Assembly (NCBI GenBank): GCA_030618545.1
Contig: JAUXDH010000001.1
Location: 3,247 to 67,246, forward strand
Direction: 5' to 3'
Length of the DNA stretch: 64,000 nucleotides
From: Chlorobiota bacterium
GTDB taxonomy: Bacteria; Bacteroidota; Bacteroidia; Bacteroidales; F082
Numbering within the stretch: position 1 is the first letter of the stretch; the number at the start of each line of letters is the position of its first letter. This document shows, piece after piece, positions 1 to 64,000 of the stretch. A model generated the notes under the pieces. The model was not told the origin of the DNA, made no database searches, and was given only the letters and a program-made list of their open reading frames with translations. The translations under genes were made by a program, and so were the position numbers.

Positions 1-754
1 TTTTGTAATAAAAATCACTGCCATCCCCCAAAAGCGTCAGGACAAGACCATGTTTGATCCTGGAAACCTCAGCTTCATTCCTGCTGAGCCAGGTAATGGA
101 ACCAATGGTTACAGGAATAAACAAAAACCGATAAGAGTAATTATTCTTTTTTTCACTTAACTGTTTAGCCAGATACGCGGAAACGGCAATGCCTGAAAGA
201 TTATCGTTTGCAAGCGACGGATGGCAAATATGTGTAGATATCAACACCTCCTGTTTCGTTGATCCTTCGATGTAATATTCTCCGTAAGTAAGTGACCCTG
301 GTTTAAGAGTTGAATCAATCATTACTTCGTACATCTCATCCTTCAGGTTCTCTAGTTGGGTATGTGAAACACAAAAACCCCAGGTCAGGTTGTGGTAAGA
401 TGTCCGGTAGGGTATCCACTCGGGTTGGTCCGGCAAAGAATAAAGGTGATCTTTCAATTCAGCAAGACCAACTTTCTTTTGAATGGGAATGCTGTAATTC
501 AGCACATGGAGATTAGAATTTTTAAAGTTGATGATTTTCTCACCTTTGCTGTTCTTTACCCATGCATCCCGGATATTCCACTCCATAGGGACTTCCCAAT
601 CAAACGCTTTGGTACCGCTCGGCACCTCAGTAACCTTCAAAGGAATCACTTCAGAAATAAGTGACAATGTCTGCCTGACACCTTCTCCCGTAATGCTTCT
701 GGGAATTGGATAAAGCTTTTTGATGAGGTCGTATATCTGCTGACCGTTAATCAC
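1..754 (-). CDS. DUF4910 / aminopeptidase-like (M28-fold) protein typical of polysaccharide loci; the C-terminal part lies beyond the window start
   Basis: Absent from the ORF track because it leaves the window. I translated the minus strand by hand from GTG (752-754), the first start codon after the in-frame TAA of the upstream gene at 779-781. The frame is open to position 1: VINGQQIYDLIKKLYPIPRSITGEGVRQTLSLISEVIPLKVTEVPSGTKAFDWEVPMEWNIRDAW...STHICHPSLANDNLSGIAVSAYLAK...FLFIPVTIGSITWL. The PI.RSITG.G and HP.LANDN.SG strings match my recollection of the COG4310/DUF4910 family. Confidence 0.7.
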   Translation of the reverse strand, partial: MINGQQIYDLIKKLYPIPRSITGEGVRQTLSLISEVIPLKVTEVPSGTKAFDWEVPMEWNIRDAWVKNSKGEKIINFKNSNLHVLNYSIPIQKKVGLAELKDHLYSLPDQPEWIPYRTSYHNLTWGFCVSHTQLENLKDEMYEVMIDSTLKPGSLTYGEYYIEGSTKQEVLISTHICHPSLANDNLSGIAVSAYLAKQLSEKKNNYSYRFLFIPVTIGSITWLSRNEAEVSRIKHGLVLTLLGDGSDFYYK

Positions 755-778
755 TTTCGTCTGTTGGCAGTGTAAATA

Positions 779-2011
779 TTAAAATACTTGATTTTGTGGA
801 ACAAATATCACGAATTGTCCTCCCCATTCCCTGATATAAGATAGCTGATTGCTGATCTCTTCCTTCAGGTTCCATGGAATTATAATTACGTAATCAGGTT
901 TGTATTTCCTTATTTCTGATTCATCCACAACGGGAATATGGCTCCCCGGTAAATATTTGTTTTGCTTGTGTGGCGAAGCATCCACAACAAATTGCACAAG
1001 GTCTGTACCCTTGATACCGCAATAATTGAATAAGGTGTTTCCTTTTGCGGCCGCGCCGTATCCGACAATTTTTTTGTCTTTTTTCTTTTCGTCAATCAAA
1101 AAAGTCCAGGTATCGTATTTAATCTTGTCAATCTTCTCCTGGAATCCCTTGTAATAGTTAATTTGATCAATTCCTGCTTCTATTTCTTTTGCAATCAAAG
1201 CGCTTACATTGGGGGAGATTTCCTTTGTATGATCCTCCGGATGTTTGGCAAAAATCCTGAGTGATCCTCCATGCGTTGGAACCAACTCTACGTCAAACAT
1301 CTCCAAACCCTGGCTCTCAAAGATTCGTTTTACAGTATAAAAAGAGAGATAGGAAAAATGCTCATGGTAAATGGTATCGAAAAGACAGTCCTCGGCCAGC
1401 CTGAGAAAATGGGGAAACTCCATTGTGATCACACCATCATCTTTCAGTGCAATCTTCATACCCTTTACAAAATCATTGATGTCAGGTACGTGAGCCAATA
1501 CATTGTTGCCAAGGATAAGGTCGGCCTTAATATTGTTGTCTGCAAGTTCGGATTGTGCGAAATCGGTACCAAAAAAATCGACAATAGTTTCTATCCCCTT
1601 TTCAAGAGCTGCTTTTGCGGTGTTGGCAGTAGGATCAATGCCGAGAACAGGTACTTTTTTTTGTTTGAAATACTGGAGCAAATATCCATCGTTTGAGGCA
1701 ATTTCAATAACCTGCGAGTTTTCATCAAATCCGAACCTTTCAATCATCATTTCCACATATCTCCTTGAATGCTCCAGCAAAGAGGTAGAGAAAGATGAAA
1801 AATAGGTGTACTCCGCATCAAATATTTTGTCAGCTTTCTCCATTTCATCCACCTGTACAAGGAAGCAATTATCGCAGACGAATATTTTCAAAGGGAAATA
1901 GGGTTCCGGTTCATGCAGTTGATGATCTGAAAGCATGGCATTGGAAATGGGCGAGAAGTCCAGATCGGCAAATACCTGTTTAAGTTCCGTATTACAATGT
2001 CTGCATTTCAT
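779..2011 (-). CDS. SAM-dependent NDP-hexose C-methyltransferase (TylCIII/NovU-like, zinc-ribbon N-terminus)
   Basis: 410-aa ORF. N-terminal Cys4 ribbon (CRHC...CDNC). SAM-binding block VIEIASNDGYLLQYF..VLGIDP. Long C-terminal domain as in sugar C-methyltransferases. Confidence 0.8.
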   Translation of the reverse strand: MKCRHCNTELKQVFADLDFSPISNAMLSDHQLHEPEPYFPLKIFVCDNCFLVQVDEMEKADKIFDAEYTYFSSFSTSLLEHSRRYVEMMIERFGFDENSQVIEIASNDGYLLQYFKQKKVPVLGIDPTANTAKAALEKGIETIVDFFGTDFAQSELADNNIKADLILGNNVLAHVPDINDFVKGMKIALKDDGVITMEFPHFLRLAEDCLFDTIYHEHFSYLSFYTVKRIFESQGLEMFDVELVPTHGGSLRIFAKHPEDHTKEISPNVSALIAKEIEAGIDQINYYKGFQEKIDKIKYDTWTFLIDEKKKDKKIVGYGAAAKGNTLFNYCGIKGTDLVQFVVDASPHKQNKYLPGSHIPVVDESEIRKYKPDYVIIIPWNLKEEISNQLSYIREWGGQFVIFVPQNQVF

Positions 2012-2050
2012 GAGTCAATGCTTTGGTTGGGATGAAAGTAGATTTAGTTA

Positions 2051-3301
2051 CTAATAGATGTATCTGAAATCGAATACCTTTTTCTTCGTGATCTTTTCTT
2101 TGTTGTTCTTAAATTCTTTCCATCCCGTAAGGATAACTACATTCTCAACATTTTGAAGCAGCGAATCCAGATCTTCAAAGTATTTGATATCAATATCAGG
2201 GTATTCCGTCTTAAATGCTTCGTTAGCCAACGGATCGTATGCAGAGAGGTTGGTAAAACCTTTTTCTATAAGCTTTACAATAATATCTTTGGCAGGGGTG
2301 ATGCGCACATCGTCGGACTCCGGTTTGAAAGACAATCCGAGAATTCCAATAGGAGCATCCTTTTCCAGTTCCGACTCAATCTTACCAACAAGGTGATCTT
2401 TTATTTCATCATTGATCCTGAGGTTCCCACTCAGCACCGAAGTATCTATTCCGTTAGCCCTTGCGATGGCATCCAGTGCCTGGGTGTCTTTTGGAAGGCA
2501 GTAACCTCCGTAACCACAACCCGGATAGACGTAAGAGGACATCGAAGCCGGCTTACCTGACCATCTTTTGTCTTCATGCAGTATCCTGAAAGAAGATGGT
2601 ACATCTATGCCTCCAATATTATCAGCAATCATCGACATTTCGTTGGAGTAACTGATCAGGGTTGAGAGTAATGTGTTGGACAGGTATTTGATGAATTCCG
2701 CCGAATTGTAACTGACATTATGAATGGGAGCGCCGAAGGGTTCATACAGTTGTTGAAGAATCTGTCTTGATTTTTCATCCTCAACACCAATCACCAAACG
2801 ATCGGGTTCAATAAAGTCTTCCCAGCAATAACCTTCGCGCAGGAATTCAGGATTGGAGGCAAAACCAAAAGCACGATCCAAACCTGAAATTTTTTCTTCA
2901 ACATAGGGGATCACCCTCTTCGATAGTGTTGAGGGAGGTACTGTGGATTTTACTATAAGGACTTTAAAGCTGCCTGAATCAACAGCAATAATCTGGTCAA
3001 TGGCTGCAAGAAGATGTGAAAGGTCTGCACTGCCATCTGATGAAGCCGGTGTGCCGACGCAAATAAAAATCGCTTCACTCTGTTTTATTGCATCATCCAG
3101 TGAAACATCGAGGAAGAACTTGGTTCCGGATGTTTCTTCGAGGATGTTTTTCAGATGTGGCTCATGGAAAGGAATTTCAAAGTTTTTCAATAAATCTACC
3201 CTTTCTCTGTTTATATCGATACCAAAGGTTTTAAAACCTTTTTTGGCGAACCCCAAACCGGTGGTTAATCCAACAAAACCCAATCCAATGACTGTGATCA
3301 T
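2051..3301 (-). CDS. Nucleotide-sugar 6-dehydrogenase (UDP-glucose/GDP-mannose dehydrogenase family)
   Basis: 416 aa. N-terminal Rossmann motif MITVIGLGFVGL. Catalytic Cys block GYGGYCLPKDT. 4-nt overlap with the upstream gene. Confidence 0.9.
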   Translation of the reverse strand: MITVIGLGFVGLTTGLGFAKKGFKTFGIDINRERVDLLKNFEIPFHEPHLKNILEETSGTKFFLDVSLDDAIKQSEAIFICVGTPASSDGSADLSHLLAAIDQIIAVDSGSFKVLIVKSTVPPSTLSKRVIPYVEEKISGLDRAFGFASNPEFLREGYCWEDFIEPDRLVIGVEDEKSRQILQQLYEPFGAPIHNVSYNSAEFIKYLSNTLLSTLISYSNEMSMIADNIGGIDVPSSFRILHEDKRWSGKPASMSSYVYPGCGYGGYCLPKDTQALDAIARANGIDTSVLSGNLRINDEIKDHLVGKIESELEKDAPIGILGLSFKPESDDVRITPAKDIIVKLIEKGFTNLSAYDPLANEAFKTEYPDIDIKYFEDLDSLLQNVENVVILTGWKEFKNNKEKITKKKVFDFRYIY

Positions 3302-4446
3302 AGCAATTGTCCGTTATTGATCCTTAAAAACTGCAAGTACCTTGAAATGCCTTCATTTACAAAGATGGAGGGTTCATAATTCAACATTTTCCGGGCTTTA
3401 TCAATCCTGGGACATCGCCTGTTTGGATTGTCGGTCATATAATGTTTATCGTCGGATATTTTGAAATCCACCTTACCCTGGTAACCATAAATCTCTTTTG
3501 CATTTTTTTGAAAGAGCCCTGCAAATTCTGCAACAGAGATCTCAGGTTTGTCAATACCGATGTTGAAAACATCCAGCTTCCCATGCAGCAAAATCTTTAA
3601 ATATCCTGTAATTGCATCGGCAATGTAACAGAATGTCCGGGTTGGTTTTCCGTCTGAAAGCATTACCAGGTCTCTTCCCTCGTGAACTGCTTTGGCAAAA
3701 TCAGCCGGCAATCTTTTGTCTTCGATATTCATACCGGGCCCGTAGTTGTTGAAGGGGCGGGCGATGGTTATCGGAATATTGTATTTATGGTGAAAAACAT
3801 AACAGAGGGTTTCACCATATCTTTTTGCCTCGTCGTAGCATGCGCGCGGTCCCATGGTAGCCACATTGCCACGGTAATCCTCTGAAGTAGGGATGAATTC
3901 CGGAAGGGGGTCACCGTAAATCTCGCTGCTGCTGAAGAAAATGAAACCGGTAATATTTTTCTCTTTGTAAAAATCAAGCATTCGGCGCAGACCTGTTACA
4001 TTGGCATCCATGGTTTCAATAGGGTAGATGCGGTAAAAAATCGGGGAAGCGATAGATGCCCCATGTATAATCAAGTTGGCATTTTCCGCATCCGCGACAT
4101 CTTCAAGCCTGTCTTCAATTACATCGAATTCCTTGAGGATAATATGGTCATTGTTTTCAACCAGTGTATCCAGCCAACCCTTTGTCCCGGTGAGAAAGTT
4201 TTCCAGTGCAATGACTTTTTTTATCTGTAATTCCCCGGCATAATGTGCAAAAAACTGCATGAAATAGTAGCCCAGGAAACCGCCACATCCTGTGATCAGG
4301 ATAGTGGCATCTTTCATTTTCATCCTTTCTTCCGCCGACAGCTTATCCAGGATGTAAGCCATGTCTTCGGTAAGAATTCGATTTTTATTCACTGATTGTT
4401 GGTTATAGCTGTTCTTGTAAGATGAGTTGTTTACCAGGTTTTCCAT
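3298..4446 (-). CDS. Extended SDR, NDP-uronate decarboxylase (UXS/ArnA-C-terminal)-like
   Basis: 382 aa. Rossmann motif ILITGCGGFLGYY. Catalytic YDEAKR resembles the YDEGKR of UDP-xylose synthases rather than the YSxSK of CDP-glucose 4,6-dehydratase. Confidence 0.75.
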   Translation of the reverse strand: MENLVNNSSYKNSYNQQSVNKNRILTEDMAYILDKLSAEERMKMKDATILITGCGGFLGYYFMQFFAHYAGELQIKKVIALENFLTGTKGWLDTLVENNDHIILKEFDVIEDRLEDVADAENANLIIHGASIASPIFYRIYPIETMDANVTGLRRMLDFYKEKNITGFIFFSSSEIYGDPLPEFIPTSEDYRGNVATMGPRACYDEAKRYGETLCYVFHHKYNIPITIARPFNNYGPGMNIEDKRLPADFAKAVHEGRDLVMLSDGKPTRTFCYIADAITGYLKILLHGKLDVFNIGIDKPEISVAEFAGLFQKNAKEIYGYQGKVDFKISDDKHYMTDNPNRRCPRIDKARKMLNYEPSIFVNEGISRYLQFLRINNGQLL

Positions 4447-5204
4447 GGAGGGTTACCACTGTCCCAGATTTCTTCCAGCACATTCTTGTCACGCAATGAA
4501 TCCATGCTTTGCCAGAAATGGTCATGCTTGTATGCTGAGAGTTTGTTTTCCTTTGCCAGATTTTCCATCGGTTCTCTTTCCCATACCGATGAATCCAGTT
4601 CGATATAATCAAATATTTCAGGCTCAAGCACAAAAAAACCGCCGTTGATCCAGGCAGAGTCTCCCCTTGGTTTTTCACGGAAATTGGTAATCAGATCCGA
4701 TTCATGATCAAAATTAAAGGCACCATACCTTCCCGGTGGCTGCACTGCCGTTAAGGTAGCGTAAGTGTCTTGTGCTTTATGAAATTCCAGCAGTTTGTTG
4801 AAATCCACGTCACTCACACCATCCCCGTAAGTCAGTAAAAAAGTTTCGTTTTCAACATATTTTTGAACCCGCTTTATCCTGCCGCCTGTCATGGTGTCCT
4901 GCCCGGTATCGACAAGAGTAATCTTCCACGGTTCTACATTGTTGTTAAGCACTTCAATACTGTTATCCTTCAGGTCAATCTTCATGTCCGACTGCATCAT
5001 GTAATAGTTCATAAAGAATTCCTTGATGATATACCCTTTGTAGCCCAGGCAAATGATAAACTCATTAAAACCATGGCTGGAATACATTTTCATGATGTGC
5101 CAGAGAATAGGCATTCCACCGATCTCCACCATGGGTTTGGGTAAAACGGTGGTTTCTTCACTCAATCGCGTTCCGAAGCCACCGGCGAGGATAACAGTTT
5201 TCAT
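4431..5204 (-). CDS. rfbF: Glucose-1-phosphate cytidylyltransferase
   Basis: 257 aa. MKTVILAGGFGTRLSEET..PKPMVEIGG.PILWHIMK.Y is the classic RfbF N-terminus. Confidence 0.9.
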   Translation of the reverse strand: MKTVILAGGFGTRLSEETTVLPKPMVEIGGMPILWHIMKMYSSHGFNEFIICLGYKGYIIKEFFMNYYMMQSDMKIDLKDNSIEVLNNNVEPWKITLVDTGQDTMTGGRIKRVQKYVENETFLLTYGDGVSDVDFNKLLEFHKAQDTYATLTAVQPPGRYGAFNFDHESDLITNFREKPRGDSAWINGGFFVLEPEIFDYIELDSSVWEREPMENLAKENKLSAYKHDHFWQSMDSLRDKNVLEEIWDSGNPPWKTW

Positions 5205-5230
5205 CTTAAATGGTTTTGATCATCAAACTA

Positions 5231-5977
5231 CTAATATAAATCTTTTAAAGGATCTTTCTCCATTACCCTGACTACTTTATCCACATCCGAAGGAATATCA
5301 ACACTGTATGTTTCATATTCGGTTTCTACAATGCGTATTTTTCTCCTGTTCTCGATAAATCTCAGCATATCCACTGATTCAATAATTTCGAGAGGAGTGG
5401 ATTCCAGCCTGGCATAATCCTGCAATGATTCCCTGGTAAAAGGAAATACACCACCCTGAATATAGTAAGGTATTACCTTATCTCCCATAAATTTTGACGG
5501 GATGGGTTCACGAGAAAACACTATGGCATCATGATTGGGGTCGAATACCACCTTTACTTCATGAATGTTTACGGCCTCATCATAAGCTGCCTTTCGTGCC
5601 AGGTTTACACTGGAAATTGTCGGATCATCGATCAAAGGCTGAATAGCCATTTCAATCATTTCAGGAAAAACAAGTGGTTCGTCTCCCTGTAAGTTTACAA
5701 TAATGTCAGCATCGTCAACTTTTAACGCTGCCTGTGCAACACGGTCGCTGGCACGACGCACATCATCAGTTGTCATAATTGCTTTGCCGCCAAATCCTTC
5801 CACCACATCTATTATTTCCTGGTTTGGGGTAGCAACATATACCTCATCAAGCATTTTACTCATGGAAGCCCTTTTGTATACGTGCTCAATCATTGGCTTG
5901 CCGCAGATATCTGCGAACGGTTTTTGCATGAACCTGTAAGATCCCAGTCTGGCTGGAATGATGCAAATTATTCTCAT
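5231..5977 (-). CDS. KdsB-like CMP-ulosonic acid cytidylyltransferase, paralogue 2
   Basis: 248 aa. IIPARLGSYRF..KP..ICGKPMIEHVY, GGKAIMT, ASDR, LQGDEP and SREPIPS parallel E. coli KdsB (IIPARYASTRLPGKP...). Confidence 0.85.
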   Translation of the reverse strand: MRIICIIPARLGSYRFMQKPFADICGKPMIEHVYKRASMSKMLDEVYVATPNQEIIDVVEGFGGKAIMTTDDVRRASDRVAQAALKVDDADIIVNLQGDEPLVFPEMIEMAIQPLIDDPTISSVNLARKAAYDEAVNIHEVKVVFDPNHDAIVFSREPIPSKFMGDKVIPYYIQGGVFPFTRESLQDYARLESTPLEIIESVDMLRFIENRRKIRIVETEYETYSVDIPSDVDKVVRVMEKDPLKDLY

Positions 5978-6624
5978 AGTGTATTCAAATATTCGTTAAA
6001 CGATTTAAAATCTTCTATCTGGTTTTTCTCCTGCTTAATGGCATCGCTGGTTGTGTATCTTCCAATAAATGTGATGCCATTCGTCCTGGCTGCTTCGATG
6101 TCGGTTGGCGCGTCTCCAATAAAAACCACTTCTGAAGCAGCATAGCCATACCTTTCCAGGATCCCTTTTACATGGTTTGTTTTCTTCTCAGGTGATCCAT
6201 GAACCTCTTTGAAAAAAGGTGTGAGGCCTTTTCTTTCCAGAATTATATCTATTTCTTCTGTTGGTGTTCCTGTCGAAATAAATAAATCGTAATCCTGATG
6301 GTAGGATTTGATGAATTGATCAACTCCCTTAATATATGCTGAACCAACAACTTTTTCCAATACCATTTCAGAAAACTGTTCAGCTAAATCAGCTATTTTT
6401 TGCTCATCAGCTTTTTCACCAAGGTATTCCTTCTGGTAGATCCGAAACTTTTCATAACGTGAAATTCCACCATTTGATTCATGATGGCGGACCACTTTGT
6501 TTTCAACATCCTTCCCATAGGGCCTGTACATTTCAGCGAAAGCCTCGGTTTTTACATTCAGGGAATCTGATATAACACCATCGAAATCAAAAATGATGGC
6601 TTTAAATCTACTCATGCCAGGCAA
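5974..6624 (-). CDS. HAD-superfamily phosphatase (subfamily IA-like)
   Basis: 216 aa. Motif I is FDFDGVISDS and there is a C-terminal GDAPTD motif. ATGA overlap with the downstream gene. Confidence 0.85.
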   Translation of the reverse strand: MPGMSRFKAIIFDFDGVISDSLNVKTEAFAEMYRPYGKDVENKVVRHHESNGGISRYEKFRIYQKEYLGEKADEQKIADLAEQFSEMVLEKVVGSAYIKGVDQFIKSYHQDYDLFISTGTPTEEIDIILERKGLTPFFKEVHGSPEKKTNHVKGILERYGYAASEVVFIGDAPTDIEAARTNGITFIGRYTTSDAIKQEKNQIEDFKSFNEYLNTL

Positions 6625-7258
6625 TAACTGTTATCGGACATCCATCCACCTGATCAATCATCAATGGCAAAGCCATTACTTTTACTATACTTTCCGGTAG
6701 ATGCTGAAGATCCATGTCTTCAATAATTAGAATATCGTTTTTGTTCAGAAACTCCCTGTGGGCCTCTCTGCCAAGCATTCTGTTCTGATAACCGGATAGA
6801 GAGATAAAATCAAATCCAACAGCTTTAAGTTTTGGGCAATGTATTCTTAAACGTTCAGCAAGTTCAGGCGCTAATCCGGGGTTGTTGTTCCAGTACTTTT
6901 CCTGGCCCCTGAATCTTTTAAAGCCTGTTCTGATCAGCAGGAAATCGGTGTTTTTTGGAATAGATTCAAGTTGGACAGCCAAATCAATGACTTCTTCGGC
7001 ATCGGCCTGATAATCCAGCAAAAAAGGTTGAGTAAACTCCCAGAAACCGGCATCGTAATCATTGATGGTTTTGCCTTGATCACCAAAATGCTTTGGGAAA
7101 TCAATATGTGTACCTACATGATTTGGCAAATGAAGAAGGGTTGAATTAGAGCTGTCACCTTTGCTGATAGAACTTCGCTGCTGAATATCAATCGCCTTAT
7201 CACCACCATACTGGGGTGTATCATTATTGATAAAGTATGACAGATAGGTGCAATTCAT
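6608..7258 (-). CDS. Putative-cyclase / kynurenine-formamidase-fold metal hydrolase
   Basis: 216 aa. HVGTHIDFPKH matches the HxGTHxDxPxH signature of the cyclase family. Confidence 0.75.
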   Translation of the reverse strand: MNCTYLSYFINNDTPQYGGDKAIDIQQRSSISKGDSSNSTLLHLPNHVGTHIDFPKHFGDQGKTINDYDAGFWEFTQPFLLDYQADAEEVIDLAVQLESIPKNTDFLLIRTGFKRFRGQEKYWNNNPGLAPELAERLRIHCPKLKAVGFDFISLSGYQNRMLGREAHREFLNKNDILIIEDMDLQHLPESIVKVMALPLMIDQVDGCPITVIAWHE

Positions 7259-8175
7259 CGGAAGTTGAAGATATATTCAATCGCATCGATTTTACCTTCT
7301 TTTTGCAGTTCTTCGTAATTGTCGTAAATCTGTTCAAGTATTCCCTGACCCAATTCGTGGTAATAATTAAGGATATATTTTTTTGCAACAACAGGCTTGA
7401 AAACATAAGGCGTCATATTGTAATGACCACTCATGTGTTCATCACTGTATTCGATCTCGATCTTGTCCTGAAACATCTCTTTGATCATTGACAGCAGGTC
7501 GCGGATTCTTAATGATTTGGAACCGGTAATCATGACATGGGAATTTTTGTAATTCTTTGTAAGAATTTCAACACTGGCACGGGCAGCATCTATCACATGG
7601 ATGTATTCCCTGATCTCCTCACCGTTTCCCAGCCTCACAACTTTCTTATCCAGTAAAGCCTGCCGGATCATGATGTTGATAAAGTTGAAATGATTCGCCC
7701 GTGGACCGTACAATGATCCATACCGCAGAATGGTGTAATCCAAATCATACTTATCATGGTAGTTGTTGATCAGCAGCTCGGAGGCTTGTTTACTGCTTCG
7801 GTAGAAAGAACCATGATCGCTATAAACGTAAACAGTGCTCCCGTAAAGGAAACGCTTAACATTAAATTCACGGCATGCATCCAGGATGTAGGTTGTGCTG
7901 AGGATATTTATTTCCACGGTTTTCACCGGGTTATCCTGTGCTTCTTTAATGTCAGCTATTGCCGCAAAATGGTAAACGAATAACATCCCATCAACTGCTT
8001 TTCTGATGGCCTCCCTGTCGGTGATGTCGCCAACGATCATAATCTGATCTTCCCTTATATGCTTTGATTTTTTCTGATCAAAGATGTACACTTCATATCC
8101 CTCATCAGATAGTTGATCCGCCACATGGCTTCCCAAAAATCCTGAACCTCCAAAAACGATTACTTTTTCACTCAT
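7255..8175 (-). CDS. NAD-dependent epimerase/dehydratase (extended SDR)
   Basis: 306 aa. Motifs VFGGSGFLGSH and YRSSK (YxxxK). Confidence 0.85.
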   Translation of the reverse strand: MSEKVIVFGGSGFLGSHVADQLSDEGYEVYIFDQKKSKHIREDQIMIVGDITDREAIRKAVDGMLFVYHFAAIADIKEAQDNPVKTVEINILSTTYILDACREFNVKRFLYGSTVYVYSDHGSFYRSSKQASELLINNYHDKYDLDYTILRYGSLYGPRANHFNFINIMIRQALLDKKVVRLGNGEEIREYIHVIDAARASVEILTKNYKNSHVMITGSKSLRIRDLLSMIKEMFQDKIEIEYSDEHMSGHYNMTPYVFKPVVAKKYILNYYHELGQGILEQIYDNYEELQKEGKIDAIEYIFNFR

Positions 8176-8198
8176 AACAGAAGTATTAAGTGGTAAAT

Positions 8199-8975
8199 TT
8201 AGTATTTGTCAATGTATTCTTTCAGCAGGATATCATCCTGTATCTTATCAATCACATTATCAAGATCGGCCTGTGTATCCACAGCATAGGTGTTCTCTTC
8301 AGTGAAGATCATTTTTACCTGCATCCCGTTTTCAAGGATGCGCATCATGTCAACCGATTCAACAATTTCGAGTGGCGTTTGCTCCATGGAGTTGTACTCC
8401 AGCAAAAAATCCCGCTCATAAGGGATAACACAAACCTGTTTAAGCATGGGCACATCAGTAACTCCCTTTTTCCTGGAAGGAATCGGTTCCCTGGAAAAAT
8501 ACAACGCGTTGTTGTTTTTATCCACAACAACCTTTACTTCATTCGGATCCTCATGTTCTTCAACAGTCTCCATCACTGCCATAAGGTTGGATATTTTTAT
8601 CTCCGGATCTTCTATCAATGGTTTTATAGCATCCTCGATCATCCCCGGCGTAACCATGGGTTCATCACCCTGGAGCATGACTACGATGTCTACCTTCATT
8701 CCAGTTGACTGTTCTATCTTTTCCAGCGCCTCGGCAGTTCTGTCGGAAGCCCGTTCATGAGTGTCAGCAGTCATGATGGCTTTGCCGCCAATACTTTCTA
8801 TATAATCAAAGATTTCTTCGTCACAAGTGGCTACATAAACCTCGTTCAGCGTCTCGCACATTTTACTGCGGATGTAGCAGTGCCCGATCATGGGTATTCC
8901 CAGGATATCGGCCATAGGCTTGTTAGGAAACCTTGATGAAGCTAACCTGGCAGGTATTATTCCTATTATATTCAT
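8199..8975 (-). CDS. KdsB-like CMP-ulosonic acid cytidylyltransferase, paralogue 1
   Basis: 258 aa. Motifs IIPARLASSRFPNKP..ILGIPMIGHCY, GGKAIMT, ASDR, LQGDEP, SREPIPS and TPLEIVESVDM. Confidence 0.85.
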   Translation of the reverse strand: MNIIGIIPARLASSRFPNKPMADILGIPMIGHCYIRSKMCETLNEVYVATCDEEIFDYIESIGGKAIMTADTHERASDRTAEALEKIEQSTGMKVDIVVMLQGDEPMVTPGMIEDAIKPLIEDPEIKISNLMAVMETVEEHEDPNEVKVVVDKNNNALYFSREPIPSRKKGVTDVPMLKQVCVIPYERDFLLEYNSMEQTPLEIVESVDMMRILENGMQVKMIFTEENTYAVDTQADLDNVIDKIQDDILLKEYIDKY

Positions 8976-9706
8976 CTTCTTAATTTCGATAATTCAGATT
9001 TCGCTTTTACACCAAGGAAGAGGGTGTCGAGGCTAAAGGCAAGAAAGTTGTATCCCTGCTCAATCTTTTCATTAAGTAATTCAACATCGGGTTCGATTAC
9101 GTGATAACCAATCAGTTTATCATGTTTTTTAACGATCTCCTCATACTTATTCAGCACTACTTTTACATCTTCATCATTGTATTTGCCGGGTTTCCCCATG
9201 GATCCTGAAAGGTCGTAAGGTCCAATGAATGTTCCATCTATTCCGTCAAGCTGAATGATATCCTCCAGGTTTGCCACTGCATCAACATGTTCAATTTGGG
9301 CGATCAGTACAATCTCTTTTGCTTTCTGATTTTTATACTCTTCGAATCCCAGCCCGTATTTTTGGGCCCTTGCCAATCCCACGCCCCGTTTGCCTTCAGG
9401 AGGATATTTCACCGCATCAATTGCTTTTAAGGCTTCTTCTTTCGTGTTGACCATTGGAACGATGATGCCATCTGCTCCTGCATCCAGTACCCTTTTGATG
9501 ATTCTGGTATTGTTTTCACCTACCCTTACAAAAGCTTTGAGACCTTTGGACTGAATGGTGGCAATGAGTTGTTGTGCTTCAAAGTAATCTGTAACTGAAT
9601 GCTCCATATCCACGCATAGCCAATCAAATCCGGCTTCAGCCAGAATCTCCGGCACGGATGTGTGATTGAGCGTAATCCAGCTTCCTATAGTTACCTTTTT
9701 TGCCAT
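8972..9706 (-). CDS. HpcH/HpaI-family class II (pyruvate-dependent) aldolase
   Basis: 244 aa. GFDWLCVDMEH, FVRVGENN and GADGIIVPMVNTKEEA parallel HpaI/GarL motifs. Confidence 0.85.
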   Translation of the reverse strand: MAKKVTIGSWITLNHTSVPEILAEAGFDWLCVDMEHSVTDYFEAQQLIATIQSKGLKAFVRVGENNTRIIKRVLDAGADGIIVPMVNTKEEALKAIDAVKYPPEGKRGVGLARAQKYGLGFEEYKNQKAKEIVLIAQIEHVDAVANLEDIIQLDGIDGTFIGPYDLSGSMGKPGKYNDEDVKVVLNKYEEIVKKHDKLIGYHVIEPDVELLNEKIEQGYNFLAFSLDTLFLGVKAKSELSKLRR

Positions 9707-9811
9707 TGTACGAAAACTTGAATGTAAAAGTGCTTTTATTGTGCTGTGGATTTGATACAGCTTCGCCTCCTAAGTCACATGAAATTCTCACAAGCAACTG
9801 ATAATAAAACT

Positions 9812-9836
9812 ATATCAAAAAGCCTAATCAGGCTTT
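9812..9836 (-). terminator. Possible intrinsic terminator overlapping the stop codon of the regulator gene
   Basis: On the minus strand: AAAGCCT-GATT-AGGCTTT followed by TTGATAT. This is a 7-bp stem, a 4-nt loop and a T run that is partly inside the stem. The stem has only 3 GC pairs. Confidence 0.35.
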
Positions 9837-10361
9837 CCACACGAGTAAAAGCTCGTCTTTGCTTTTACCCGAAATGAATTCTTTCAACTCATCCTGCGAC
9901 AGGATGATATAGCGAATCTTTCTTTTAATCTTTGCTTCAGACTTTTCCACCAGTTTCAGTAAATACCTTTTATCAATCCCTTTTCCCACAAACCAGAGAT
10001 CGATAACCTTACTGTCTTTACCTTTAGCCAATTCACCTACCAGGTAAACTGTATTTAGCTCACCTAATTTGGATGTAACCTTACTGATTATTTTATCAAG
10101 GCCGATATGTTTCATCAGAAGATTATGGATATCGGTGTAGAGAGGATGGCTGGTATTGGCCATGTATATTTTTTTGTTTCCCTCATGCACTGCAACAAGT
10201 AAACCTGCTTTTGCAAGACGATTCAATTCCAGACGTATGGCATTTGTGGATTCACCAAACTCTGATTCCAGTGAACGTAACCAGGCTTTGTTATTGCTGT
10301 TGAGGAAAAATTTAAGCAATAAATTTATACGAGTTTTGGATGTAATGAGTGTTTCGAGCAT
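9828..10361 (-). CDS. Winged-helix (ArsR-like) transcriptional regulator
   Basis: 177 aa. N-terminal TSKTRINLLLKFFLN....WLRSLESEFGESTNAIRLELNRLAKAGLL is a wHTH pattern common in Bacteroidota. Confidence 0.7.
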   Translation of the reverse strand: MLETLITSKTRINLLLKFFLNSNNKAWLRSLESEFGESTNAIRLELNRLAKAGLLVAVHEGNKKIYMANTSHPLYTDIHNLLMKHIGLDKIISKVTSKLGELNTVYLVGELAKGKDSKVIDLWFVGKGIDKRYLLKLVEKSEAKIKRKIRYIILSQDELKEFISGKSKDELLLVWKA

Positions 10362-10614
10362 TAAATAAACAAAAGATTTATGCTTATGTCGCTGTTTGTC
10401 AATTAATTAAATGGTTTTTTATTCAAAAAACGAGTAGCAAAACTACTCATTGTTTCGAATATACCAACTATTATCCGGGTATTTTATAAAGCTTTAACAA
10501 TAATTAACCGGCTTAGAAATCGATTAAATAGCGTATATATTATTGGTTTTCAACAAAATAAAATAAAGATTGATTTCAAATTTCTATTTAAAAAGCGAAA
10601 TACCATAAAAATTA

Positions 10615-10622
10615 TAAATTTG
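10615..10622 (+). promoter_or_regulatory. Bacteroidota -7 box candidate (TAAATTTG)
   Basis: Exact match to TAnnTTTG, 55 nt upstream of the ATG at 10678. I found no convincing -33 TTTG. Confidence 0.3.
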
Positions 10623-10677
10623 TGAACCCAATATTAAAACATAGTTACATTTTGATATGTTAATAACCTGATAAATA

Positions 10678-11487
10678 ATGAAGAGACTGGGTAAGAAAAT
10701 TCTTGGGAAGATCAAACGCCATTCGGGGATTTTCATATCGTTGAAAAGGCAAAATAAGCAGCTAAAGAAATTTAAGAATCTCCATCAGGGTCAGGATTGT
10801 ATTATTCTGGGAGCCGGGCCTTCCCTCAATGAAATTCCGCATGATTTCCTCAGTAAAATGACAGTGATTGGGACCAACCTGTCATTTAAATATCATAAAC
10901 CTGATTACTGGGTTGTGATAGATGCGCAATATTCCTGGATGAACGAAGGAAGGGAATTGTGCCGGGACAACAACATCCCTGCATTCATCAACTGGTTGTG
11001 GGCACCACAAATACCTGAGACATTTTATCCTAATGAAATCAGTTTACATCCCTATCAAATCACAACTGACCAGAGTCCTGACAACAAACAGCTTCGGACA
11101 AACCTTACCAAAACATTTAACAATCCTGTACAGATTGAAAAAAGGGGTTTTACCAGTGTAAACAGTGTGGTTCCGGAAGGAGCTATTCCACTTGCCCTTT
11201 ATATGGGATTTAAACGAATTTTTCTCGCAGGTGTAGATTTTTATATTCCAACAGACGGAACATTCCATTTTATGGAAGACACGAAGGAAGACGAGGATAA
11301 AATAGACAAACTACGGAGTCGTCTTAAAAAGGACGACAAATCAAATAAAGACCTTTTTGATATTAAAAGATGGCCTATTGAACTTATTGGAGAATCCAAA
11401 AACAGCCACAGGATATTTAATCTAAGTGAAAAGAGTACGGTAAAAAACATACCCAAGATTAACTATCGCGATGTTGATTTTTCCTGA
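10678..11487 (+). CDS. DUF115 (MptE/Maf-like) protein, possible GT42-like ulosonic-acid transferase
   Basis: 269 aa. DCIILGAGPSLNEIPHDFL...VIGTN resembles the (A/N)GPSL start of Maf/DUF115 proteins and of Campylobacter CstII (IIAGNGPSLKEIDY). Confidence 0.6.
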   Translation: MKRLGKKILGKIKRHSGIFISLKRQNKQLKKFKNLHQGQDCIILGAGPSLNEIPHDFLSKMTVIGTNLSFKYHKPDYWVVIDAQYSWMNEGRELCRDNNIPAFINWLWAPQIPETFYPNEISLHPYQITTDQSPDNKQLRTNLTKTFNNPVQIEKRGFTSVNSVVPEGAIPLALYMGFKRIFLAGVDFYIPTDGTFHFMEDTKEDEDKIDKLRSRLKKDDKSNKDLFDIKRWPIELIGESKNSHRIFNLSEKSTVKNIPKINYRDVDFS

Positions 11488-11509
11488 TGTAGTTAAAAGC
11501 TGATCGCAC

Positions 11510-13417
11510 TTATTCTACCGGGAAAATTTTCCTGTTCATCAAAAAGTCAATCACTACCTGGGCATTCTTTTCCTTCTCTGCCGGATTTAACTCCAGTTCA
11601 GGATTCGCAGGGATATCGTAATTCATATCTATTCCCGGTAAATATTTTAATTCGCCTGATTCGGCTTTTTCATAAAGACCGTATTCATCATTTTTACGGC
11701 AGAATTCCAGATCCGCATCAAAATATATCAGGTTAAATTTCTTGCTGCCCACAATTTCTGCGACCTGTTGGCGAACAGATTCGCTGGGAGAAATAAATGA
11801 ACAAATTGTGATGATCCCCTGGTCGTTCAATAATTTGCAGATGTGGGCAACCCTTCTCTGATGTTCTGCCCTGTCGGCCGGTGAATAATCAAGCTCTCTT
11901 GAAAGTCCCATCCTTGTCGACTTTCCATCCAGCAATACTGCTGTGGCACCAAGGTCAAACAACTGGCGTTCCAGCGAATAGGCCAGCTCATTTTTTCCTG
12001 AGCCGTGGAGGCCGGTTATCCAGATAGTCTGTCCCTTCTGGTTATACCTTTTTACCCGCTCTTTACTTTTTATCAGGCTTTCACCCTGGACGATTTTCTC
12101 TTTATCCGTTCCTGTGATATGGACCTTCAATTCCTTGCCTGTAAACCGGTCACGGATCATTCCAACTGCACAGGTGTTGTGGGTAACCGGGTCAATAAGC
12201 ACAAACGATCCTGTGTTCCTGTTCTTTCTGTAAGGATCAAAGAAAAGCGGCTTGTTGGTGGTGATGACCACCCTGCCAATCTCATTTAACTCAAAATGAT
12301 CGACATCTGATTTCTCCAGGGTATTCACATCAATTCTGTACTGTATGCTATCAATCCTTGCTTTGGTAGTATTTGAGGAGTGTTTTATAAAAAATTGGGT
12401 ATTTGGATCCATTGGGTTTTCATCCATCCAAACAAGGTCGGCTTCAATATGCCGATCGATTTTTGGAAGATTTTCGGGATGTATGATCATTTCACCTCTC
12501 GAAATATCGATCTCGTCTTCAAGTGTCACCGTAACAGCCTGTGGCGGATAAGCATATTCAACATCACCATCATAAGTGCTTATGGCTGCCACTTTTGAGG
12601 TTTTCCTAGAGGGCAGCGCCATCACTTCATCACCCTGCCGGATGACTCCTGAAGCAACAGTTGCAGCAAAACCACGAAAATGAATGGAAGGTCGGGAAAC
12701 ATATTGGACGGGATAGCGCAGGTCTTCAAAATTTCTGTCACTGCTGATGTACACGGTCTCCAGGAATTCAAGCATACTTTTACCGTGATACCAGGGCATC
12801 CTATTAGATATATCTACAACATTATCTCCTTTTAAAGCTGACAGGGGAATAAATGTAATATCAGGAATATCCAGTTGGGTAACAAAGTCCTTGTAGTCTT
12901 TGCAAATACTATCAAACACTTCCTTATCGAAATCAACAAGGTCCATCTTGTTTACGGCAAGAACTACATGTTTGATACCCAGTAAAGAAACAATAAAGGT
13001 GTGCCGTTTGGTCTGAGTGATGACCCCATGACGGGTGTCCACGAGGATAATGGCAAGGTTGGCTGTAGAGGCGCCTGTTACCATGTTGCGGGTGTATTGT
13101 TCATGACCCGGTGTGTCGGCAATAATGAACTTTCGCTTTGCAGTTGAGAAATAGCGGTAGGCTACATCAATGGTAATCCCCTGTTCGCGCTCAGCTTTCA
13201 ATCCATCAAGTAAAAGGGCATAGTCGATATCCTCACCGGCATGACCTTCTTTTTTGTTGTCACGATGAAGAGCATCAAGCTGGTCTTCGTAAAGTTTTTT
13301 ACTGTCGAATAGTAATCTTCCTATTAATGTAGACTTACCGTCATCAACTGAACCTGCAGTCAACAATCGCAAGAGGTCCTTTTTCTGGTCCTGATCAAGA
13401 AAATCCTTAATATCCAT
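11510..13417 (-). CDS. cysNC: Bifunctional-type sulfate adenylyltransferase subunit 1 fused to an APS-kinase-like domain (CysNC/NodQ-like)
   Basis: 635 aa. GTPase motifs [17 protein letters not shown] and NKMD. The C-terminal 174 aa (from [15 protein letters not shown], 12034 downward) aligns by eye to E. coli CysC. Confidence 0.9.
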
Positions 13418-13501
13418 TGGTGAAATATATCTTGAAGTATTGGTTTAGCATTAGAAACGGCCCCAAAGATAAACCAAAGTTTAAAATGATTTTTTACTCT
13501 C

Positions 13502-13536
13502 TTTGCTGCAAGTTACAGTTTTACTAAATACCTTTG
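13502..13536 (+). promoter_or_regulatory. Candidate promoter (TTTG ... TACCTTTG)
   Basis: TTTG at 13502-13505 and TAccTTTG at 13529-13536. The 23-nt spacer is slightly long. It lies 68 nt before the ATG at 13604. Confidence 0.3.
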
Positions 13537-13603
13537 CATCGAATTGCATCAAGCCAGTATTGAAGAGTTAACCTATTTGATAAACATTTAGTACACCGGG
13601 AAA

Positions 13604-14536
13604 ATGAAAAGTAAAGTTTTGGCATCACCCACTACTTTCGGTCAGGTTAGTGTTGAACCTATCGAAATATTGACTGATAGTGGATTCGAACTTGTACGGA
13701 ATACTTATGGAAGAACATTGAAAGAAGAAGAAGTCATTGAGTTGGCTCAGGATTGTAAAGGGATAGTCGCGGGCGTTGAACCCCTGACTAAAAAAGTAAT
13801 GGATTCCTGTCCACATTTGAAATGCATTAGTCGTGTAGGCGTAGGCATGGACAACGTGGATCTTGGGTATGCAAAAACCAAAGGGATCACTGTGACCAAT
13901 ACACCCTTTGGTCCTACACAGGCCGTTGCCGAATTGACACTTGCCCTGGCCATGTCATTGTTACGGAAAATTCCAAAAATGCACATTAACCTTAAAAATG
14001 GTATCTGGAAAAAAGAAACAGGTAATCTCCTGTCAGGCAAAACAATCGGTGTGGTAGGGTTGGGACGGATTGGCAAAGCTACCGCCGGAATGTTCAAAGC
14101 CCTAGGTAATGAAGTAATCGGCTATGATCTGTATCCGGATACTGATTGGGCAGCGGAAAACGACATTCGGATCACAGGATTGGATGATCTTTTGGAGAAT
14201 GCTGATGTCATTACACTTCATCTTCCGGGAAGCAAAGACAAAAAACCGGTGTTGTCAAATCGTGAAATAAAAAATATGAAACCAGGAGCATTTCTGGTAA
14301 ACGTCTCCAGGGGTGGGGTGGTAGAAGAAGAAGCGCTTTATCAGTCACTTGCCGGGGGGCATCTCTCAGGGGCAGCTATTGATGTATTTGCTGTGGAACC
14401 TTACCAGGGTCCGTTTAGCCAACTGGAAAATGTGATCATCACACCACACATTGGCTCTTATGCTGCTGAGAGTAAATTACAGATGGAAATTGACGCGGTG
14501 AATAACCTTGTGGATGTGCTCAAAAACAGGGCTTAG
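13604..14536 (+). CDS. D-isomer-specific 2-hydroxyacid dehydrogenase (PGDH/GyaR-like)
   Basis: 310 aa. NAD motif [11 protein letters not shown] and the catalytic region SRG...TPHIGS. Confidence 0.85.
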
Positions 14537-15441
14537 AAATACCCTTCTCTTTTCTTTTGTTCCATCGATGCTTCCTGGTCGAAATCGATAACACGCGTGG
14601 TCCTTTCGGATTTGGTGACAGTCATCATTTCTTGTACAATCTTTTCAATTGTATCTGCTTCCGATTCAATCGCACCTGTCAATGGATAACAGCCCAGTGT
14701 CCTGAACCTGACCATCCTCATTTTTGCCTGATCACGCAGTTCCTGTGGCATACGCTCATCGTCAGCAAGGATAAGATTACCTTCGATATCAACAATTGGT
14801 CTTTCTTTAGAATAATAGAGGGGGACGATAGGAATGTTTTCCAGGCGGACATATTGCCAGATATCCAGTTCGGTCCAGTTTGAAAGCGGAAAAACACGGA
14901 TAGATTCTCCCCTATGCACCTTTGCATTATAAAGATTCCAAAGCTCGGGACGTTGATTTTTTGGATCCCACTGATGGAATTTATCCCTGAAAGAGTAGAT
15001 TCGTTCTTTTGCTCTTGATTTTTCTTCATCACGCCGGGCACCTCCGAAAGCAGCATCGAATCTGTATTTATCAAGACCCTGGAGCAATGCCTGTGTTTTC
15101 ATGATATCAGTGTGAACCTTACTGCCATGGGTAAAAGGACCAACCCCGGATTCAAAACCCTCCTTATTATAATGAACTATAAGATCCCATCCTTTTTCTT
15201 TGGCATAGTTGTCACGGAATTCGATCATCTCACCAAACTTCCACTTGGAATCGATATGCATTAAAGGAAAGGGAACTTTACCGGGATAGAAAGCTTTTTC
15301 GGCAAGCCTGACCATCACTGATGAATCCTTACCTATCGAATAAAGCATCACAGGATTCTCAAATTCTGCGGCCACCTCCCTGATAATGTTTATCGATTCG
15401 GCTTCCAGCTCTCTCAGGTTGTTGATAGTATATAAATCCAT
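14533..15441 (-). CDS. cysD: Sulfate adenylyltransferase subunit 2
   Basis: 302 aa. The PAPS-reductase-fold N-terminus [32 protein letters not shown] is the typical CysD/NodP start. Confidence 0.92.
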
Positions 15442-15493
15442 TCTTTTTTTTCAAAGGTCAAAAGTAGCTAATTTTCCCTGTATAGTTATCTTA

Positions 15494-16003
15494 CTAAATA
15501 ATCACCCGAAGTTTGTTTTTGGGTATCCTGAGAAAAATAGTTTTCGCAACTGCTTCAATTTCAACGCTAACCTTGTTTTTACCTTTTACCTCAACCAATT
15601 CACCCTTTAAACCGGTCAGGCTTCCTGCTATCACCTCAACTTTCTGACCCTTTTCCCAGTGTAGATCTTCAAGTATTTCTGGGTCCTTTTCGCCAAGATA
15701 ATATTTTATCGCATCAATTTGTTGTTCCGGAACAGGAACTGCTTTCCCTTCGAAAGAGATATATTTCACGGCTCCGTTGGTATTTAAAACATCATAGTAC
15801 TCTGACTGTTGTATGTGAACAAATATATAGGACCTGAACAGGGGCTCCTCCACCCATTTTTTTCTGTCACTCCATTGTTTCAATACCTTTTGCAGTGGTA
15901 AATAATGTTCGATAGCCAGGGTATGCAGTTCATCTGCAACTTTCTTCTCCGATCTGGATTTTACATAAACTACAAACCAGGTTTTGTCCATGGCAGGTAT
16001 CAA
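15494..16003 (-). CDS. UpxY-family (NusG-like) transcription antiterminator
   Basis: 169 aa. WFVVYVKSRSEKKV is an NGN start, and GQKVEVIAGSLTGLKGELVEV is a KOW motif. The alternative start MDKTW at 15991 is equally plausible. Confidence 0.85.
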   Translation of the reverse strand: MIPAMDKTWFVVYVKSRSEKKVADELHTLAIEHYLPLQKVLKQWSDRKKWVEEPLFRSYIFVHIQQSEYYDVLNTNGAVKYISFEGKAVPVPEQQIDAIKYYLGEKDPEILEDLHWEKGQKVEVIAGSLTGLKGELVEVKGKNKVSVEIEAVAKTIFLRIPKNKLRVII

Positions 16004-16046
16004 ATTGTTAAATAAAATTGCAAATGATCAGGATCATGTACCCTGA

Positions 16047-17000
16047 TTAAAGATATGGGTGGAAATCTCCGCGTTTACCTACCGGTTTTTGATTTCGTAT
16101 CATATGGGCAATTTCGATGCTGTTGCTGGCATCTTTTATCCCGTAACCTCCACCACTAAGAATGTCCTTATAACTCATGGTATGCAGATCGGTAAATCCT
16201 CCACTGAACTCTATTTCTTCATTATCAACAAGTATCGATCGATAGGTAGTCTGGTTATTCTCGACCGCTTTTTTAGGAAGGTCATTGCTATCGAGACTAA
16301 GCATCCATGTAACATTGGCTTTCTCCAACTGGATATGCCCTGCCGACTTGTTTGCGTGGGCTACATGAACAGTGCTGCTCTGCACTTTACCAAAAATCCA
16401 GCTCAGCATATCAAAAAAATGAATCCCAATATTGGTCACCACACCACCGGATTTTCTGATATCACCTTTCCATGAATAGAAATACCATTTACCCCTGGAG
16501 GTAATGTAAGTAAGTTGGATATCGTGCATCTTATCATCCGGCATGGCATCAAACTTCTTTTTCAATGCAATGATGGACGGATGGTGACGAAGCTGTAAAA
16601 CATTGTAGATCTTTAATCCCGTTTGGTTCTCAATATCTTCCAAACCCTTCAGGTTCCATGGATTTAGCAACAAAGGTTTTTCACAGATCGCGTGGGCATC
16701 ATTTCTGAGCGCGAGACGGATATGGGCATCGTGTAAAAAGTTCGGAGAACAAATGCTCACATAATCAATCATTTCTTTACCTGACCTGCGAATCTTGTCG
16801 AGGTGCCTGTCAAATCTTTCCGGTTCAATAAAGAAATCGGCATTGGGGAAAAAACTGTCGATGATGCCTACGCTGTCGAAAGGATCAAGGGCGGCGACAA
16901 GGTTGTTGCCGGTATCTTTTATTGCTCGCATGTGGCGGGGTGCAATGTACCCTGCCGCACCGATTAAAGCAAAGTTCTTAGAAGTTGCTGCCTTGTTCAT
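16047..17000 (-). CDS. Gfo/Idh/MocA-family sugar oxidoreductase (WbpB-like)
   Basis: 317 aa. FALIGAAGYIAPRHMRAI Rossmann start and the EKP motif (CEKPLL). Confidence 0.85.
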   Translation of the reverse strand: MNKAATSKNFALIGAAGYIAPRHMRAIKDTGNNLVAALDPFDSVGIIDSFFPNADFFIEPERFDRHLDKIRRSGKEMIDYVSICSPNFLHDAHIRLALRNDAHAICEKPLLLNPWNLKGLEDIENQTGLKIYNVLQLRHHPSIIALKKKFDAMPDDKMHDIQLTYITSRGKWYFYSWKGDIRKSGGVVTNIGIHFFDMLSWIFGKVQSSTVHVAHANKSAGHIQLEKANVTWMLSLDSNDLPKKAVENNQTTYRSILVDNEEIEFSGGFTDLHTMSYKDILSGGGYGIKDASNSIEIAHMIRNQKPVGKRGDFHPYL

Positions 17001-17024
17001 GGCGCCTGTTAAATGTTAAATTGG

Positions 17025-19484
17025 CTATAGTTTATTGAATAGTCGTTTGGTGAAGGATTTTTTCTTTTCGGGTTTGTCGTCGGTATAATAACCGTAACCA
17101 TAGCCATAGCCATAGCCGTAACCATAACCATAGCCATAACCGTAACCGTAGCCATAACCACCGCCCATTTTGATATCATTTACCACTATGCTGAATTTCA
17201 TTCCACGTTCCTCGATATCTTTAATAATGGAGGCAAATACTTTTTTGTGGGTGAAGTTCTGACGTACAAGGAAAATATTTACATCGGAATAATCCATCAA
17301 AAGATAAGCATCTGTTACGAGACCAACAGGCGGGGTATCAATAACGATATATTCATACCTTTCTTTAAGCTCTTTAAAGAGTAGTGCTGCCTGATCGGAA
17401 GCGATAAGCTCTGCAGGGTTTGGTGGTACAGGACCTGAAAGGATGATATCGAGGTGTTCAATCTTTCCGGATGGCTGAATAATCTCATCCATGGTCGCTT
17501 TCTTAATAAGGTAGGAGGTAAGTCCCGCTTTGTTGGAAAGGCCAAACTCCTGGTAAATCTTGGGTTTCCTAAGGTCAAATCCAAGAAGAACCGTTTTTCT
17601 GCCATACTGAGCATAGATGCTTGCAAGGTTAATGGCTACGAAAGTTTTACCTACACTAACCATGTCTGCCGTAATCATGATCGTCACCTTTTTCTGACCT
17701 TTTGACAAATACTGAATATTTGTTCTTAAAGACCTGAATGATTCCGATACACTCGATTTTGGTGACTCAGCAACAACGAGTTCAGTTTTCTTGCCCGAAT
17801 GGATGATTTGTCCAATAATGGGTAGATTGGTCAGGTTTTCAATATCTTTTCGTTCCTGGATCTGGTCGTTGAAATATTCCTTACCAAGAACGTACAGCGT
17901 TGGAAATGCAAGGCCAAGAACCAATGCAATCAGGTAATTCAGAGATTTTTTAGGAAATACCTGACTAGACAATTCCATTCGTGCAACATCAAGCACCTCA
18001 TTATCGGGAACATTGGAGGCCCTTGTAATTTGTGCCTCGGTTCTTTTTTGTAACAACATCGTATAAATGTTGTCGGCAAGTGTAAACCTTCTTTCATAAT
18101 TGATCAGCTCACGCTGGGTAACCGGAAGCTTGGCCACCTGGGCGTTGGCTTCACGAATACGTCTATTAATTTCTCTTATAGCCTGATCGCTATTATAAAT
18201 AATGTTGTTTACATTTTCAAGAATAGCCTTCTGGGTATTGCGGATATGGTTGTTAATCCCAATGACGGTAGGACTTTTTTCAGTAGAATATAAAAGCTGT
18301 TCTGCTTTTACATTATAAAGGCTGATCAATTCTGCTACCAACTGGTTCAAAACCGGATCCTCGATACCCATGGCAGAAGGAGCTACCAGTTCATCCAGGT
18401 TGTCAGAATTCTTTTCGATATAGGCCTTGATATTTTTGTAATAATTAGCCTTTACCTGCAATTCCGCTTTTTGTTGGTCAAGATCAGCCAGGAAAGTAAA
18501 AACCTGCTGAGATTGAAAGTCCATATTCATCACCTCTCTCTGGGCTCTGTATTGCTGTAAGTCAGTTTCTGCAATGGCAAGGGTATCATCTATTCTGTTA
18601 AGCTGTTCATCAATAAATTTAATTGTGCTTTCAGCAACCTGGTTTTTCTTTTCCAGGCTTTGCAAAAGGTAGATACTGGTAAGCATATTCAGAAAGTTTA
18701 CAGCTTTACCAGCATGGTTTCCCCTTAAAGAAGCTTTGACAACTGTTGACTCCCTTGATATTGGTTCGAGATCGACGCCAAGATGTCTGCCGGTAAGCGT
18801 CAGGTAATCATTGAATACGAAATGGTATGTATTATCAATATCCTCTTCCGGATCAAATCGACTATTTAAAACGACCTGAAAGGTATTGTAAGGATTCTCA
18901 ACAAGGTCACCAAAACGATAATTCTTGCTCCAGACTACTTTATCAAACTTACCTTTAACAGGTTCGGCTTTGGAAAAGTCGTACTTGCCGATTTTCTCGC
19001 CTTCAGCCTCGAGGATGAATTCATTTTTATTAATGAAGGTAAGGTAATAGGTTAACCCGACAGCTTGGGGAATAGCCGTATCAAAAACAATTTTAAAAGG
19101 TGACTCATGATATTGTTCGGTACTGATTAATCCCTCATCCTTGAAATAGGAGATTTCAAAATCAAGATTTTTAATAGCTCGTTCTGTTAATGAAAAAGCA
19201 GTGAATTTACCTATTTCGTTTTCTACATTATCGATGGTTTGCATTACTCCAAGACCTATCATCGCCCCAGGATCGGGAATGTTAGCCTTGCCGCTTTCCA
19301 CAAGAATAGTAGTTGATACTTCGTAAACAGGTGCTGTATATTTATTGAACAGGAAAGCGACCGATATAGCCACAAAAATGGTCAGAGCAAACAGGTACCA
19401 GTACCTGGCCAGTTTCATAAAGATCGCCTTTATGTCTATGCTCTCTTCTTGTGGTCGTATCCCATCAATGTTTTCTATCGCCAT
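17025..19484 (-). CDS. wzc: Polysaccharide co-polymerase / BY-type tyrosine autokinase
   Basis: 819 aa. Wzz-like N-terminal half with a TM segment and coiled coil. Walker A SVGKTF, Walker A' LLGFDLRKP, Walker B IVIDTPP. C-terminal Tyr cluster. Confidence 0.9.
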   Translation of the reverse strand: MAIENIDGIRPQEESIDIKAIFMKLARYWYLFALTIFVAISVAFLFNKYTAPVYEVSTTILVESGKANIPDPGAMIGLGVMQTIDNVENEIGKFTAFSLTERAIKNLDFEISYFKDEGLISTEQYHESPFKIVFDTAIPQAVGLTYYLTFINKNEFILEAEGEKIGKYDFSKAEPVKGKFDKVVWSKNYRFGDLVENPYNTFQVVLNSRFDPEEDIDNTYHFVFNDYLTLTGRHLGVDLEPISRESTVVKASLRGNHAGKAVNFLNMLTSIYLLQSLEKKNQVAESTIKFIDEQLNRIDDTLAIAETDLQQYRAQREVMNMDFQSQQVFTFLADLDQQKAELQVKANYYKNIKAYIEKNSDNLDELVAPSAMGIEDPVLNQLVAELISLYNVKAEQLLYSTEKSPTVIGINNHIRNTQKAILENVNNIIYNSDQAIREINRRIREANAQVAKLPVTQRELINYERRFTLADNIYTMLLQKRTEAQITRASNVPDNEVLDVARMELSSQVFPKKSLNYLIALVLGLAFPTLYVLGKEYFNDQIQERKDIENLTNLPIIGQIIHSGKKTELVVAESPKSSVSESFRSLRTNIQYLSKGQKKVTIMITADMVSVGKTFVAINLASIYAQYGRKTVLLGFDLRKPKIYQEFGLSNKAGLTSYLIKKATMDEIIQPSGKIEHLDIILSGPVPPNPAELIASDQAALLFKELKERYEYIVIDTPPVGLVTDAYLLMDYSDVNIFLVRQNFTHKKVFASIIKDIEERGMKFSIVVNDIKMGGGYGYGYGYGYGYGYGYGYGYGYGYYTDDKPEKKKSFTKRLFNKL
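17085..17159 (-). repeat. Coding dipeptide repeat (GY)12Y forming the autokinase Tyr tail
   Basis: Plus-strand triplets ata/gta (Tyr) alternate with acc/gcc (Gly) for 75 nt. This is in frame with the wzc ORF and reads MGG(GY)12YTDDK. Confidence 0.95.
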
Positions 19485-19495
19485 TTATTTTTTGT

Positions 19496-20308
19496 TTAAT
19501 TGGTTTCAAAGTAATTAAGTAAAAGGATAGTTGTAGTAATAAAACCAAATACAATGCCGTAAGGGAAATTAGCAAATGAAAACTGTTTTCCTCTTACGGG
19601 ATACACGTAAATAACATCATTTGGTTTGAGGTAATAATATTCAGAAGCAAGAATGCTTCTGCTGGTCATATTGACCATTTGGACGGTAGAACCGGTTTTG
19701 GTCTGCCGGATGAGTGCCACCCTGTGGGCATTAGCAAAATCAGTCATATCGCCGGCCAGCGATATGGCCTCAAACAAGTTAATATTGGAACGATAAATCT
19801 TGTATCCTCCGGGTCTATTAACTTCCCCCAGTAGGGTCAGGTTAAAGTTCACCAGTTTAACAATAACAACAAGCTCCTTGAGGTATTCTTTTAACCGCTC
19901 ATTGATGACGTCCCGGACCTCGTCAGTATTCATATTTCTAACAAAGATTTCACCAAGCATGGGAAAATCCAGGTAGCCGGCTTCGCTTATTTCATAACTC
20001 TGCAGGTAAATAGATGCATCGTTTCCTAAGGTGGTGCTCCCACCACCACCAACTCTTCCTGAGCCAGTAAGCGGATTCAACAATACATTGGTCTTTTCAT
20101 CCAGGGTTACAACCCTAATGTATAAATTATCCCCTGGCTGAATCCGGTAATCAATCTTTCGCTCATTAACGAAATTCTTAACAGTATCAGCAGATTCTTG
20201 TACCTGCAGATAAGTAGTTTTCTTAAGAGGAACACAAGATGAGGTAACGATGGCAAGAATGCTAAGCCAGAGCAGTACCCTGGGTATGGAGTTTAAGGCC
20301 TTTTTCAT
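19496..20308 (-). CDS. wza: Polysaccharide export outer-membrane protein (Wza-like, Poly_export + SLBB)
   Basis: 270 aa. Lipoprotein-like signal (VTSSC), the YRIQPGDNLYIRV Poly_export motif and SLBB-like repeats. Confidence 0.88.
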   Translation of the reverse strand: MKKALNSIPRVLLWLSILAIVTSSCVPLKKTTYLQVQESADTVKNFVNERKIDYRIQPGDNLYIRVVTLDEKTNVLLNPLTGSGRVGGGGSTTLGNDASIYLQSYEISEAGYLDFPMLGEIFVRNMNTDEVRDVINERLKEYLKELVVIVKLVNFNLTLLGEVNRPGGYKIYRSNINLFEAISLAGDMTDFANAHRVALIRQTKTGSTVQMVNMTSRSILASEYYYLKPNDVIYVYPVRGKQFSFANFPYGIVFGFITTTILLLNYFETN

Positions 20309-20363
20309 CTAAAATCAGTATGATAATATTCTGTGTTTATCTCAGTCAAATAATAAATTCGCG

Positions 20364-20371
20364 CAAATTTA
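20364..20371 (-). promoter_or_regulatory. -7 box candidate (TAAATTTG on the minus strand) upstream of wza
   Basis: Exact TAnnTTTG match 56 nt upstream of the wza ATG (20308). No clear -33 element. Confidence 0.3.
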
Positions 20372-20580
20372 GACCTTTTTTTTATAACCGGAAATAAATT
20401 ACTCCTCCTTGACGTCTGAAAGCTAATTAAATACAGATAATAAATACATATTGATGTGAGTATTTGATTCTTATAGGTTTAAAGTGATCTCTTTTAAGAT
20501 ATCTTAAACAAATCATATAATGAACTTTCCCAATTCATTTGAACCATGCAAGAAATCTGTACTTTTGGTTACGCACACAA

Positions 20581-22500
20581 ATGAAAATCATGAAACATAT
20601 AATCCTCTTTACTTTAATCCTGTTAACTACAACGGTTGTAAAATCTCAGAATGATGCCAGGCAAAAAGCATATGAGCAGATTCCCAGGGTATATTCAAAC
20701 ATCGTCCCGAATGAAAATGGCGAATTATTTATTGGCAATAGTAAACTTACTCAGAAAGAAACTTTTTATACCCTGAACAACATACGCATTGACCCTGCCG
20801 GTACAGCTACCGGCATTCAATTTAACTTCAACAATGAAAAATTTAGCGGCACTATATATTATGGTCTCTTTTCCGAAGAGCTGCCGGAGTATCCTCAGAC
20901 AGTCTTTTTTGGACGTAGCGCTTCCATTAGGGATGGCATGGCTGAAATAAACATTGCCGAGCTAAAAGGCAAATATGACATCGCCAATTGGCAAGAAAAA
21001 GGAAGTGCCAGACTAGGCTACAGGATCACCAATTCTTTTGGCAGGATTATTTATGATGGAAAAATAAATATTGAAGGAACGGGCCCGTTTACCATCGGGC
21101 TTTCGATAGTTGAAGGCCCTTTCATAAATAATGTGACCCATTCAGATCTAAACATCTCATTTACAACAAACCGGCCAAGCAGTCCTCATATCGAAATAAA
21201 CGGAATTGAATACAGGGCCAATGCACGGATGATGAATCCGATAGGGGATGTGCAACATGAAATTCAGATTACCCGATTGAAACCCGATACCAGATACGAG
21301 TACACTGTTCATTATGGAGAACATAGCGAAAGTCACTATTTCAAAACTGCACCGGAGCCAGGAACCCGTAAACCATTTGTATTCGCCTATACCAGTGATT
21401 CACGAGCCGGAAAAGGTGGCGGTGAGAGAGACATTTATGGCACGAATGCTTATGTAATGAAAAAAATGGCAGCTCTTGCCTTAAAAAAGGGCTCGGCATT
21501 CTTCCAGTTTACAGGAGATATGATCAACGGCTATTCTTCCAACATAGGAGAAACCAACCTTCAATACGCCAACTGGAAAAGAAATATCGAGCCATTCTGG
21601 CATTATATACCATTCAATGTTGGCATGGGAAATCATGAAGCAGTTGTGAATGTATTCGAAGACGACTCAAAATATGGGATACAACTGGACAAATGGCCAT
21701 TTTACAACAATTCAGCGGAAGCTGTTTTCGCTGGTAATTTCGTAAATCCTGTCAATGGACCTGGAAGTGAAGATGGCTCTGATTACGATCCGAATGAAGG
21801 TCAAAAGGATTTTCCATCCTATGATGAGAATGTCTATTATTACACTTATGATAATGTGGCTATGATCGTTCTGAATTCCGATTACTGGTATAATCCCACG
21901 ACCAGCACCATACCTGAAACCGGAGGAAATCCTCATGGTTATGTTATGGACAACCAACTGTTGTGGCTCAAATCTACCGTTGAAATGCTGGACAGGGATT
22001 CAAATATAGACCACATTTTTGTCACCATTCACACCCCTGCTTTTCCCAATGGTGGACATGCCGGTGATGATATGTGGTATGGCGGCAATAACAGTATCAG
22101 GCCTACCGTTTCAGGAAGTCCTTATAAAAAAGGCATTATTGAACGTCGTGATGAATGTCTTGATATTATGATCAACAAGAGCGAAAAAGTATTGGCATTG
22201 TTGTGTGGCGATGAGCACAATTACAGCAGGACAAGGCTTACAAAAGAAACACCAATCTATAATGAGAATTACCGCGGTAAAAGACTCAAAGTATCAAGAC
22301 CTTTCTGGCAAATTACCAATGGCTCAGCAGGGGCGCCTTACTATGGACAGCAAGCTCTTCCCTGGTCTGCATCTGTTGAATTTTTCTCAACCCAATACGC
22401 TCTGATGTTATTTCAGGTTGATGGCAGGCATGTGACTTTAAAAGTTATAAATCCTGATACGCTCGAAGAAATTGAAGAAATCATGCTTACCGACAATTGA
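20581..22500 (+). CDS. Secreted calcineurin-like metallophosphoesterase (purple-acid-phosphatase-like)
   Basis: Motifs GDMINGY, GMGNHE and GDEHNY. I prefer the ATG at 20581 (MKIMKHIILFTLILL signal peptide) over the TTG at 20539 used in the track. Confidence 0.85.
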   Translation: MKIMKHIILFTLILLTTTVVKSQNDARQKAYEQIPRVYSNIVPNENGELFIGNSKLTQKETFYTLNNIRIDPAGTATGIQFNFNNEKFSGTIYYGLFSEELPEYPQTVFFGRSASIRDGMAEINIAELKGKYDIANWQEKGSARLGYRITNSFGRIIYDGKINIEGTGPFTIGLSIVEGPFINNVTHSDLNISFTTNRPSSPHIEINGIEYRANARMMNPIGDVQHEIQITRLKPDTRYEYTVHYGEHSESHYFKTAPEPGTRKPFVFAYTSDSRAGKGGGERDIYGTNAYVMKKMAALALKKGSAFFQFTGDMINGYSSNIGETNLQYANWKRNIEPFWHYIPFNVGMGNHEAVVNVFEDDSKYGIQLDKWPFYNNSAEAVFAGNFVNPVNGPGSEDGSDYDPNEGQKDFPSYDENVYYYTYDNVAMIVLNSDYWYNPTTSTIPETGGNPHGYVMDNQLLWLKSTVEMLDRDSNIDHIFVTIHTPAFPNGGHAGDDMWYGGNNSIRPTVSGSPYKKGIIERRDECLDIMINKSEKVLALLCGDEHNYSRTRLTKETPIYNENYRGKRLKVSRPFWQITNGSAGAPYYGQQALPWSASVEFFSTQYALMLFQVDGRHVTLKVINPDTLEEIEEIMLTDN

Positions 22501-22732
22501 TTCTTTACCTCCATTTTTAAAATGCAAATAGAATTTAATGAAATTCAATATCTTAATCCCGGCTTATCTTTTTTGTGTTTTGGGAGTATATCTGCAAAAG
22601 AACTCCTGAAATAAAAACTTTCTACCATTAATAATTGTTGAATCAAGGTATTACACTACCAAAAATAGGTTGATATTGTATCTGTTAACACGTAGTATTT
22701 TTCAATAAAAATTCGAGTTAATATTATTATTT

Positions 22733-22740
22733 TACTTTTG
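22733..22740 (+). promoter_or_regulatory. -7 box candidate (TACTTTTG) upstream of topA
   Basis: Exact TAnnTTTG match 46 nt before the ATG at 22787. No clear -33 TTTG. Confidence 0.3.
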
Positions 22741-22786
22741 CACCGCTTTTTTTTCAAAATAATTATCAAAGACTAAAAAGGTTAAT

Positions 22787-25111
22787 ATGGCAAAAAATCT
22801 TGTTATTGTGGAGTCACCGGCGAAAGCCAAAACTATTGAAGGTTTCCTGGGAAAGGATTTCGTAGTTCGATCTAGTTTTGGACATGTGATGGATTTGAAT
22901 AAGACAAAACTAAGTGTTGACATCGAGAATGATTTCAAACCTGAGTATGAAATAAGTCCTGACAAAAAGAAAGTAGTTACTGAGCTGAAGAAAATGGCGA
23001 AGGAGGCTGAAACCGTTTGGCTGGCAACTGATGAAGACCGTGAGGGAGAGGCTATTTCCTGGCATTTGTTCAACGCTCTTGGACTTACTGAAGATTCTAC
23101 AAAAAGGATTGTTTTTCATGAGATTACCAAAAATGCAATTACCAATGCAATTGATAATCCCAGGGGAATTGATACGAACCTGGTATCTGCCCAACAGGCA
23201 AGGCGGGTCCTCGACCGCCTGGTGGGCTATGAGCTCTCACCTCTGCTCTGGAAGAAAGTAAAACCAGCACTCTCTGCCGGCCGCGTGCAGTCGGTTGCTG
23301 TAAGACTTATCGTGGAACGTGAAGAAGAAATCAAAGCGTTCGAAAGTGTTTCTTACTTTAGAGTTGTTGCAGAATTTCAACTCACAGAAAGAGAAAACCA
23401 ACAGACTTTCCAGGCAGAATACCCTGTAAGATTTTCAACTTTCGAAGAAGCAAAAGTTTTTCTGGAAAATCATACCGGCGCTGAATTCAAAGTTGCCTCT
23501 GTTGAAAAAAAGCCTGCAAAAAAATCTCCGGCACCACCATTCACTACCTCAACACTTCAGCAGGAAGCTTCCAGGAAACTTGGTTTTCCGGTAGGTAAAA
23601 CCATGCGTGTTGCCCAGCAGTTGTACGAATCAGGTAAAATAACCTATATGCGTACCGATTCTGTCAATCTGTCCAATACGGCACTGGGTATGGCAAAGCA
23701 GGAGATTAGTAAATTGTTTGGAAAGGAATACATCCGGATCAGGAAATTCACAACCAAAACAAAAGGTGCCCAGGAAGCCCATGAAGCCATCAGACCAACC
23801 TATCTGAGCAATCAGTCGGTTGATCGAAGCGATGATGAACAAAGATTGTACAGCCTTATCTGGAAAAGGACCATTGCTTCCCAAATGAGCGAGGCCCAAC
23901 TGGAAAAAACCACTGTTAAGATTGACTCTTCATTTGCTAAAGAACAATTTGTTGCCAATGGTGAGGTTGTAAAATTTGATGGCTTTCTGAAGGTTTATAT
24001 CGAAGGAACAGATGAAGAGAATGGCAATGGAAAAAGTGGAATGCTGCCTGCAATGGAATCCGGAGATCCTCTTTCCCTTAATGTAATGAATGCCCGACAG
24101 CGATTTACCAAACATCCCCCAAGGTATACTGAGGCCAGCCTCGTAAAAAAAATGGAGGAATTGGGAATAGGACGTCCATCAACCTACGCCCCTACCATTT
24201 CGACAATCCAGAAAAGAGAATACATCGTTAAAGAAAGACGGCCTTCTCAGAAGAGAAATGTCCAGATGATCACCCTTCAGGATGGAAATGTCCAGGAAAA
24301 AATGCTTACGGAAAATGGGGCAACCGAAAAAGCAAAACTTTATCCTACAGATATCGGTACAGTGGTAAATCGTTTCCTTGTCGAATACTTCAAAAATATC
24401 CTTGATTACAACTTTACGGCCAATGTTGAAAAGGAGTTCGACGATATTGCCGAAGGCAAAAAACAATGGAACCAGATGATCAAAGAGTTTTACGGTCCGT
24501 TCCACGATAAAATCGAAACCACTCAGGAAACTTCAGGAAAATTTACCGGTGAACGCCTGTTGGGACAGGATCCTGAAACAGGTAAAAATGTCTATTCAAA
24601 AGTTGGACGATTTGGCCCTATAGCTCAAATTGGTGACACCGATTCAGAAGAAAAACCCAGGTTTGCAGGTTTGAGAAACGGACTGAGTTTGGAAACCATT
24701 ACCCTAAAAGAAGCGCTTGGTTTATTTGATTTCCCGAGATCTCTCGGAGAGTATGAAAATGAAGAGGTAACAGTTGCCATCGGCCGATTCGGACCTTATG
24801 TAAAACACAACAAAAAATTTTATTCCATCGGCAAAGAGGATGATCCTTCAGTTATCAACCTGGAGCGAGCCATTGAAATCATTTCCGAGAAAAGGAGTGC
24901 AGATCAGAAAAAGATTATTAAGGAGTTTAAAGAAGACGAAGATGTGCAGGTGCTGAATGGAAGATACGGAGCCTATCTTGTCATCAAAAAACAGAATTAC
25001 AAAATTCCTAAAGAACATGATCCTTCTGAGTTAACATTGGAGGATTGTTATAAAATATCCAGAGATCCAAAAAATATGCCTAAGAAAAGGTATAACCGGA
25101 AAAGGAAATAG
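22787..25111 (+). CDS. topA: DNA topoisomerase I
   Basis: 774 aa. Toprim start LVIVESPAKAKTIEGFLG and the catalytic region with YMRTDS. Confidence 0.97.
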   Translation: MAKNLVIVESPAKAKTIEGFLGKDFVVRSSFGHVMDLNKTKLSVDIENDFKPEYEISPDKKKVVTELKKMAKEAETVWLATDEDREGEAISWHLFNALGLTEDSTKRIVFHEITKNAITNAIDNPRGIDTNLVSAQQARRVLDRLVGYELSPLLWKKVKPALSAGRVQSVAVRLIVEREEEIKAFESVSYFRVVAEFQLTERENQQTFQAEYPVRFSTFEEAKVFLENHTGAEFKVASVEKKPAKKSPAPPFTTSTLQQEASRKLGFPVGKTMRVAQQLYESGKITYMRTDSVNLSNTALGMAKQEISKLFGKEYIRIRKFTTKTKGAQEAHEAIRPTYLSNQSVDRSDDEQRLYSLIWKRTIASQMSEAQLEKTTVKIDSSFAKEQFVANGEVVKFDGFLKVYIEGTDEENGNGKSGMLPAMESGDPLSLNVMNARQRFTKHPPRYTEASLVKKMEELGIGRPSTYAPTISTIQKREYIVKERRPSQKRNVQMITLQDGNVQEKMLTENGATEKAKLYPTDIGTVVNRFLVEYFKNILDYNFTANVEKEFDDIAEGKKQWNQMIKEFYGPFHDKIETTQETSGKFTGERLLGQDPETGKNVYSKVGRFGPIAQIGDTDSEEKPRFAGLRNGLSLETITLKEALGLFDFPRSLGEYENEEVTVAIGRFGPYVKHNKKFYSIGKEDDPSVINLERAIEIISEKRSADQKKIIKEFKEDEDVQVLNGRYGAYLVIKKQNYKIPKEHDPSELTLEDCYKISRDPKNMPKKRYNRKRK

Positions 25112-25156
25112 TATGAATTCCGTATTTTCGCTTCCCGTTCGTTATGCTATCTCTCA

Positions 25157-26332
25157 ATGGATCTGAGCCTATACTTTAGCCCGATAAGTCTTTTTGACTA
25201 CGATACTGAATTACAAACCAACAGGAACAGGATCGCAGGCCTCGCTAATGTTTATTTTGAAAAAAGCGGTTTTCCTGAACTTGATGAAGCAAATATAGCC
25301 TTGTTAGGTGTGAGTGAGGACAGAGGCAGCCTTGAAAACACCGGCTGTGCAGATGGACCTGATCACGTTAGAGGATATTTCTATAATCTCTATTCACATT
25401 GGAATGATCTAAAACTTGTTGACCTGGGAAATATCAGGCAGGGAAATACCATTGATGACACTTATTTTGCAATTAAAGAGGTAGTAGCGCATTTATTGAC
25501 AAGGAATATCCTTCCGATTATCATTGGCGGAAGCCAGGATTTAACTTACGCCAACTACCTTGCCTACGAGAACATTGGAAAGGTGATCAACTTTGCAGCA
25601 GTGGATTCACACTTTGATCTTGGTCACGATGAACATGAACTCACTTCGCGTTCCTATCTCAGCAGGATCATACTTCATCAGCCCAATTACCTGTTTAACT
25701 ACACCAATATTGGTTATCAGAGTTATTATGCAGACCCCGACGCCATAGTGCTGATGAAGAATCTGTTTTTTGATTCCAATCGTTTGGGAATCGTTCGCTT
25801 AAATATGGAAGAAGCAGAACCAATGATCCGCAATGCTGACTTTGTAAGTTTTGATATATCATCCATACGCCATGCCGATGCTCCAGGCACTTTCTATTCA
25901 AACCCAAATGGTTTTTTGGGAGAAGAAGCCTGCCGGATATGCAGGTATGCGGGAATGAGTGATAAGTTGTCAAGTATCGGATTCTATGAATACAATCCCG
26001 GGATTGATATTCAGGGTCAAACGGCAAAACTTATTTCGCAGATGATCTGGTACTTCATTGATGGTTACATGAATCGTACAAACGATCTGCCTGAAGAAGG
26101 AATTGACGATTATATCAGGTTCATGGTGAAAGTTGAAGGCTTTGAAGACCAGCTCGTTTTTCTGAAAAGCAAGAGAACAGAGCGTTGGTGGATGGTGGTG
26201 CAAAGCTCAAACAATATTGGCGAAAAGTACCGGAGGCACCAGTTTGTACCATGCTCATATACCGACTATCAAACAGCGCTTAAGCAGGAAATACCTGACC
26301 GATGGTGGAAGGTTCAGCAGAAGCTGATGTAG
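25157..26332 (+). CDS. Arginase/ureohydrolase-fold protein (formimidoylglutamase-like)
   Basis: 391 aa. IIIGGSQDLTY, AVDSHFDL and SFDISSI resemble ureohydrolase metal-binding blocks. Confidence 0.65.
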   Translation: MDLSLYFSPISLFDYDTELQTNRNRIAGLANVYFEKSGFPELDEANIALLGVSEDRGSLENTGCADGPDHVRGYFYNLYSHWNDLKLVDLGNIRQGNTIDDTYFAIKEVVAHLLTRNILPIIIGGSQDLTYANYLAYENIGKVINFAAVDSHFDLGHDEHELTSRSYLSRIILHQPNYLFNYTNIGYQSYYADPDAIVLMKNLFFDSNRLGIVRLNMEEAEPMIRNADFVSFDISSIRHADAPGTFYSNPNGFLGEEACRICRYAGMSDKLSSIGFYEYNPGIDIQGQTAKLISQMIWYFIDGYMNRTNDLPEEGIDDYIRFMVKVEGFEDQLVFLKSKRTERWWMVVQSSNNIGEKYRRHQFVPCSYTDYQTALKQEIPDRWWKVQQKLM

Positions 26333-26375
26333 GCCCTGCCCCCTATCAATTTTGTTTAAAGAACTTCCAAGCCGT

Positions 26376-26405
26376 TTTGGTTAATCGATTGTATTTTTAG
26401 CTTTG
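26376..26405 (+). promoter_or_regulatory. Candidate Bacteroidota promoter (TTTG-N18-TAGCTTTG) for wecB
   Basis: TTTG at 26376-26379 and TAgcTTTG at 26398-26405 with an 18-nt spacer, 40 nt upstream of the ATG at 26445. Confidence 0.45.
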
Positions 26406-26444
26406 CATTTCTAATTCTTTCCTGATAAGCTAAATACTGTTTTA

Positions 26445-27659
26445 ATGAAAATCATTTCTGTTGTTGGCGCTCGTCCCAATTTTATGAAGATTGCCCCATT
26501 TATCAGGGCGATAAAAGACTTTAATAGTAGGCAAACCGTTCCTCATGGTCCGGCAATCGGCAGTCAGGAAGAACTGATTGAACATATCCTTGTACACACA
26601 GGTCAGCATTACGATGATCGTATGTCGAAGGCTTTTTTTAAGGCGCTAAATATTCCGGAGGCTGATATCAACCTGGGTGTTGGTTCCGGCAGCCATGCTG
26701 AGCAGGTAGGCCAGACCATGATGGCGTTCGAAAAAGTTCTGGAAAAGGAAAAGCCTGATTGGGTAGTTGTGGTAGGTGATGTGAATGCCACACTTGCCTG
26801 TTCAGTTACCGCTAAGAAACAGCTTGTAAAAGTTTGTCATATCGAGGCAGGACTGCGTAGCAGGGATATGGCTATGCCGGAAGAGATTAACAGGCTGGTG
26901 ACCGACAGGCTCTCAGATCTATTGTTAACACCCGATACACTTTCGTCAGAAAACTTACGTGATGAAGGAACGCCGGACAACAATATCGTTTTCGTGGGCA
27001 ACATCATGATAGATACGCTCGAAGCCAACCGCAGAAAGGCAGAGAGAATTTCGATGGAAAGCATTCTCAAAAACAATCTTTTACTTCAAAAGCAATTCAT
27101 CCATCCTGGTGAAGATAAAGATTATGCTTTGATTACCCTCCACCGCCCATCCAACGTTGACCATCCGGATGTGCTCACTCCGCTTATCAACTTCCTGCTT
27201 GATGAAGTTACCCCTGATATGCCACTTATCTGGCCCATACATCCCCGGACTGAAAAACGATTAAAAACATTTGGGATATGGGATCGTATCGTTGAGAATC
27301 CCGGAGTGATTCTTTTACATCCCATCGGCTATCATGAAATGCTTCGCCTGAATATGCATGCAAGAATCATTCTCACCGACAGTGGCGGACTTCAGGAAGA
27401 AAGTACCGTACTGGGAACACCCTGTCTTACATTGCGCTGGAATACCGAGCGTCCGATTACTTTGCGTGAGCACGGTGGGGCATCTGTACTTGTAGGCAAT
27501 AATGTAGACCGCATTCGAAAGGAATACCACCATACTCTCCGGATTAACAGAAAGCCTCAGCGTCCGGAACTGTGGGATGGAAGAACAGCTATGCGTTGTG
27601 TTGAGGCTATTGTTAATTATGATCCTGCCGGGAGTGAACGGAAAGACAATCAAATCTAA
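26445..27659 (+). CDS. wecB: UDP-N-acetylglucosamine 2-epimerase (non-hydrolysing)
   Basis: 404 aa. Motifs VVGARPNFMKIAP, HTGQHYD and GGLQEE. Confidence 0.92.
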   Translation: MKIISVVGARPNFMKIAPFIRAIKDFNSRQTVPHGPAIGSQEELIEHILVHTGQHYDDRMSKAFFKALNIPEADINLGVGSGSHAEQVGQTMMAFEKVLEKEKPDWVVVVGDVNATLACSVTAKKQLVKVCHIEAGLRSRDMAMPEEINRLVTDRLSDLLLTPDTLSSENLRDEGTPDNNIVFVGNIMIDTLEANRRKAERISMESILKNNLLLQKQFIHPGEDKDYALITLHRPSNVDHPDVLTPLINFLLDEVTPDMPLIWPIHPRTEKRLKTFGIWDRIVENPGVILLHPIGYHEMLRLNMHARIILTDSGGLQEESTVLGTPCLTLRWNTERPITLREHGGASVLVGNNVDRIRKEYHHTLRINRKPQRPELWDGRTAMRCVEAIVNYDPAGSERKDNQI

Positions 27660-27781
27660 GGTACGCCCGCAAAGAGCATAACTATAACTTTTAGCCAATT
27701 AATCGATTTACCAATTAACTAATTCACCAATTATCCAGTTCACTTTATTACCTACCTTAGCCGCCAATTAAAACCGAATTA

Positions 27782-28642
27782 TTGTACATCCTATCCTTCG
27801 ACATAGAAGACTGGTTCCACATCTTTGATGATGCTTACTACAACAAGCCTGAAAAATGGGATAGTCTGCCGGCACGTGTGGTTCGGAACACCAATTGGCT
27901 GCTGTCCTTTCTGGATGAAAACAATCTTAAAGCTACATTCTTCTGCCTGGGATGGGTGGTGGAAAAATATCCGGATCTCATCCGTAAGATAAGCGACAAA
28001 GGTCATGAACTGGCTGCACATTCGTACTTACATACCAAGGTTCATCATCTGTCAAGTAAAGATTTTAATAAGGATACAGAATTAGTTATAAAACGGCTGC
28101 AGGACGTTACAGGTAAGCCGATACAGATTTACCGGGCACCCGGCTTTTCACTTAATAAAAATACTCTTTGGGCATTTGAAATTCTTCATGCACATGGCAT
28201 CACTATCGACAGTTCGCTAAAATCAAACCTGCATATGGGGTTTCCCGGACGAATACCACCGGAAGCATTTCTTTTAAAATGCAATGGCTATTCAATCAAG
28301 GAATTTCCAACCAGGACATTCAATCTGGGCGGTAAACATATTATCTATTCAGGAAGTGGGTATTTCCGTTTATGGCCATACTGGTTTGTTAAAAAAATGT
28401 TCAGGTCTTCAGGTTATGAAATGGCCTATTTTCACCCCCGCGATTTTGATGACCATATTCATAAGTTGTTTAAAGGAAATCCATATCTGCAGTTGCGCTA
28501 CCGAATTGGAACAAGCCATTCGCGTAAGAAATTTCAATCAATGGTGAATGATTTTAATTTCCTCACGGTTGGTGGTGCTGCTGAACAATTAAGATGGGAG
28601 GATGCAAAAGAGTTAAAACTGGTAAACGGAAAATTAGTGTAA
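27782..28642 (+). CDS. Polysaccharide deacetylase family protein with a DUF3473-type C-terminus
   Basis: 286 aa with a TTG start. N-terminal ILSFDIEDWFH is the hallmark of the DUF3473/PEP-CTERM-locus-associated deacetylases. Confidence 0.8.
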   Translation: MYILSFDIEDWFHIFDDAYYNKPEKWDSLPARVVRNTNWLLSFLDENNLKATFFCLGWVVEKYPDLIRKISDKGHELAAHSYLHTKVHHLSSKDFNKDTELVIKRLQDVTGKPIQIYRAPGFSLNKNTLWAFEILHAHGITIDSSLKSNLHMGFPGRIPPEAFLLKCNGYSIKEFPTRTFNLGGKHIIYSGSGYFRLWPYWFVKKMFRSSGYEMAYFHPRDFDDHIHKLFKGNPYLQLRYRIGTSHSRKKFQSMVNDFNFLTVGGAAEQLRWEDAKELKLVNGKLV

Positions 28643-28750
28643 GGCTTAAAGTCCTTTAGAAAAAGAATTTACAGATATAATAATAACTACTAACATCAGA
28701 TGTGAACTTAACCCTAAACTCTTGTCAATTGAAGTTCTTGTATTTTAGAA

Positions 28751-28758
28751 TATATTTG
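28751..28758 (+). promoter_or_regulatory. -7 box candidate (TATATTTG) upstream of the wecA-type remnant
   Basis: Exact TAnnTTTG match about 70 nt upstream of the ORF at 28830. Confidence 0.3.
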
Positions 28759-28829
28759 TCACTACCAAGATCCGCCTATAGATGTAGTATCTTTTCCTCT
28801 ATGAAAAACTAATACCTATAGAAGCATTA

Positions 28830-29285
28830 TTGCTTGCTTTTATCATCACTTTCCTTGCAATACCATCTATTGTTGACGTAGCTCGCAAAAAGCATTTGGT
28901 TGATGTTCCCAATGGTCGCACTTCACATGATATTAACACGCCAACACTTGGAGGACTATCCATATTTGCCGGGTTTGTCATCTCGACAATGATTTATGAT
29001 ACCATCAGGGTTTTTGTCCTGAGAATGATACATGGCCGATCACCTTTCTTCCCAGATAAGGAACATGTGCACCATTATATGCTGGAACTTACAGGCAGCC
29101 ATAAAAAAACCACCGCGATTATTCTTCTTGTGAATATCCTTTTTATTATAATTGCTTTCAGCCTCTCAAGCCTCAGAACCTACCAGTTATTTCTTATTCT
29201 TATTGGCCTTGCAGCAATTTTTTCCTATATCCCCTATATTCTTGTTAAAAGAAAAAGAATAAAACTGGCCACTAAACCTGATTGA
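28830..29285 (+). pseudogene. Glycosyltransferase family 4 (WecA/MraY-type undecaprenyl-phosphate sugar-1-P transferase) remnant with an in-frame internal deletion
   Basis: The 151-aa ORF joins a WecA-type N-terminus (ITFLAIPSIVDVARKKHLVDVPNGRTSH..TPTLGGLSIFAGF) directly to a WecA-type C-terminus (DTIRVFVLRMIHGRSPFFPDKEHVHHYML). The central N..N..DG.DGL and GD.GS catalytic blocks are absent. Full-length family members are about 330-400 aa. Confidence 0.6.
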
Positions 29286-29487
29286 TCTGTTGGCAGGGTA
29301 ATCAGGAACATCTCTTCCACTTATCATGTAAACATTTACGTATCATCCGGTAATCATTATTTTGCCTGCTGGGACTTTCTTTGCAATTTTGATGGAACAA
29401 ATGGGATAAAACTCCCCTGGGTAAAAGTTTAATAAACTCCAGTGTTATTCCATTTCTCTCCATATTAATTAATGAGCCTTTCAAGTT

Positions 29488-29520
29488 GCGCAGGTCTTTT
29501 CAGCCTGCGCTTCTTTGATT
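29488..29520 (+). terminator. Intrinsic-terminator-like hairpin
   Basis: GCGCAGG (29488-29494) pairs with CCTGCGC (29504-29510) around a 9-nt loop, followed by TTCTTTGATTT. Confidence 0.5.
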
Positions 29521-29705
29521 TGGATAAAAAGGTACATCAACATTGATATCATATCTATTTTGGTGAGCCCGGAATCCATGCAAAAGGTAGATTATTTTTA
29601 AGTTTATTTTACATTACACCCGTAAAAATGATGATTTCGCACCTTTGGCGCTTTTGGTGATTGATCTAATAATCTCCGGGCTGCAACCCGGAGCTGTTGA
29701 TAGTT

Positions 29706-29730
29706 GCCCCCGTTGGGGCTTTCTCAATTT
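29706..29730 (+). terminator. Intrinsic-terminator-like hairpin (second of two in the spacer)
   Basis: GCCCC-CGTT-GGGGC followed by TTTCTCAATTT. It is preceded by another perfect 7-bp hairpin, CTCCGGG-CTGCAA-CCCGGAG, at 29674-29693. Confidence 0.45.
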
Positions 29731-29852
29731 ATACTCAAGATGTTATTGAATATAGGACACCCGATATTGTAAAACAAATAATTCTAATTCACTGTCGTAC
29801 TGTAAATTAAAAAGTATAAAAAATTAATCCCGGTAAAGTTGCGAAAAACAGG

Positions 29853-29910
29853 GGAGTCCGTACGACCGACGGAAGTCCGTATGACCAGAAGGAATCCGTA
29901 TGGATGGATG
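29853..29910. repeat. Three direct copies of a GGA(A/G)..TCCGTA(C/T)G core at exact 19-nt spacing
   Basis: TCCGTA occurs at 29857-29862, 29876-29881 and 29895-29900. Each copy is preceded by GGAG/GGAAG/GGAA and followed by CG/TG. Confidence 0.8.
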
Positions 29911-30013
29911 TCACGACATTTTGTAAGATGGTAGTGCCACAGAGGATTTTCCGTAATAATTTTTCGCCACTAAGGCGCCATTCCGAAAGCTTCCAGCGAT
30001 TCTATTTGTAGTA

Positions 30014-30238
30014 TCAATTATTGTTTTTTCTAAGATCGTAATACCTTTTGGTGCCATAAACAAAACCCAGGCCTATGAGCAATATCGTTCCTGAAACAAG
30101 GGATGCGTTACCGCCAGGTTCCTGATTATTAGTGCTGCCATGATCACCTGGTGGTTCCGGTGGGACCTGGGCATTTATTCCGAAAGAAAAGAATATTAAT
30201 AAAATAAGGCCGATGATCATCTTTTTTACTTTTTTCAT
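30014..30238 (-). CDS. Small exported protein: signal peptide, Pro/Gly-rich spacer, C-terminal TM helix and basic tail (resembles a sorting signal)
   Basis: 74 aa: MKKVKKMIIGLILLIFFSFGINA / QVPPEPPGDHGSTNNQEPGGNAS / LVSGTILLIGLGFVYG / TKRYYDLRKNNN. It lies 20 nt downstream of the LTD/T9SS gene on the same strand. Confidence 0.6.
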   Translation of the reverse strand: MKKVKKMIIGLILLIFFSFGINAQVPPEPPGDHGSTNNQEPGGNASLVSGTILLIGLGFVYGTKRYYDLRKNNN

Positions 30239-30258
30239 TGCTATTTGGTGTTGGAGGT

Positions 30259-33102
30259 TTACTTTATGAATACTTTCTGAATTTTGAAATTATCTTTCAT
30301 TTGCACACGGATGATATAAACACCTGGATTTTGATCAAGCCTTAAACTGCTAAGGGAAGTCCCTTCCAGTTCTCCCGTGAAGACATACCGGCCCATGGTG
30401 TTGATAACTTCAACTTTTATGGGATTGTGAGGTACTTGTTTAAATTTGAAATAAACCGTTTTATCGTGGGCATAAATTTTCACATCTTCATCTGAAATTG
30501 ATTCCCCAATACTCGTAACATTATAAAAATGGAGCATAAACCTGTTTTCATTGCCTTCACTTTCTGCTGTAAATGTGTATTGTTCTTCACCTAAATTAAA
30601 CAGATCCCCGGTTGCCATATCTTCAATGTAAATATCGAAATCACCATCCTGGAAAGAATTTGAACCTTCCGATGAAATGGAAAATGTGCCGCTCAATCCG
30701 GTAATGAATCCCAGTGCTAATTCAAACTCATCCAGTGAAAAGGGAAGGCAATTGATCGAATAATCCACTCCGGAAATACTGGTAAACAACTGTGGGCCAT
30801 CAGATGAGCCAAACAACTTGTAGGCATCAAAAGCCTGATCGAATTCACCGGTTGCATCTTCCCTGAACTGGATATAAGTGTTGTTTAAAAAATCCTCGTT
30901 TGCAATGCTTACTTTTAGGGTGTTGGCAGGCAATTCACTATTGGTGTTTTTCAGGAAACCGGAACTTCCGTGAACCTGATCTGCAGCTTCCATTGTAATC
31001 GATTGACTTGCTGATCCGGCTTTTGCGAAGAATCCATTGGTGACAGGGATGTGTCCATCGGTCAAATCTCCCGTTGTTCCGTTCCAACTCACATAGGTAT
31101 TGTCACTACCTTTTAATACATAAACCGAACCATCAACATCTACCGATTTAGTGAGAAGATCCCAGTCAAGCGCCGAAGGGAAGGGATTACCAAGTAAATT
31201 CCAGCCCTCACCCTGAGCGGTGGTAAAAGATAGGTTTTGGGTTTGTGGAATCATGTTAAGGTCACCAAAGAATTCACCATCATTTTGTGACACATAAGCT
31301 ACCAGATATCCTTTTCCAACGAGAAACTCAGTATCGGTGAAGTTGCCGCCGAAATAGTTTAACCAGGAGTTGTTTGTTTCATCCCAATCGTAAAAGTCAT
31401 CCGACCCGCTGACAGGTTCAAAATAAGAGCCGGCAATAATAAAACCTGATACAGGCGCTGACAAGAAGTGGAAACCGTCACCACTGCCGGAGTATTCATC
31501 AATGGATCGATGTACCTTTGAAAAACCGTTAACGGATAAATAATTCACGCCTACCAATGATGCATCAGATTCAATAAGCAGGCTGTTGCATATCGGTCCG
31601 GGCACTGTCAACGTAGGATAATGCGAAAGAAGAGATGGAATTACTGCTCTTGAATCAGCATCAGGAAAGTTATTCGACCAGTTATCACTATCTTCCCAGG
31701 TTGTTGTTGCCTGGCTGCCATTCCATAACGTCACTGCTTTGAACCAGTTTCCATCAATGGTTTTATTCGGTGAAAACAATGTACCTCCGGAACCGGTTGC
31801 TGTGGAATGTTTGACAAACTCACCAGTGAAATCAGGATCGCGTGTAATAGACTGGTTGTCGCCGCCTTCTGATCCAAAAGTAACATTTGTCACCACCGTG
31901 CCTGAGGCATCTTTCAATATAACATCATCTCCACCATTATTCAATCCAAGCGATCCTGAGCTTGCCGTTTGAACATCATAATAATCGAATCCGGTTGGCG
32001 TTCCTCCTCCAAAAACAACCACTGCATCATTGGGCTGAAGTATTGTTCCCACAGGATAAGTATGACGCACGTTCACTGCATCACTTAAGGTAAATTGGCT
32101 GATATCAATAGCAGTGGTAGTGGAGTTAACAATCTCAACAAATTCATCCTGGCTGGTACTTACCGTTCCATCACCATTTGCATCACCATCTATCGCATCC
32201 GGATCGGCAAGAATTTCATTAATCACAATTGTTACGTCAGCCACAAGGTAACTTTGCTGAGGTGAGGTGGTTGTTTCGGCTTCATCATCGGTTGCCTCAA
32301 TCACAAAATAAACCGATGTTCCATCCGGCTGTGCCGGAATATCGCTATCCGTTTGATAGGAGTCACCTGCATCAATTGACATGGAAATTGTGTTTGGATA
32401 AGGGCCGCCATCAGTTGTTCCCCAGTTGCAGACAACACTGGAAACCACATTATCATCTGTTACAGTAGCCGTAACCACCACTGTTTCGGATGATGAAGGA
32501 TATTCCGGAGCATGAACTATATTAGTAATAACCGGTCCCTGGTTTCCCCCGCTTCCAAATGACTGGCTATTATTTAAAGCGCCTACAGTACTGGTTGCAG
32601 GCTGTTGCCAGGCAAAATCACTGTATTGTGTGCCGGTACCGGATAGCTGCAGAGACTGACCTTCAGGAACTCCACTTTCCGAAACTCCCATATCGGTTGA
32701 AATAAGTCCATTTGCCGGACCGTTCGTTGCTGTGAATGTGCCCTCATAACTCAAAAACTGACCTGAAATAGCCAGTCCGTCATAACTTATCGCTAATCCA
32801 TCGGGGGCGCCATTTTGGATTGATCCGGGATACCAGTAATAAATAGTAAAACTTCCTTCGGTGTTTCCAACGGTGAAGTTGTCAGCGCTTTCATTACTGT
32901 ACCATTCACCGCTGGCCCCATTGTAAAGAAATACTTCGAACAAAGAGAGCGTATAATTTTCAGGATTTTCAATAACAATCTCAACCACTTCATCCTGGTC
33001 GCCACCTGAATCATCATAATGTAGTTCATTGATCCAGGTGTTTTGACTCATTAACCAGGTGGTTGAAAACGAAAGCAGAATTAATAGCGTGAACTTTTTC
33101 AT
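30259..33102 (-). CDS. Lamin-tail-domain (LTD) surface protein with a T9SS C-terminal sorting domain
   Basis: 947 aa with a signal peptide. Two LTD starts (WINELHYDDSGGDQDEVVEIV and VINEILADP...DEFVEIVN). The C-terminal ~80 aa (VKIYAHDKTVYF...VINTMGRYVF...GVYIIRV...QKVFIK) looks like a type A Por/T9SS CTD. Confidence 0.85.
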   Translation of the reverse strand: MKKFTLLILLSFSTTWLMSQNTWINELHYDDSGGDQDEVVEIVIENPENYTLSLFEVFLYNGASGEWYSNESADNFTVGNTEGSFTIYYWYPGSIQNGAPDGLAISYDGLAISGQFLSYEGTFTATNGPANGLISTDMGVSESGVPEGQSLQLSGTGTQYSDFAWQQPATSTVGALNNSQSFGSGGNQGPVITNIVHAPEYPSSSETVVVTATVTDDNVVSSVVCNWGTTDGGPYPNTISMSIDAGDSYQTDSDIPAQPDGTSVYFVIEATDDEAETTTSPQQSYLVADVTIVINEILADPDAIDGDANGDGTVSTSQDEFVEIVNSTTTAIDISQFTLSDAVNVRHTYPVGTILQPNDAVVVFGGGTPTGFDYYDVQTASSGSLGLNNGGDDVILKDASGTVVTNVTFGSEGGDNQSITRDPDFTGEFVKHSTATGSGGTLFSPNKTIDGNWFKAVTLWNGSQATTTWEDSDNWSNNFPDADSRAVIPSLLSHYPTLTVPGPICNSLLIESDASLVGVNYLSVNGFSKVHRSIDEYSGSGDGFHFLSAPVSGFIIAGSYFEPVSGSDDFYDWDETNNSWLNYFGGNFTDTEFLVGKGYLVAYVSQNDGEFFGDLNMIPQTQNLSFTTAQGEGWNLLGNPFPSALDWDLLTKSVDVDGSVYVLKGSDNTYVSWNGTTGDLTDGHIPVTNGFFAKAGSASQSITMEAADQVHGSSGFLKNTNSELPANTLKVSIANEDFLNNTYIQFREDATGEFDQAFDAYKLFGSSDGPQLFTSISGVDYSINCLPFSLDEFELALGFITGLSGTFSISSEGSNSFQDGDFDIYIEDMATGDLFNLGEEQYTFTAESEGNENRFMLHFYNVTSIGESISDEDVKIYAHDKTVYFKFKQVPHNPIKVEVINTMGRYVFTGELEGTSLSSLRLDQNPGVYIIRVQMKDNFKIQKVFIK

Positions 33103-33196
33103 AACATTGATTTTTGGTTTGTGAACACTGAGTGCGTTCGGGTCAAATGTAATAAGATCAGGTAATCAGAAAGGTAAGCAGGTTCCTATATACAGG

Positions 33197-33661
33197 TTAT
33201 TCTTTACTTCTTTTTACTATCAATCCTACCTCAACGATGCCGGGAGTATCGTATTTAGGGTATTTGTTTTCAATCCTTACCTTACATTTTCCATTCTGAT
33301 AAAAAGGCATGCCTTTCCTGATCGGCAGTTCAATATCCCACAATTCACCCATACCATCAGCAAGCCATTTCCCATTATCAGCCTTCAGGTTGAAATCATA
33401 ATCTCTCGATCTCATTTCGCCATCAGGTGAGTAGAAAGTAATATTTACAAAGAGTTTGTCATAAGGAAAGTCGGTGTGGTGTCGAAGGAAAAGATAAAAA
33501 TCGAGCTGGTCACCGTTTTTCACAGGGACATCAAACTCCAGTATGTCAAAGCGCTTCCAATTGAGATTTTCCAATTTCACATAATCGCGGTAAACAGCAG
33601 CTTCACGGCAGGAAGAAAATAATATGATTAATGCAAGGTAGAAAAGTACCGGTCTTTTCAT
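33197..33661 (-). CDS. gldH: Gliding-motility lipoprotein GldH
   Basis: 154 aa. Lipobox LFSSC. The overall pattern (..W....F.F.V......Y.....LRH..DFPY..LF.......P.G........G.G......P......F...G.Y...I......GI.EVGL) resembles F. johnsoniae GldH as I recall it. Confidence 0.72.
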   Translation of the reverse strand: MKRPVLFYLALIILFSSCREAAVYRDYVKLENLNWKRFDILEFDVPVKNGDQLDFYLFLRHHTDFPYDKLFVNITFYSPDGEMRSRDYDFNLKADNGKWLADGMGELWDIELPIRKGMPFYQNGKCKVRIENKYPKYDTPGIVEVGLIVKRSKE

Positions 33662-33672
33662 GAAAAAGAGAA

Positions 33673-35280
33673 TTATAAATCGTAATAAAACCTGCTGAGC
33701 GAGGTTCTTAACCCAAAATGAATAAACGAGGTGTTCACGGTTTCCCGATCATTGGTTGAATTTCTGTAAGTAAATCCCAGAGCAATATTAAGGTTATAGG
33801 CCGGGTTGATCAGCCAGCTAACAGTAAGATCATTGTAAATGACCGTTGTTGACAGGCCCTGTCCTACTTTAACGTCATAATCACTTACCCGGGTTGTATA
33901 AGGTTCGTAAATATTCTTTCCAAAGTTTTGGTCATCGTAATCCAGTCCATATCGGGCATATTGAAACTGGTATTTAAAATAGAAGCGGCGGTAATTATAC
34001 TTGATAAAGTTAACCGATTCCCAGAAGTTGGCACCAAGCGGATGGCCAACTGCCGCATTGTAATGTCCGTAGTTTGTAATCGTTTTCTCGTGTGCAAAAG
34101 TGTAAGGCCTCACCCAGTTGAACTCTGTCTGAAAAAAAAGATTCTTTACCCTGAACAGGTTGAAACTCTTAAACCCGAGTTGCCAGCCAAACTTATTTCC
34201 CCACCAGCCATTGTCGTCCGTGAACTCACTGAGTTTAAACTCGTCAAGAATTAACTGCCCGTAGAAGGTGCTGTGCTTGCCTGCGATAAAACTCATATTC
34301 AATCCTATCATGGCATTATCGGGAGATCCCATGGAAAACTCCACAGGCCGTAGAAAAATAATGGGATTGAGGTAGGTTACATCAAATCCCCTGTAACCCG
34401 TACTGTCCTGTGTTTGCCAGACAATAGTTTCAAAAATGCCTATGCTGAATCGTTTGGATGCTGCCCACGACAGGTAATGGGTGGTGGTCCATTTTTTTGC
34501 ATACCCCAGGTCGTCGCTCCATTTAAAGTTAATGTCCATCATCTGCGAATACAACACCATATAATTGATATGCCAGAATTTGGCAGTGATCTTCAGGAAA
34601 GGATAGTTGAATGCATTATCTGAAAGCAAAAGCGAACGGTATCCATCACCTATGAAGTTATTGTCGTAGCCCAGTTGAAAGTCAAAATATTTGCCGGCAT
34701 TAAATGCAATGTATCCGGAAGCATAAGCATAATCAAAGCCGTCTTCTTTGAAGCTTCTTACCATTCCCTGTCCGGGTACAACCCGGGTTACACGAATATT
34801 AGAATCCAGGTAGTTTACAAAAGAGGCCTGGTTTTCATAAAAGCTGGTATAAAATGAAAATCCTTTACCAATCTCTCCTTTGGCCTCAAATCCGCGGGTA
34901 TTGATAAACCGGGTTTTTTCCTCGTTTGATTCATACCCAACATCGAAGTTCATTAAAGGATTGATGGCAAACCAGAATTTTTCCTTATAAAGTGTGACCA
35001 CATCATCGTTGAGGAATTTATTCCATGCTTTCTGTTTCCATTTCTTTTCAATTGTTTTTTCGAGTCGATTTAGCTGCGTAAGGGAATCATAATTGGCAAT
35101 TTTCTTTATATCTCCAATCCTCCATGCCTGGATTGCGGTGTGGAACCGCGTTTTAGATGAATAGAGTGTGGATTGGACCTCCATGTCATAATCGCGGTTA
35201 AAGTAAGTGTAAAGGTTTTGGGCAGTAAAATCAGAAACAAAACCAAGTAAACAAAGTAATAAGAGCAGCCTGGACATCAT
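33673..35280 (-). CDS. Putative outer-membrane beta-barrel protein (family not recognised with confidence)
   Basis: 535 aa. Signal peptide MMSRLLLLLCLLGFVSDFTAQ. The sequence is rich in alternating aromatic/polar stretches and Gly/Tyr/Asn, and it sits beside gldH. Confidence 0.6.
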   Translation of the reverse strand: MMSRLLLLLCLLGFVSDFTAQNLYTYFNRDYDMEVQSTLYSSKTRFHTAIQAWRIGDIKKIANYDSLTQLNRLEKTIEKKWKQKAWNKFLNDDVVTLYKEKFWFAINPLMNFDVGYESNEEKTRFINTRGFEAKGEIGKGFSFYTSFYENQASFVNYLDSNIRVTRVVPGQGMVRSFKEDGFDYAYASGYIAFNAGKYFDFQLGYDNNFIGDGYRSLLLSDNAFNYPFLKITAKFWHINYMVLYSQMMDINFKWSDDLGYAKKWTTTHYLSWAASKRFSIGIFETIVWQTQDSTGYRGFDVTYLNPIIFLRPVEFSMGSPDNAMIGLNMSFIAGKHSTFYGQLILDEFKLSEFTDDNGWWGNKFGWQLGFKSFNLFRVKNLFFQTEFNWVRPYTFAHEKTITNYGHYNAAVGHPLGANFWESVNFIKYNYRRFYFKYQFQYARYGLDYDDQNFGKNIYEPYTTRVSDYDVKVGQGLSTTVIYNDLTVSWLINPAYNLNIALGFTYRNSTNDRETVNTSFIHFGLRTSLSRFYYDL

Positions 35281-35353
35281 TGAAGAGTGTAATCTATTTA
35301 ATAAACATATTTAAAATCAATTCAAATGTATAAAAATCAGGCCGTCTGCAAAC

Positions 35354-36421
35354 TTATCCTGAATTAATGATCTGGATGTTCAGGTAAACCGGGTTGTGAT
35401 CGCTGAATTCAAAATCCAGATCAATGTTCTTTACCTCCAGTATTTTAATATTTGGGGAAGCCACAAAAAAATCAATAACTGTGGTGCCATTTTCACCTTT
35501 CCTGAATGCGGTATCGTTGTTTCTGTTTGTAGGAGCATTGGAAGCAAAAGCCCAATTCCATTCAGGTGGCAGAAAGTCGTTATTCATCTTCACCTTAGAA
35601 GATTCGAATTTATGGCCGTTAAAAGTTCCTTCCGGTTTTAAATAGGGAGGATTAGCATTCCAGTCTCCCCCGGCAATGATATAATTCCCCTTCTCATATT
35701 CATCGAGCATAGTCTTTTTGATAATGTTAAATTCCTGGTATCTCAGGGTACTATCATACACATAAGCTGAGTTGTGGGTGTTGATGACAAGCAGGTCTTT
35801 CCCATTATCGAGCTTATATCTTGATAAAATAAAGCAGCGGTCAAGCAAAAACAGGCGGTCGGGCCATGCAGCAATCAGTGGATAAGCGATGCGCTCTGCA
35901 TAGTATGGCTCATCTTTTGACAATATCATTATCCCTCCTTTCACCTTTCCCATAGGTTCATTCACAGGAACAGGAACAAACGGAACCTTGTAGTTCAAAG
36001 CAAACTGGTAACTAAAATCGGTTTTAAGGTTTGTGATTGCCTCTACCTGGTTTATCCTGAAACTGCGTCGTGATCTTATATCCACTTCCTGCAACAGATA
36101 AAAGTCGGCATCGCTGTCTTTTATATACTTTTTAATGCCGTTAAGATATCGCTGATTTTGTTCCTTGCCGGGCCTTACTTTCTTTCCGCCATCGTAAAAA
36201 AAATCCATTTCAGCCCCAAGTCCTGCGTAGCCAATGTTCCATGAAATCAAGGTGAAATTATTCTGCCCGGGAAAGGTTGATTTAATGTGGTTGTCCGCTT
36301 CTAAAATTACCTCTACTTTATTGGGGCGATAATCCGAAAGGGTGATATACAGGATGAAACCACCAAATAAAACAACGATAATAACAATAATCCAAACTAT
36401 CATTTTAAAGAATTTTTTCAT
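35354..36421 (-). CDS. Endonuclease/exonuclease/phosphatase (EEP) family protein with an N-terminal membrane anchor
   Basis: 355 aa. TM segment MIVWIIVIIVVLFGGFILY. EEP motifs LISWNIGY, LLQEVD and SDHNPVY. Confidence 0.85.
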   Translation of the reverse strand: MKKFFKMIVWIIVIIVVLFGGFILYITLSDYRPNKVEVILEADNHIKSTFPGQNNFTLISWNIGYAGLGAEMDFFYDGGKKVRPGKEQNQRYLNGIKKYIKDSDADFYLLQEVDIRSRRSFRINQVEAITNLKTDFSYQFALNYKVPFVPVPVNEPMGKVKGGIMILSKDEPYYAERIAYPLIAAWPDRLFLLDRCFILSRYKLDNGKDLLVINTHNSAYVYDSTLRYQEFNIIKKTMLDEYEKGNYIIAGGDWNANPPYLKPEGTFNGHKFESSKVKMNNDFLPPEWNWAFASNAPTNRNNDTAFRKGENGTTVIDFFVASPNIKILEVKNIDLDFEFSDHNPVYLNIQIINSG

Positions 36422-36706
36422 GTTTCAGGCAATTAAGAATAACTTCGTTTTGGTATACAAAATGAGCATGTGCGGTTACAATTAAATAAAAAATATCCGG
36501 ATACCGGTAATAATTTCATTCTTGTGGTTAAGTTTGTCTTTGTCCACCCAGGAAACCGAACACATAAAAGTAAACAATATCGATACAGTATACAGAGCAT
36601 ACATTGAAAAAAAGAAAGGCAATGGCGCTCTGGAAAGAATTGAGTTAGAAAACAACCTGATTCATTTTTTATAATAAATTTGACCCCGTAGAACGAACAA
36701 CAGGGT

Positions 36707-38251
36707 ATGCCTTTACTGGGAAGCATCATTAAAAGCGCTTACGCGATCAGGAACAAACCACTTGAAAAAAAATTGGTGAAACTGAATCCGGCGGAAGAAC
36801 AGAGGAAACAGTTGAAAAAACTTCTTCGCAAGGCACAATTCACTGCTTTTGGTGAGCATTATAAATTTTCTGAAATAATCGTATCCAAAAACTTAGAAAG
36901 TAACTTCAGGGAAAGTGTACCTGTCCACGACTATAAAACAATGTACAAAAGGTGGTGGTACAGGGCGCTTAACGGAGAAACTTATGTTGCCTGGCCTGGA
37001 AAAGTCAAATACTTTGCCTTGAGCTCAGGTACTTCAGAAGCCTCGAGCAAATACATCCCGGTAACCACTGATATGCTTTATGGGATCCGTAAGGCCAGCA
37101 TCAGACAATTGGTTACCATGGTCAAGTATGATTTTCCTTTAGAGTTTTTTGAAAAAAGCATTCTCATGATTGGAGGGAGTACACACCTCCAGTATAACGG
37201 CAACTATTATGAAGGAGACCTTTCCGGTATTACCGCCGGTAATCTACCTTTCTGGTTCCAGCATTTTTATAAACCGGGAAAGCGCATATCCAGGTCTGCT
37301 GACTGGTCCAATAAACTTGAGGATATGGTCAGGATGGCCCCAAGCTGGGATATAGGAGTGATCGTAGGAGTTCCGGCCTGGGTTCAAATACTGCTGGAAA
37401 AAATCATTGAAAGGTACGATGTAAAATCTATCCATGATATCTGGCCAAATCTCTCAGTTTATGTCCATAGCGGCGTATCGTTCAAACCTTATCTGAGAAG
37501 TTTTGAAAGGCTGTTTGCTAAACCCATGATCTACAATGAGTCGTATCTGGCATCAGAAGGGTACATTGCCTACCAGAATAAACCAGACTCAACAGGTATG
37601 GAGATGATTATGGATAATGGAGTGTATTACGAATATGTTCCGTTTAATGATGACAATTTTGATGAAGATGGTAAACTGAGAGAAAATCCATTGGTACTAA
37701 CTTTTGATAGCGTTCAGGAAAATAAGGAGTATGCACTTTTGCTTTCATCAAATGCAGGGGCATGGCGGTATCTGATTGGCGACACCATTAAGTTCATTAA
37801 CAAGAAAGAATGCGAAATCCTTATTACAGGACGAACCAAGCATTTTATCAGCATCTGTGGTGAACACCTTTCGCAGGAGAACATGAACCGCGCTATAGAG
37901 TTGCTCGAGGAAGACCTGAACATCGAAATAAAAGAATTCACTGTAATGGGTATCCGCCATGGATCGTTGTTTGCACATCGCTGGTATATTGGTACAGATA
38001 ACCCGGTGGATGCCGGGGTTGCCAAAGCCAGGATTGATGAATACCTCAAAAACCTGAATGACGACTACCGGGTTGAGCGACTCGAGGCCATAAAAGATGT
38101 TTACGTTGAAGTATTGCCTGCAAGAGCATTCTATGAGTATATGAAGACAAAAGGCAGGGAAGGCAGTGCCAACAAGTTTCCTAGGGTCCTGAAGAATTCC
38201 AGGATAGATGACTGGGAAAATTTCCTCCGCGAAAGAAAATACATCAGCTAA
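36707..38251 (+). CDS. GH3 (auxin-responsive-promoter-like) family acyl-adenylate-forming enzyme
   Basis: 514 aa. The N-terminus (..QLKKLLRKAQFTAFGEHYKFSEI) and FALSSGTS... are typical of bacterial GH3-family proteins. Confidence 0.8.
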   Translation: MPLLGSIIKSAYAIRNKPLEKKLVKLNPAEEQRKQLKKLLRKAQFTAFGEHYKFSEIIVSKNLESNFRESVPVHDYKTMYKRWWYRALNGETYVAWPGKVKYFALSSGTSEASSKYIPVTTDMLYGIRKASIRQLVTMVKYDFPLEFFEKSILMIGGSTHLQYNGNYYEGDLSGITAGNLPFWFQHFYKPGKRISRSADWSNKLEDMVRMAPSWDIGVIVGVPAWVQILLEKIIERYDVKSIHDIWPNLSVYVHSGVSFKPYLRSFERLFAKPMIYNESYLASEGYIAYQNKPDSTGMEMIMDNGVYYEYVPFNDDNFDEDGKLRENPLVLTFDSVQENKEYALLLSSNAGAWRYLIGDTIKFINKKECEILITGRTKHFISICGEHLSQENMNRAIELLEEDLNIEIKEFTVMGIRHGSLFAHRWYIGTDNPVDAGVAKARIDEYLKNLNDDYRVERLEAIKDVYVEVLPARAFYEYMKTKGREGSANKFPRVLKNSRIDDWENFLRERKYIS

Positions 38252-38266
38252 TTAAATATCCAACAA

Positions 38267-38893
38267 ATGAGTGCGCTTCTTGAAGGTTCCATACTGGGTC
38301 TGTCATTGGCATTTATTTTTGGATTTGGCCCGGCATTTTTCGCGCTTATTCAAACTGCTATTCACCGTGGTTTTGGAGCCGGGGTGTTACTGGCAATCGG
38401 CATTTTTTTAAATGACCTGATGGTGGTGGTGCTGGCCATGTTTGGAGCGGTAAGCCTTGTCAGCGGGTCTGAAAATTATAAACTGATGGGGATCATTGGC
38501 GGATCGCTAATGGTAGTTTTTGGTGTCGTTACTTTAAGCAGGAAAGCGATGGTAAAACAGTCAGAAGAAAAAGAAAATGATGATCCCCATGGCCTGGTGT
38601 ACATTGCCAAAGGTTTCCTGCTAAATCTTGCCAATCCATTCGTATGGCTGTTCTGGCTTGGTGTTGCAGTAAGCGCTGCTGCCGGTTACAAAGCCGACAC
38701 TTATGATTTGATTATCTTTTTTTCAGGTACTCTGGGAGTGGTATTGCTTACGGATATCCTAAAAGTGTTCACTGCTTCGCGTCTGTCAGTATTCCTGACC
38801 GATAAATTCCTGATCATGATCAATAAGATAGCAGGGGTATCTTTGCTTCTTTTTGGGATTTTCCTGATCTTTAGGTCAATCTTTGATTTCTGA
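38267..38893 (+). CDS. LysE/RhtB-family amino-acid exporter
   Basis: 208 aa with about 6 TM segments. N-terminal GLSLAFIFGFGPAFFALI and LNLANPFVWLFW are LysE-type motifs. Confidence 0.8.
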   Translation: MSALLEGSILGLSLAFIFGFGPAFFALIQTAIHRGFGAGVLLAIGIFLNDLMVVVLAMFGAVSLVSGSENYKLMGIIGGSLMVVFGVVTLSRKAMVKQSEEKENDDPHGLVYIAKGFLLNLANPFVWLFWLGVAVSAAAGYKADTYDLIIFFSGTLGVVLLTDILKVFTASRLSVFLTDKFLIMINKIAGVSLLLFGIFLIFRSIFDF

Positions 38894-38915
38894 TGTTCCT
38901 TATTCGGGAAGAATA

Positions 38916-38953
38916 GGTTTCACGCGGCGGCGCTGCGATCGCTGCGTGAAACC
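38916..38953. terminator. GC-rich 38-nt imperfect palindrome between convergent genes (candidate bidirectional terminator)
   Basis: GGTTTCACGC (38916-38925) pairs perfectly with GCGTGAAACC (38944-38953). The stem extends to about 15 bp with two G-U pairs. T-rich flanks follow on both strands. Confidence 0.6.
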
Positions 38954-38964
38954 AGTCTTTTAAG

Positions 38965-41229
38965 TTAATTGACAGCCGCTTCTTCCATCATCGGTTTTTC
39001 AACCCTGTTCGGTTCAGGCAGAGTCTTTTTAATGGTCAACTCATCCACCAGGTGTCCGGCACCTGCAAATTTGTCGATTATAAACAAAACATACCTCGCG
39101 TCTACAACAATGGTTCTTTGCAAATTGGGCGCGAAAGCAATGTCACTGCTCATGGCTTCCCAGTTGCCATCAAAAGCAATTCCAATGAGTTCTCCTTTAC
39201 CATTGACAACAGGAGATCCTGAATTGCCACCGGTGATGTCGTTGTTGGTAAGGAAGCAAACCACCATTTTTCCGTCTTCATCGTCATAAGGTCCGAAGTC
39301 TTTTGTTTCATACAGATGCTTGAGCACAGGATCAACGATGAATTCATCATTCTCCGGATCCTCTTTTTCCATCACACCGGAGAGATGGGTTTTGAAGTCA
39401 TATTTGATGGCATCGGCAGGGTAATAATCCAGAACTGATCCATACGAAAAGCGAAGGGTTGAGTTGGCATCGGGGTAAAAACTCCTGTCAGGATTCATTT
39501 GGCGAACAGCCTGAACATAAAGCCTCTTGGCATGTGCCAACTTGTCGCTATCCTTTTGATAAGCAGCAGAAGCTTCCATGATTTTTCCCATGTATCCCTG
39601 CATAAGCATAAAAGCAGGATCTTTATCAATGGTTTTCAAAACAGGATCATTAAGAAATGCCTCAGCACTTTCCTGGCTTCTGAGGAATGAGTTGGAGAAC
39701 ACATACGCAGCATAAGCCCCAAAATCACCCTTATACTTTGACTCCATTTTATCAAGCACTTCCGGGTGCAAATTGTCAGGCATATTTTTAAAGTAAATCT
39801 CTGTCATCCTGGCAAAGACATCCTGATCGGTGGGCTGATCATAATCTTTAAAATGCTCTTCAACTGAAGCTTTTAATCCTTCAGTCGCCTTTTTAATTTG
39901 TTCTTCCTTTTTGGCTTTCTTTTCTTTGTCTTTTTCTTCTTTGTGCTGGCTAAGCATTCCCTGCAATCCCATGAAGTCCTGCGCCAAACTTATAATACCG
40001 GCACCCCCAACACCACTCAGGCTTGCATAAATCAATGGTCCTATTCCAGAAGACCTTTCAGTGTAGATGCTTTCCATATCACTGAGTACGTTACCATAGA
40101 TTTTCTCTCGGTCCGCATCTTCTCCTATCCATTCCATCAATTCCTTTTCAAATACTTTTTTCTCACCCACAACATCCAGGTTTCTTACTCCTTTATCCTG
40201 TCCTATTAAATATTTCCAACTGTTGGCAGTGATTGCATACTGTGTCGCATACTTAATCTTTACCTCTTTATTGGCATCCATATGCTCTTTCCAGACTTCG
40301 AGTTTTGCACCATACACTTCAATCAGGGGAGGATAATAGTAATCCAGCTTAAACTGCACCGCTGAAGAGGTGTTGAATCTATCTGTTCCAGCGGGAAATC
40401 CCCAGATCATAGCGTAGTCACCCTGCTCAATACCATCAAGAGATACCGGCAGGTAATGCTTTGGTTTTAAAGGAACATTCTCTTCGGCGTATTCAGCAGG
40501 CGATCCATCAGGAGCGGTATAGACTCTGAATATGCTGAAATCTCCAGTGTGTCGGGGCCACATCCAGTTATCGGTATCTCCGCCATATTTACCTATTGAA
40601 GATGGAGGTGCACCAACAAGTCTCACATCTTTGTAAACCTGATAAACAAACATATAATATTCATTACCATTGAAAAAACTTTTGAGAACGACATTATACT
40701 TACCATCCTCAGAGGCGTTTTTCTTCAACTTGCCTGTAATCTTCCTAACAGCAGCAGTACGGGCGCGGCCTACCAGTGTATCACTGATATTCGGGATAAT
40801 ACTATCTGTGACATCAGCCATGTAAACCAGGATAGATGCGGTTAGACCCTCATTGGGTAATTCTTCTTCCCGGCTCATCGCCCAGAATCCATCACCCAGA
40901 TAATCGTGTTCCACACTGCTGTGTTTCTGAATTGCATCAAACCCACAGTGGTGATTGGTAAACATCAAGCCTTCGGAGGATACAAGCTCACCGGTACAGA
41001 AATAACCGGAAGGTGTTGGACTGCTTGCCAATCCCACAATAGCATCTTTCATGCTGGAACTATTCACACTATAAATTTCTTCAGCCGTTAATTGCAGGCC
41101 AAGTTTCTGCATATCGGTGTAGTTCAGGCGCTCGATAAACATCGGCAACCACATGCCTTCATCAGCAATAGCTTTTCCAAAACCCGAAAACATCAGGATG
41201 GCAATCAACAGGAAATTAAGTTTCTTCAT
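38965..41229 (-). CDS. S46-family dipeptidyl-peptidase (DPP7/DPP11-like)
   Basis: 754 aa with a signal peptide. ADEGMWLP hallmark, catalytic His block TNHHCGF and Ser block GGNSGSPVVN. Confidence 0.92.
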   Translation of the reverse strand: MKKLNFLLIAILMFSGFGKAIADEGMWLPMFIERLNYTDMQKLGLQLTAEEIYSVNSSSMKDAIVGLASSPTPSGYFCTGELVSSEGLMFTNHHCGFDAIQKHSSVEHDYLGDGFWAMSREEELPNEGLTASILVYMADVTDSIIPNISDTLVGRARTAAVRKITGKLKKNASEDGKYNVVLKSFFNGNEYYMFVYQVYKDVRLVGAPPSSIGKYGGDTDNWMWPRHTGDFSIFRVYTAPDGSPAEYAEENVPLKPKHYLPVSLDGIEQGDYAMIWGFPAGTDRFNTSSAVQFKLDYYYPPLIEVYGAKLEVWKEHMDANKEVKIKYATQYAITANSWKYLIGQDKGVRNLDVVGEKKVFEKELMEWIGEDADREKIYGNVLSDMESIYTERSSGIGPLIYASLSGVGGAGIISLAQDFMGLQGMLSQHKEEKDKEKKAKKEEQIKKATEGLKASVEEHFKDYDQPTDQDVFARMTEIYFKNMPDNLHPEVLDKMESKYKGDFGAYAAYVFSNSFLRSQESAEAFLNDPVLKTIDKDPAFMLMQGYMGKIMEASAAYQKDSDKLAHAKRLYVQAVRQMNPDRSFYPDANSTLRFSYGSVLDYYPADAIKYDFKTHLSGVMEKEDPENDEFIVDPVLKHLYETKDFGPYDDEDGKMVVCFLTNNDITGGNSGSPVVNGKGELIGIAFDGNWEAMSSDIAFAPNLQRTIVVDARYVLFIIDKFAGAGHLVDELTIKKTLPEPNRVEKPMMEEAAVN

Positions 41230-41278
41230 TTCAATGATTTAAAAAAGTGATAAAAGTGATTAAGAACATATGATTTGT

Positions 41279-42925
41279 TTAGAGTCCTAGGACTTCAGGG
41301 CCCTGTTCAAAATAAATATCTGAAGGGATGCCGGCCTCATTCACACGGTCGAGATCGGCCTGTAATTGGGGTTTTACAACTCCGTCGGTTTTTATCCATT
41401 GTTTTGCACCTTCATAGTCACCATCACCCTGTAATTTTAATATTTTCCGGGTAAGTTCTGTTGAGGCCTTTTTCATTTTTTCGAAATCAATCGAATAGGT
41501 TCCATCCTGATTTCTGTTGAAAGCGCCTTTTTCCAGAAAATAATTAAAGCGAAGCATATTGGCCATACCATGTGCACTGGAAGCTCCGAACCTTACTGAC
41601 CGGAAAATGCCGGCCATAAAAGTAACGTAGTTGTCCATCAGGTCTGTTTTTGTGAATTCTCCCATGTCGTGAAGTTTGGTTACTAGGAACAAGCCCAGGA
41701 TGTCTGCTTTCCCTTCTTCAATGGCTGAATACTTTTCCTTGAGGGCTTTTCGTGCAGTACCTTTACCATTGATTGTATTCTTAACTCCCATACCATGTGA
41801 TACTTCATGGAACATAGTATTGGAAAAGAACGCGTCGAATGTAACATACTTGCGCTGGTCTTCGCTGATGAGCAGTTCGGTGATAGGCACCATGATGAAC
41901 TCAAATTTGGCCTTCATGGCATTTTTCAACTGAAGCTTCCTGGTTCCTTTTTGTAATTGAACACGCTCATCGTTTGGCAGGTTGATGGCTATCGTTTTAC
42001 CGGCCATATTGCAATCACCTGCATAATAGACAACATCATAGGCATTGAGGTCAACATCAGATCCTGGTGTTTCTTTTTTATATTCCGGATCAACCGGTAA
42101 CTCCTTTTGGAGTTGAGGAAGGAAAGAGGCGTATTTAGAGAGTTTCTGGCTCCATTCAACGTCTTTAATAAGGACGAAAGATTCGTGCGCAGCTTTGTAG
42201 CCATATAAACCATCGGTATAGTTTTCGATAGGTCCGATAACAATATCTATCAGGTTATCCTTCATGCTGAGCCAGGCCATGTCACTTTTAAAATAATCAT
42301 CCGTTCTAAGCGCTTTCGCACGTAGGTTCAAATAATTCGCGAATCCTTTATCTTCAGCCAGTTTGGCTGCTTTTTCCAATAATAAAGCAGCCTGCTCTGT
42401 TTTTTCCGCAAAGGCTTCATGGTACCAGACTGTTTTCAGCTTACCCTGTTCATCTCTTCTGACAAGTGTATAAAGATTTGATTTCTCCGGGTTATCGAAA
42501 GCTTCAAATTCTTCCCTGGACATGTCATGTGGATAAAATTCCGCACCGGCAGATTTTGGATCTTCGCCGGGTAAGAAGGGAGCGAGGTTATTCAGCTCAT
42601 CCCATGGTCCATAGTTGATTTTCGCATACTTTCTGAATTTAGCATCATCAATACTGTTGAGGAGGGATGCCTTATCGCCATAGTTTTGCTGCCAGAATAT
42701 CTCATCCATGATATCCGCGGCCTGGAAAAGCAGCTTGAGCATTTCTTTCTGGTTGTTGCTCAAATGGCTGATGTCAGTAACCAATTTAACTTTCGCATAC
42801 TTGGCCAATTTATAAGTTTCTTCAGGTGTTTCCACTTCACCGGTTTTCTTTCCGCCATTTTCACAGCTCCACAACATCAAGAGCAACGCCAGGGAGGCTA
42901 TTGACAAAAGTTTCATTTTTAACAT
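41279..42925 (-). CDS. Lipoprotein Zn-metallopeptidase (HExxH; DPP III/M49-like)
   Basis: 548 aa. Lipobox LMLWSC. HEVSHGMG (HExxH) with a downstream EEGKAD glutamate block. The family assignment is from memory only. Confidence 0.55.
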   Translation of the reverse strand: MLKMKLLSIASLALLLMLWSCENGGKKTGEVETPEETYKLAKYAKVKLVTDISHLSNNQKEMLKLLFQAADIMDEIFWQQNYGDKASLLNSIDDAKFRKYAKINYGPWDELNNLAPFLPGEDPKSAGAEFYPHDMSREEFEAFDNPEKSNLYTLVRRDEQGKLKTVWYHEAFAEKTEQAALLLEKAAKLAEDKGFANYLNLRAKALRTDDYFKSDMAWLSMKDNLIDIVIGPIENYTDGLYGYKAAHESFVLIKDVEWSQKLSKYASFLPQLQKELPVDPEYKKETPGSDVDLNAYDVVYYAGDCNMAGKTIAINLPNDERVQLQKGTRKLQLKNAMKAKFEFIMVPITELLISEDQRKYVTFDAFFSNTMFHEVSHGMGVKNTINGKGTARKALKEKYSAIEEGKADILGLFLVTKLHDMGEFTKTDLMDNYVTFMAGIFRSVRFGASSAHGMANMLRFNYFLEKGAFNRNQDGTYSIDFEKMKKASTELTRKILKLQGDGDYEGAKQWIKTDGVVKPQLQADLDRVNEAGIPSDIYFEQGPEVLGL

Positions 42926-43041
42926 TTTACGGGTCTTTTAATTGGGTTAAACAGAGCACGAAAGTACAAATAAAAAGCAAAAGGAGAAAACACAATTGAA
43001 TCCTCCTTTTAACCATTCGTTACAAAAAAAACATGCCGTTG

Positions 43042-44121
43042 TTAAGAAATTTTCTTGATCTTATCTTCTGAGGATAAACCGGAAACCACCTCTATAATGA
43101 TTCCATCGGAAAGACCGGTTTCCACAATCCGTTTTTCAAATTCCTGTTCTCCGGTTTCCACTTCCACATAGGTGGTATCTTCATCGAATTTGAGCAGACT
43201 TTCTGAAATGACCATTACACTGTCGGCCCTGTCGAGCACAATGTCAGCATTGGCACTGTAGCCGGCACGGATAAACTCGTTATCATTCAGGTTCACATCG
43301 GCTTCAATCTCAAACTGAATGGCGCCATTTTCCTCAACACCTTTTGGTGCAATCTTGGCGAGTGTAGCATCAAATTTAATATCATCGATAGCGCCAATGG
43401 AAAGTATAAGGTGCATTTTTTCATGGATCTTACCTACTTCGGTTTCATCGATTTTACCCTTAAAGATCATGTCGTTCATGTCGGCCACGGTTGCAATTGT
43501 GGTACCTGCATTGAAGTTATTGGCCTCGATTACCTGGTTACCAATTTCTACGGGTACATCCAGTACCATTCCATCAATGGTAGAACGCACAATGGTATTG
43601 GTTGGCATATCAGATTTTTTAATCTGGCCGTCCTTAATTAGCTGAAGGGTTTCCTGGGCTGTTTCGAGCTCTTCTTTGGCATTCTGGTAAGCGAACTCAT
43701 AAGTTTCAAAATCAGCTTTCGCGATAACCCCTTTTTCCAGCAATCCCAATTGACGGTCATAGTTTCGCTTGGAATCTTTCAGGTTTATTTTGGCCCGCTC
43801 CACCCGCGACCTGGCATTGTTAAGGTTGATCATGTTGGGGATGATACGGATTTTGGCGATCAGATCGCCTTTCTTCACCATATCTCCTTCATCAACATAC
43901 AATTCATCAATGATACCGGAAACCACGGGTTTGATATCAATCTCTTTTCGCGGTACCACCGATCCGGTGGCCACCGTTTTTTTGATGACATCAGAAATGA
44001 ATGGATTTTCGGTTTCATAAACAATTGGTTTCTCTTTTGATTTATCCCACAGGTAATACAGCGTCCCACCAAAGAGCGCGAGGACTACTACTATTCCCAA
44101 TACTTTAAAGAATGTTTTCAT
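43042..44121 (-). CDS. Efflux periplasmic adaptor (HlyD/MacA-like membrane fusion protein)
   Basis: 359 aa. N-terminal TM, lipoyl-like motif (VDEGDMVKKGDLIAKI), a coiled-coil hairpin and a beta-barrel domain. Confidence 0.88.
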   Translation of the reverse strand: MKTFFKVLGIVVVLALFGGTLYYLWDKSKEKPIVYETENPFISDVIKKTVATGSVVPRKEIDIKPVVSGIIDELYVDEGDMVKKGDLIAKIRIIPNMINLNNARSRVERAKINLKDSKRNYDRQLGLLEKGVIAKADFETYEFAYQNAKEELETAQETLQLIKDGQIKKSDMPTNTIVRSTIDGMVLDVPVEIGNQVIEANNFNAGTTIATVADMNDMIFKGKIDETEVGKIHEKMHLILSIGAIDDIKFDATLAKIAPKGVEENGAIQFEIEADVNLNDNEFIRAGYSANADIVLDRADSVMVISESLLKFDEDTTYVEVETGEQEFEKRIVETGLSDGIIIEVVSGLSSEDKIKKIS

Positions 44122-44153
44122 GGTTGTTCAGTTTTATCTGTTATTAATTGGAT

Positions 44154-45422
44154 TTATTCATCTCTTAATGCATCAACGGGTTTTATACTTAACGCCCGTT
44201 TTGCTGGTATCAAACCGGCAAAAATCCCGGAAAAGATCAATATGACCAGTGCCGTTATGCCGATTCCAAAATCTATTTCAGGATGCAGGAAAAACTGAGA
44301 ATCGCCACCACTGTTCTGCATGGCATTATCAATAACGCCAAGCAAAACAACACCAATTACCAATCCAAAATATCCTGCCAGTGTGGTGAGGAAAACCGAC
44401 TCGAGGATCACCTGTGAAATGATATTCGAGGGTGTGGCCCCAAGTGCCCGTTTTACTCCTATTTCGTTAGTTCTTTCTTTAATGACGATCAGCATGATAT
44501 TGGAAACACCAATAATACCTGCCAGCAGCGTTCCTATTCCAACGACCCATATCAGTCCGTCAATGCCCATAAAAAGACCTTCCATCTTATTGAATTCTTT
44601 CTCAACATTAAAATGGCCGATAGCCTGGTCATCTTCAGGATGGATCTTGTGGCGCAGCTTCATCAGGTCAATTACTTTTTCTTCTGTGATGGAAGCGGGA
44701 ATATTATCCCTGGAAGTGATGGCATACCAGAATACGGCATCACCGTAATTGAAAGTTTTCTGCATGGCAGTGAAAGGAAGGAAAATGCTGTTGGCGTCCT
44801 TATCGGCTTCACCACCTTTCTTTTTTGATTTAAAAACGCCTACTATGTTGAAGTACACTCCCTGTATCTTGATATAATCGCCCACAGGCTCTTCGCCTTC
44901 CTTGAACAATGCATCTACTACCGCATTCCCGATGACAGCAACCTTTCGCATGTCATCAATGTCTTTCTGGTTAACAAAACGGCCACCAATCATTTCAACG
45001 GGATCGATATCCATAAATTCAGGGTAATCCCCGTAAATATTGAATGCGCCTGTTTCTTTTCCCCTGACAACGTTGCTTGATCCCCGGTAACCACCTGCCT
45101 GTAATCGGGGTGCAAGTGTTTTGATTTCAGGTATTTTATTGCGAAGGGCTTCGGTATCTTTGTTATTGAAATTGAAATTCCTGCCTCTCCGGAACCCTTT
45201 GTAAGGCATCGAAGTGCGCTGGGTCCACATAAAAAAGCTGTTCGTGGCAAAATCACCCCAGCCATCGTAGGCCGCATTTTTAAGACCGTTTCCTGACCCA
45301 AGCATAAGTACCAGCATGAAGATTCCCCAGAACACGCCAAATGCGGTGAAGAAGGTCCTCACCTTATTGTTTTTCAGCGTGCTGAAAATCTCCTGCCAGT
45401 TATCGAGGTCAAATACGTTCAT
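44154..45422 (-). CDS. MacB/FtsX-type ABC permease, type A copy 1
   Basis: 422 aa. MNVFDLDNWQEIFSTLKNNKVRTFFTAFGVFWGIFMLVLMLGSGNGL, a large periplasmic domain and a C-terminal FtsX 3-TM block ending KPVDALRDE. Confidence 0.9.
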   Translation of the reverse strand: MNVFDLDNWQEIFSTLKNNKVRTFFTAFGVFWGIFMLVLMLGSGNGLKNAAYDGWGDFATNSFFMWTQRTSMPYKGFRRGRNFNFNNKDTEALRNKIPEIKTLAPRLQAGGYRGSSNVVRGKETGAFNIYGDYPEFMDIDPVEMIGGRFVNQKDIDDMRKVAVIGNAVVDALFKEGEEPVGDYIKIQGVYFNIVGVFKSKKKGGEADKDANSIFLPFTAMQKTFNYGDAVFWYAITSRDNIPASITEEKVIDLMKLRHKIHPEDDQAIGHFNVEKEFNKMEGLFMGIDGLIWVVGIGTLLAGIIGVSNIMLIVIKERTNEIGVKRALGATPSNIISQVILESVFLTTLAGYFGLVIGVVLLGVIDNAMQNSGGDSQFFLHPEIDFGIGITALVILIFSGIFAGLIPAKRALSIKPVDALRDE

Positions 45423-45435
45423 CGTGTTTCAGGTT

Positions 45436-46671
45436 TTATTCATCTCTTAAAGCTTCAATGGGATTAATGGAAGCAGCCCTTCGTGCAGGGATAAATCCTG
45501 CAAGTGTACCGGCTAATACCAACAGTACTACAGCAGTTAATGCGACAGTGATATCTGCCTCCGGATTTGCGAAAAAATCACTGGGTGGAATGTTGGCGCT
45601 TAATAGCTCCATCAGACCCACCCCAAGAACCAGTCCGATGTATCCGGCAAGGCTTGTGATAACAATAGATTCCAGCATGATAAGCCCGATGATCGAGCCG
45701 GGTGTCGCGCCCATTGCTTTTCTTACGCCAATCTCCTTGGTCCTTTCTTTTACCACAATCATCATAATGTTGCTCACACCAACTATCCCTGCGATGATGG
45801 TGCCAATGCCGACAATCCAAATAAACACCCTGATGCCCATAAACAGATTCTGGACACGCATATAGTTTTCAAGGCTATTGAAAATATCGATTGCCCGCTT
45901 ATCTTCAGGATCAAAATGATGTATCTGGGCAAACTCAGACCGCAGTTGATCCTCAATGAGTTTGCTTTCTTCCACAGTGGCATCACCAATTGTCATCATT
46001 AACTGGTGAACACGATTGCTTCCGTTAAAAACTCTTTGCGCGGTAGTGATGGGCAGATAGATCATGCGCATCTCTCCTTCACCACCTTTGTCTTCGAAAA
46101 TACCAACAACTTTGAAAGGAATATTTCCGATCTTGATGTATTCACCAATTGGGTCTTCACCGTTTTTGAACAAATCCTTTTTTACAAGGTCGCCAATCAC
46201 TGCCACTTTTGTGTATTTCTGAATATCGAGATCGTTGATAAACCTGCCGGCAGTGATGAGGGTGTTTTCCAGATACATATGACCCGGATGAACTGAGCGC
46301 ACACTGTAGGTTCCAAAATTGTTTTTGTAGCTGGTGGTGTTGCTGCTGCTGATGTAAAACCTTCCACTGATCTGTTCCAACTGCTCCACAGAATATTTAG
46401 TACGGTTATAGTCTTCGTTGGTAAACCTGATTTCCCTGCCTGAATTATAACCTTTATAAGGAATAGAGGTTTGCCTTGCATAGATCCACAGGCTGTTGGT
46501 GGCATCATCGGCAAACTGGTTTTCAACGCCATTTTCCAAACCGGTTCCGGATCCCAGCAGAATGATCAGCATAAAAATACCCCATGCCACACTAAAACCG
46601 GTGAGGAATGTACGCAGCTTGTTTTTACTTATCGTACTGATAATCTCCTGCCACTTATCCAGATCAAACAT
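45436..46671 (-). CDS. MacB/FtsX-type ABC permease, type B copy 1
   Basis: 411 aa. MFDLDKWQEIISTISKNKLRTFLTGFSVAWGIFMLIILLGSGTGL ... INPIEALRDE. Confidence 0.9.
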   Translation of the reverse strand: MFDLDKWQEIISTISKNKLRTFLTGFSVAWGIFMLIILLGSGTGLENGVENQFADDATNSLWIYARQTSIPYKGYNSGREIRFTNEDYNRTKYSVEQLEQISGRFYISSSNTTSYKNNFGTYSVRSVHPGHMYLENTLITAGRFINDLDIQKYTKVAVIGDLVKKDLFKNGEDPIGEYIKIGNIPFKVVGIFEDKGGEGEMRMIYLPITTAQRVFNGSNRVHQLMMTIGDATVEESKLIEDQLRSEFAQIHHFDPEDKRAIDIFNSLENYMRVQNLFMGIRVFIWIVGIGTIIAGIVGVSNIMMIVVKERTKEIGVRKAMGATPGSIIGLIMLESIVITSLAGYIGLVLGVGLMELLSANIPPSDFFANPEADITVALTAVVLLVLAGTLAGFIPARRAASINPIEALRDE

Positions 46672-47417
46672 CAGGCTGCTCCGTTAACACCATTTAACCT
46701 GGCTTCTTCCAAACTTTTGAGTACTTGCTGTTTGCCTTCGTGACCATTTGCATCATTCTCAATCACTCCGTCTTTCAGGTGGATGATGCGATCGGTAAGA
46801 TTTGCAATATCATGTTCGTGGGTGACGATGATCATGGTGGTTCCCTTTGCATTGATCTCTTTCAGCACCTCCATGATCTCCCGGGATGTTGTTGAATCCA
46901 GCGCTCCGGTTGGCTCATCTGCAAGAATAACTTTAGGCTCAGCTATAAGTGATCTTGCAATAGCCAGCCTTTGCTTCTGGCCGCCGGATAATTCGCTCGG
47001 CAGGTGATGGGCCCAATCTTTCAACCCCATCCTGTCGAGATACTCCATGGCGATCTTATTTCTTTTTCTACGGTTTACCTTTTGATAGTAAAGAGGTAAT
47101 GCAACATTTTCCATCGCATTTTTAAAGGGAATCAGGTTGAAGGACTGGAATACAAATCCGATCATCTTATTCCTGTAATAAGCGGCCTTGCTTTCCTTGA
47201 GGTTGGCCATTAATTGCCTGTCAAGCAAATATTCTCCCTTATCATATTCATCTAAAATCCCGATAATGTTCAACAGTGTGGATTTACCAGAACCTGAAGA
47301 GCCCATAATCGATACCAGCTCACCTTCCTTTACTTCCAGGTCGATGCCTTTCAGTACATGAAGGCCACCGGTTTTACCCATCCGGTAAGTCTTATTAATT
47401 TCCTTTAACGTGATCAT
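46671..47417 (-). CDS. ABC transporter ATP-binding protein (MacB-NBD/LolD-like)
   Basis: 248 aa. Walker A GSSGSGKST, signature LSGGQKQR and Walker B ILADEPTGALD. Confidence 0.95.
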   Translation of the reverse strand: MITLKEINKTYRMGKTGGLHVLKGIDLEVKEGELVSIMGSSGSGKSTLLNIIGILDEYDKGEYLLDRQLMANLKESKAAYYRNKMIGFVFQSFNLIPFKNAMENVALPLYYQKVNRRKRNKIAMEYLDRMGLKDWAHHLPSELSGGQKQRLAIARSLIAEPKVILADEPTGALDSTTSREIMEVLKEINAKGTTMIIVTHEHDIANLTDRIIHLKDGVIENDANGHEGKQQVLKSLEEARLNGVNGAA

Positions 47418-47426
47418 GTCTAAGCT

Positions 47427-47585
47427 GTTGTTAATTGGTAGTTAACTATAAAAGTCTGTTCATCAGTAATTATGCCAGTTTGCTTAACGTTTTGAAAAAC
47501 AAACTATTCAAAAATACCTACTCTTCCAAAGTGTTCGCCCCTCCGACAAAGTGTGTGCGATATCGGCCATCTGTTGATAAAATAT
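47427..47585 (-). promoter_or_regulatory. Conserved non-coding element, copy A (upstream of the ATPase gene)
   Basis: Shares ordered blocks with 50282-50428: GTTGTTAA, TCAGTAATTATGCC (47463), AAAGTGTTCG (47528), TGTGCGA (47554), then CCAT..CTGT..GATA. The inter-block spacings are identical (65 and 26 nt). Confidence 0.7.
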
Positions 47586-47639
47586 ATCAAGATGAAAAAT
47601 GTTTAGAAATAAGTAGTTATTATCGTTTTAAATGTGTTG

Positions 47640-48902
47640 TTAATCAAACCTCAACGCATCAATTGGTTTTAATGAAACAGCTTTTTTGGCCGGGATCAAT
47701 CCTGCGAACATACCTGAGAAGATAAGAATGGTAAGAGCGGTGATGGCCATATCGAAATTAACACCGGGATGAAGGAACATTTCCGTATCAGCGCCTGATG
47801 ATTCCAACAGCTTATTGATCAGTTCGAGTAAACCAACGCCCACTACCAGGCCAAAATATCCGGCAAAAGTAGTTAATACAACCGATTCGGTGATTACCTG
47901 CCGAACGATTATCCAGGGAGTGGCGCCAATTGCCCTTTGAATCCCGAACTCCCGGGTTCGTTCTTTTACCACTACCAGCATAATGTTGCTGACACCTATT
48001 ATCCCTGCCAGCAGTGTTCCTATGCCCACCACCCAGACCAATCCACGGATGCCGCCAAAGAGACCTCTCATCTGTTTGAATTCCTTTTCAAGGTTGAAGT
48101 GTCCAACAGCGCGTTCATCTTCTGGAGCAACGTTGTGTCTTTTCTTTAATATTTCAATGGCTTTGGTCTCCACCAGAGTAACCGGAATATTATTTTTTGA
48201 AGTGATAGCGAAGAAACCTATCGAATTGCCCATGTTGAATGTTTTTTGCATGGTGGTGAATGGCATATAAATATTCTGATTTTCGAAATCTGACTGTTCG
48301 CCTGATCTTTTGGATTTGAATATTCCAACAACTTTGAAATAGACGCCCTGGATCTGAATATACTGATCAATGGGTTCTTCACCTTCTTCAAAAAGTAATT
48401 CTATAACTCTTATGCCAACAATCACCACTTTTCTTTCATATTTTATATCCAGGTTATTCAGAAATCTCCCGTTCATGATATTTACCGGATCTATCTGGTT
48501 GATCACCGGGTATTCGCCCATGATGGAAAATCCACCCGACTTTTTACCTCTAACCACATTGTTGGTGCCGTTAAAACCTCCGGCTCTGAGCCTTGGGGCA
48601 ATGTATTTCATTTCTGGTATTGCCCGTTTCAGTGCAGGTACATCTTCATTCACAAAGTTATAATTCCGTCCGCGTGGTAAACCATTGTATGGTACAGATG
48701 TTTGCTGGGTCCAGATGAAAACACTGTTTGTTGCAAGGTCTCCAAGGTTCTGAGTAACGCCATTTTCCAGTCCATTTCCGGCTCCCAGCATAACAACCAA
48801 CATAAAGATTCCCCAAAAAACACCAAAGGCTGTAAGAAAAGTTCTCATCTTATTCCTGCTGAGCACCTGGTATATTTCCTGCCAACGGTCTAGATCAAAC
48901 AT
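47640..48902 (-). CDS. MacB/FtsX-type ABC permease, type A copy 2
   Basis: 420 aa. MFDLDRWQEIYQVLSRNKMRTFLTAFGVFWGIFMLVVMLGAGNGL ... KPIDALRFD. Confidence 0.9.
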   Translation of the reverse strand: MFDLDRWQEIYQVLSRNKMRTFLTAFGVFWGIFMLVVMLGAGNGLENGVTQNLGDLATNSVFIWTQQTSVPYNGLPRGRNYNFVNEDVPALKRAIPEMKYIAPRLRAGGFNGTNNVVRGKKSGGFSIMGEYPVINQIDPVNIMNGRFLNNLDIKYERKVVIVGIRVIELLFEEGEEPIDQYIQIQGVYFKVVGIFKSKRSGEQSDFENQNIYMPFTTMQKTFNMGNSIGFFAITSKNNIPVTLVETKAIEILKKRHNVAPEDERAVGHFNLEKEFKQMRGLFGGIRGLVWVVGIGTLLAGIIGVSNIMLVVVKERTREFGIQRAIGATPWIIVRQVITESVVLTTFAGYFGLVVGVGLLELINKLLESSGADTEMFLHPGVNFDMAITALTILIFSGMFAGLIPAKKAVSLKPIDALRFD

Positions 48903-48916
48903 AATTTTTTCGCTTT

Positions 48917-50152
48917 TTATTCATCCTTTAAAGCTTCAACAGGCTTTACTTTTGCTGCCTTCATAGCCGGAACAAATCCTGCAATACTTCCAGCAATAAT
49001 CAGTAATATAGTAGCGCTGACAGCCAGTGAGAAATCCGCTTCAGGATTCTTGAAAAATTCTGTTTCAGGCATATTTGCTCCAATAATCTCCAGCAGGAAA
49101 ACACCAAGCAACAAACCGATATACCCCGCAAAACTGGTAATTAAGACCGACTCCTGAAGAATGAGAGAAACAATGGAATAAGGGGTTGCTCCCATTGCTT
49201 TACGAATACCAATTTCCTTGGTCCGCTCACGTACAACAATCATCATGATATTGCTTACACCAACTATTCCTGCGATGATTGTTCCGATACCAATGATCCA
49301 GATAAACATTCTTATGCCAGCGAAAAGAGCTTTGAATTTCCTTACTTCCTCACTCTTATTCCAGACAAACACTGCCCGGTTGTCTGTTTCATCAAACTTG
49401 TGCTTGCGTGACAGAAGGAGCTTGGTATTGCTGACCATTTCATCCACCTGTTGAGGGCTTGCTTCCCCGGTAGTGAAAGATATCTGGCTGACGATGTTGT
49501 TGCCGTTAAATACTTTCTGCGCTGTTGTAATCGGAATGTAGATGCGTTTCATCTCATCATCATTCCGGCTGAAATCACGAAAGACACCAACTACCTTAAA
49601 CAATACACCGTTGATCTTTATGTATTTTCCGAGGGCCAGCGAATCCGCACCTTTAAACAGGGCATCTTCTACTTGCTCCCCTATGGCTGCAACTTTCCTG
49701 TTTTTTTCGATATCAAGTTCATTTAAAAATCTGCCCTGCAGCAATTCAACATCTTTAATATAGCCGTAATCGGGATGGCAGGGTGAAAGGTAGAACGATC
49801 CATATTCGTCTTTGTAGGAAATAAGGTTGTTGCCCATAAAAAGGCGTGAAGAAATATGGTCAGGATCAAGATTATTCTTCAGGTTTGAGTAGTCCTCGTT
49901 AGTAAAGTCAATCCTCCGGCCGGCCTTAAAACCTTTATACTCCTTACTGGTTACGCCGCTGCTGATCCAAATACCATTAGTCACACTGCCGGCAAATTCA
50001 TCCTGAACGCCGTTTTCAAGCCCTTTACCGGAACCCAATAAGATGATAAGCATAAAAATTCCCCATGCTACACTAAACCCGGTGAGAAAAGTACGAAGCT
50101 TATTCTTTTGGATAGTTGAGTAAATCTCCTGCCATTTGTCGATCTCAAACAT
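48917..50152 (-). CDS. MacB/FtsX-type ABC permease, type B copy 2
   Basis: The ATG at 50152 gives MFEIDKWQEIYSTIQKNKLRTFLTGFSVAWGIFMLIILLGSGKGL, colinear with the three paralogues. The track's TTG at 50194 adds 14 non-conserved residues. Confidence 0.9.
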   Translation of the reverse strand: MFEIDKWQEIYSTIQKNKLRTFLTGFSVAWGIFMLIILLGSGKGLENGVQDEFAGSVTNGIWISSGVTSKEYKGFKAGRRIDFTNEDYSNLKNNLDPDHISSRLFMGNNLISYKDEYGSFYLSPCHPDYGYIKDVELLQGRFLNELDIEKNRKVAAIGEQVEDALFKGADSLALGKYIKINGVLFKVVGVFRDFSRNDDEMKRIYIPITTAQKVFNGNNIVSQISFTTGEASPQQVDEMVSNTKLLLSRKHKFDETDNRAVFVWNKSEEVRKFKALFAGIRMFIWIIGIGTIIAGIVGVSNIMMIVVRERTKEIGIRKAMGATPYSIVSLILQESVLITSFAGYIGLLLGVFLLEIIGANMPETEFFKNPEADFSLAVSATILLIIAGSIAGFVPAMKAAKVKPVEALKDE

Positions 50153-50281
50153 CTTTGAGCTGTTTTTGGTTTTGTACCCGGTAACCAACCTCAAAATCTA
50201 TTACACTTCAATTAATGAGTACGGGTTTATTGTAACGCGTGACACAATCGTGTAATAAAAAATCATTAATGGTTGTCTTAC

Positions 50282-50428
50282 GTTGTTAAAAAATAGTTAG
50301 ACTCAGTAATTATGCCGCTTTATATAAATTACTGTAAAACAACGCCTAATAAAAAAGCGTCATTTAAAAAGTGTTCGTGCATTTAACAGCATCTGTGCGA
50401 AAACGTCCATACCTGTGCATGATATTTA
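50282..50428 (-). promoter_or_regulatory. Conserved non-coding element, copy B (upstream of permease B2; divergent from the histidine kinase)
   Basis: Blocks GTTGTTAA (50282), TCAGTAATTATGCC (50303), AAAGTGTTCG (50368) and TGTGCGA (50394), in the same order and with the same 65/26-nt spacing as copy A. Confidence 0.7.
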
Positions 50429-50480
50429 GGTCCAAAAATTATTTGAGAAGCCGATTGGGGGCAATAATAGGTTCTTTTAA

Positions 50481-52028
50481 ATGTTAGTACATTTGGATAT
50501 AAATTACTTTTTAGTGGATCTTTATACACAAAAAAAGCGCTCAAAGATCTTATTATTCATTCTGGCCATTTTCATCATTGGCGCTTCTATTTTCTATACC
50601 AATCTTCTCGTAAATCAGTTTGCAAAAGAGGAAAGGAAGAATGTTAGGTTATGGGCAGAGGCAGTACAGAGGAAAGCAAGACTGGTAAAATACACCGAGT
50701 TCTTTTTCAATCAATTAAAAGATGAAGAGAGAAAAAGAGTGGAGTTGTTTGCGGAGGTTTATCACCAGTTGTTATCCGACAGAGATGACCAGGATCTGAC
50801 ATTTTATCTGGATATCATTCACAACAACACAACGATTCCCATCATTTATACAGATGAAAGCGGAAACGTATTAAGCACCAAAAACCTTGATTATCCTTTT
50901 GATACCATCACCATATTGGATGGAACCCTGCTAGAGGAGTTTTCTGTTTACCAGCCTATTGAAGTAAATTATTCACCACCGCGAAAAAATTACCTGTATT
51001 ACCAGGATTCCAGGTTCTTTAAAGAGCTGAAACAGGTACTCAACGATTACGTCACCTCTTTTATGGAGGAAGTCGCTTTAAACTCTTCCAGTGTTCCGGT
51101 AATAATTACCGACAGTACTCATTTAAAAGTTCTTCAGTTCGGTAACCTGAACGATATCCGGATGAGTGATCCCAACTATGTACAGAAGAAGCTGGCAGAG
51201 ATGGAAGATGAGAACACCCCAATGGAGGTTACACTTGGTGAGCAGGGTACAAGCTACATTTATTACCAGGATTCGGAATTGCTGACCATTATGAAATTCT
51301 TTCCCCTGACACAGATACTCATTATCGGAATATTCCTTGCCATCGCTTACTTCCTGTTCAGTTATGCAAGAAAAGCGGAACAAAACAGGGTTTGGGCCGG
51401 CATGGCTAAAGAAACCGCCCACCAGATCGGAACACCCTTGTCATCCATTATGGCCTGGCTCGAATTATTAAAAATGGATCACAGCAACATGGAACAGGCT
51501 GCAGTTGAAATTGAAAAAGATATCAACCGTCTGGAAGTGATTACAGAGCGGTTCTCAAAGATTGGATCACAACCTAAGCTCCAGCTAAATGACTTGCCCG
51601 GGATCATTAACGAAAGCATTGAATACCTGCAGCCCCGCAGTCCCCGAAAAGTCAAATACAAAATAGATATCCCTAAAGAAGGTGAATTGTTCATTCCTGT
51701 AAATGGTGCATTGTTCAGTTGGGTTATTGAGAATCTTTGTAAAAATGCCATTGATGCCATGGAAGGTGAAGGAACAATCACCATCAGGCTGAAGGTGGAT
51801 TCAAAACATGTGATTATTGATATTGTTGATGATGGAAAAGGAATTTCAATTACGGAACAGAAAGCTATTTTTAATCCAGGATATACCAGCAAAATACGGG
51901 GATGGGGATTGGGGCTCTCACTTTCTAAAAGGATTATCCGGGATTATCACAAAGGAAAATTATTCGTAAAAAGTTCTACTCCCGGAAAAGGGAGTACCTT
52001 CAGAATCATAATGCGCACCGAACAATGA
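50481..52028 (+). CDS. Membrane sensor histidine kinase (no response regulator in the window)
   Basis: 515 aa with two TM segments. H-box KETAHQIGTPLSSI, N-box NLCKNAIDA, G1 DDGKGI and G2 GWGLGLS. Confidence 0.9.
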   Translation: MLVHLDINYFLVDLYTQKKRSKILLFILAIFIIGASIFYTNLLVNQFAKEERKNVRLWAEAVQRKARLVKYTEFFFNQLKDEERKRVELFAEVYHQLLSDRDDQDLTFYLDIIHNNTTIPIIYTDESGNVLSTKNLDYPFDTITILDGTLLEEFSVYQPIEVNYSPPRKNYLYYQDSRFFKELKQVLNDYVTSFMEEVALNSSSVPVIITDSTHLKVLQFGNLNDIRMSDPNYVQKKLAEMEDENTPMEVTLGEQGTSYIYYQDSELLTIMKFFPLTQILIIGIFLAIAYFLFSYARKAEQNRVWAGMAKETAHQIGTPLSSIMAWLELLKMDHSNMEQAAVEIEKDINRLEVITERFSKIGSQPKLQLNDLPGIINESIEYLQPRSPRKVKYKIDIPKEGELFIPVNGALFSWVIENLCKNAIDAMEGEGTITIRLKVDSKHVIIDIVDDGKGISITEQKAIFNPGYTSKIRGWGLGLSLSKRIIRDYHKGKLFVKSSTPGKGSTFRIIMRTEQ

Positions 52029-52201
52029 AAACATTAGGTTTTTTGGGCGGTACCACCTGGGTATCGACAATTGAATACTACCGCTTAACCAACCTGGGTG
52101 TCAACAGGAGATTGGGAGATTTGAATTCTGCCCGCTGCATTGTTTATTTTAATTTTGAAATGAGGTCAAAGGCCACTACTTTTGACCCATTCCAAAAATG
52201 A
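52025..52201 (+). pseudogene. 5' remnant of an aspartate/glutamate-racemase-family gene
   Basis: 58-codon ORF, too short for the track. Its ATG overlaps the kinase stop (ATGA). MKTLGFLGGTTWVSTIEYYRLTNLGVNRRLGDLNSARCIVYFNFE matches the racemase N-terminus (MKTIGLIGGMSWEST..YY..IN..V...LGGLHSA....YSV.F) for about 45 aa, then diverges and stops. Full-length proteins are about 230 aa. Confidence 0.55.
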
Positions 52202-52208
52202 GAAAAGT

Positions 52209-52850
52209 ATGGCGTCATTATTTAAACGGTTTAAAAAGAACCTGCCTGCAGTATCCACCAAGAATTCGGCATATTATAATCGTGAAAATGTAATTCTTAA
52301 TGCATCAGACCTGACTAAGGTTTTGAAAGGAGCGCCCGATATAAAGGGGTTTAAAACCGACAAGGAACTTACTTTTAACAACATTCCTCTTTTGGATATT
52401 TCTCCTGAAATTCTTAGATCTAATTTTGACACCCCTTCGCATGTTATGGATCGATCAAATTACATTCCGGGACACAAGGTGGTCTTTTATAAAGATAGTG
52501 TAGCTCATTATAAGTTTTTGATCCAATACCACTTTTTTAATGAAAAATTCTTTTTTGCAAGCAACAAGATTTCATCAATGACAGTGTTGTCTGATAATGA
52601 CAAAATGAAAATCGTCAACCGTATTTCAATGAAATACCTTGCTGAAAAAGATAAAAAAGAGGCGGGTTTGGTGATGAAAGTTACCGACCCCAATGGCAGC
52701 ATTATTTATACTGTGGATGATGTTTATTTTTATATGCATTACCTGCCGGCGAACGAGGTAAATGAAACACTGATGAAAAAGTATGCTGACATTGCTGATC
52801 AAAATTTAAAACCCCTGGGTTTTAATGAATCACTGGAAAAATATATCTAG
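52209..52850 (+). CDS. Hypothetical protein (no recognisable family)
   Basis: I prefer the ATG at 52209 (MASLFKRFKK...) over the TTG at 52182. Coding-like composition. No signal peptide or motifs recognised. Confidence 0.6.
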   Translation: MASLFKRFKKNLPAVSTKNSAYYNRENVILNASDLTKVLKGAPDIKGFKTDKELTFNNIPLLDISPEILRSNFDTPSHVMDRSNYIPGHKVVFYKDSVAHYKFLIQYHFFNEKFFFASNKISSMTVLSDNDKMKIVNRISMKYLAEKDKKEAGLVMKVTDPNGSIIYTVDDVYFYMHYLPANEVNETLMKKYADIADQNLKPLGFNESLEKYI

Positions 52851-52870
52851 TTAATTAACAATCCTTTTGC

Positions 52871-53998
52871 ATGGCAGGAATTTACATTCATATCCCTTAC
52901 TGCAAACAAAAGTGCCACTATTGTAATTTCTATTCTTTTGCTTCTTCTCAATTTCGTGAACAATTCGTTGATGCTTTATTAAACGAGCTTTCTCATCGAA
53001 AAAATTATCTGGAAAACGCAAAGGTAAACACCATCTATTTCGGAGGTGGTACGCCTTCCATGCTGAGTACAGACGAGATTAATAAGATTGTTAAAAGAAT
53101 ATTTACCCTGTTCCAGGTTGAAGATGGTGCAGAGCTAACGCTGGAAGCCAATCCTGATGACCTCAATGAAGCCTATCTGGCAGATCTGAAAAACTATACT
53201 TCGATCAACAGGCTAAGTATTGGAATTCAGAGTTTCTTTCCTCAGGATCTTCAATATTTGAACCGGGTACACGATGTGAGACAGGCCCGTTCTTCCATTG
53301 AACTTGCTGTTGGAAATGGATTTACCAACCTGACCATAGACCTTATCTACGGAATTCCAACACTGACAATTGATAATTGGAAACAAAACCTGGAAATCTT
53401 TTTTTCTTACCAACTGCCACATCTTTCTTCTTATTCATTGACTGTTGAACCCAAAACAGCGTTGAATACGATGATTAAAAAGGGGGAAATGCAGAATGTT
53501 AAAGAGCAGCAAAGCATTGAGCACTTTAAAATCCTGCTCAATGAAACCGGCCGTAATGCTTATGTCAATTATGAAATATCCAACTTTGCCAGGGAAGGGT
53601 ATTATTCCAAGCACAACAGCATCTATTGGCTGGGAGGTCATTACCTGGGACTGGGACCTTCGGCACATTCATTCAATGGAAAGTCACGGCAGTGGAATGT
53701 GTCGAACATGAGAAAATACATTGGGGAGGAAACAGTAGAAAACATCATCGAAGAAAAAGAAATACTTACCCCCGGGCAACGATTCAATGAATATGTAATG
53801 ACTTCTCTGAGGACCTCGTGGGGTTGCGATAGTGAGCATATTCAAAATGTTTTTGGATACAAAGCTATGCGGCACATGGAGGAATCGATCAAAGAATTTA
53901 TAAGGGATAGAAAAGTGAAGAAGGAAGGCAGCAAGTATTACCTGACTGGTGAGGGAAAGTTATTTGCGGATGGCATCGCTTCAGCATTGTTTCTGTAA
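52871..53998 (+). CDS. hemW: Radical SAM heme chaperone HemW (HemN-like, oxygen-independent coproporphyrinogen oxidase family)
   Basis: 375 aa. YIHIPYCKQKCHYCNF is the CxxxCxxC radical SAM motif, and the size fits HemW. Confidence 0.88.
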   Translation: MAGIYIHIPYCKQKCHYCNFYSFASSQFREQFVDALLNELSHRKNYLENAKVNTIYFGGGTPSMLSTDEINKIVKRIFTLFQVEDGAELTLEANPDDLNEAYLADLKNYTSINRLSIGIQSFFPQDLQYLNRVHDVRQARSSIELAVGNGFTNLTIDLIYGIPTLTIDNWKQNLEIFFSYQLPHLSSYSLTVEPKTALNTMIKKGEMQNVKEQQSIEHFKILLNETGRNAYVNYEISNFAREGYYSKHNSIYWLGGHYLGLGPSAHSFNGKSRQWNVSNMRKYIGEETVENIIEEKEILTPGQRFNEYVMTSLRTSWGCDSEHIQNVFGYKAMRHMEESIKEFIRDRKVKKEGSKYYLTGEGKLFADGIASALFL

Positions 53999-54016
53999 CG
54001 ATCGTAAATAGAGTAA

Positions 54017-54196
54017 TCAGGATTTCGTATTCGGGCTAAGCCTGGTTATTAAATATCCGATAGCGGGACTTAACATGATGCAAATGAAAAACGACCACTC
54101 CACTCCCAACTTTTTCTTTTTTCCCAGATTTTCAGAAATGACCATAGCCAGGATGTACCAGACGATGAATATCAATATGACTAAATATTCATTCAT
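54017..54196 (-). CDS. Small two-TM membrane protein (59 aa), not in the ORF track
   Basis: Hand translation: MNEYLVILIFIVWYILAMVISENLGKKKKLGVEWSFFICIMLSPAIGYLITRLSPNTKS*. The ATG lies 5 nt after the stop of the PepSY-TM gene. The TM-KKK.G....F....LSP.IG.L pattern recalls a common small-protein family. Confidence 0.5.
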   Translation of the reverse strand: MNEYLVILIFIVWYILAMVISENLGKKKKLGVEWSFFICIMLSPAIGYLITRLSPNTKS

Positions 54197-54200
54197 TGCA

Positions 54201-54755
54201 TTAATAAAAGTAAATAAACAGGTAAATCACTGGTATGACAAATCCAAGTATTGTAAGCCATGCGCCTCTTTTGGTAATTCCTCGTGAGCGGCGAGGAATC
54301 AAAATACCTGTGATTCCAAGCAGTATCAGGGCTCCGCAAAAAATATCAGAAAACCAGGTCCAGTATTTTATCGGATTGTAATGAAGATAGTTCACCTCCC
54401 TGAATATCGCCCTCCTTTTTGTTTTTTCAATCACCCCTACACCTGTTTTCAGGTTGATGTAAGCCGACCCATCATCTATAAATATCTTGACCATATCATC
54501 CGATGGAAAATAATGATTCCTGTAGTTGTCCTCTTCCCCATAAGTTGCCAGAATTGCTTTAAGATAGGCCTTGCCTGGTTTCTCCGGAAAAGGAGCTACC
54601 TGAATGTCTTCAACTGTCAATACATAATTCGGATTCCAGTCTTTAAGATGATTAATGGCGATACCCGACAAGGCATAAATAATAGTCATTCCAAGGAAAA
54701 AATAGCCAAAATCACGGTGAACAGCCTTGTTCCATTTTCTCCATTTAAATGACAT
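54201..54755 (-). CDS. PepSY-associated TM helix protein
   Basis: 184 aa. The N-terminus WRKWNKAVHRDFGYFFLGMTIIYALSGIAINH is typical of PepSY-TM proteins. Confidence 0.75.
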   Translation of the reverse strand: MSFKWRKWNKAVHRDFGYFFLGMTIIYALSGIAINHLKDWNPNYVLTVEDIQVAPFPEKPGKAYLKAILATYGEEDNYRNHYFPSDDMVKIFIDDGSAYINLKTGVGVIEKTKRRAIFREVNYLHYNPIKYWTWFSDIFCGALILLGITGILIPRRSRGITKRGAWLTILGFVIPVIYLFIYFY

Positions 54756-54787
54756 TCATAAAATTTTAAATTTGACCTGTTAGGTCA

Positions 54788-55375
54788 TCAAACTCCTCCG
54801 TCCACAACTTCATATTCAACACAGACAACAGAAAAGAAAGAGATGTATTCTTTGCCTGAATCTTTGATCATCTCCCTATACTCGTTGATTTGATCAAATT
54901 CCCCGCTTTGATCCTCATCATGGTCTCCGTCACCTTCTCCACCACCTTCTCCCATGTGAACTTGTTCACCTGCTTTACTTTCTTTGTCAGCTTTCAATTC
55001 TTCTTCCCACTCGCGAAGATATTCCTCGTCTATTCTCAATTCATCAACTACACCGAGAACCTGTACGTTTTCGCCTTCTAGTTCGGTGTTGAAAGCAGCC
55101 ATATTTTCTCCGGTTGTGATTTTGATCCGTGCTTCAGAATCCTGGTTGACCATGAACATTTTCTGTCCGCCATGTTTACAAACATGATCAATGGTTCCAT
55201 TCAAGGCTATCTGTTTACCGACAAGTTCACCTGCTTTATCTGCAAAATCATTGAGCTGAACATCTATTCTTTCTTCCACCACATTTACTTCTGCTGATGC
55301 ATCATTATTGGTGGTTTTCGTCTGGCAGGATGCCAGGATTGCAATTGTAATTATTGCGTAAAAGATATTTTTCAT
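54788..55375 (-). CDS. Lipoprotein with an acidic/His-rich segment (possible metal binding)
   Basis: 195 aa. Lipobox ILASC. Contains HVCKHGG and HMGEGGGEGDGDHDEDQSGE. No family recognised. Confidence 0.6.
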   Translation of the reverse strand: MKNIFYAIITIAILASCQTKTTNNDASAEVNVVEERIDVQLNDFADKAGELVGKQIALNGTIDHVCKHGGQKMFMVNQDSEARIKITTGENMAAFNTELEGENVQVLGVVDELRIDEEYLREWEEELKADKESKAGEQVHMGEGGGEGDGDHDEDQSGEFDQINEYREMIKDSGKEYISFFSVVCVEYEVVDGGV

Positions 55376-55409
55376 AATAATGTTTATTTAGGGATGACGA
55401 ATATATTAA

Positions 55410-56963
55410 TTAATCGTTGTCGTCAACAATTATTCCATCATATTTTACTTCTTTTCCATTTACATAGGAAATAGCTATCAACGGGAAACCATTGGAATCA
55501 TACTTTCTCCATTCTCCGTTTTTTCTGCCCATTACATATTTACCTTCCTTCTTTATTTTGCCATTATCCCAGTACCAGGAGTGTTTTCCATTTGGTAAAT
55601 CATCAATATATTTACCCTCATAATTGACGGTTCCTTCAGCAAAATAGGAGGTCCAGAGACCGTTGCGCAAGCCTTCGATGTACTCTCCCTCGTCACGATT
55701 GTCACCTGCCTGGTAAAACCATTTACCCTCTCTTTTTCCTTCAATGTAATCACCCTGTGTTACCACATCGCCTTCCAGGTCGTATTCGGTCATCAATCCA
55801 TCTGATTTTCCCTCGAAGAAAAACTCCTCCCGCAGCAGATTTCCATTGGAAAAAAACCATCTCCAGCTACTGTCGGGCATTCCATCCAAATAAGCTCCTA
55901 CCTGCTCCAATTGTCCCGATTTATAGTAGAACTTCCATAGTCCTTCTTTTCTGTCTTTTATGTACGGTCCGGTTGCTTTGAGCTTGCCGTCAGGAAAGAA
56001 TTCTTTCCAGTTTCCTTCTTTCTCACCGGCATCGGTAAACACACCCTCGCCTATGATCCTTCCTTTGCGAAAAATGAACGCTTTTTCCACTTTTCCCTCT
56101 TCATTGTATTCACGCCTCACGCCTTCCGGTAAACCATCTTTATTATAAGTTCCTACCACTTTTACTTTTCCATTGGGGTAATAATCGGTGCGCACATCAA
56201 GCTTCATAAGTTCCTCTGCCATTTCCTGTATTTCGCCATCAATGTATTTTGTGGCTACCAGCAGATTCCCTTCATGATCATATTCTTTGAAGTAACCGTT
56301 CTTCAATCCGTGCCTGAATGCACCTTCCATCCTTAATACTTCATCTTCATCAAAAAACCATTTCCATTTTCCATGGGGTAAGGAATCCGCATCATAACGG
56401 TTGATTCGCTCCCGCTCAACAACGTATCCTTTTTTATAGGTGATCAATTGTACGGTGGTTCCTTTCAGGTCATACTCGCGGGCCAAACCTTCTTCCAAAC
56501 CATTGATAAAGGGTATTTTCAGTTTTACACTGCCATTTGGAAAAAGAACAAAAGAGTGGCCTTCTTTGGTGTCGTTTACAAAATTTTCTTTTGTTACTTC
56601 TTCTCCCTGATAGGTAACCCTGAAACCGTTTTTCTTTCCTTCAGTGTAGTTTATCTCAAGGATGATTTTACCCTCATCATTATAAAACTTCCACAAACTG
56701 TCGAGTAGAAAATTCTTTCGGTTTCCCTCCGATTTCAACAGACCATTGACATGGTAGTTTTTCCAATACCCATCGGGCTTGCCATTGAGCATACTCCCCT
56801 CACTGGCAAGGGTACCATCCTCAAAATAGAATTTGTTGTACCCATTGGGATTAATGGCGGAGGTGTCCTGAGCTGATAGACCGAACAACATGAGCATCAA
56901 GAATGATAGTAAAAGTGCTAACCGCTTCAAACCATATTTCATGTAACAACCGGTCATTTTCAT
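55410..56963 (-). CDS. MORN-variant (YwqK-like) repeat protein, secreted
   Basis: 517 aa. Many repeats of the G.(P/K)(D/E)G.W..(Y/F)...G form. The more likely start is MKYGLKRLALLL at 56942, which gives a signal peptide. Confidence 0.8.
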   Translation of the reverse strand: MKMTGCYMKYGLKRLALLLSFLMLMLFGLSAQDTSAINPNGYNKFYFEDGTLASEGSMLNGKPDGYWKNYHVNGLLKSEGNRKNFLLDSLWKFYNDEGKIILEINYTEGKKNGFRVTYQGEEVTKENFVNDTKEGHSFVLFPNGSVKLKIPFINGLEEGLAREYDLKGTTVQLITYKKGYVVERERINRYDADSLPHGKWKWFFDEDEVLRMEGAFRHGLKNGYFKEYDHEGNLLVATKYIDGEIQEMAEELMKLDVRTDYYPNGKVKVVGTYNKDGLPEGVRREYNEEGKVEKAFIFRKGRIIGEGVFTDAGEKEGNWKEFFPDGKLKATGPYIKDRKEGLWKFYYKSGQLEQVGAYLDGMPDSSWRWFFSNGNLLREEFFFEGKSDGLMTEYDLEGDVVTQGDYIEGKREGKWFYQAGDNRDEGEYIEGLRNGLWTSYFAEGTVNYEGKYIDDLPNGKHSWYWDNGKIKKEGKYVMGRKNGEWRKYDSNGFPLIAISYVNGKEVKYDGIIVDDND

Positions 56964-57898
56964 TAAATCAGTTTTTTCTTTCTGGAGATTTCCAACATTC
57001 GTTCAATGGGCCGTTTACCTTTCCTGATCGTTTCTGCATCCAGTTCAATTGCCGGCTCACCATTTTTCATTGCAAGGTAAAGTTTTTTCATTGTATTCAG
57101 TTTCATGTAAGGACAATCATTGCATGAACATGTTTCATCGGAAGGGACGACAAGAAACTCCTTTTCAGGGGAAGCCAGTTTCATCTGGTGGATGATACCT
57201 GTTTCAGTTGCCACGATATATTTCTGGCTATCATCCGACTGCGTAAACTTCAGCATATTTGTTGTTGATCCTATATAATCGGCAAGTTCAAGTACAGGCG
57301 CATTACATTCAGGATGTGCTATGAGGCTTGCATCCGGATTTTCAGTCTTTAAATCGAGTATCGATTCTGTGGTTAAGATATCGTGTACTTCACAGGTTCC
57401 GTCCCACAGTACCATATTTCTGCCGGTAATTCTGTTGATGTAGCCACCAAGGTTTTTGTCCGGCGCAAAAATTATTTTCTGATCTTTTGGAAATGATTCT
57501 ACAATTTCAACCGCGTTTCCTGAAGTACAAACCACATCTGTCACTGTTTTAATTGCTGCAGTAGTATTGATATAGGAAATGACAATATGGTCAGGGTATT
57601 TTGCTTTGAATGCTGCAAACTTATCTAAAGGACAGGATTCAGCAAGTGAGCATCCCGCTTCAATATCCGGCAATACAACCAGCGACTCAGGATTCAGCAT
57701 TTTTGCCGTTTCTGCCATAAAATGGACACCGGCAAAAACGATCATATCTACATCGGCATCTGCGGCTTTTTGCGCCAGGCCAAGACTGTCACCAACATAA
57801 TCGGCAATGTCCTGGATTTCCGGAATCTGATAAAAGTGTGCCAGAATCAAAGCGTTTTTTTCTTTTTTTAGTTTTATTATTTTTTTCGCGTAATCCAT
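56963..57898 (-). CDS. nadA: Quinolinate synthase
   Basis: 311 aa. ILAHFYQ.PEIQDIADYVGDSL plus conserved Cys residues for the 4Fe-4S cluster. Confidence 0.93.
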   Translation of the reverse strand: MDYAKKIIKLKKEKNALILAHFYQIPEIQDIADYVGDSLGLAQKAADADVDMIVFAGVHFMAETAKMLNPESLVVLPDIEAGCSLAESCPLDKFAAFKAKYPDHIVISYINTTAAIKTVTDVVCTSGNAVEIVESFPKDQKIIFAPDKNLGGYINRITGRNMVLWDGTCEVHDILTTESILDLKTENPDASLIAHPECNAPVLELADYIGSTTNMLKFTQSDDSQKYIVATETGIIHQMKLASPEKEFLVVPSDETCSCNDCPYMKLNTMKKLYLAMKNGEPAIELDAETIRKGKRPIERMLEISRKKKLI

Positions 57899-58401
57899 TT
57901 TAATCTATCAACAATTATATTACTATATATTTTTATTTAATAGAATAAGTAGTTAATAATATTATCCTGTTAGCTTATTTGAATAAATTACCGTCAATTA
58001 TTTTGATTTCTCATTCAAGCTGCTTTATCAACATCTTTTAGACATTTTACCACCGCTTATACCCTTGGTTTTTAAGAGACAAAAAACTTAATGAACAAGT
58101 TGTTAATATGAATGCTGTTTGATAAATTATACTGTCTCTTTGCTAATTCAATTGTTCATTTCTGAGTAAAACTTTTTATAATCTTTCCTAAAAAAAACGT
58201 AACCCTGTCATGCCAAAAAAATGATGTTAATAACAGATGATTTATCATATTTAATTCAACAAAATTAACCAGATATTAACAACCACCCGGTTATTAAAAT
58301 TAAAATTTTGATAGCTAAAGGTTTACACAAAATGCCTGCCATTTTCGAAATATTAAACACTTTCATAATCAGTTGATTCGACATGAGCATACAAATTTCA
58401 G

Positions 58402-58409
58402 TACATTTG
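58402..58409 (+). promoter_or_regulatory. -7 box candidate (TACATTTG) for rpiB
   Basis: Exact TAnnTTTG match 20 nt before the ATG at 58429. This implies a very short leader. Confidence 0.3.
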
Positions 58410-58428
58410 CGAATCAATTTTATTCACA

Positions 58429-58878
58429 ATGGATAAGGGTGGCAAAGTTTTGGTAATAGGATCGGATCATGGTGGTTTTGAAATGAAACAATTCATAATT
58501 GAAAAACTGATAAAAGCAGGTTATGAGGTGAAAGATTTTGGAACCGATTCGATAGAAAGTGTCGACTATCCGGATGTCATTCATCCACTGGCAAGTTCAA
58601 TAAATAAGGGTGCCTACCAGAGAGGAATAATCATTTGCGGAAGTGGGAACGGGGCACAGATTACTGCAAACAAATATCCGAAAGTGAGGGCAGGATTAGC
58701 CTGGAATAAAGAACAGGCTAAACTGTCACGTGAACACAACGATGCAAACATCTTATCACTACCGGGCAGGTTTGTGGAACTGGATGATGCATGGGAGATT
58801 GCTCAAACTTTTCTGAATACTCCCTTTGAAGGAGGTCGTCATCAGCGCCGCGTGAATAAGATTCCAAATATCATCTAA
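58429..58878 (+). CDS. rpiB: Ribose-5-phosphate isomerase B (RpiB/LacAB family)
   Basis: 149 aa. Motifs IGSDHGGFEMK, ICGSGNG and GGRHQRRV. Confidence 0.92.
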   Translation: MDKGGKVLVIGSDHGGFEMKQFIIEKLIKAGYEVKDFGTDSIESVDYPDVIHPLASSINKGAYQRGIIICGSGNGAQITANKYPKVRAGLAWNKEQAKLSREHNDANILSLPGRFVELDDAWEIAQTFLNTPFEGGRHQRRVNKIPNII

Positions 58879-58890
58879 TAAAACCAAAAA

Positions 58891-60279
58891 GTGAAAGCAT
58901 CCACTGCGCAAAAGTTATTCAATAAAAGAGCAGAAAAAGTAGCTTTTGATACTGCGCATCGTTCAAAAATAAATTTCAATATTTCCAGGTATGATCAGGC
59001 TGTTAAAGCTGGAAAATCCATTTTCAGAAACCTTGATCTTGCCAGAAACCGGGCAGCATTCACCAGGTACAAAGTCATCAACGAGCTTGACAGACATCTG
59101 ATAGAGTTCGAGGATAATTTTATTAAAAATGGTGGAAAGGTCATCTGGGCAAAAGATGCTGATGAGGCTTTACGGGAAATATCTGAGATTTTAAAAAGGC
59201 ATGTTCTCAGGTCAGCGGTAAAGTCAAAATCGATGATTACCGAAGAAATCGAACTCAATGATTTTCTTGAAAAATCGGGAGTGGAAACTGTTGAAACAGA
59301 TCTCGGTGAGTTCATCGTTCAACTGGCAGGAGAAAAACCTTACCACATTGTTACGCCGGCCATGCACAAATCCAAAGAGGATGTGGCCGAATTGTATCAT
59401 GAAAAGTTTAACACTGACATAAACCTTACACCTGAAGAGTTGACCGTCTTTACGCGTCAATTGTTGAGGGAAAAGTTTTGTAATGCTGATGTGGGAATCA
59501 CCGGCGCCAACTTCCTGATTGCGGATATTGGAGGAATAGCCCTGACTGAAAACGAAGGTAATGCTTTACTTTCCATGTCTTTCCCAAAAGTCCATATCGC
59601 CATTGCAGGTATAGAAAAGATTCTTCCCAGGATGGAAGATTTGGATTTGTTCTGGCCGTTGCTTGCCACCTCGGGTACCGGTCAACCGGTGACAGTTTAC
59701 AATTCCATTATCACCGGCCCACGAAAAAACGGAGAGAAAGACGGGCCTGAAGAAATGTACATGGTTTTAATTGATAACGGCCGCAGTAAGTTGCTTGCTG
59801 AAGAAAGACAACGTCAGGCTTTATCATGCATCAGATGCGGCGCCTGTCTGAATGCCTGTCCGGTGTATAAAAACATTGGAGGGCACGCTTATAAAACAAC
59901 TTATTCGGGTCCGATAGGGGCTGTTATCACGCCCCATATGAAAGATTTCAGCAGTTATAAGCACCTGAGTTTTGCTTCATCGCTTTGCGGAAAATGCACC
60001 ACCGTTTGTCCTGTGAAGATTCCTTTGCATGAGTTGTTACTGGTGAACAGGGATTTGGCAATAAAAGGCCGACATTATACCCTGATGGAAAAACAAAGTA
60101 TGAAACTTTCAACCAAAGGAATGAAGTCTAGAAAAATGATGAACATGGTCAGTGGCAAAACCAAGAATGTTCTGGCTAAAACCTTTCTCAGTAAAAGCTG
60201 GGGCCCACACAGGGATTTGCCTCGTTTTGCTAACAAGTCGTTCAACGAGCAATGGAAAAAAATGAAAGGTGAGGACTAA
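58891..60279 (+). CDS. lutB: LutB/LldF-type iron-sulfur lactate-utilisation protein
   Basis: 462 aa with a GTG start. LUD-type domain plus the ferredoxin motifs CIRCGACLNACPVY and CGKCTTVCPV. Confidence 0.85.
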   Translation: MKASTAQKLFNKRAEKVAFDTAHRSKINFNISRYDQAVKAGKSIFRNLDLARNRAAFTRYKVINELDRHLIEFEDNFIKNGGKVIWAKDADEALREISEILKRHVLRSAVKSKSMITEEIELNDFLEKSGVETVETDLGEFIVQLAGEKPYHIVTPAMHKSKEDVAELYHEKFNTDINLTPEELTVFTRQLLREKFCNADVGITGANFLIADIGGIALTENEGNALLSMSFPKVHIAIAGIEKILPRMEDLDLFWPLLATSGTGQPVTVYNSIITGPRKNGEKDGPEEMYMVLIDNGRSKLLAEERQRQALSCIRCGACLNACPVYKNIGGHAYKTTYSGPIGAVITPHMKDFSSYKHLSFASSLCGKCTTVCPVKIPLHELLLVNRDLAIKGRHYTLMEKQSMKLSTKGMKSRKMMNMVSGKTKNVLAKTFLSKSWGPHRDLPRFANKSFNEQWKKMKGED

Positions 60280-61385
60280 TTCAGAAGTTCTGCCAGTTTA
60301 TTTTGCAGCTCTTCTCCCCTGAGGTTTTTTGCGATGATGATACCGTCCGGATCGAGTAGAATGCTGTGAGGAATCGACTGAACACCATAAAGTTTACCGG
60401 CCTCGCTACTCCAGAACTTAAGGTCGGATACATGGCTCCAGCTAAGGTTATCATCAGTGATGGCCTGCACCCAGTCTCCATGGTTCTTATCGAAAGAAAT
60501 ACCAAAAATGTCAAAACCTTTGTCGTGAAAATTATTGTAGGCAAGAACGATGTTTGGATTTTCCCTTCTGCAAGGCTGACACCAGGATGCCCAGAAATCA
60601 ACAAGTATGTAGTTTGTGCCTGTAACGGACGCGAGTGAAACAGGATTCCCTTCAGGATCATTCAAGGTGAAATCAACAAATGGCTGCCCTATCGCAACTC
60701 TTTTTAAAACAGCGACTTTTTCGGAAACACTTTTCGTATATACCGAATTTTCTATAACAGGATCCAGTGCAGTCATAACATCCTCCATATCCTGCACTTC
60801 AAACATGTATGAATTATTCACGATGACGTAAGGCGCCACGACGCTTGTGTTGTTAGAAATGGCAAAGTTTTTAATGTGTGCTGCTTTGCGTTTGTCAATA
60901 TCCATGAACTCTTCGGTAATTTGTTCAGCAAGTACCTTGTCCTTATCTGCACTGGCAGCACGGTATTGCTGACTAAGTTCGGCGTAGAGCGCATCAATAT
61001 CGACTAATGATTCATTGAATTCAATATATTTTCTGTGGCTCGCTGATCCCGTAACTTCGGGATTCCTGATTTTATCATATTCAGCAAGTATGGTCATGTT
61101 TCCATTTTCTACGAATACAGGCATAAAAGATCTGGTTCCTTTTAAAGCGATATAGAACATTTCCGGCATCTCCACTTCACCATGCAAGATTGCTTTTCCA
61201 CCAACCATTTCCGCAGAGTCAAATTTTACCCAATCCCCATCGGTATACTGCTGGAGTATAAGCCAGGTATCATCAGTGCCATTTATTGTTATGTCCAGGT
61301 TGAAACCTTTTTGAGGCGCCTGATCACATGAAACGACAAGGGCTAACAAAGCGATCAGGTAAAGTGAGAATGATATTTTTTTCAT
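60276..61385 (-). CDS. TlpA-family thiol:disulfide oxidoreductase lipoprotein (DUF4369 N-domain + thioredoxin fold)
   Basis: 369 aa. Lipobox VVSC. Thioredoxin motif FWASWCQPC. Confidence 0.88.
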   Translation of the reverse strand: MKKISFSLYLIALLALVVSCDQAPQKGFNLDITINGTDDTWLILQQYTDGDWVKFDSAEMVGGKAILHGEVEMPEMFYIALKGTRSFMPVFVENGNMTILAEYDKIRNPEVTGSASHRKYIEFNESLVDIDALYAELSQQYRAASADKDKVLAEQITEEFMDIDKRKAAHIKNFAISNNTSVVAPYVIVNNSYMFEVQDMEDVMTALDPVIENSVYTKSVSEKVAVLKRVAIGQPFVDFTLNDPEGNPVSLASVTGTNYILVDFWASWCQPCRRENPNIVLAYNNFHDKGFDIFGISFDKNHGDWVQAITDDNLSWSHVSDLKFWSSEAGKLYGVQSIPHSILLDPDGIIIAKNLRGEELQNKLAELLN

Positions 61386-61574
61386 GATTAAATTAATATT
61401 TGAGCCTGCAAAGCTAAAAATACCGGGGAAATTGGTTTAATAAGTGCGCTAGAGTATTTAGAGTGCTTTGGAATAATTTTTACTATTTCAGTTATTAAAA
61501 TTAACACCCACTATAATGTCCATGAAAAGTACTTTTAACTTTAGGCATTTTAGGCACTCCAGGCACTTTATTCA

Positions 61575-62087
61575 CTATTTACTTTTCCTGGTAAAAAGCA
61601 GCACAATGATCATAATCACCAAAGTAGATACAAGTGTGCTGAAAATGATCCGGTAAAGGGTGTCAGGAAAGTTTGAAAAGCTGAAAATTTCGAGAAAGAA
61701 TAGAAAGGCATGGTGTACAAAGACCAACACCAGCGCATACCTGAAAAACCCACCTACCCCGATAATGGGCAACCCCGGTTCATCATCACCGGTGAATTCG
61801 ATGTTACTGAAAAACAGATTGATCACCCGGGGCCGCAGGAATGCCAAAAGCACTGTAGCGGCAGCATGCAACCCCAGGGTATTTCCAAAAAGATCAATTG
61901 TAAGACCGGTAAAAAAAGCCAGGATCAACAATCCGCTCCTGTTGATGTTTACAGGAAGCAGCAGAATGAATAAAAGATAAGCATACGGATTGATGTACCC
62001 GCTCAGGTTCATCTTATTTAATAAGAACACCTGCACAAGTATGAGCAATACAAAACGGATAATATTTTTCAATAAAAGGTTATTCAT
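61575..62087 (-). CDS. mreD: Rod shape-determining protein MreD
   Basis: 170 aa polytopic membrane protein. It overlaps the end of mreC by 8 nt, in the canonical mreBCD order. Confidence 0.85.
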   Translation of the reverse strand: MNNLLLKNIIRFVLLILVQVFLLNKMNLSGYINPYAYLLFILLLPVNINRSGLLILAFFTGLTIDLFGNTLGLHAAATVLLAFLRPRVINLFFSNIEFTGDDEPGLPIIGVGGFFRYALVLVFVHHAFLFFLEIFSFSNFPDTLYRIIFSTLVSTLVIMIIVLLFTRKSK

Positions 62088-62895
62088 CCGTTTGGTTGTT
62101 AATCAGCTTGTCCTGTTCTTCTTTCATCATGTTTGCGATAACGTAGACAAAACGGAGGCTGTTGAAATCTGTAGCGAATTGTATGGATGCAGTGCCCAGG
62201 TCTTTGTTCTGACTGATTTTCTGTTCCATTATGGTACCTATTAAAATCTCTTCTGGGAAGATCAGCGAATTGCCGCTTGTGATGATTGTATCTCCTCTGC
62301 TAAGTATTACATGAGAAGGAATATCAGTTACTTCCCCAAGCAAATTGTTTTTTCCATCCCAAATCACATTGACGAGCTGCCCGTTCTTTTTAATTCTCGC
62401 GCTGATTCTGCTATTCTGATGAAGCATCGACATCACATAGGCATAGTGTTCCGATACTCCGGTTACAATTCCTGTGAGACCTTTTGCCGAGACAACCCCC
62501 ATTTCCTTTTGAATCCCGTGACGGCTTCCTTTGTTTATCAGGATGAAGTTGCTTTGTTTGTTCACACTGTTGCTCACCACCCTGGCAGGAATATACCTGT
62601 ACAAACTGTCTCGATAAACAACATTTGTATCGGTAAACAAAAATGATGAAACCTGCTGGTGCCTGAGTATGCTGTTCTCCTCGATCAGTTCCTTGTTGAC
62701 TTTCCTGAGTGAAAAGTAATCGGCAACATCGCTGTATACCTCAAGCACTGCTCCGGTGAAATCGTTGGTGCTGTTAACCGCAAGAGACCTGTGATAAGAA
62801 TAACTGTTGACCACTAAAAGCAATGAGATGACCTCCAGAATGACGAACAGTACAAAAAACTGGTATTTCCATAAAAGGGCGAACAGGCTTCGCAT
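62080..62895 (-). CDS. mreC: Rod shape-determining protein MreC
   Basis: 271 aa. N-terminal TM, coiled-coil region and beta-barrel domains (GMGVVSAKGLTGIV). Confidence 0.88.
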   Translation of the reverse strand: MRSLFALLWKYQFFVLFVILEVISLLLVVNSYSYHRSLAVNSTNDFTGAVLEVYSDVADYFSLRKVNKELIEENSILRHQQVSSFLFTDTNVVYRDSLYRYIPARVVSNSVNKQSNFILINKGSRHGIQKEMGVVSAKGLTGIVTGVSEHYAYVMSMLHQNSRISARIKKNGQLVNVIWDGKNNLLGEVTDIPSHVILSRGDTIITSGNSLIFPEEILIGTIMEQKISQNKDLGTASIQFATDFNSLRFVYVIANMMKEEQDKLINNQTDE

Positions 62896-62907
62896 GAGGG
62901 TTTTTAA

Positions 62908-62942
62908 GTTAAGAGTTAAGAGTTAGGTGTCAGGTGTTAAGA
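62908..62942. repeat. Five tandem heptamers (GTTAAGA GTTAAGA GTTAGGT GTCAGGT GTTAAGA) in the mreB-mreC spacer
   Basis: Read directly. In addition, GTTAGGTGTC (62922-62931) is complementary, with one G-U pair, to GACACTTAAC (62971-62980). Confidence 0.85.
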
Positions 62943-63011
62943 TCAGTAGGTTTAATGTGAAATCATTTCCGACACTTAACCCATAACCGTTAAACCTTAA
63001 CATACAACTCC

Positions 63012-64000
63012 CTACTTAATAAGGAATGTAAATTTATCAAAGTTTTTGAGGGCAATTCCGGTGCCTCGTGCAACAGCTCTCAACGGATCTTCAGCGACAT
63101 GCACCGAAAGCTTTGTTTTCTGATGAATACGTTTGTCGAGACCACGTAGCATGGAACCGCCACCGGCAAGGTAAATCCCTGTGCGATAGATGTCGGCCGA
63201 AAGTTCCGGGGGCGTATTTTCCAGCGCGTTCAGCACAGCAGCCTCAATCTTGGATATCGATTTGTCGAGACAACTGGCAATTTCCTTGTAATTGACTATT
63301 ATCTCTTTTGGAATACCGGTGAGCATGTCCCTTCCGTGAACTGCGTATTGATCAGGCGGATTTTCCAGTTCGGCAATGGCTGCGCCAACCTCGATTTTAA
63401 TTCGTTCAGCAGTACGTTCCCCGATATTGATGTTGTGGTGTTTCCGCATGTACTCTTCGATATCCGCATTGAAATCATCACCTGCTATTCTGATGGAGGT
63501 GTTGTTAACAATTCCACCAAGTGCAATTACCGCAATTTCACAGGTGCCGCCACCGATATCGATGATCATATTCCCGGTAGGTTCCAACACATCTATACCT
63601 ATTCCTATTGCTGCTGCCATGGGTTCGTGAATAAGCCTGATCTCTTTGGCCCCTGCCTGTTCAGCAGAATCCTTTACAGCCCGCTCTTCCACTCCGGTAA
63701 TACCTGAAGGAATGCAGATGACCATCCTCAAAGCTGGCGGAAACAAGGTGTTTTTTATTCCGATCATTTTGATCATCTCACGGATCATGTACTCCGCAGA
63801 TTCAAAGTCAGCGATTACACCATCGCGAAGGGGTCGTATGGTTTTGATGTTTTCATGTGTTTTACCATGCATCAGCATGGCCCTCTTTCCCACTGCGATG
63901 ATCTTCCCAGTGTTTCTTTCCATCGCAATGATTGAAGGCTCATCAACCACAACCTTGTCATTATAAATGATGATCGTATTTGCCGTTCCAAGGTCAACAG
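63012..64000 (-). CDS. mreB: Rod shape-determining protein MreB (N-terminus beyond the window end)
   Basis: The frame stays open upstream of the track's GTG to position 64000 (..VDLGTANTIIIYNDKVVVDEPSIIAM..). Actin-fold motifs DIGGGT and LAGGG are present. Confidence 0.95.
   Translation of the reverse strand, partial: VDLGTANTIIIYNDKVVVDEPSIIAMERNTGKIIAVGKRAMLMHGKTHENIKTIRPLRDGVIADFESAEYMIREMIKMIGIKNTLFPPALRMVICIPSGITGVEERAVKDSAEQAGAKEIRLIHEPMAAAIGIGIDVLEPTGNMIIDIGGGTCEIAVIALGGIVNNTSIRIAGDDFNADIEEYMRKHHNINIGERTAERIKIEVGAAIAELENPPDQYAVHGRDMLTGIPKEIIVNYKEIASCLDKSISKIEAAVLNALENTPPELSADIYRTGIYLAGGGSMLRGLDKRIHQKTKLSVHVAEDPLRAVARGTGIALKNFDKFTFLIK

Follow-up and report, generated by a model that had tools for sequence, protein, structure and literature searches.

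The CMP-Kdo pathway (KdsD, KdsA, KdsC and KdsB) and the related enzyme KpsU are among the closest described systems for the activation of a 2-keto sugar acid, in which the acid is dephosphorylated by a HAD-superfamily enzyme and converted to a CMP glycoside by a transferase of the CTP_transf_3 family. The NeuB/NeuA, PseI/PseF and LegI/LegF systems, and the Bacteroides Kdn-9-P synthase with its HAD phosphatase, likewise lie in polysaccharide loci and end with CMP activation, often followed by putative transferases of the DUF115/Maf or LIC12162 type. The carbon-carbon bond of these acids is formed by PEP-dependent synthases, KdsA in the first case and members of the NeuB family in the second. 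Aldolases of the HpcH/HpaI family, such as YfaU/RhmA, GarL and HpaI, instead cleave 2-keto-3-deoxy acids in degradation. The known physiological roles of this family are catabolic, and several of its members accept hydroxypyruvate as nucleophile (PMC7610986).

The window analyzed here, a stretch of 64,000 nucleotides, comes from a marine Bacteroidota bacterium, and its gene cluster is of the capsule type. Six genes of one operon (Table 1) encode an HpcH/HpaI aldolase (ALD), two KdsB-like cytidylyltransferases (KdsB1 and KdsB2), an SDR, a cyclase-fold protein and a HAD phosphatase, all with intact catalytic residues. An earlier note, made from the sequence alone, had described these six as tightly coupled; its ORF coordinates, 4-nt overlaps and domain assignments were borne out, and all the motifs it quoted are present in the translations. 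The 17-nt overlap it gave between the HAD and cyclase genes (6608-6624) holds only if translation begins with the TTG at 6624. The likelier start is the in-frame ATG at 6615, which was chosen when genes were called on L004, an identical contig, and which reduces the overlap to 8 nt (ATGAGTAG). The operon also extends past 5231, with four further genes separated by gaps or overlaps of at most 39 nt, beyond which an additional ORF leaves the window at its left edge. These four genes form a separate CDP-hexose branch and are also found downstream in L088 and L089. The operon is embedded in a polysaccharide locus that encodes Wza, Wzc, a DUF115 protein and a NusG/UpxY-like protein and also contains PAPS genes.

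Table 1. Operon genes and opposite-strand partner genes in the window
Feature	Position	Strand	Domain match	Remark
HpcH/HpaI aldolase (ALD)	8972-9706	minus	HpcH_HpaI (PF03328), 2.2e-36	first gene of operon; signature gene of module
KdsB1	8199-8975	minus	CTP_transf_3, 3e-47	4-nt overlap with ALD (ATGA), translationally coupled
SDR	7255-8175	minus	Epimerase, 9e-48	23-nt gap after KdsB1
Cyclase	6608-7258	minus	Cyclase (PF04199), 7e-17	4-nt overlap with SDR
HAD phosphatase	5974-6615 or 5974-6624	minus	HAD_2, 7e-21	likely ATG start, or mechanical ORF with TTG start
KdsB2	5231-5977	minus	CTP_transf_3, 8e-44	4-nt overlap with HAD
Glucose-1-P cytidylyltransferase	4431-5204	minus	Pfam	downstream, same operon
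SDR (downstream)	3298-4446	minus	Pfam	same operon
UGDH-like dehydrogenase	2051-3301	minus	Pfam	same operon
C-methyltransferase	779-2011	minus	Pfam	same operon
MptE-like/DUF115 (Maf-type) protein	10678-11487	plus	PF01973, 1.7e-10	candidate transferase
PGDH-like D-2-hydroxyacid dehydrogenase	13604-14536	plus	2-Hacid_dh_C, 5e-53	4 kb upstream of operon; probable partner

Homologues of ALD at 44% identity or above, which define the aldolase clade as counted here, gave 45 loci, 33 of them full, which come from Bacteroidota and from no fewer than eight further phyla or classes. A CTP_transf_3 gene lies no more than two genes from the aldolase in 42 of the 45, and this linkage is absent in HpcH homologues of 35-40% identity (Chloroflexota, Gammaproteobacteria and others). 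Every full locus contains a CTP_transf_3 gene and an SDR or GFO oxidoreductase, and 27 of the 33 contain a 2-Hacid_dh gene. Synteny extends over the whole locus in three independent metagenomic contigs, whose aldolases are about 80% identical to ALD; together with the frequency of the aldolase-cytidylyltransferase pair, this argues that the arrangement is not due to chance. Among cultured bacteria, Acuticoccus sp. I52.16.1 has a plasmid on which the genes for aldolase, cytidylyltransferase, PGDH, HAD and oxidoreductase form a compact operon, and the module is also found in Sulfurimonas sp. HSL3-2 and Lutibacter sp. Hel_I_33_5. A partner from the KdsB-like clade is not obligatory, since in Planctomycetota and in some of the Alphaproteobacteria a NeuA-like transferase accompanies the aldolase instead. 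Gene order, which the earlier note had proposed as a check, is strongly conserved across phyla, but the conserved unit differs from the six-gene set that the note had delimited. The recurrent set consists of aldolase, cytidylyltransferase, PGDH-like 2-hydroxyacid dehydrogenase, SDR/GFO oxidoreductase and phosphatase, and includes a dehydrogenase outside the note's coordinates.

No other protein of the module is as conserved as ALD, for which over 120 clusters reach at least 72% identity. Its top PDB match is YfaU (2vws, 1e-39), and H36, R61, E139 and D165, invariant across 24 ALD homologues, line up with the corresponding four residues of YfaU, which we take to be H49, R74, E153 and D179. Judged by its sequence, ALD is a class II (metal-dependent) 2-oxoacid aldolase of the HpcH/HpaI family. 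Its top NCBIfam matches are HpaI, GarL and RhmA; with the catabolic enzymes YfaU/RhmA, GarL and HpaI it shares fold and catalytic set at roughly 35-40% identity by eye. These matches and the catabolic history of the family would suit a salvage or catabolic unit in which ALD cleaves an imported 2-keto-3-deoxy sugar acid, but we regard this as highly improbable. ALD scores far under all equivalog cut-offs (HpaI 194 against 369, GarL 156-160 against 393-407, RhmA 154 against 441), and its clade is separate, with at least 44% identity inside and at most 40% to other HpcH homologues. No transporter, dehydratase or kinase was found among the scanned neighbors; the setting is a Wza/Wzc/UpxY locus with nucleotide-sugar genes, related loci contain Wzx, Wzy and glycosyltransferases, and the catabolic-type homologues lack the cytidylyltransferase. 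The association of the ALD clade with cytidylyltransferases in glycan biosynthesis loci implies a synthetic direction.

In agreement with the earlier note, no PEP-dependent synthase was detected: the 64-kb window contains no NeuB homologue, and none of its scanned ORFs has a KdsA or NeuB domain. A kdsA gene is expected elsewhere in the genome. NeuB/NeuA sets adjoin the aldolase module in 12 of the 33 full loci, and where NeuB occurs it has its own NeuA-type transferase.

KdsB1 and KdsB2 are paralogues with 50% identity over 254 residues, at the upper end of the 40-50% estimated previously. Both retain the CTP and Mg residues named for KdsB (PMC3149649), including in KdsB1 the CTP loop residues R10/S14/R15/K19, the QGDEP motif and D233. 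Public annotation names both proteins CMP-Kdo synthetase. One or both could on these grounds be capsule-specific, KpsU-like CMP-Kdo synthetases supplied with Kdo by housekeeping KdsA and KdsC, leaving the aldolase and its neighbors to an unrelated branch, for instance one that makes another sugar or an acyl or pyruvyl substituent. KpsU is indeed the top PDB match of KdsB1 (1gq9, 3e-44), which passes the NCBIfam subfamily cut-offs of PRK13368 and NF003952 and marginally that of TIGR00466 (160.7 against 155.2). We nevertheless consider this explanation rather improbable. KdsB2 falls under the cut-offs of both TIGR00466 and PRK13368, and in the phylogeny suggested by the earlier note the two proteins form one clade of their own, sister to bona fide KdsB/KpsU. 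Tyr185, the ligand of the Kdo C5-OH (PMC12199768), is replaced by Ile or Phe throughout this clade (Ile in KdsB1; Phe in KdsB2, in 5 of 5 sequences), and the sugar pocket lacks the Kdo O5 tyrosine. Other KdsB-invariant positions are also altered, from ATDD to ATC/ATP, GT to AS, and LEQLR to VDMMR-like motifs (VDMMR in the window, the glutamate being Asp in KdsB1). The L036 locus carries a Tyr-retaining KdsB-like gene as well as KdsB1, and the near-obligate aldolase linkage would be unexplained were Kdo the substrate.

KdsB2 represents a distinct conserved orthogroup, with 71-75% identical orthologues in L002, L010, L019 and L049 that are usually preceded by a second GalE-like SDR; in L092 and L093, KdsB1, SDR and KdsB2 are consecutive. 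This recurrent arrangement resembles EpaA/EpaB of Acinetobacter baumannii (and the Aci/Ela enzymes), in which an extra CTP_transf_3 enzyme and oxidoreductases yield an epimeric ulosonic acid that is reactivated (PMC12053666). Unlike the module proteins, EpaA is a fusion of an aldo-keto reductase with a NeuA-like domain, and EpaB belongs to the classical SDRs; their substrate is pseudaminic acid from a PEP-dependent synthase, and no orthology with the module genes is detectable.

The SDR of the operon is an extended GalE-like, NAD-dependent enzyme with an S-Y-K triad and probably acts as an epimerase or oxidoreductase. Its nearest PDB entries are UDP-hexose/HexNAc 4-epimerases, and an alignment of 27 sequences (the window and 26 orthologues) shows conservation of 95% or more at G9/G10/G12, D33, S113, Y125, K129, R189, Y191 and D196. 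It retains an R-x-Y-x-H-V-x-D motif, which we presume to mark NDP-sugar binding and not sugar 1-dehydrogenase activity, and no dehydratase TDE signature was seen in its sequence. The HAD protein (D13/D15, T120, K148, D171 and D175 conserved to 95% or more among 24 sequences) is of type IA, unlike the type IIIA KdsC, and a KdsC-type assignment was rejected (TIGR01670, 20 bits against 107). The cyclase is predicted to be a binuclear-metal hydrolase of KynB-like fold. It matches kynurenine formamidase (4cz1, 3e-12), scores 71 bits against the cut-off of 223 for TIGR03035 arylformamidase, and, across 22 sequences, shows at least 95% conservation of HxGTHxDxPxH, D150, H167 and E180. The earlier note had counted it as a pathway step, but it is facultative, occurring in 15 of the 33 full loci. 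In L002 and L003 a 6-phosphogluconolactonase-like protein (TIGR01198 pgl, 98 bits) occupies its slot between SDR and HAD, and Pgl-like proteins or fragments also occur in L019 and L030, both without the cyclase. It is thus not a defining step.

Two genes on the opposite strand complete the picture. The PGDH-like dehydrogenase has 3-phosphoglycerate dehydrogenases as top PDB matches (1wwk, 8e-60), shares 45-47% identity with the dehydrogenases encoded inside the module in L039, L044 and L047, and has a 2-hydroxyacid dehydrogenase counterpart at the same position in L088-L090. The position of the DUF115 gene is conserved in L004 and L088-L090, and the L089 orthologue has a faint match to CST-I, a GT42 sialyltransferase. 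Maf proteins have an established transferase role.

The dehydrogenases, lactonase and phosphatase of these loci can also be read, quite naturally, as a pathway that turns a sugar phosphate into a 2-keto-aldonic acid with no aldol synthesis. The SDR (GFO elsewhere) would oxidize C1 of the sugar phosphate, the cyclase-fold or Pgl-like hydrolase would open the lactone, the PGDH-like enzyme would oxidize C2 of the phospho-aldonate, and HAD dephosphorylation and CMP activation would follow, giving a non-deoxy product. The aldolase would then only edit C3/C4 stereochemistry by retro-aldol cleavage and re-addition, or serve a side branch. The Pgl-like protein in the cyclase slot of L002 and L003 suggests that the substrate is a (phospho)lactone, and dehydrogenases of the PGDH-like type act on phosphorylated hydroxyacids. 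Sugar 1-dehydrogenases occur in the SDR and GFO families (matches to XylDh_Gfo6, IolG and Azf), and L091 and L092 show a 2HADH-SDR-CYC-HAD block separable from ALD-KdsB. We still judge this route unlikely. The aldolase is the best conserved protein and its pairing with the cytidylyltransferase the tightest and most universal, even where the other block is mostly missing (L007, L009); the nearest solved relatives of the SDR are NDP-sugar 4-epimerases and it retains the motif named above, and we know of no precedent for an epimerase role of an HpcH aldolase.

On balance, we favor with moderate confidence the reading that the operon, together with the DUF115 protein and the 2-hydroxyacid dehydrogenase encoded close by, makes and uses a CMP-activated 2-ulosonic (alpha-keto sugar) acid other than Kdo; we infer what all the substrates are, in which order the steps occur and which acid is made. 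The aldolase, in place of a KdsA/NeuB synthase, would form the C3-C4 bond between a metal-bound 2-oxoacid enolate and an aldose or aldose-phosphate. The donor may be pyruvate; alternatively, the PGDH-like dehydrogenase and a phosphatase may convert 3-phosphoglycerate to hydroxypyruvate, a donor that could give a 3-hydroxy rather than a 3-deoxy acid. The HAD enzyme would remove the phosphate, as an analogue of KdsC or Kdn-9-P phosphatase, or alternatively dephosphorylate phosphohydroxypyruvate. As an accessory step, the cyclase-fold hydrolase (elsewhere the Pgl-like protein in its slot) would open a lactone. KdsB1 would join CMP to the anomeric 2-OH, the GalE-like SDR would epimerize or oxidoreduce the acid, probably at the nucleotide level, and KdsB2 would activate this second, modified form. 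The DUF115 protein would finally transfer the acid to the sulfated capsule or glycan of the locus. Against this reading, a pyruvate donor leaves the 2-hydroxyacid dehydrogenase without an obvious role. Aldol addition from pyruvate is also thermodynamically reversible, unlike the PEP-driven synthases, so one has to assume a driving force, which could come from the consumption of CTP or from the decarboxylation of an oxaloacetate donor.

The literature searched contains no description of such a pathway or module, as the earlier note had supposed. The module is accessory and not a housekeeping LPS function, and it is probably a new form of CMP-ulosonic-acid biosynthesis, in which an aldolase would substitute for the usual PEP-dependent synthase and CMP activation would then follow.

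Rechecked ORF coordinates place the six minus-strand genes of the module exactly where the earlier note had read them, and the domain families it named are clear in a Pfam search. Three of the gene junctions are 4-nt overlaps of the ATGA type, as it had described; the 17-nt overlap that it gave for the cyclase-fold and HAD genes shrinks to 8 nt if translation starts at the in-frame ATG 6615, and the HAD gene is called from the equivalent of this ATG, not from TTG 6624, on L004, a contig identical to the window (L-numbers denote homologous loci in other genomes or contigs). The two KdsB-like cytidylyltransferases, KdsB1 and KdsB2, had been taken for paralogues and are 50% identical. The transcription unit extends downstream of KdsB2 through genes for a CDP-glucose synthase, a second SDR, a UGDH-like dehydrogenase and a C-methyltransferase. 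At the left edge of the window, a partial minus-strand ORF (1-778) that crosses the boundary looks aminopeptidase-like by eye.

Coordinates of the module and of neighboring genes in the window
Feature	Position	Strand	Basis or remark
CDP-glucose synthase, 382-aa SDR, UGDH-like dehydrogenase, TylCIII-type C-methyltransferase	779-5204	-	conserved in L088, L089
KdsB2, CTP_transf_3	5231-5977	-	Pfam
HAD_2	5974-6624	-	Pfam; start TTG 6624, in-frame ATG at 6615
Cyclase fold	6608-7258	-	Pfam
Extended SDR	7255-8175	-	Pfam
KdsB1, CTP_transf_3	8199-8975	-	Pfam
HpcH_HpaI aldolase	8972-9706	-	Pfam
HTH-labelled 177-aa protein	9828-10361	-	no Pfam match; directly upstream of operon
DUF115/MptE-like (Maf-type) protein	10678-11487	+	divergent, upstream of operon; conserved in syntenic loci
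cysNC (sulfate adenylyltransferase/APS kinase fusion)	11510-13417	-	inside polysaccharide locus
PGDH-like 2-hydroxyacid dehydrogenase	13604-14536	+	2-Hacid_dh
cysD	14533-15441	-	inside polysaccharide locus

The aldolase matches PF03328 with 125.6 bits (gathering score 25) over residues 7-228, the full TIM-barrel domain. In an alignment with YfaU, H36 and R61 fall on its catalytic His and Arg and E139 and D165 on its metal-binding Glu and Asp (YfaU residues taken to be H49, R74, E153 and D179); all four positions are invariant among 24 homologues. The protein scores below every NCBIfam equivalog cut-off tested, namely those for HpaI (193.6 vs 368.8), GarL (159.9 vs 393 and 156.2 vs 406.75) and RhmA (154.1 vs 441). 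Catalytic and metal-binding roles have been assigned to these His, Arg, Glu and Asp residues of HpcH/HpaI aldolases, and every physiological role known for PF03328 aldolases is catabolic (PMC7610986). In public metagenomes, more than 120 aldolase clusters (formed at 90% identity) share at least 72% identity with the window aldolase. The phage collection gave two weak Staphylococcus phage matches only and no phage link for the aldolase.

Homologous loci were found by scanning species-representative genomes with clade-specific peptide patterns and were then annotated. Among aldolases of at least 44% identity, a CTP_transf_3 gene lies no more than two genes away in 42 of 45 loci, and one is present in all 33 loci with enough flanking sequence; no such linkage was found for HpcH homologues at 35-40% identity. 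It had been proposed that a catabolic aldolase in an unconserved gene order would speak against a dedicated pathway, and this pattern of linkage argues against both. Linked loci occur in all major Bacteroidota classes, widely so in marine and freshwater members, as well as in Ignavibacteria, Nitrospirota, Planctomycetota, Omnitrophota, Saccharibacteria, Marinimicrobia, Campylobacterota (Campylobacterales) and Alphaproteobacteria. Three independent contigs whose aldolase is about 80% identical are syntenic with the exact locus of the window, down to the DUF115 gene and the dehydrogenase on the opposite strand. Almost all matches in the plasmid collection are catabolic-type HpcH proteins below 40% identity, the useful exception being a plasmid of the cultured Acuticoccus sp. 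I52.16.1 (L087; NZ_CP094833.1, 40686-45138) with a compact operon of aldolase, NeuA-like transferase, PGDH, HAD and oxidoreductase genes. Fuller versions of the module are found in cultured Lutibacter and Sulfurimonas, and on the chromosome of Sulfurimonas sp. HSL3-2 (L091; CP147917.1) a radical SAM/SPASM enzyme and a methyltransferase are inserted in it.

Both transferases keep the CTP loop (R10, T/S14, R15, K19), the QGDEP motif and the second Mg-binding Asp, residues whose roles have been described (PMC3149649). In a neighbor-joining tree of CTP_transf_3 proteins, built by this method only and with four PDB references, KdsB1 and KdsB2 form one clade, with KpsU and the KdsB proteins of Acinetobacter, Coxiella and Haemophilus as its sister group, and KdsB1 falls in two subclades that match two module architectures. 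Against TIGR00466 (cut-off 155.2), KdsB1 scores marginally above at 160.7 and KdsB2 below at 134.8. Of the positions that are invariant in bona fide KdsB enzymes, the catalytic ones are kept and several in the sugar-binding C-terminal domain are systematically altered: ATDD becomes ATC in KdsB1 and ATP in KdsB2, GT becomes AS, and LEQLR has Asp in place of its glutamate. The HxG[IL]Y tyrosine, presumably Y185 of the E. coli enzyme, is present in 5/5 bona fide KdsBs and is replaced by Ile in 38/39 KdsB1 proteins and by Phe in 5/5 KdsB2 proteins; the Gln equivalent to the Kdo-binding Gln98 is conserved in both. In E. coli KdsB, Tyr185 together with Gln98 hydrogen-bonds the C5-OH of Kdo, and the enzyme does not accept 5-deoxy-Kdo (PMC12199768). 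The possibility that one of the copies groups with housekeeping KdsB, which the earlier note had raised against its own proposal, is, on this indirect evidence, not borne out by either the clade or the pocket analysis.

KdsB2 is an orthogroup of its own, smaller than the aldolase family, and a second GalE-like SDR gene usually precedes its own; L092 and L093 have KdsB1, SDR and KdsB2 in that order. This arrangement resembles EpaA/EpaB, in which an extra cytidylyltransferase and oxidoreductases lead to an epimeric ulosonic acid (PMC12053666). A further combination lies in L036, 4 kb upstream of its HpcH-KdsB1 module (3082-5963), where a KdsB-like transferase gene is flanked by those for an HMGL-like protein of 514 aa (PF00682, of the DmpG-fold pyruvate aldolase type) and a HAD_2 phosphatase. 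Since this transferase keeps the Kdo-binding Tyr, both transferase types coexist in L036. A second, non-homologous triad of pyruvate aldolase, cytidylyltransferase and phosphatase thus exists, and it may be another aldolase-based route to an ulosonic acid.

To our knowledge, the established routes to CMP-activated keto-sugar acids (Kdo, Kdn, sialic, legionaminic and pseudaminic acids) all use a PEP-dependent synthase of the KdsA/NeuB type, and genome mining for such acids generally relies on these synthases. In canonical pathways the synthase is encoded with the transferase, whereas none was found with the module in 64 kb: as had been read from the sequence, tblastn with NeuB gave zero matches across the window, and the DAHP_synth_1 (KdsA) and NeuB domains are absent from every window ORF scanned, including those of suitable size. 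Nor is the HAD protein a KdsC (HAD-IIIA YrbI) by TIGR01670 (20.4 bits vs a cut-off of 106.95), and it has all four HAD motifs, with D13 and D15 (DxD), T120 (motif II), K148 (motif III) and D171 and D175 (motif IV) conserved. The SDR carries GxxGxxG, the NAD-type Asp, the S-Y-K triad and a C-terminal R-x-Y-x-H-V-x-D, which fits the extended-SDR criterion R-x-[FY]-x-[HY]-V-x-D and which we take to be typical of NDP-sugar epimerases. Its nearest PDB entries are UDP-hexose/HexNAc 4-epimerases, and it is predicted to be an extended SDR of the NDP-sugar epimerase type. The cyclase-fold protein matches PF04199 at 62.5 (cut-off 23.1) and has the full HxGTHxDxPxH motif with the downstream His and Glu; H47, H51, D53, H57, H167 and E180, presumably metal ligands by comparison with KynB, are conserved to 95% or more across 22 sequences. 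It is not a KynB orthologue by TIGR03035 (71.3 bits vs a cut-off of 223), and no tryptophan catabolism genes were found in its genomic context.

Around the aldolase and transferase, the 33 full loci vary. All carry an SDR or GFO oxidoreductase and 27 a PGDH-like 2-hydroxyacid dehydrogenase; HAD (17/33) and cyclase (15/33) are less frequent. Following the aldolase in L021, L024, L027, L029, L032, L034-L036 and L038, a second architecture begins with KdsB1, the 2-hydroxyacid dehydrogenase, an IolG-like GFO oxidoreductase and a GmhA-like SIS isomerase; then comes either an inositol-monophosphatase-family enzyme or a classical SDR with TIGR04425 ('AroB-related sugar phosphate phospholyase (cyclizing)'), and finally a cyclase. 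Such gene content may point to a variant that is carbocyclic or that eliminates phosphate (deoxy). In L002 and L003 a 6-phosphogluconolactonase-like (Pgl-like) protein replaces the cyclase between SDR and HAD, and L019 and L030 have no cyclase and a Pgl-like protein or fragment, which suggests that this slot provides an accessory (phospho)lactone-opening step. The same displacement is well explained by the main rival to the aldolase route, in which a dehydrogenase, the lactonase, the 2-hydroxyacid dehydrogenase and the phosphatase would make a 2-keto-aldonate and the aldolase would act as an editor; however, that scheme leaves the invariant core of aldolase and transferase unexplained.

The 2-hydroxyacid dehydrogenase of the window may be a housekeeping serA. 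Against this, three syntenic loci have it in the same unusual place, and its closest relatives (45-47%) are in-module dehydrogenases of other phyla. Three homologues (L007 11555-13315, L031 12411-14183 and L049 11511-13289) have an N-terminal extension of about 270-290 residues, with a weak CTP_transf_3 match in L031 (4e-5) and L049 (2e-4) and no Pfam match there in L007. These weak matches tie the dehydrogenase functionally to a nucleotide-linked acid; the extension could be a nucleotide-sugar-binding or feedback domain, and we speculate that it is a feedback sensor.

The locus is of the Bacteroidota capsule/EPS type. On the 5' side of the operon follow, in order, the HTH-labelled protein, the DUF115/MptE-like protein, cysNC, the PGDH-like dehydrogenase and cysD, and beyond cysD a NusG/UpxY-like factor, a GFO oxidoreductase, Wzc and Wza. 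By eye, the HTH-labelled protein looks like a winged-helix regulator, and it is kept (40-47% identity) at the head of the related polysaccharide loci L012, L014, L027 and L035. At the 3' end its gene overlaps a T-run hairpin (9839-9816). Scans of the window gave promoter matches at chance level only and terminator-like matches that fell inside genes. Sulfate-activation genes cysNC/cysD also occur in L002 and L088-L090, sulfotransferases (cluster c26) occur in other loci (e.g. L012 15657-16694), and the glycan of the locus is probably sulphated. The genes downstream of KdsB2 appear to make a C-methylated (branched) derivative of a CDP-sugar or CDP-uronate. CDP-glucose genes were also considered as a needed acceptor supply and rejected, as they occur in a minority of loci, usually with their own dehydratase and epimerase. 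The L089 orthologue of the DUF115 protein has a faint match to CST-I (GT42 sialyltransferase); instead of DUF115, other loci have LIC12162-family (PF27859) or uncharacterised 500-670-aa proteins adjoining the aldolase, and these are candidate ulosonic acid transferases. Outside the locus, the large window ORFs 20539-22500 (+), 30259-33102 (-) and 33673-35280 (-) have little or no annotation: 653-aa and 535-aa proteins have no Pfam match and a 947-aa protein has a lamin-tail domain only.

In the mechanism that we propose, the aldolase would join a 2-oxoacid enolate with an aldose or aldose phosphate to give a keto acid, from which the phosphatase would remove the phosphate; KdsB1 would activate the acid with CMP, the SDR would modify it, KdsB2 would activate the variant acid and the DUF115 protein would transfer it. 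Pyruvate as donor, as in the earlier note, would give a 3-deoxy acid. Alternatively, the PGDH-like enzyme and a phosphatase would turn 3-phosphoglycerate into hydroxypyruvate, which as donor would give a 3-hydroxy acid, and the dehydrogenase would thereby gain a role; several HpcH aldolases accept hydroxypyruvate (PMC7610986). With all substrates putative, we consider the general mechanism, an aldolase-made keto acid activated with CMP, slightly better than an even bet. The fuller reading, to which we give even chances, is that this is the first anabolic class II aldolase of the HpcH/HpaI family, in a pathway that, independently of PEP, leads to a CMP-activated ulosonic acid, possibly a sugar not seen before, that transferases of the DUF115 and LIC12162 types would install on surface glycans. 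Which acid results would depend on the donor and acceptor; a 3-hydroxy (Ko-like) acid and an odd-chain or epimeric analogue of Kdo or Kdn are among the candidates.

A literature search on the pathway found no paper in the library covered that describes the module or links an HpcH aldolase to a cytidylyltransferase; LIC12162 was mentioned once, in a context irrelevant to the module, and a Bradyrhizobium paper considered as a possible description proved unrelated on reading (PMC3899966). We regard the system as probable CMP-ulosonic acid biosynthesis in which another enzyme makes the C-C bond and the transferases form a clade of their own. Cultured strains carry the module, and a plasmid has it as a compact five-gene operon, so the hypothesis can be tested directly; glycobiology and enzymology would both have a strong interest in it. 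If true, it would offer stereoselective aldolases and permissive cytidylyltransferases for glyco-engineering, and 'KdsB' annotations in polysaccharide loci would need another reading. It would also be the first biosynthetic role for the HpcH/HpaI family, and a conserved aldolase route, invisible to synthase-based genome mining, would point to a new class of acidic surface sugars in abundant environmental bacteria.
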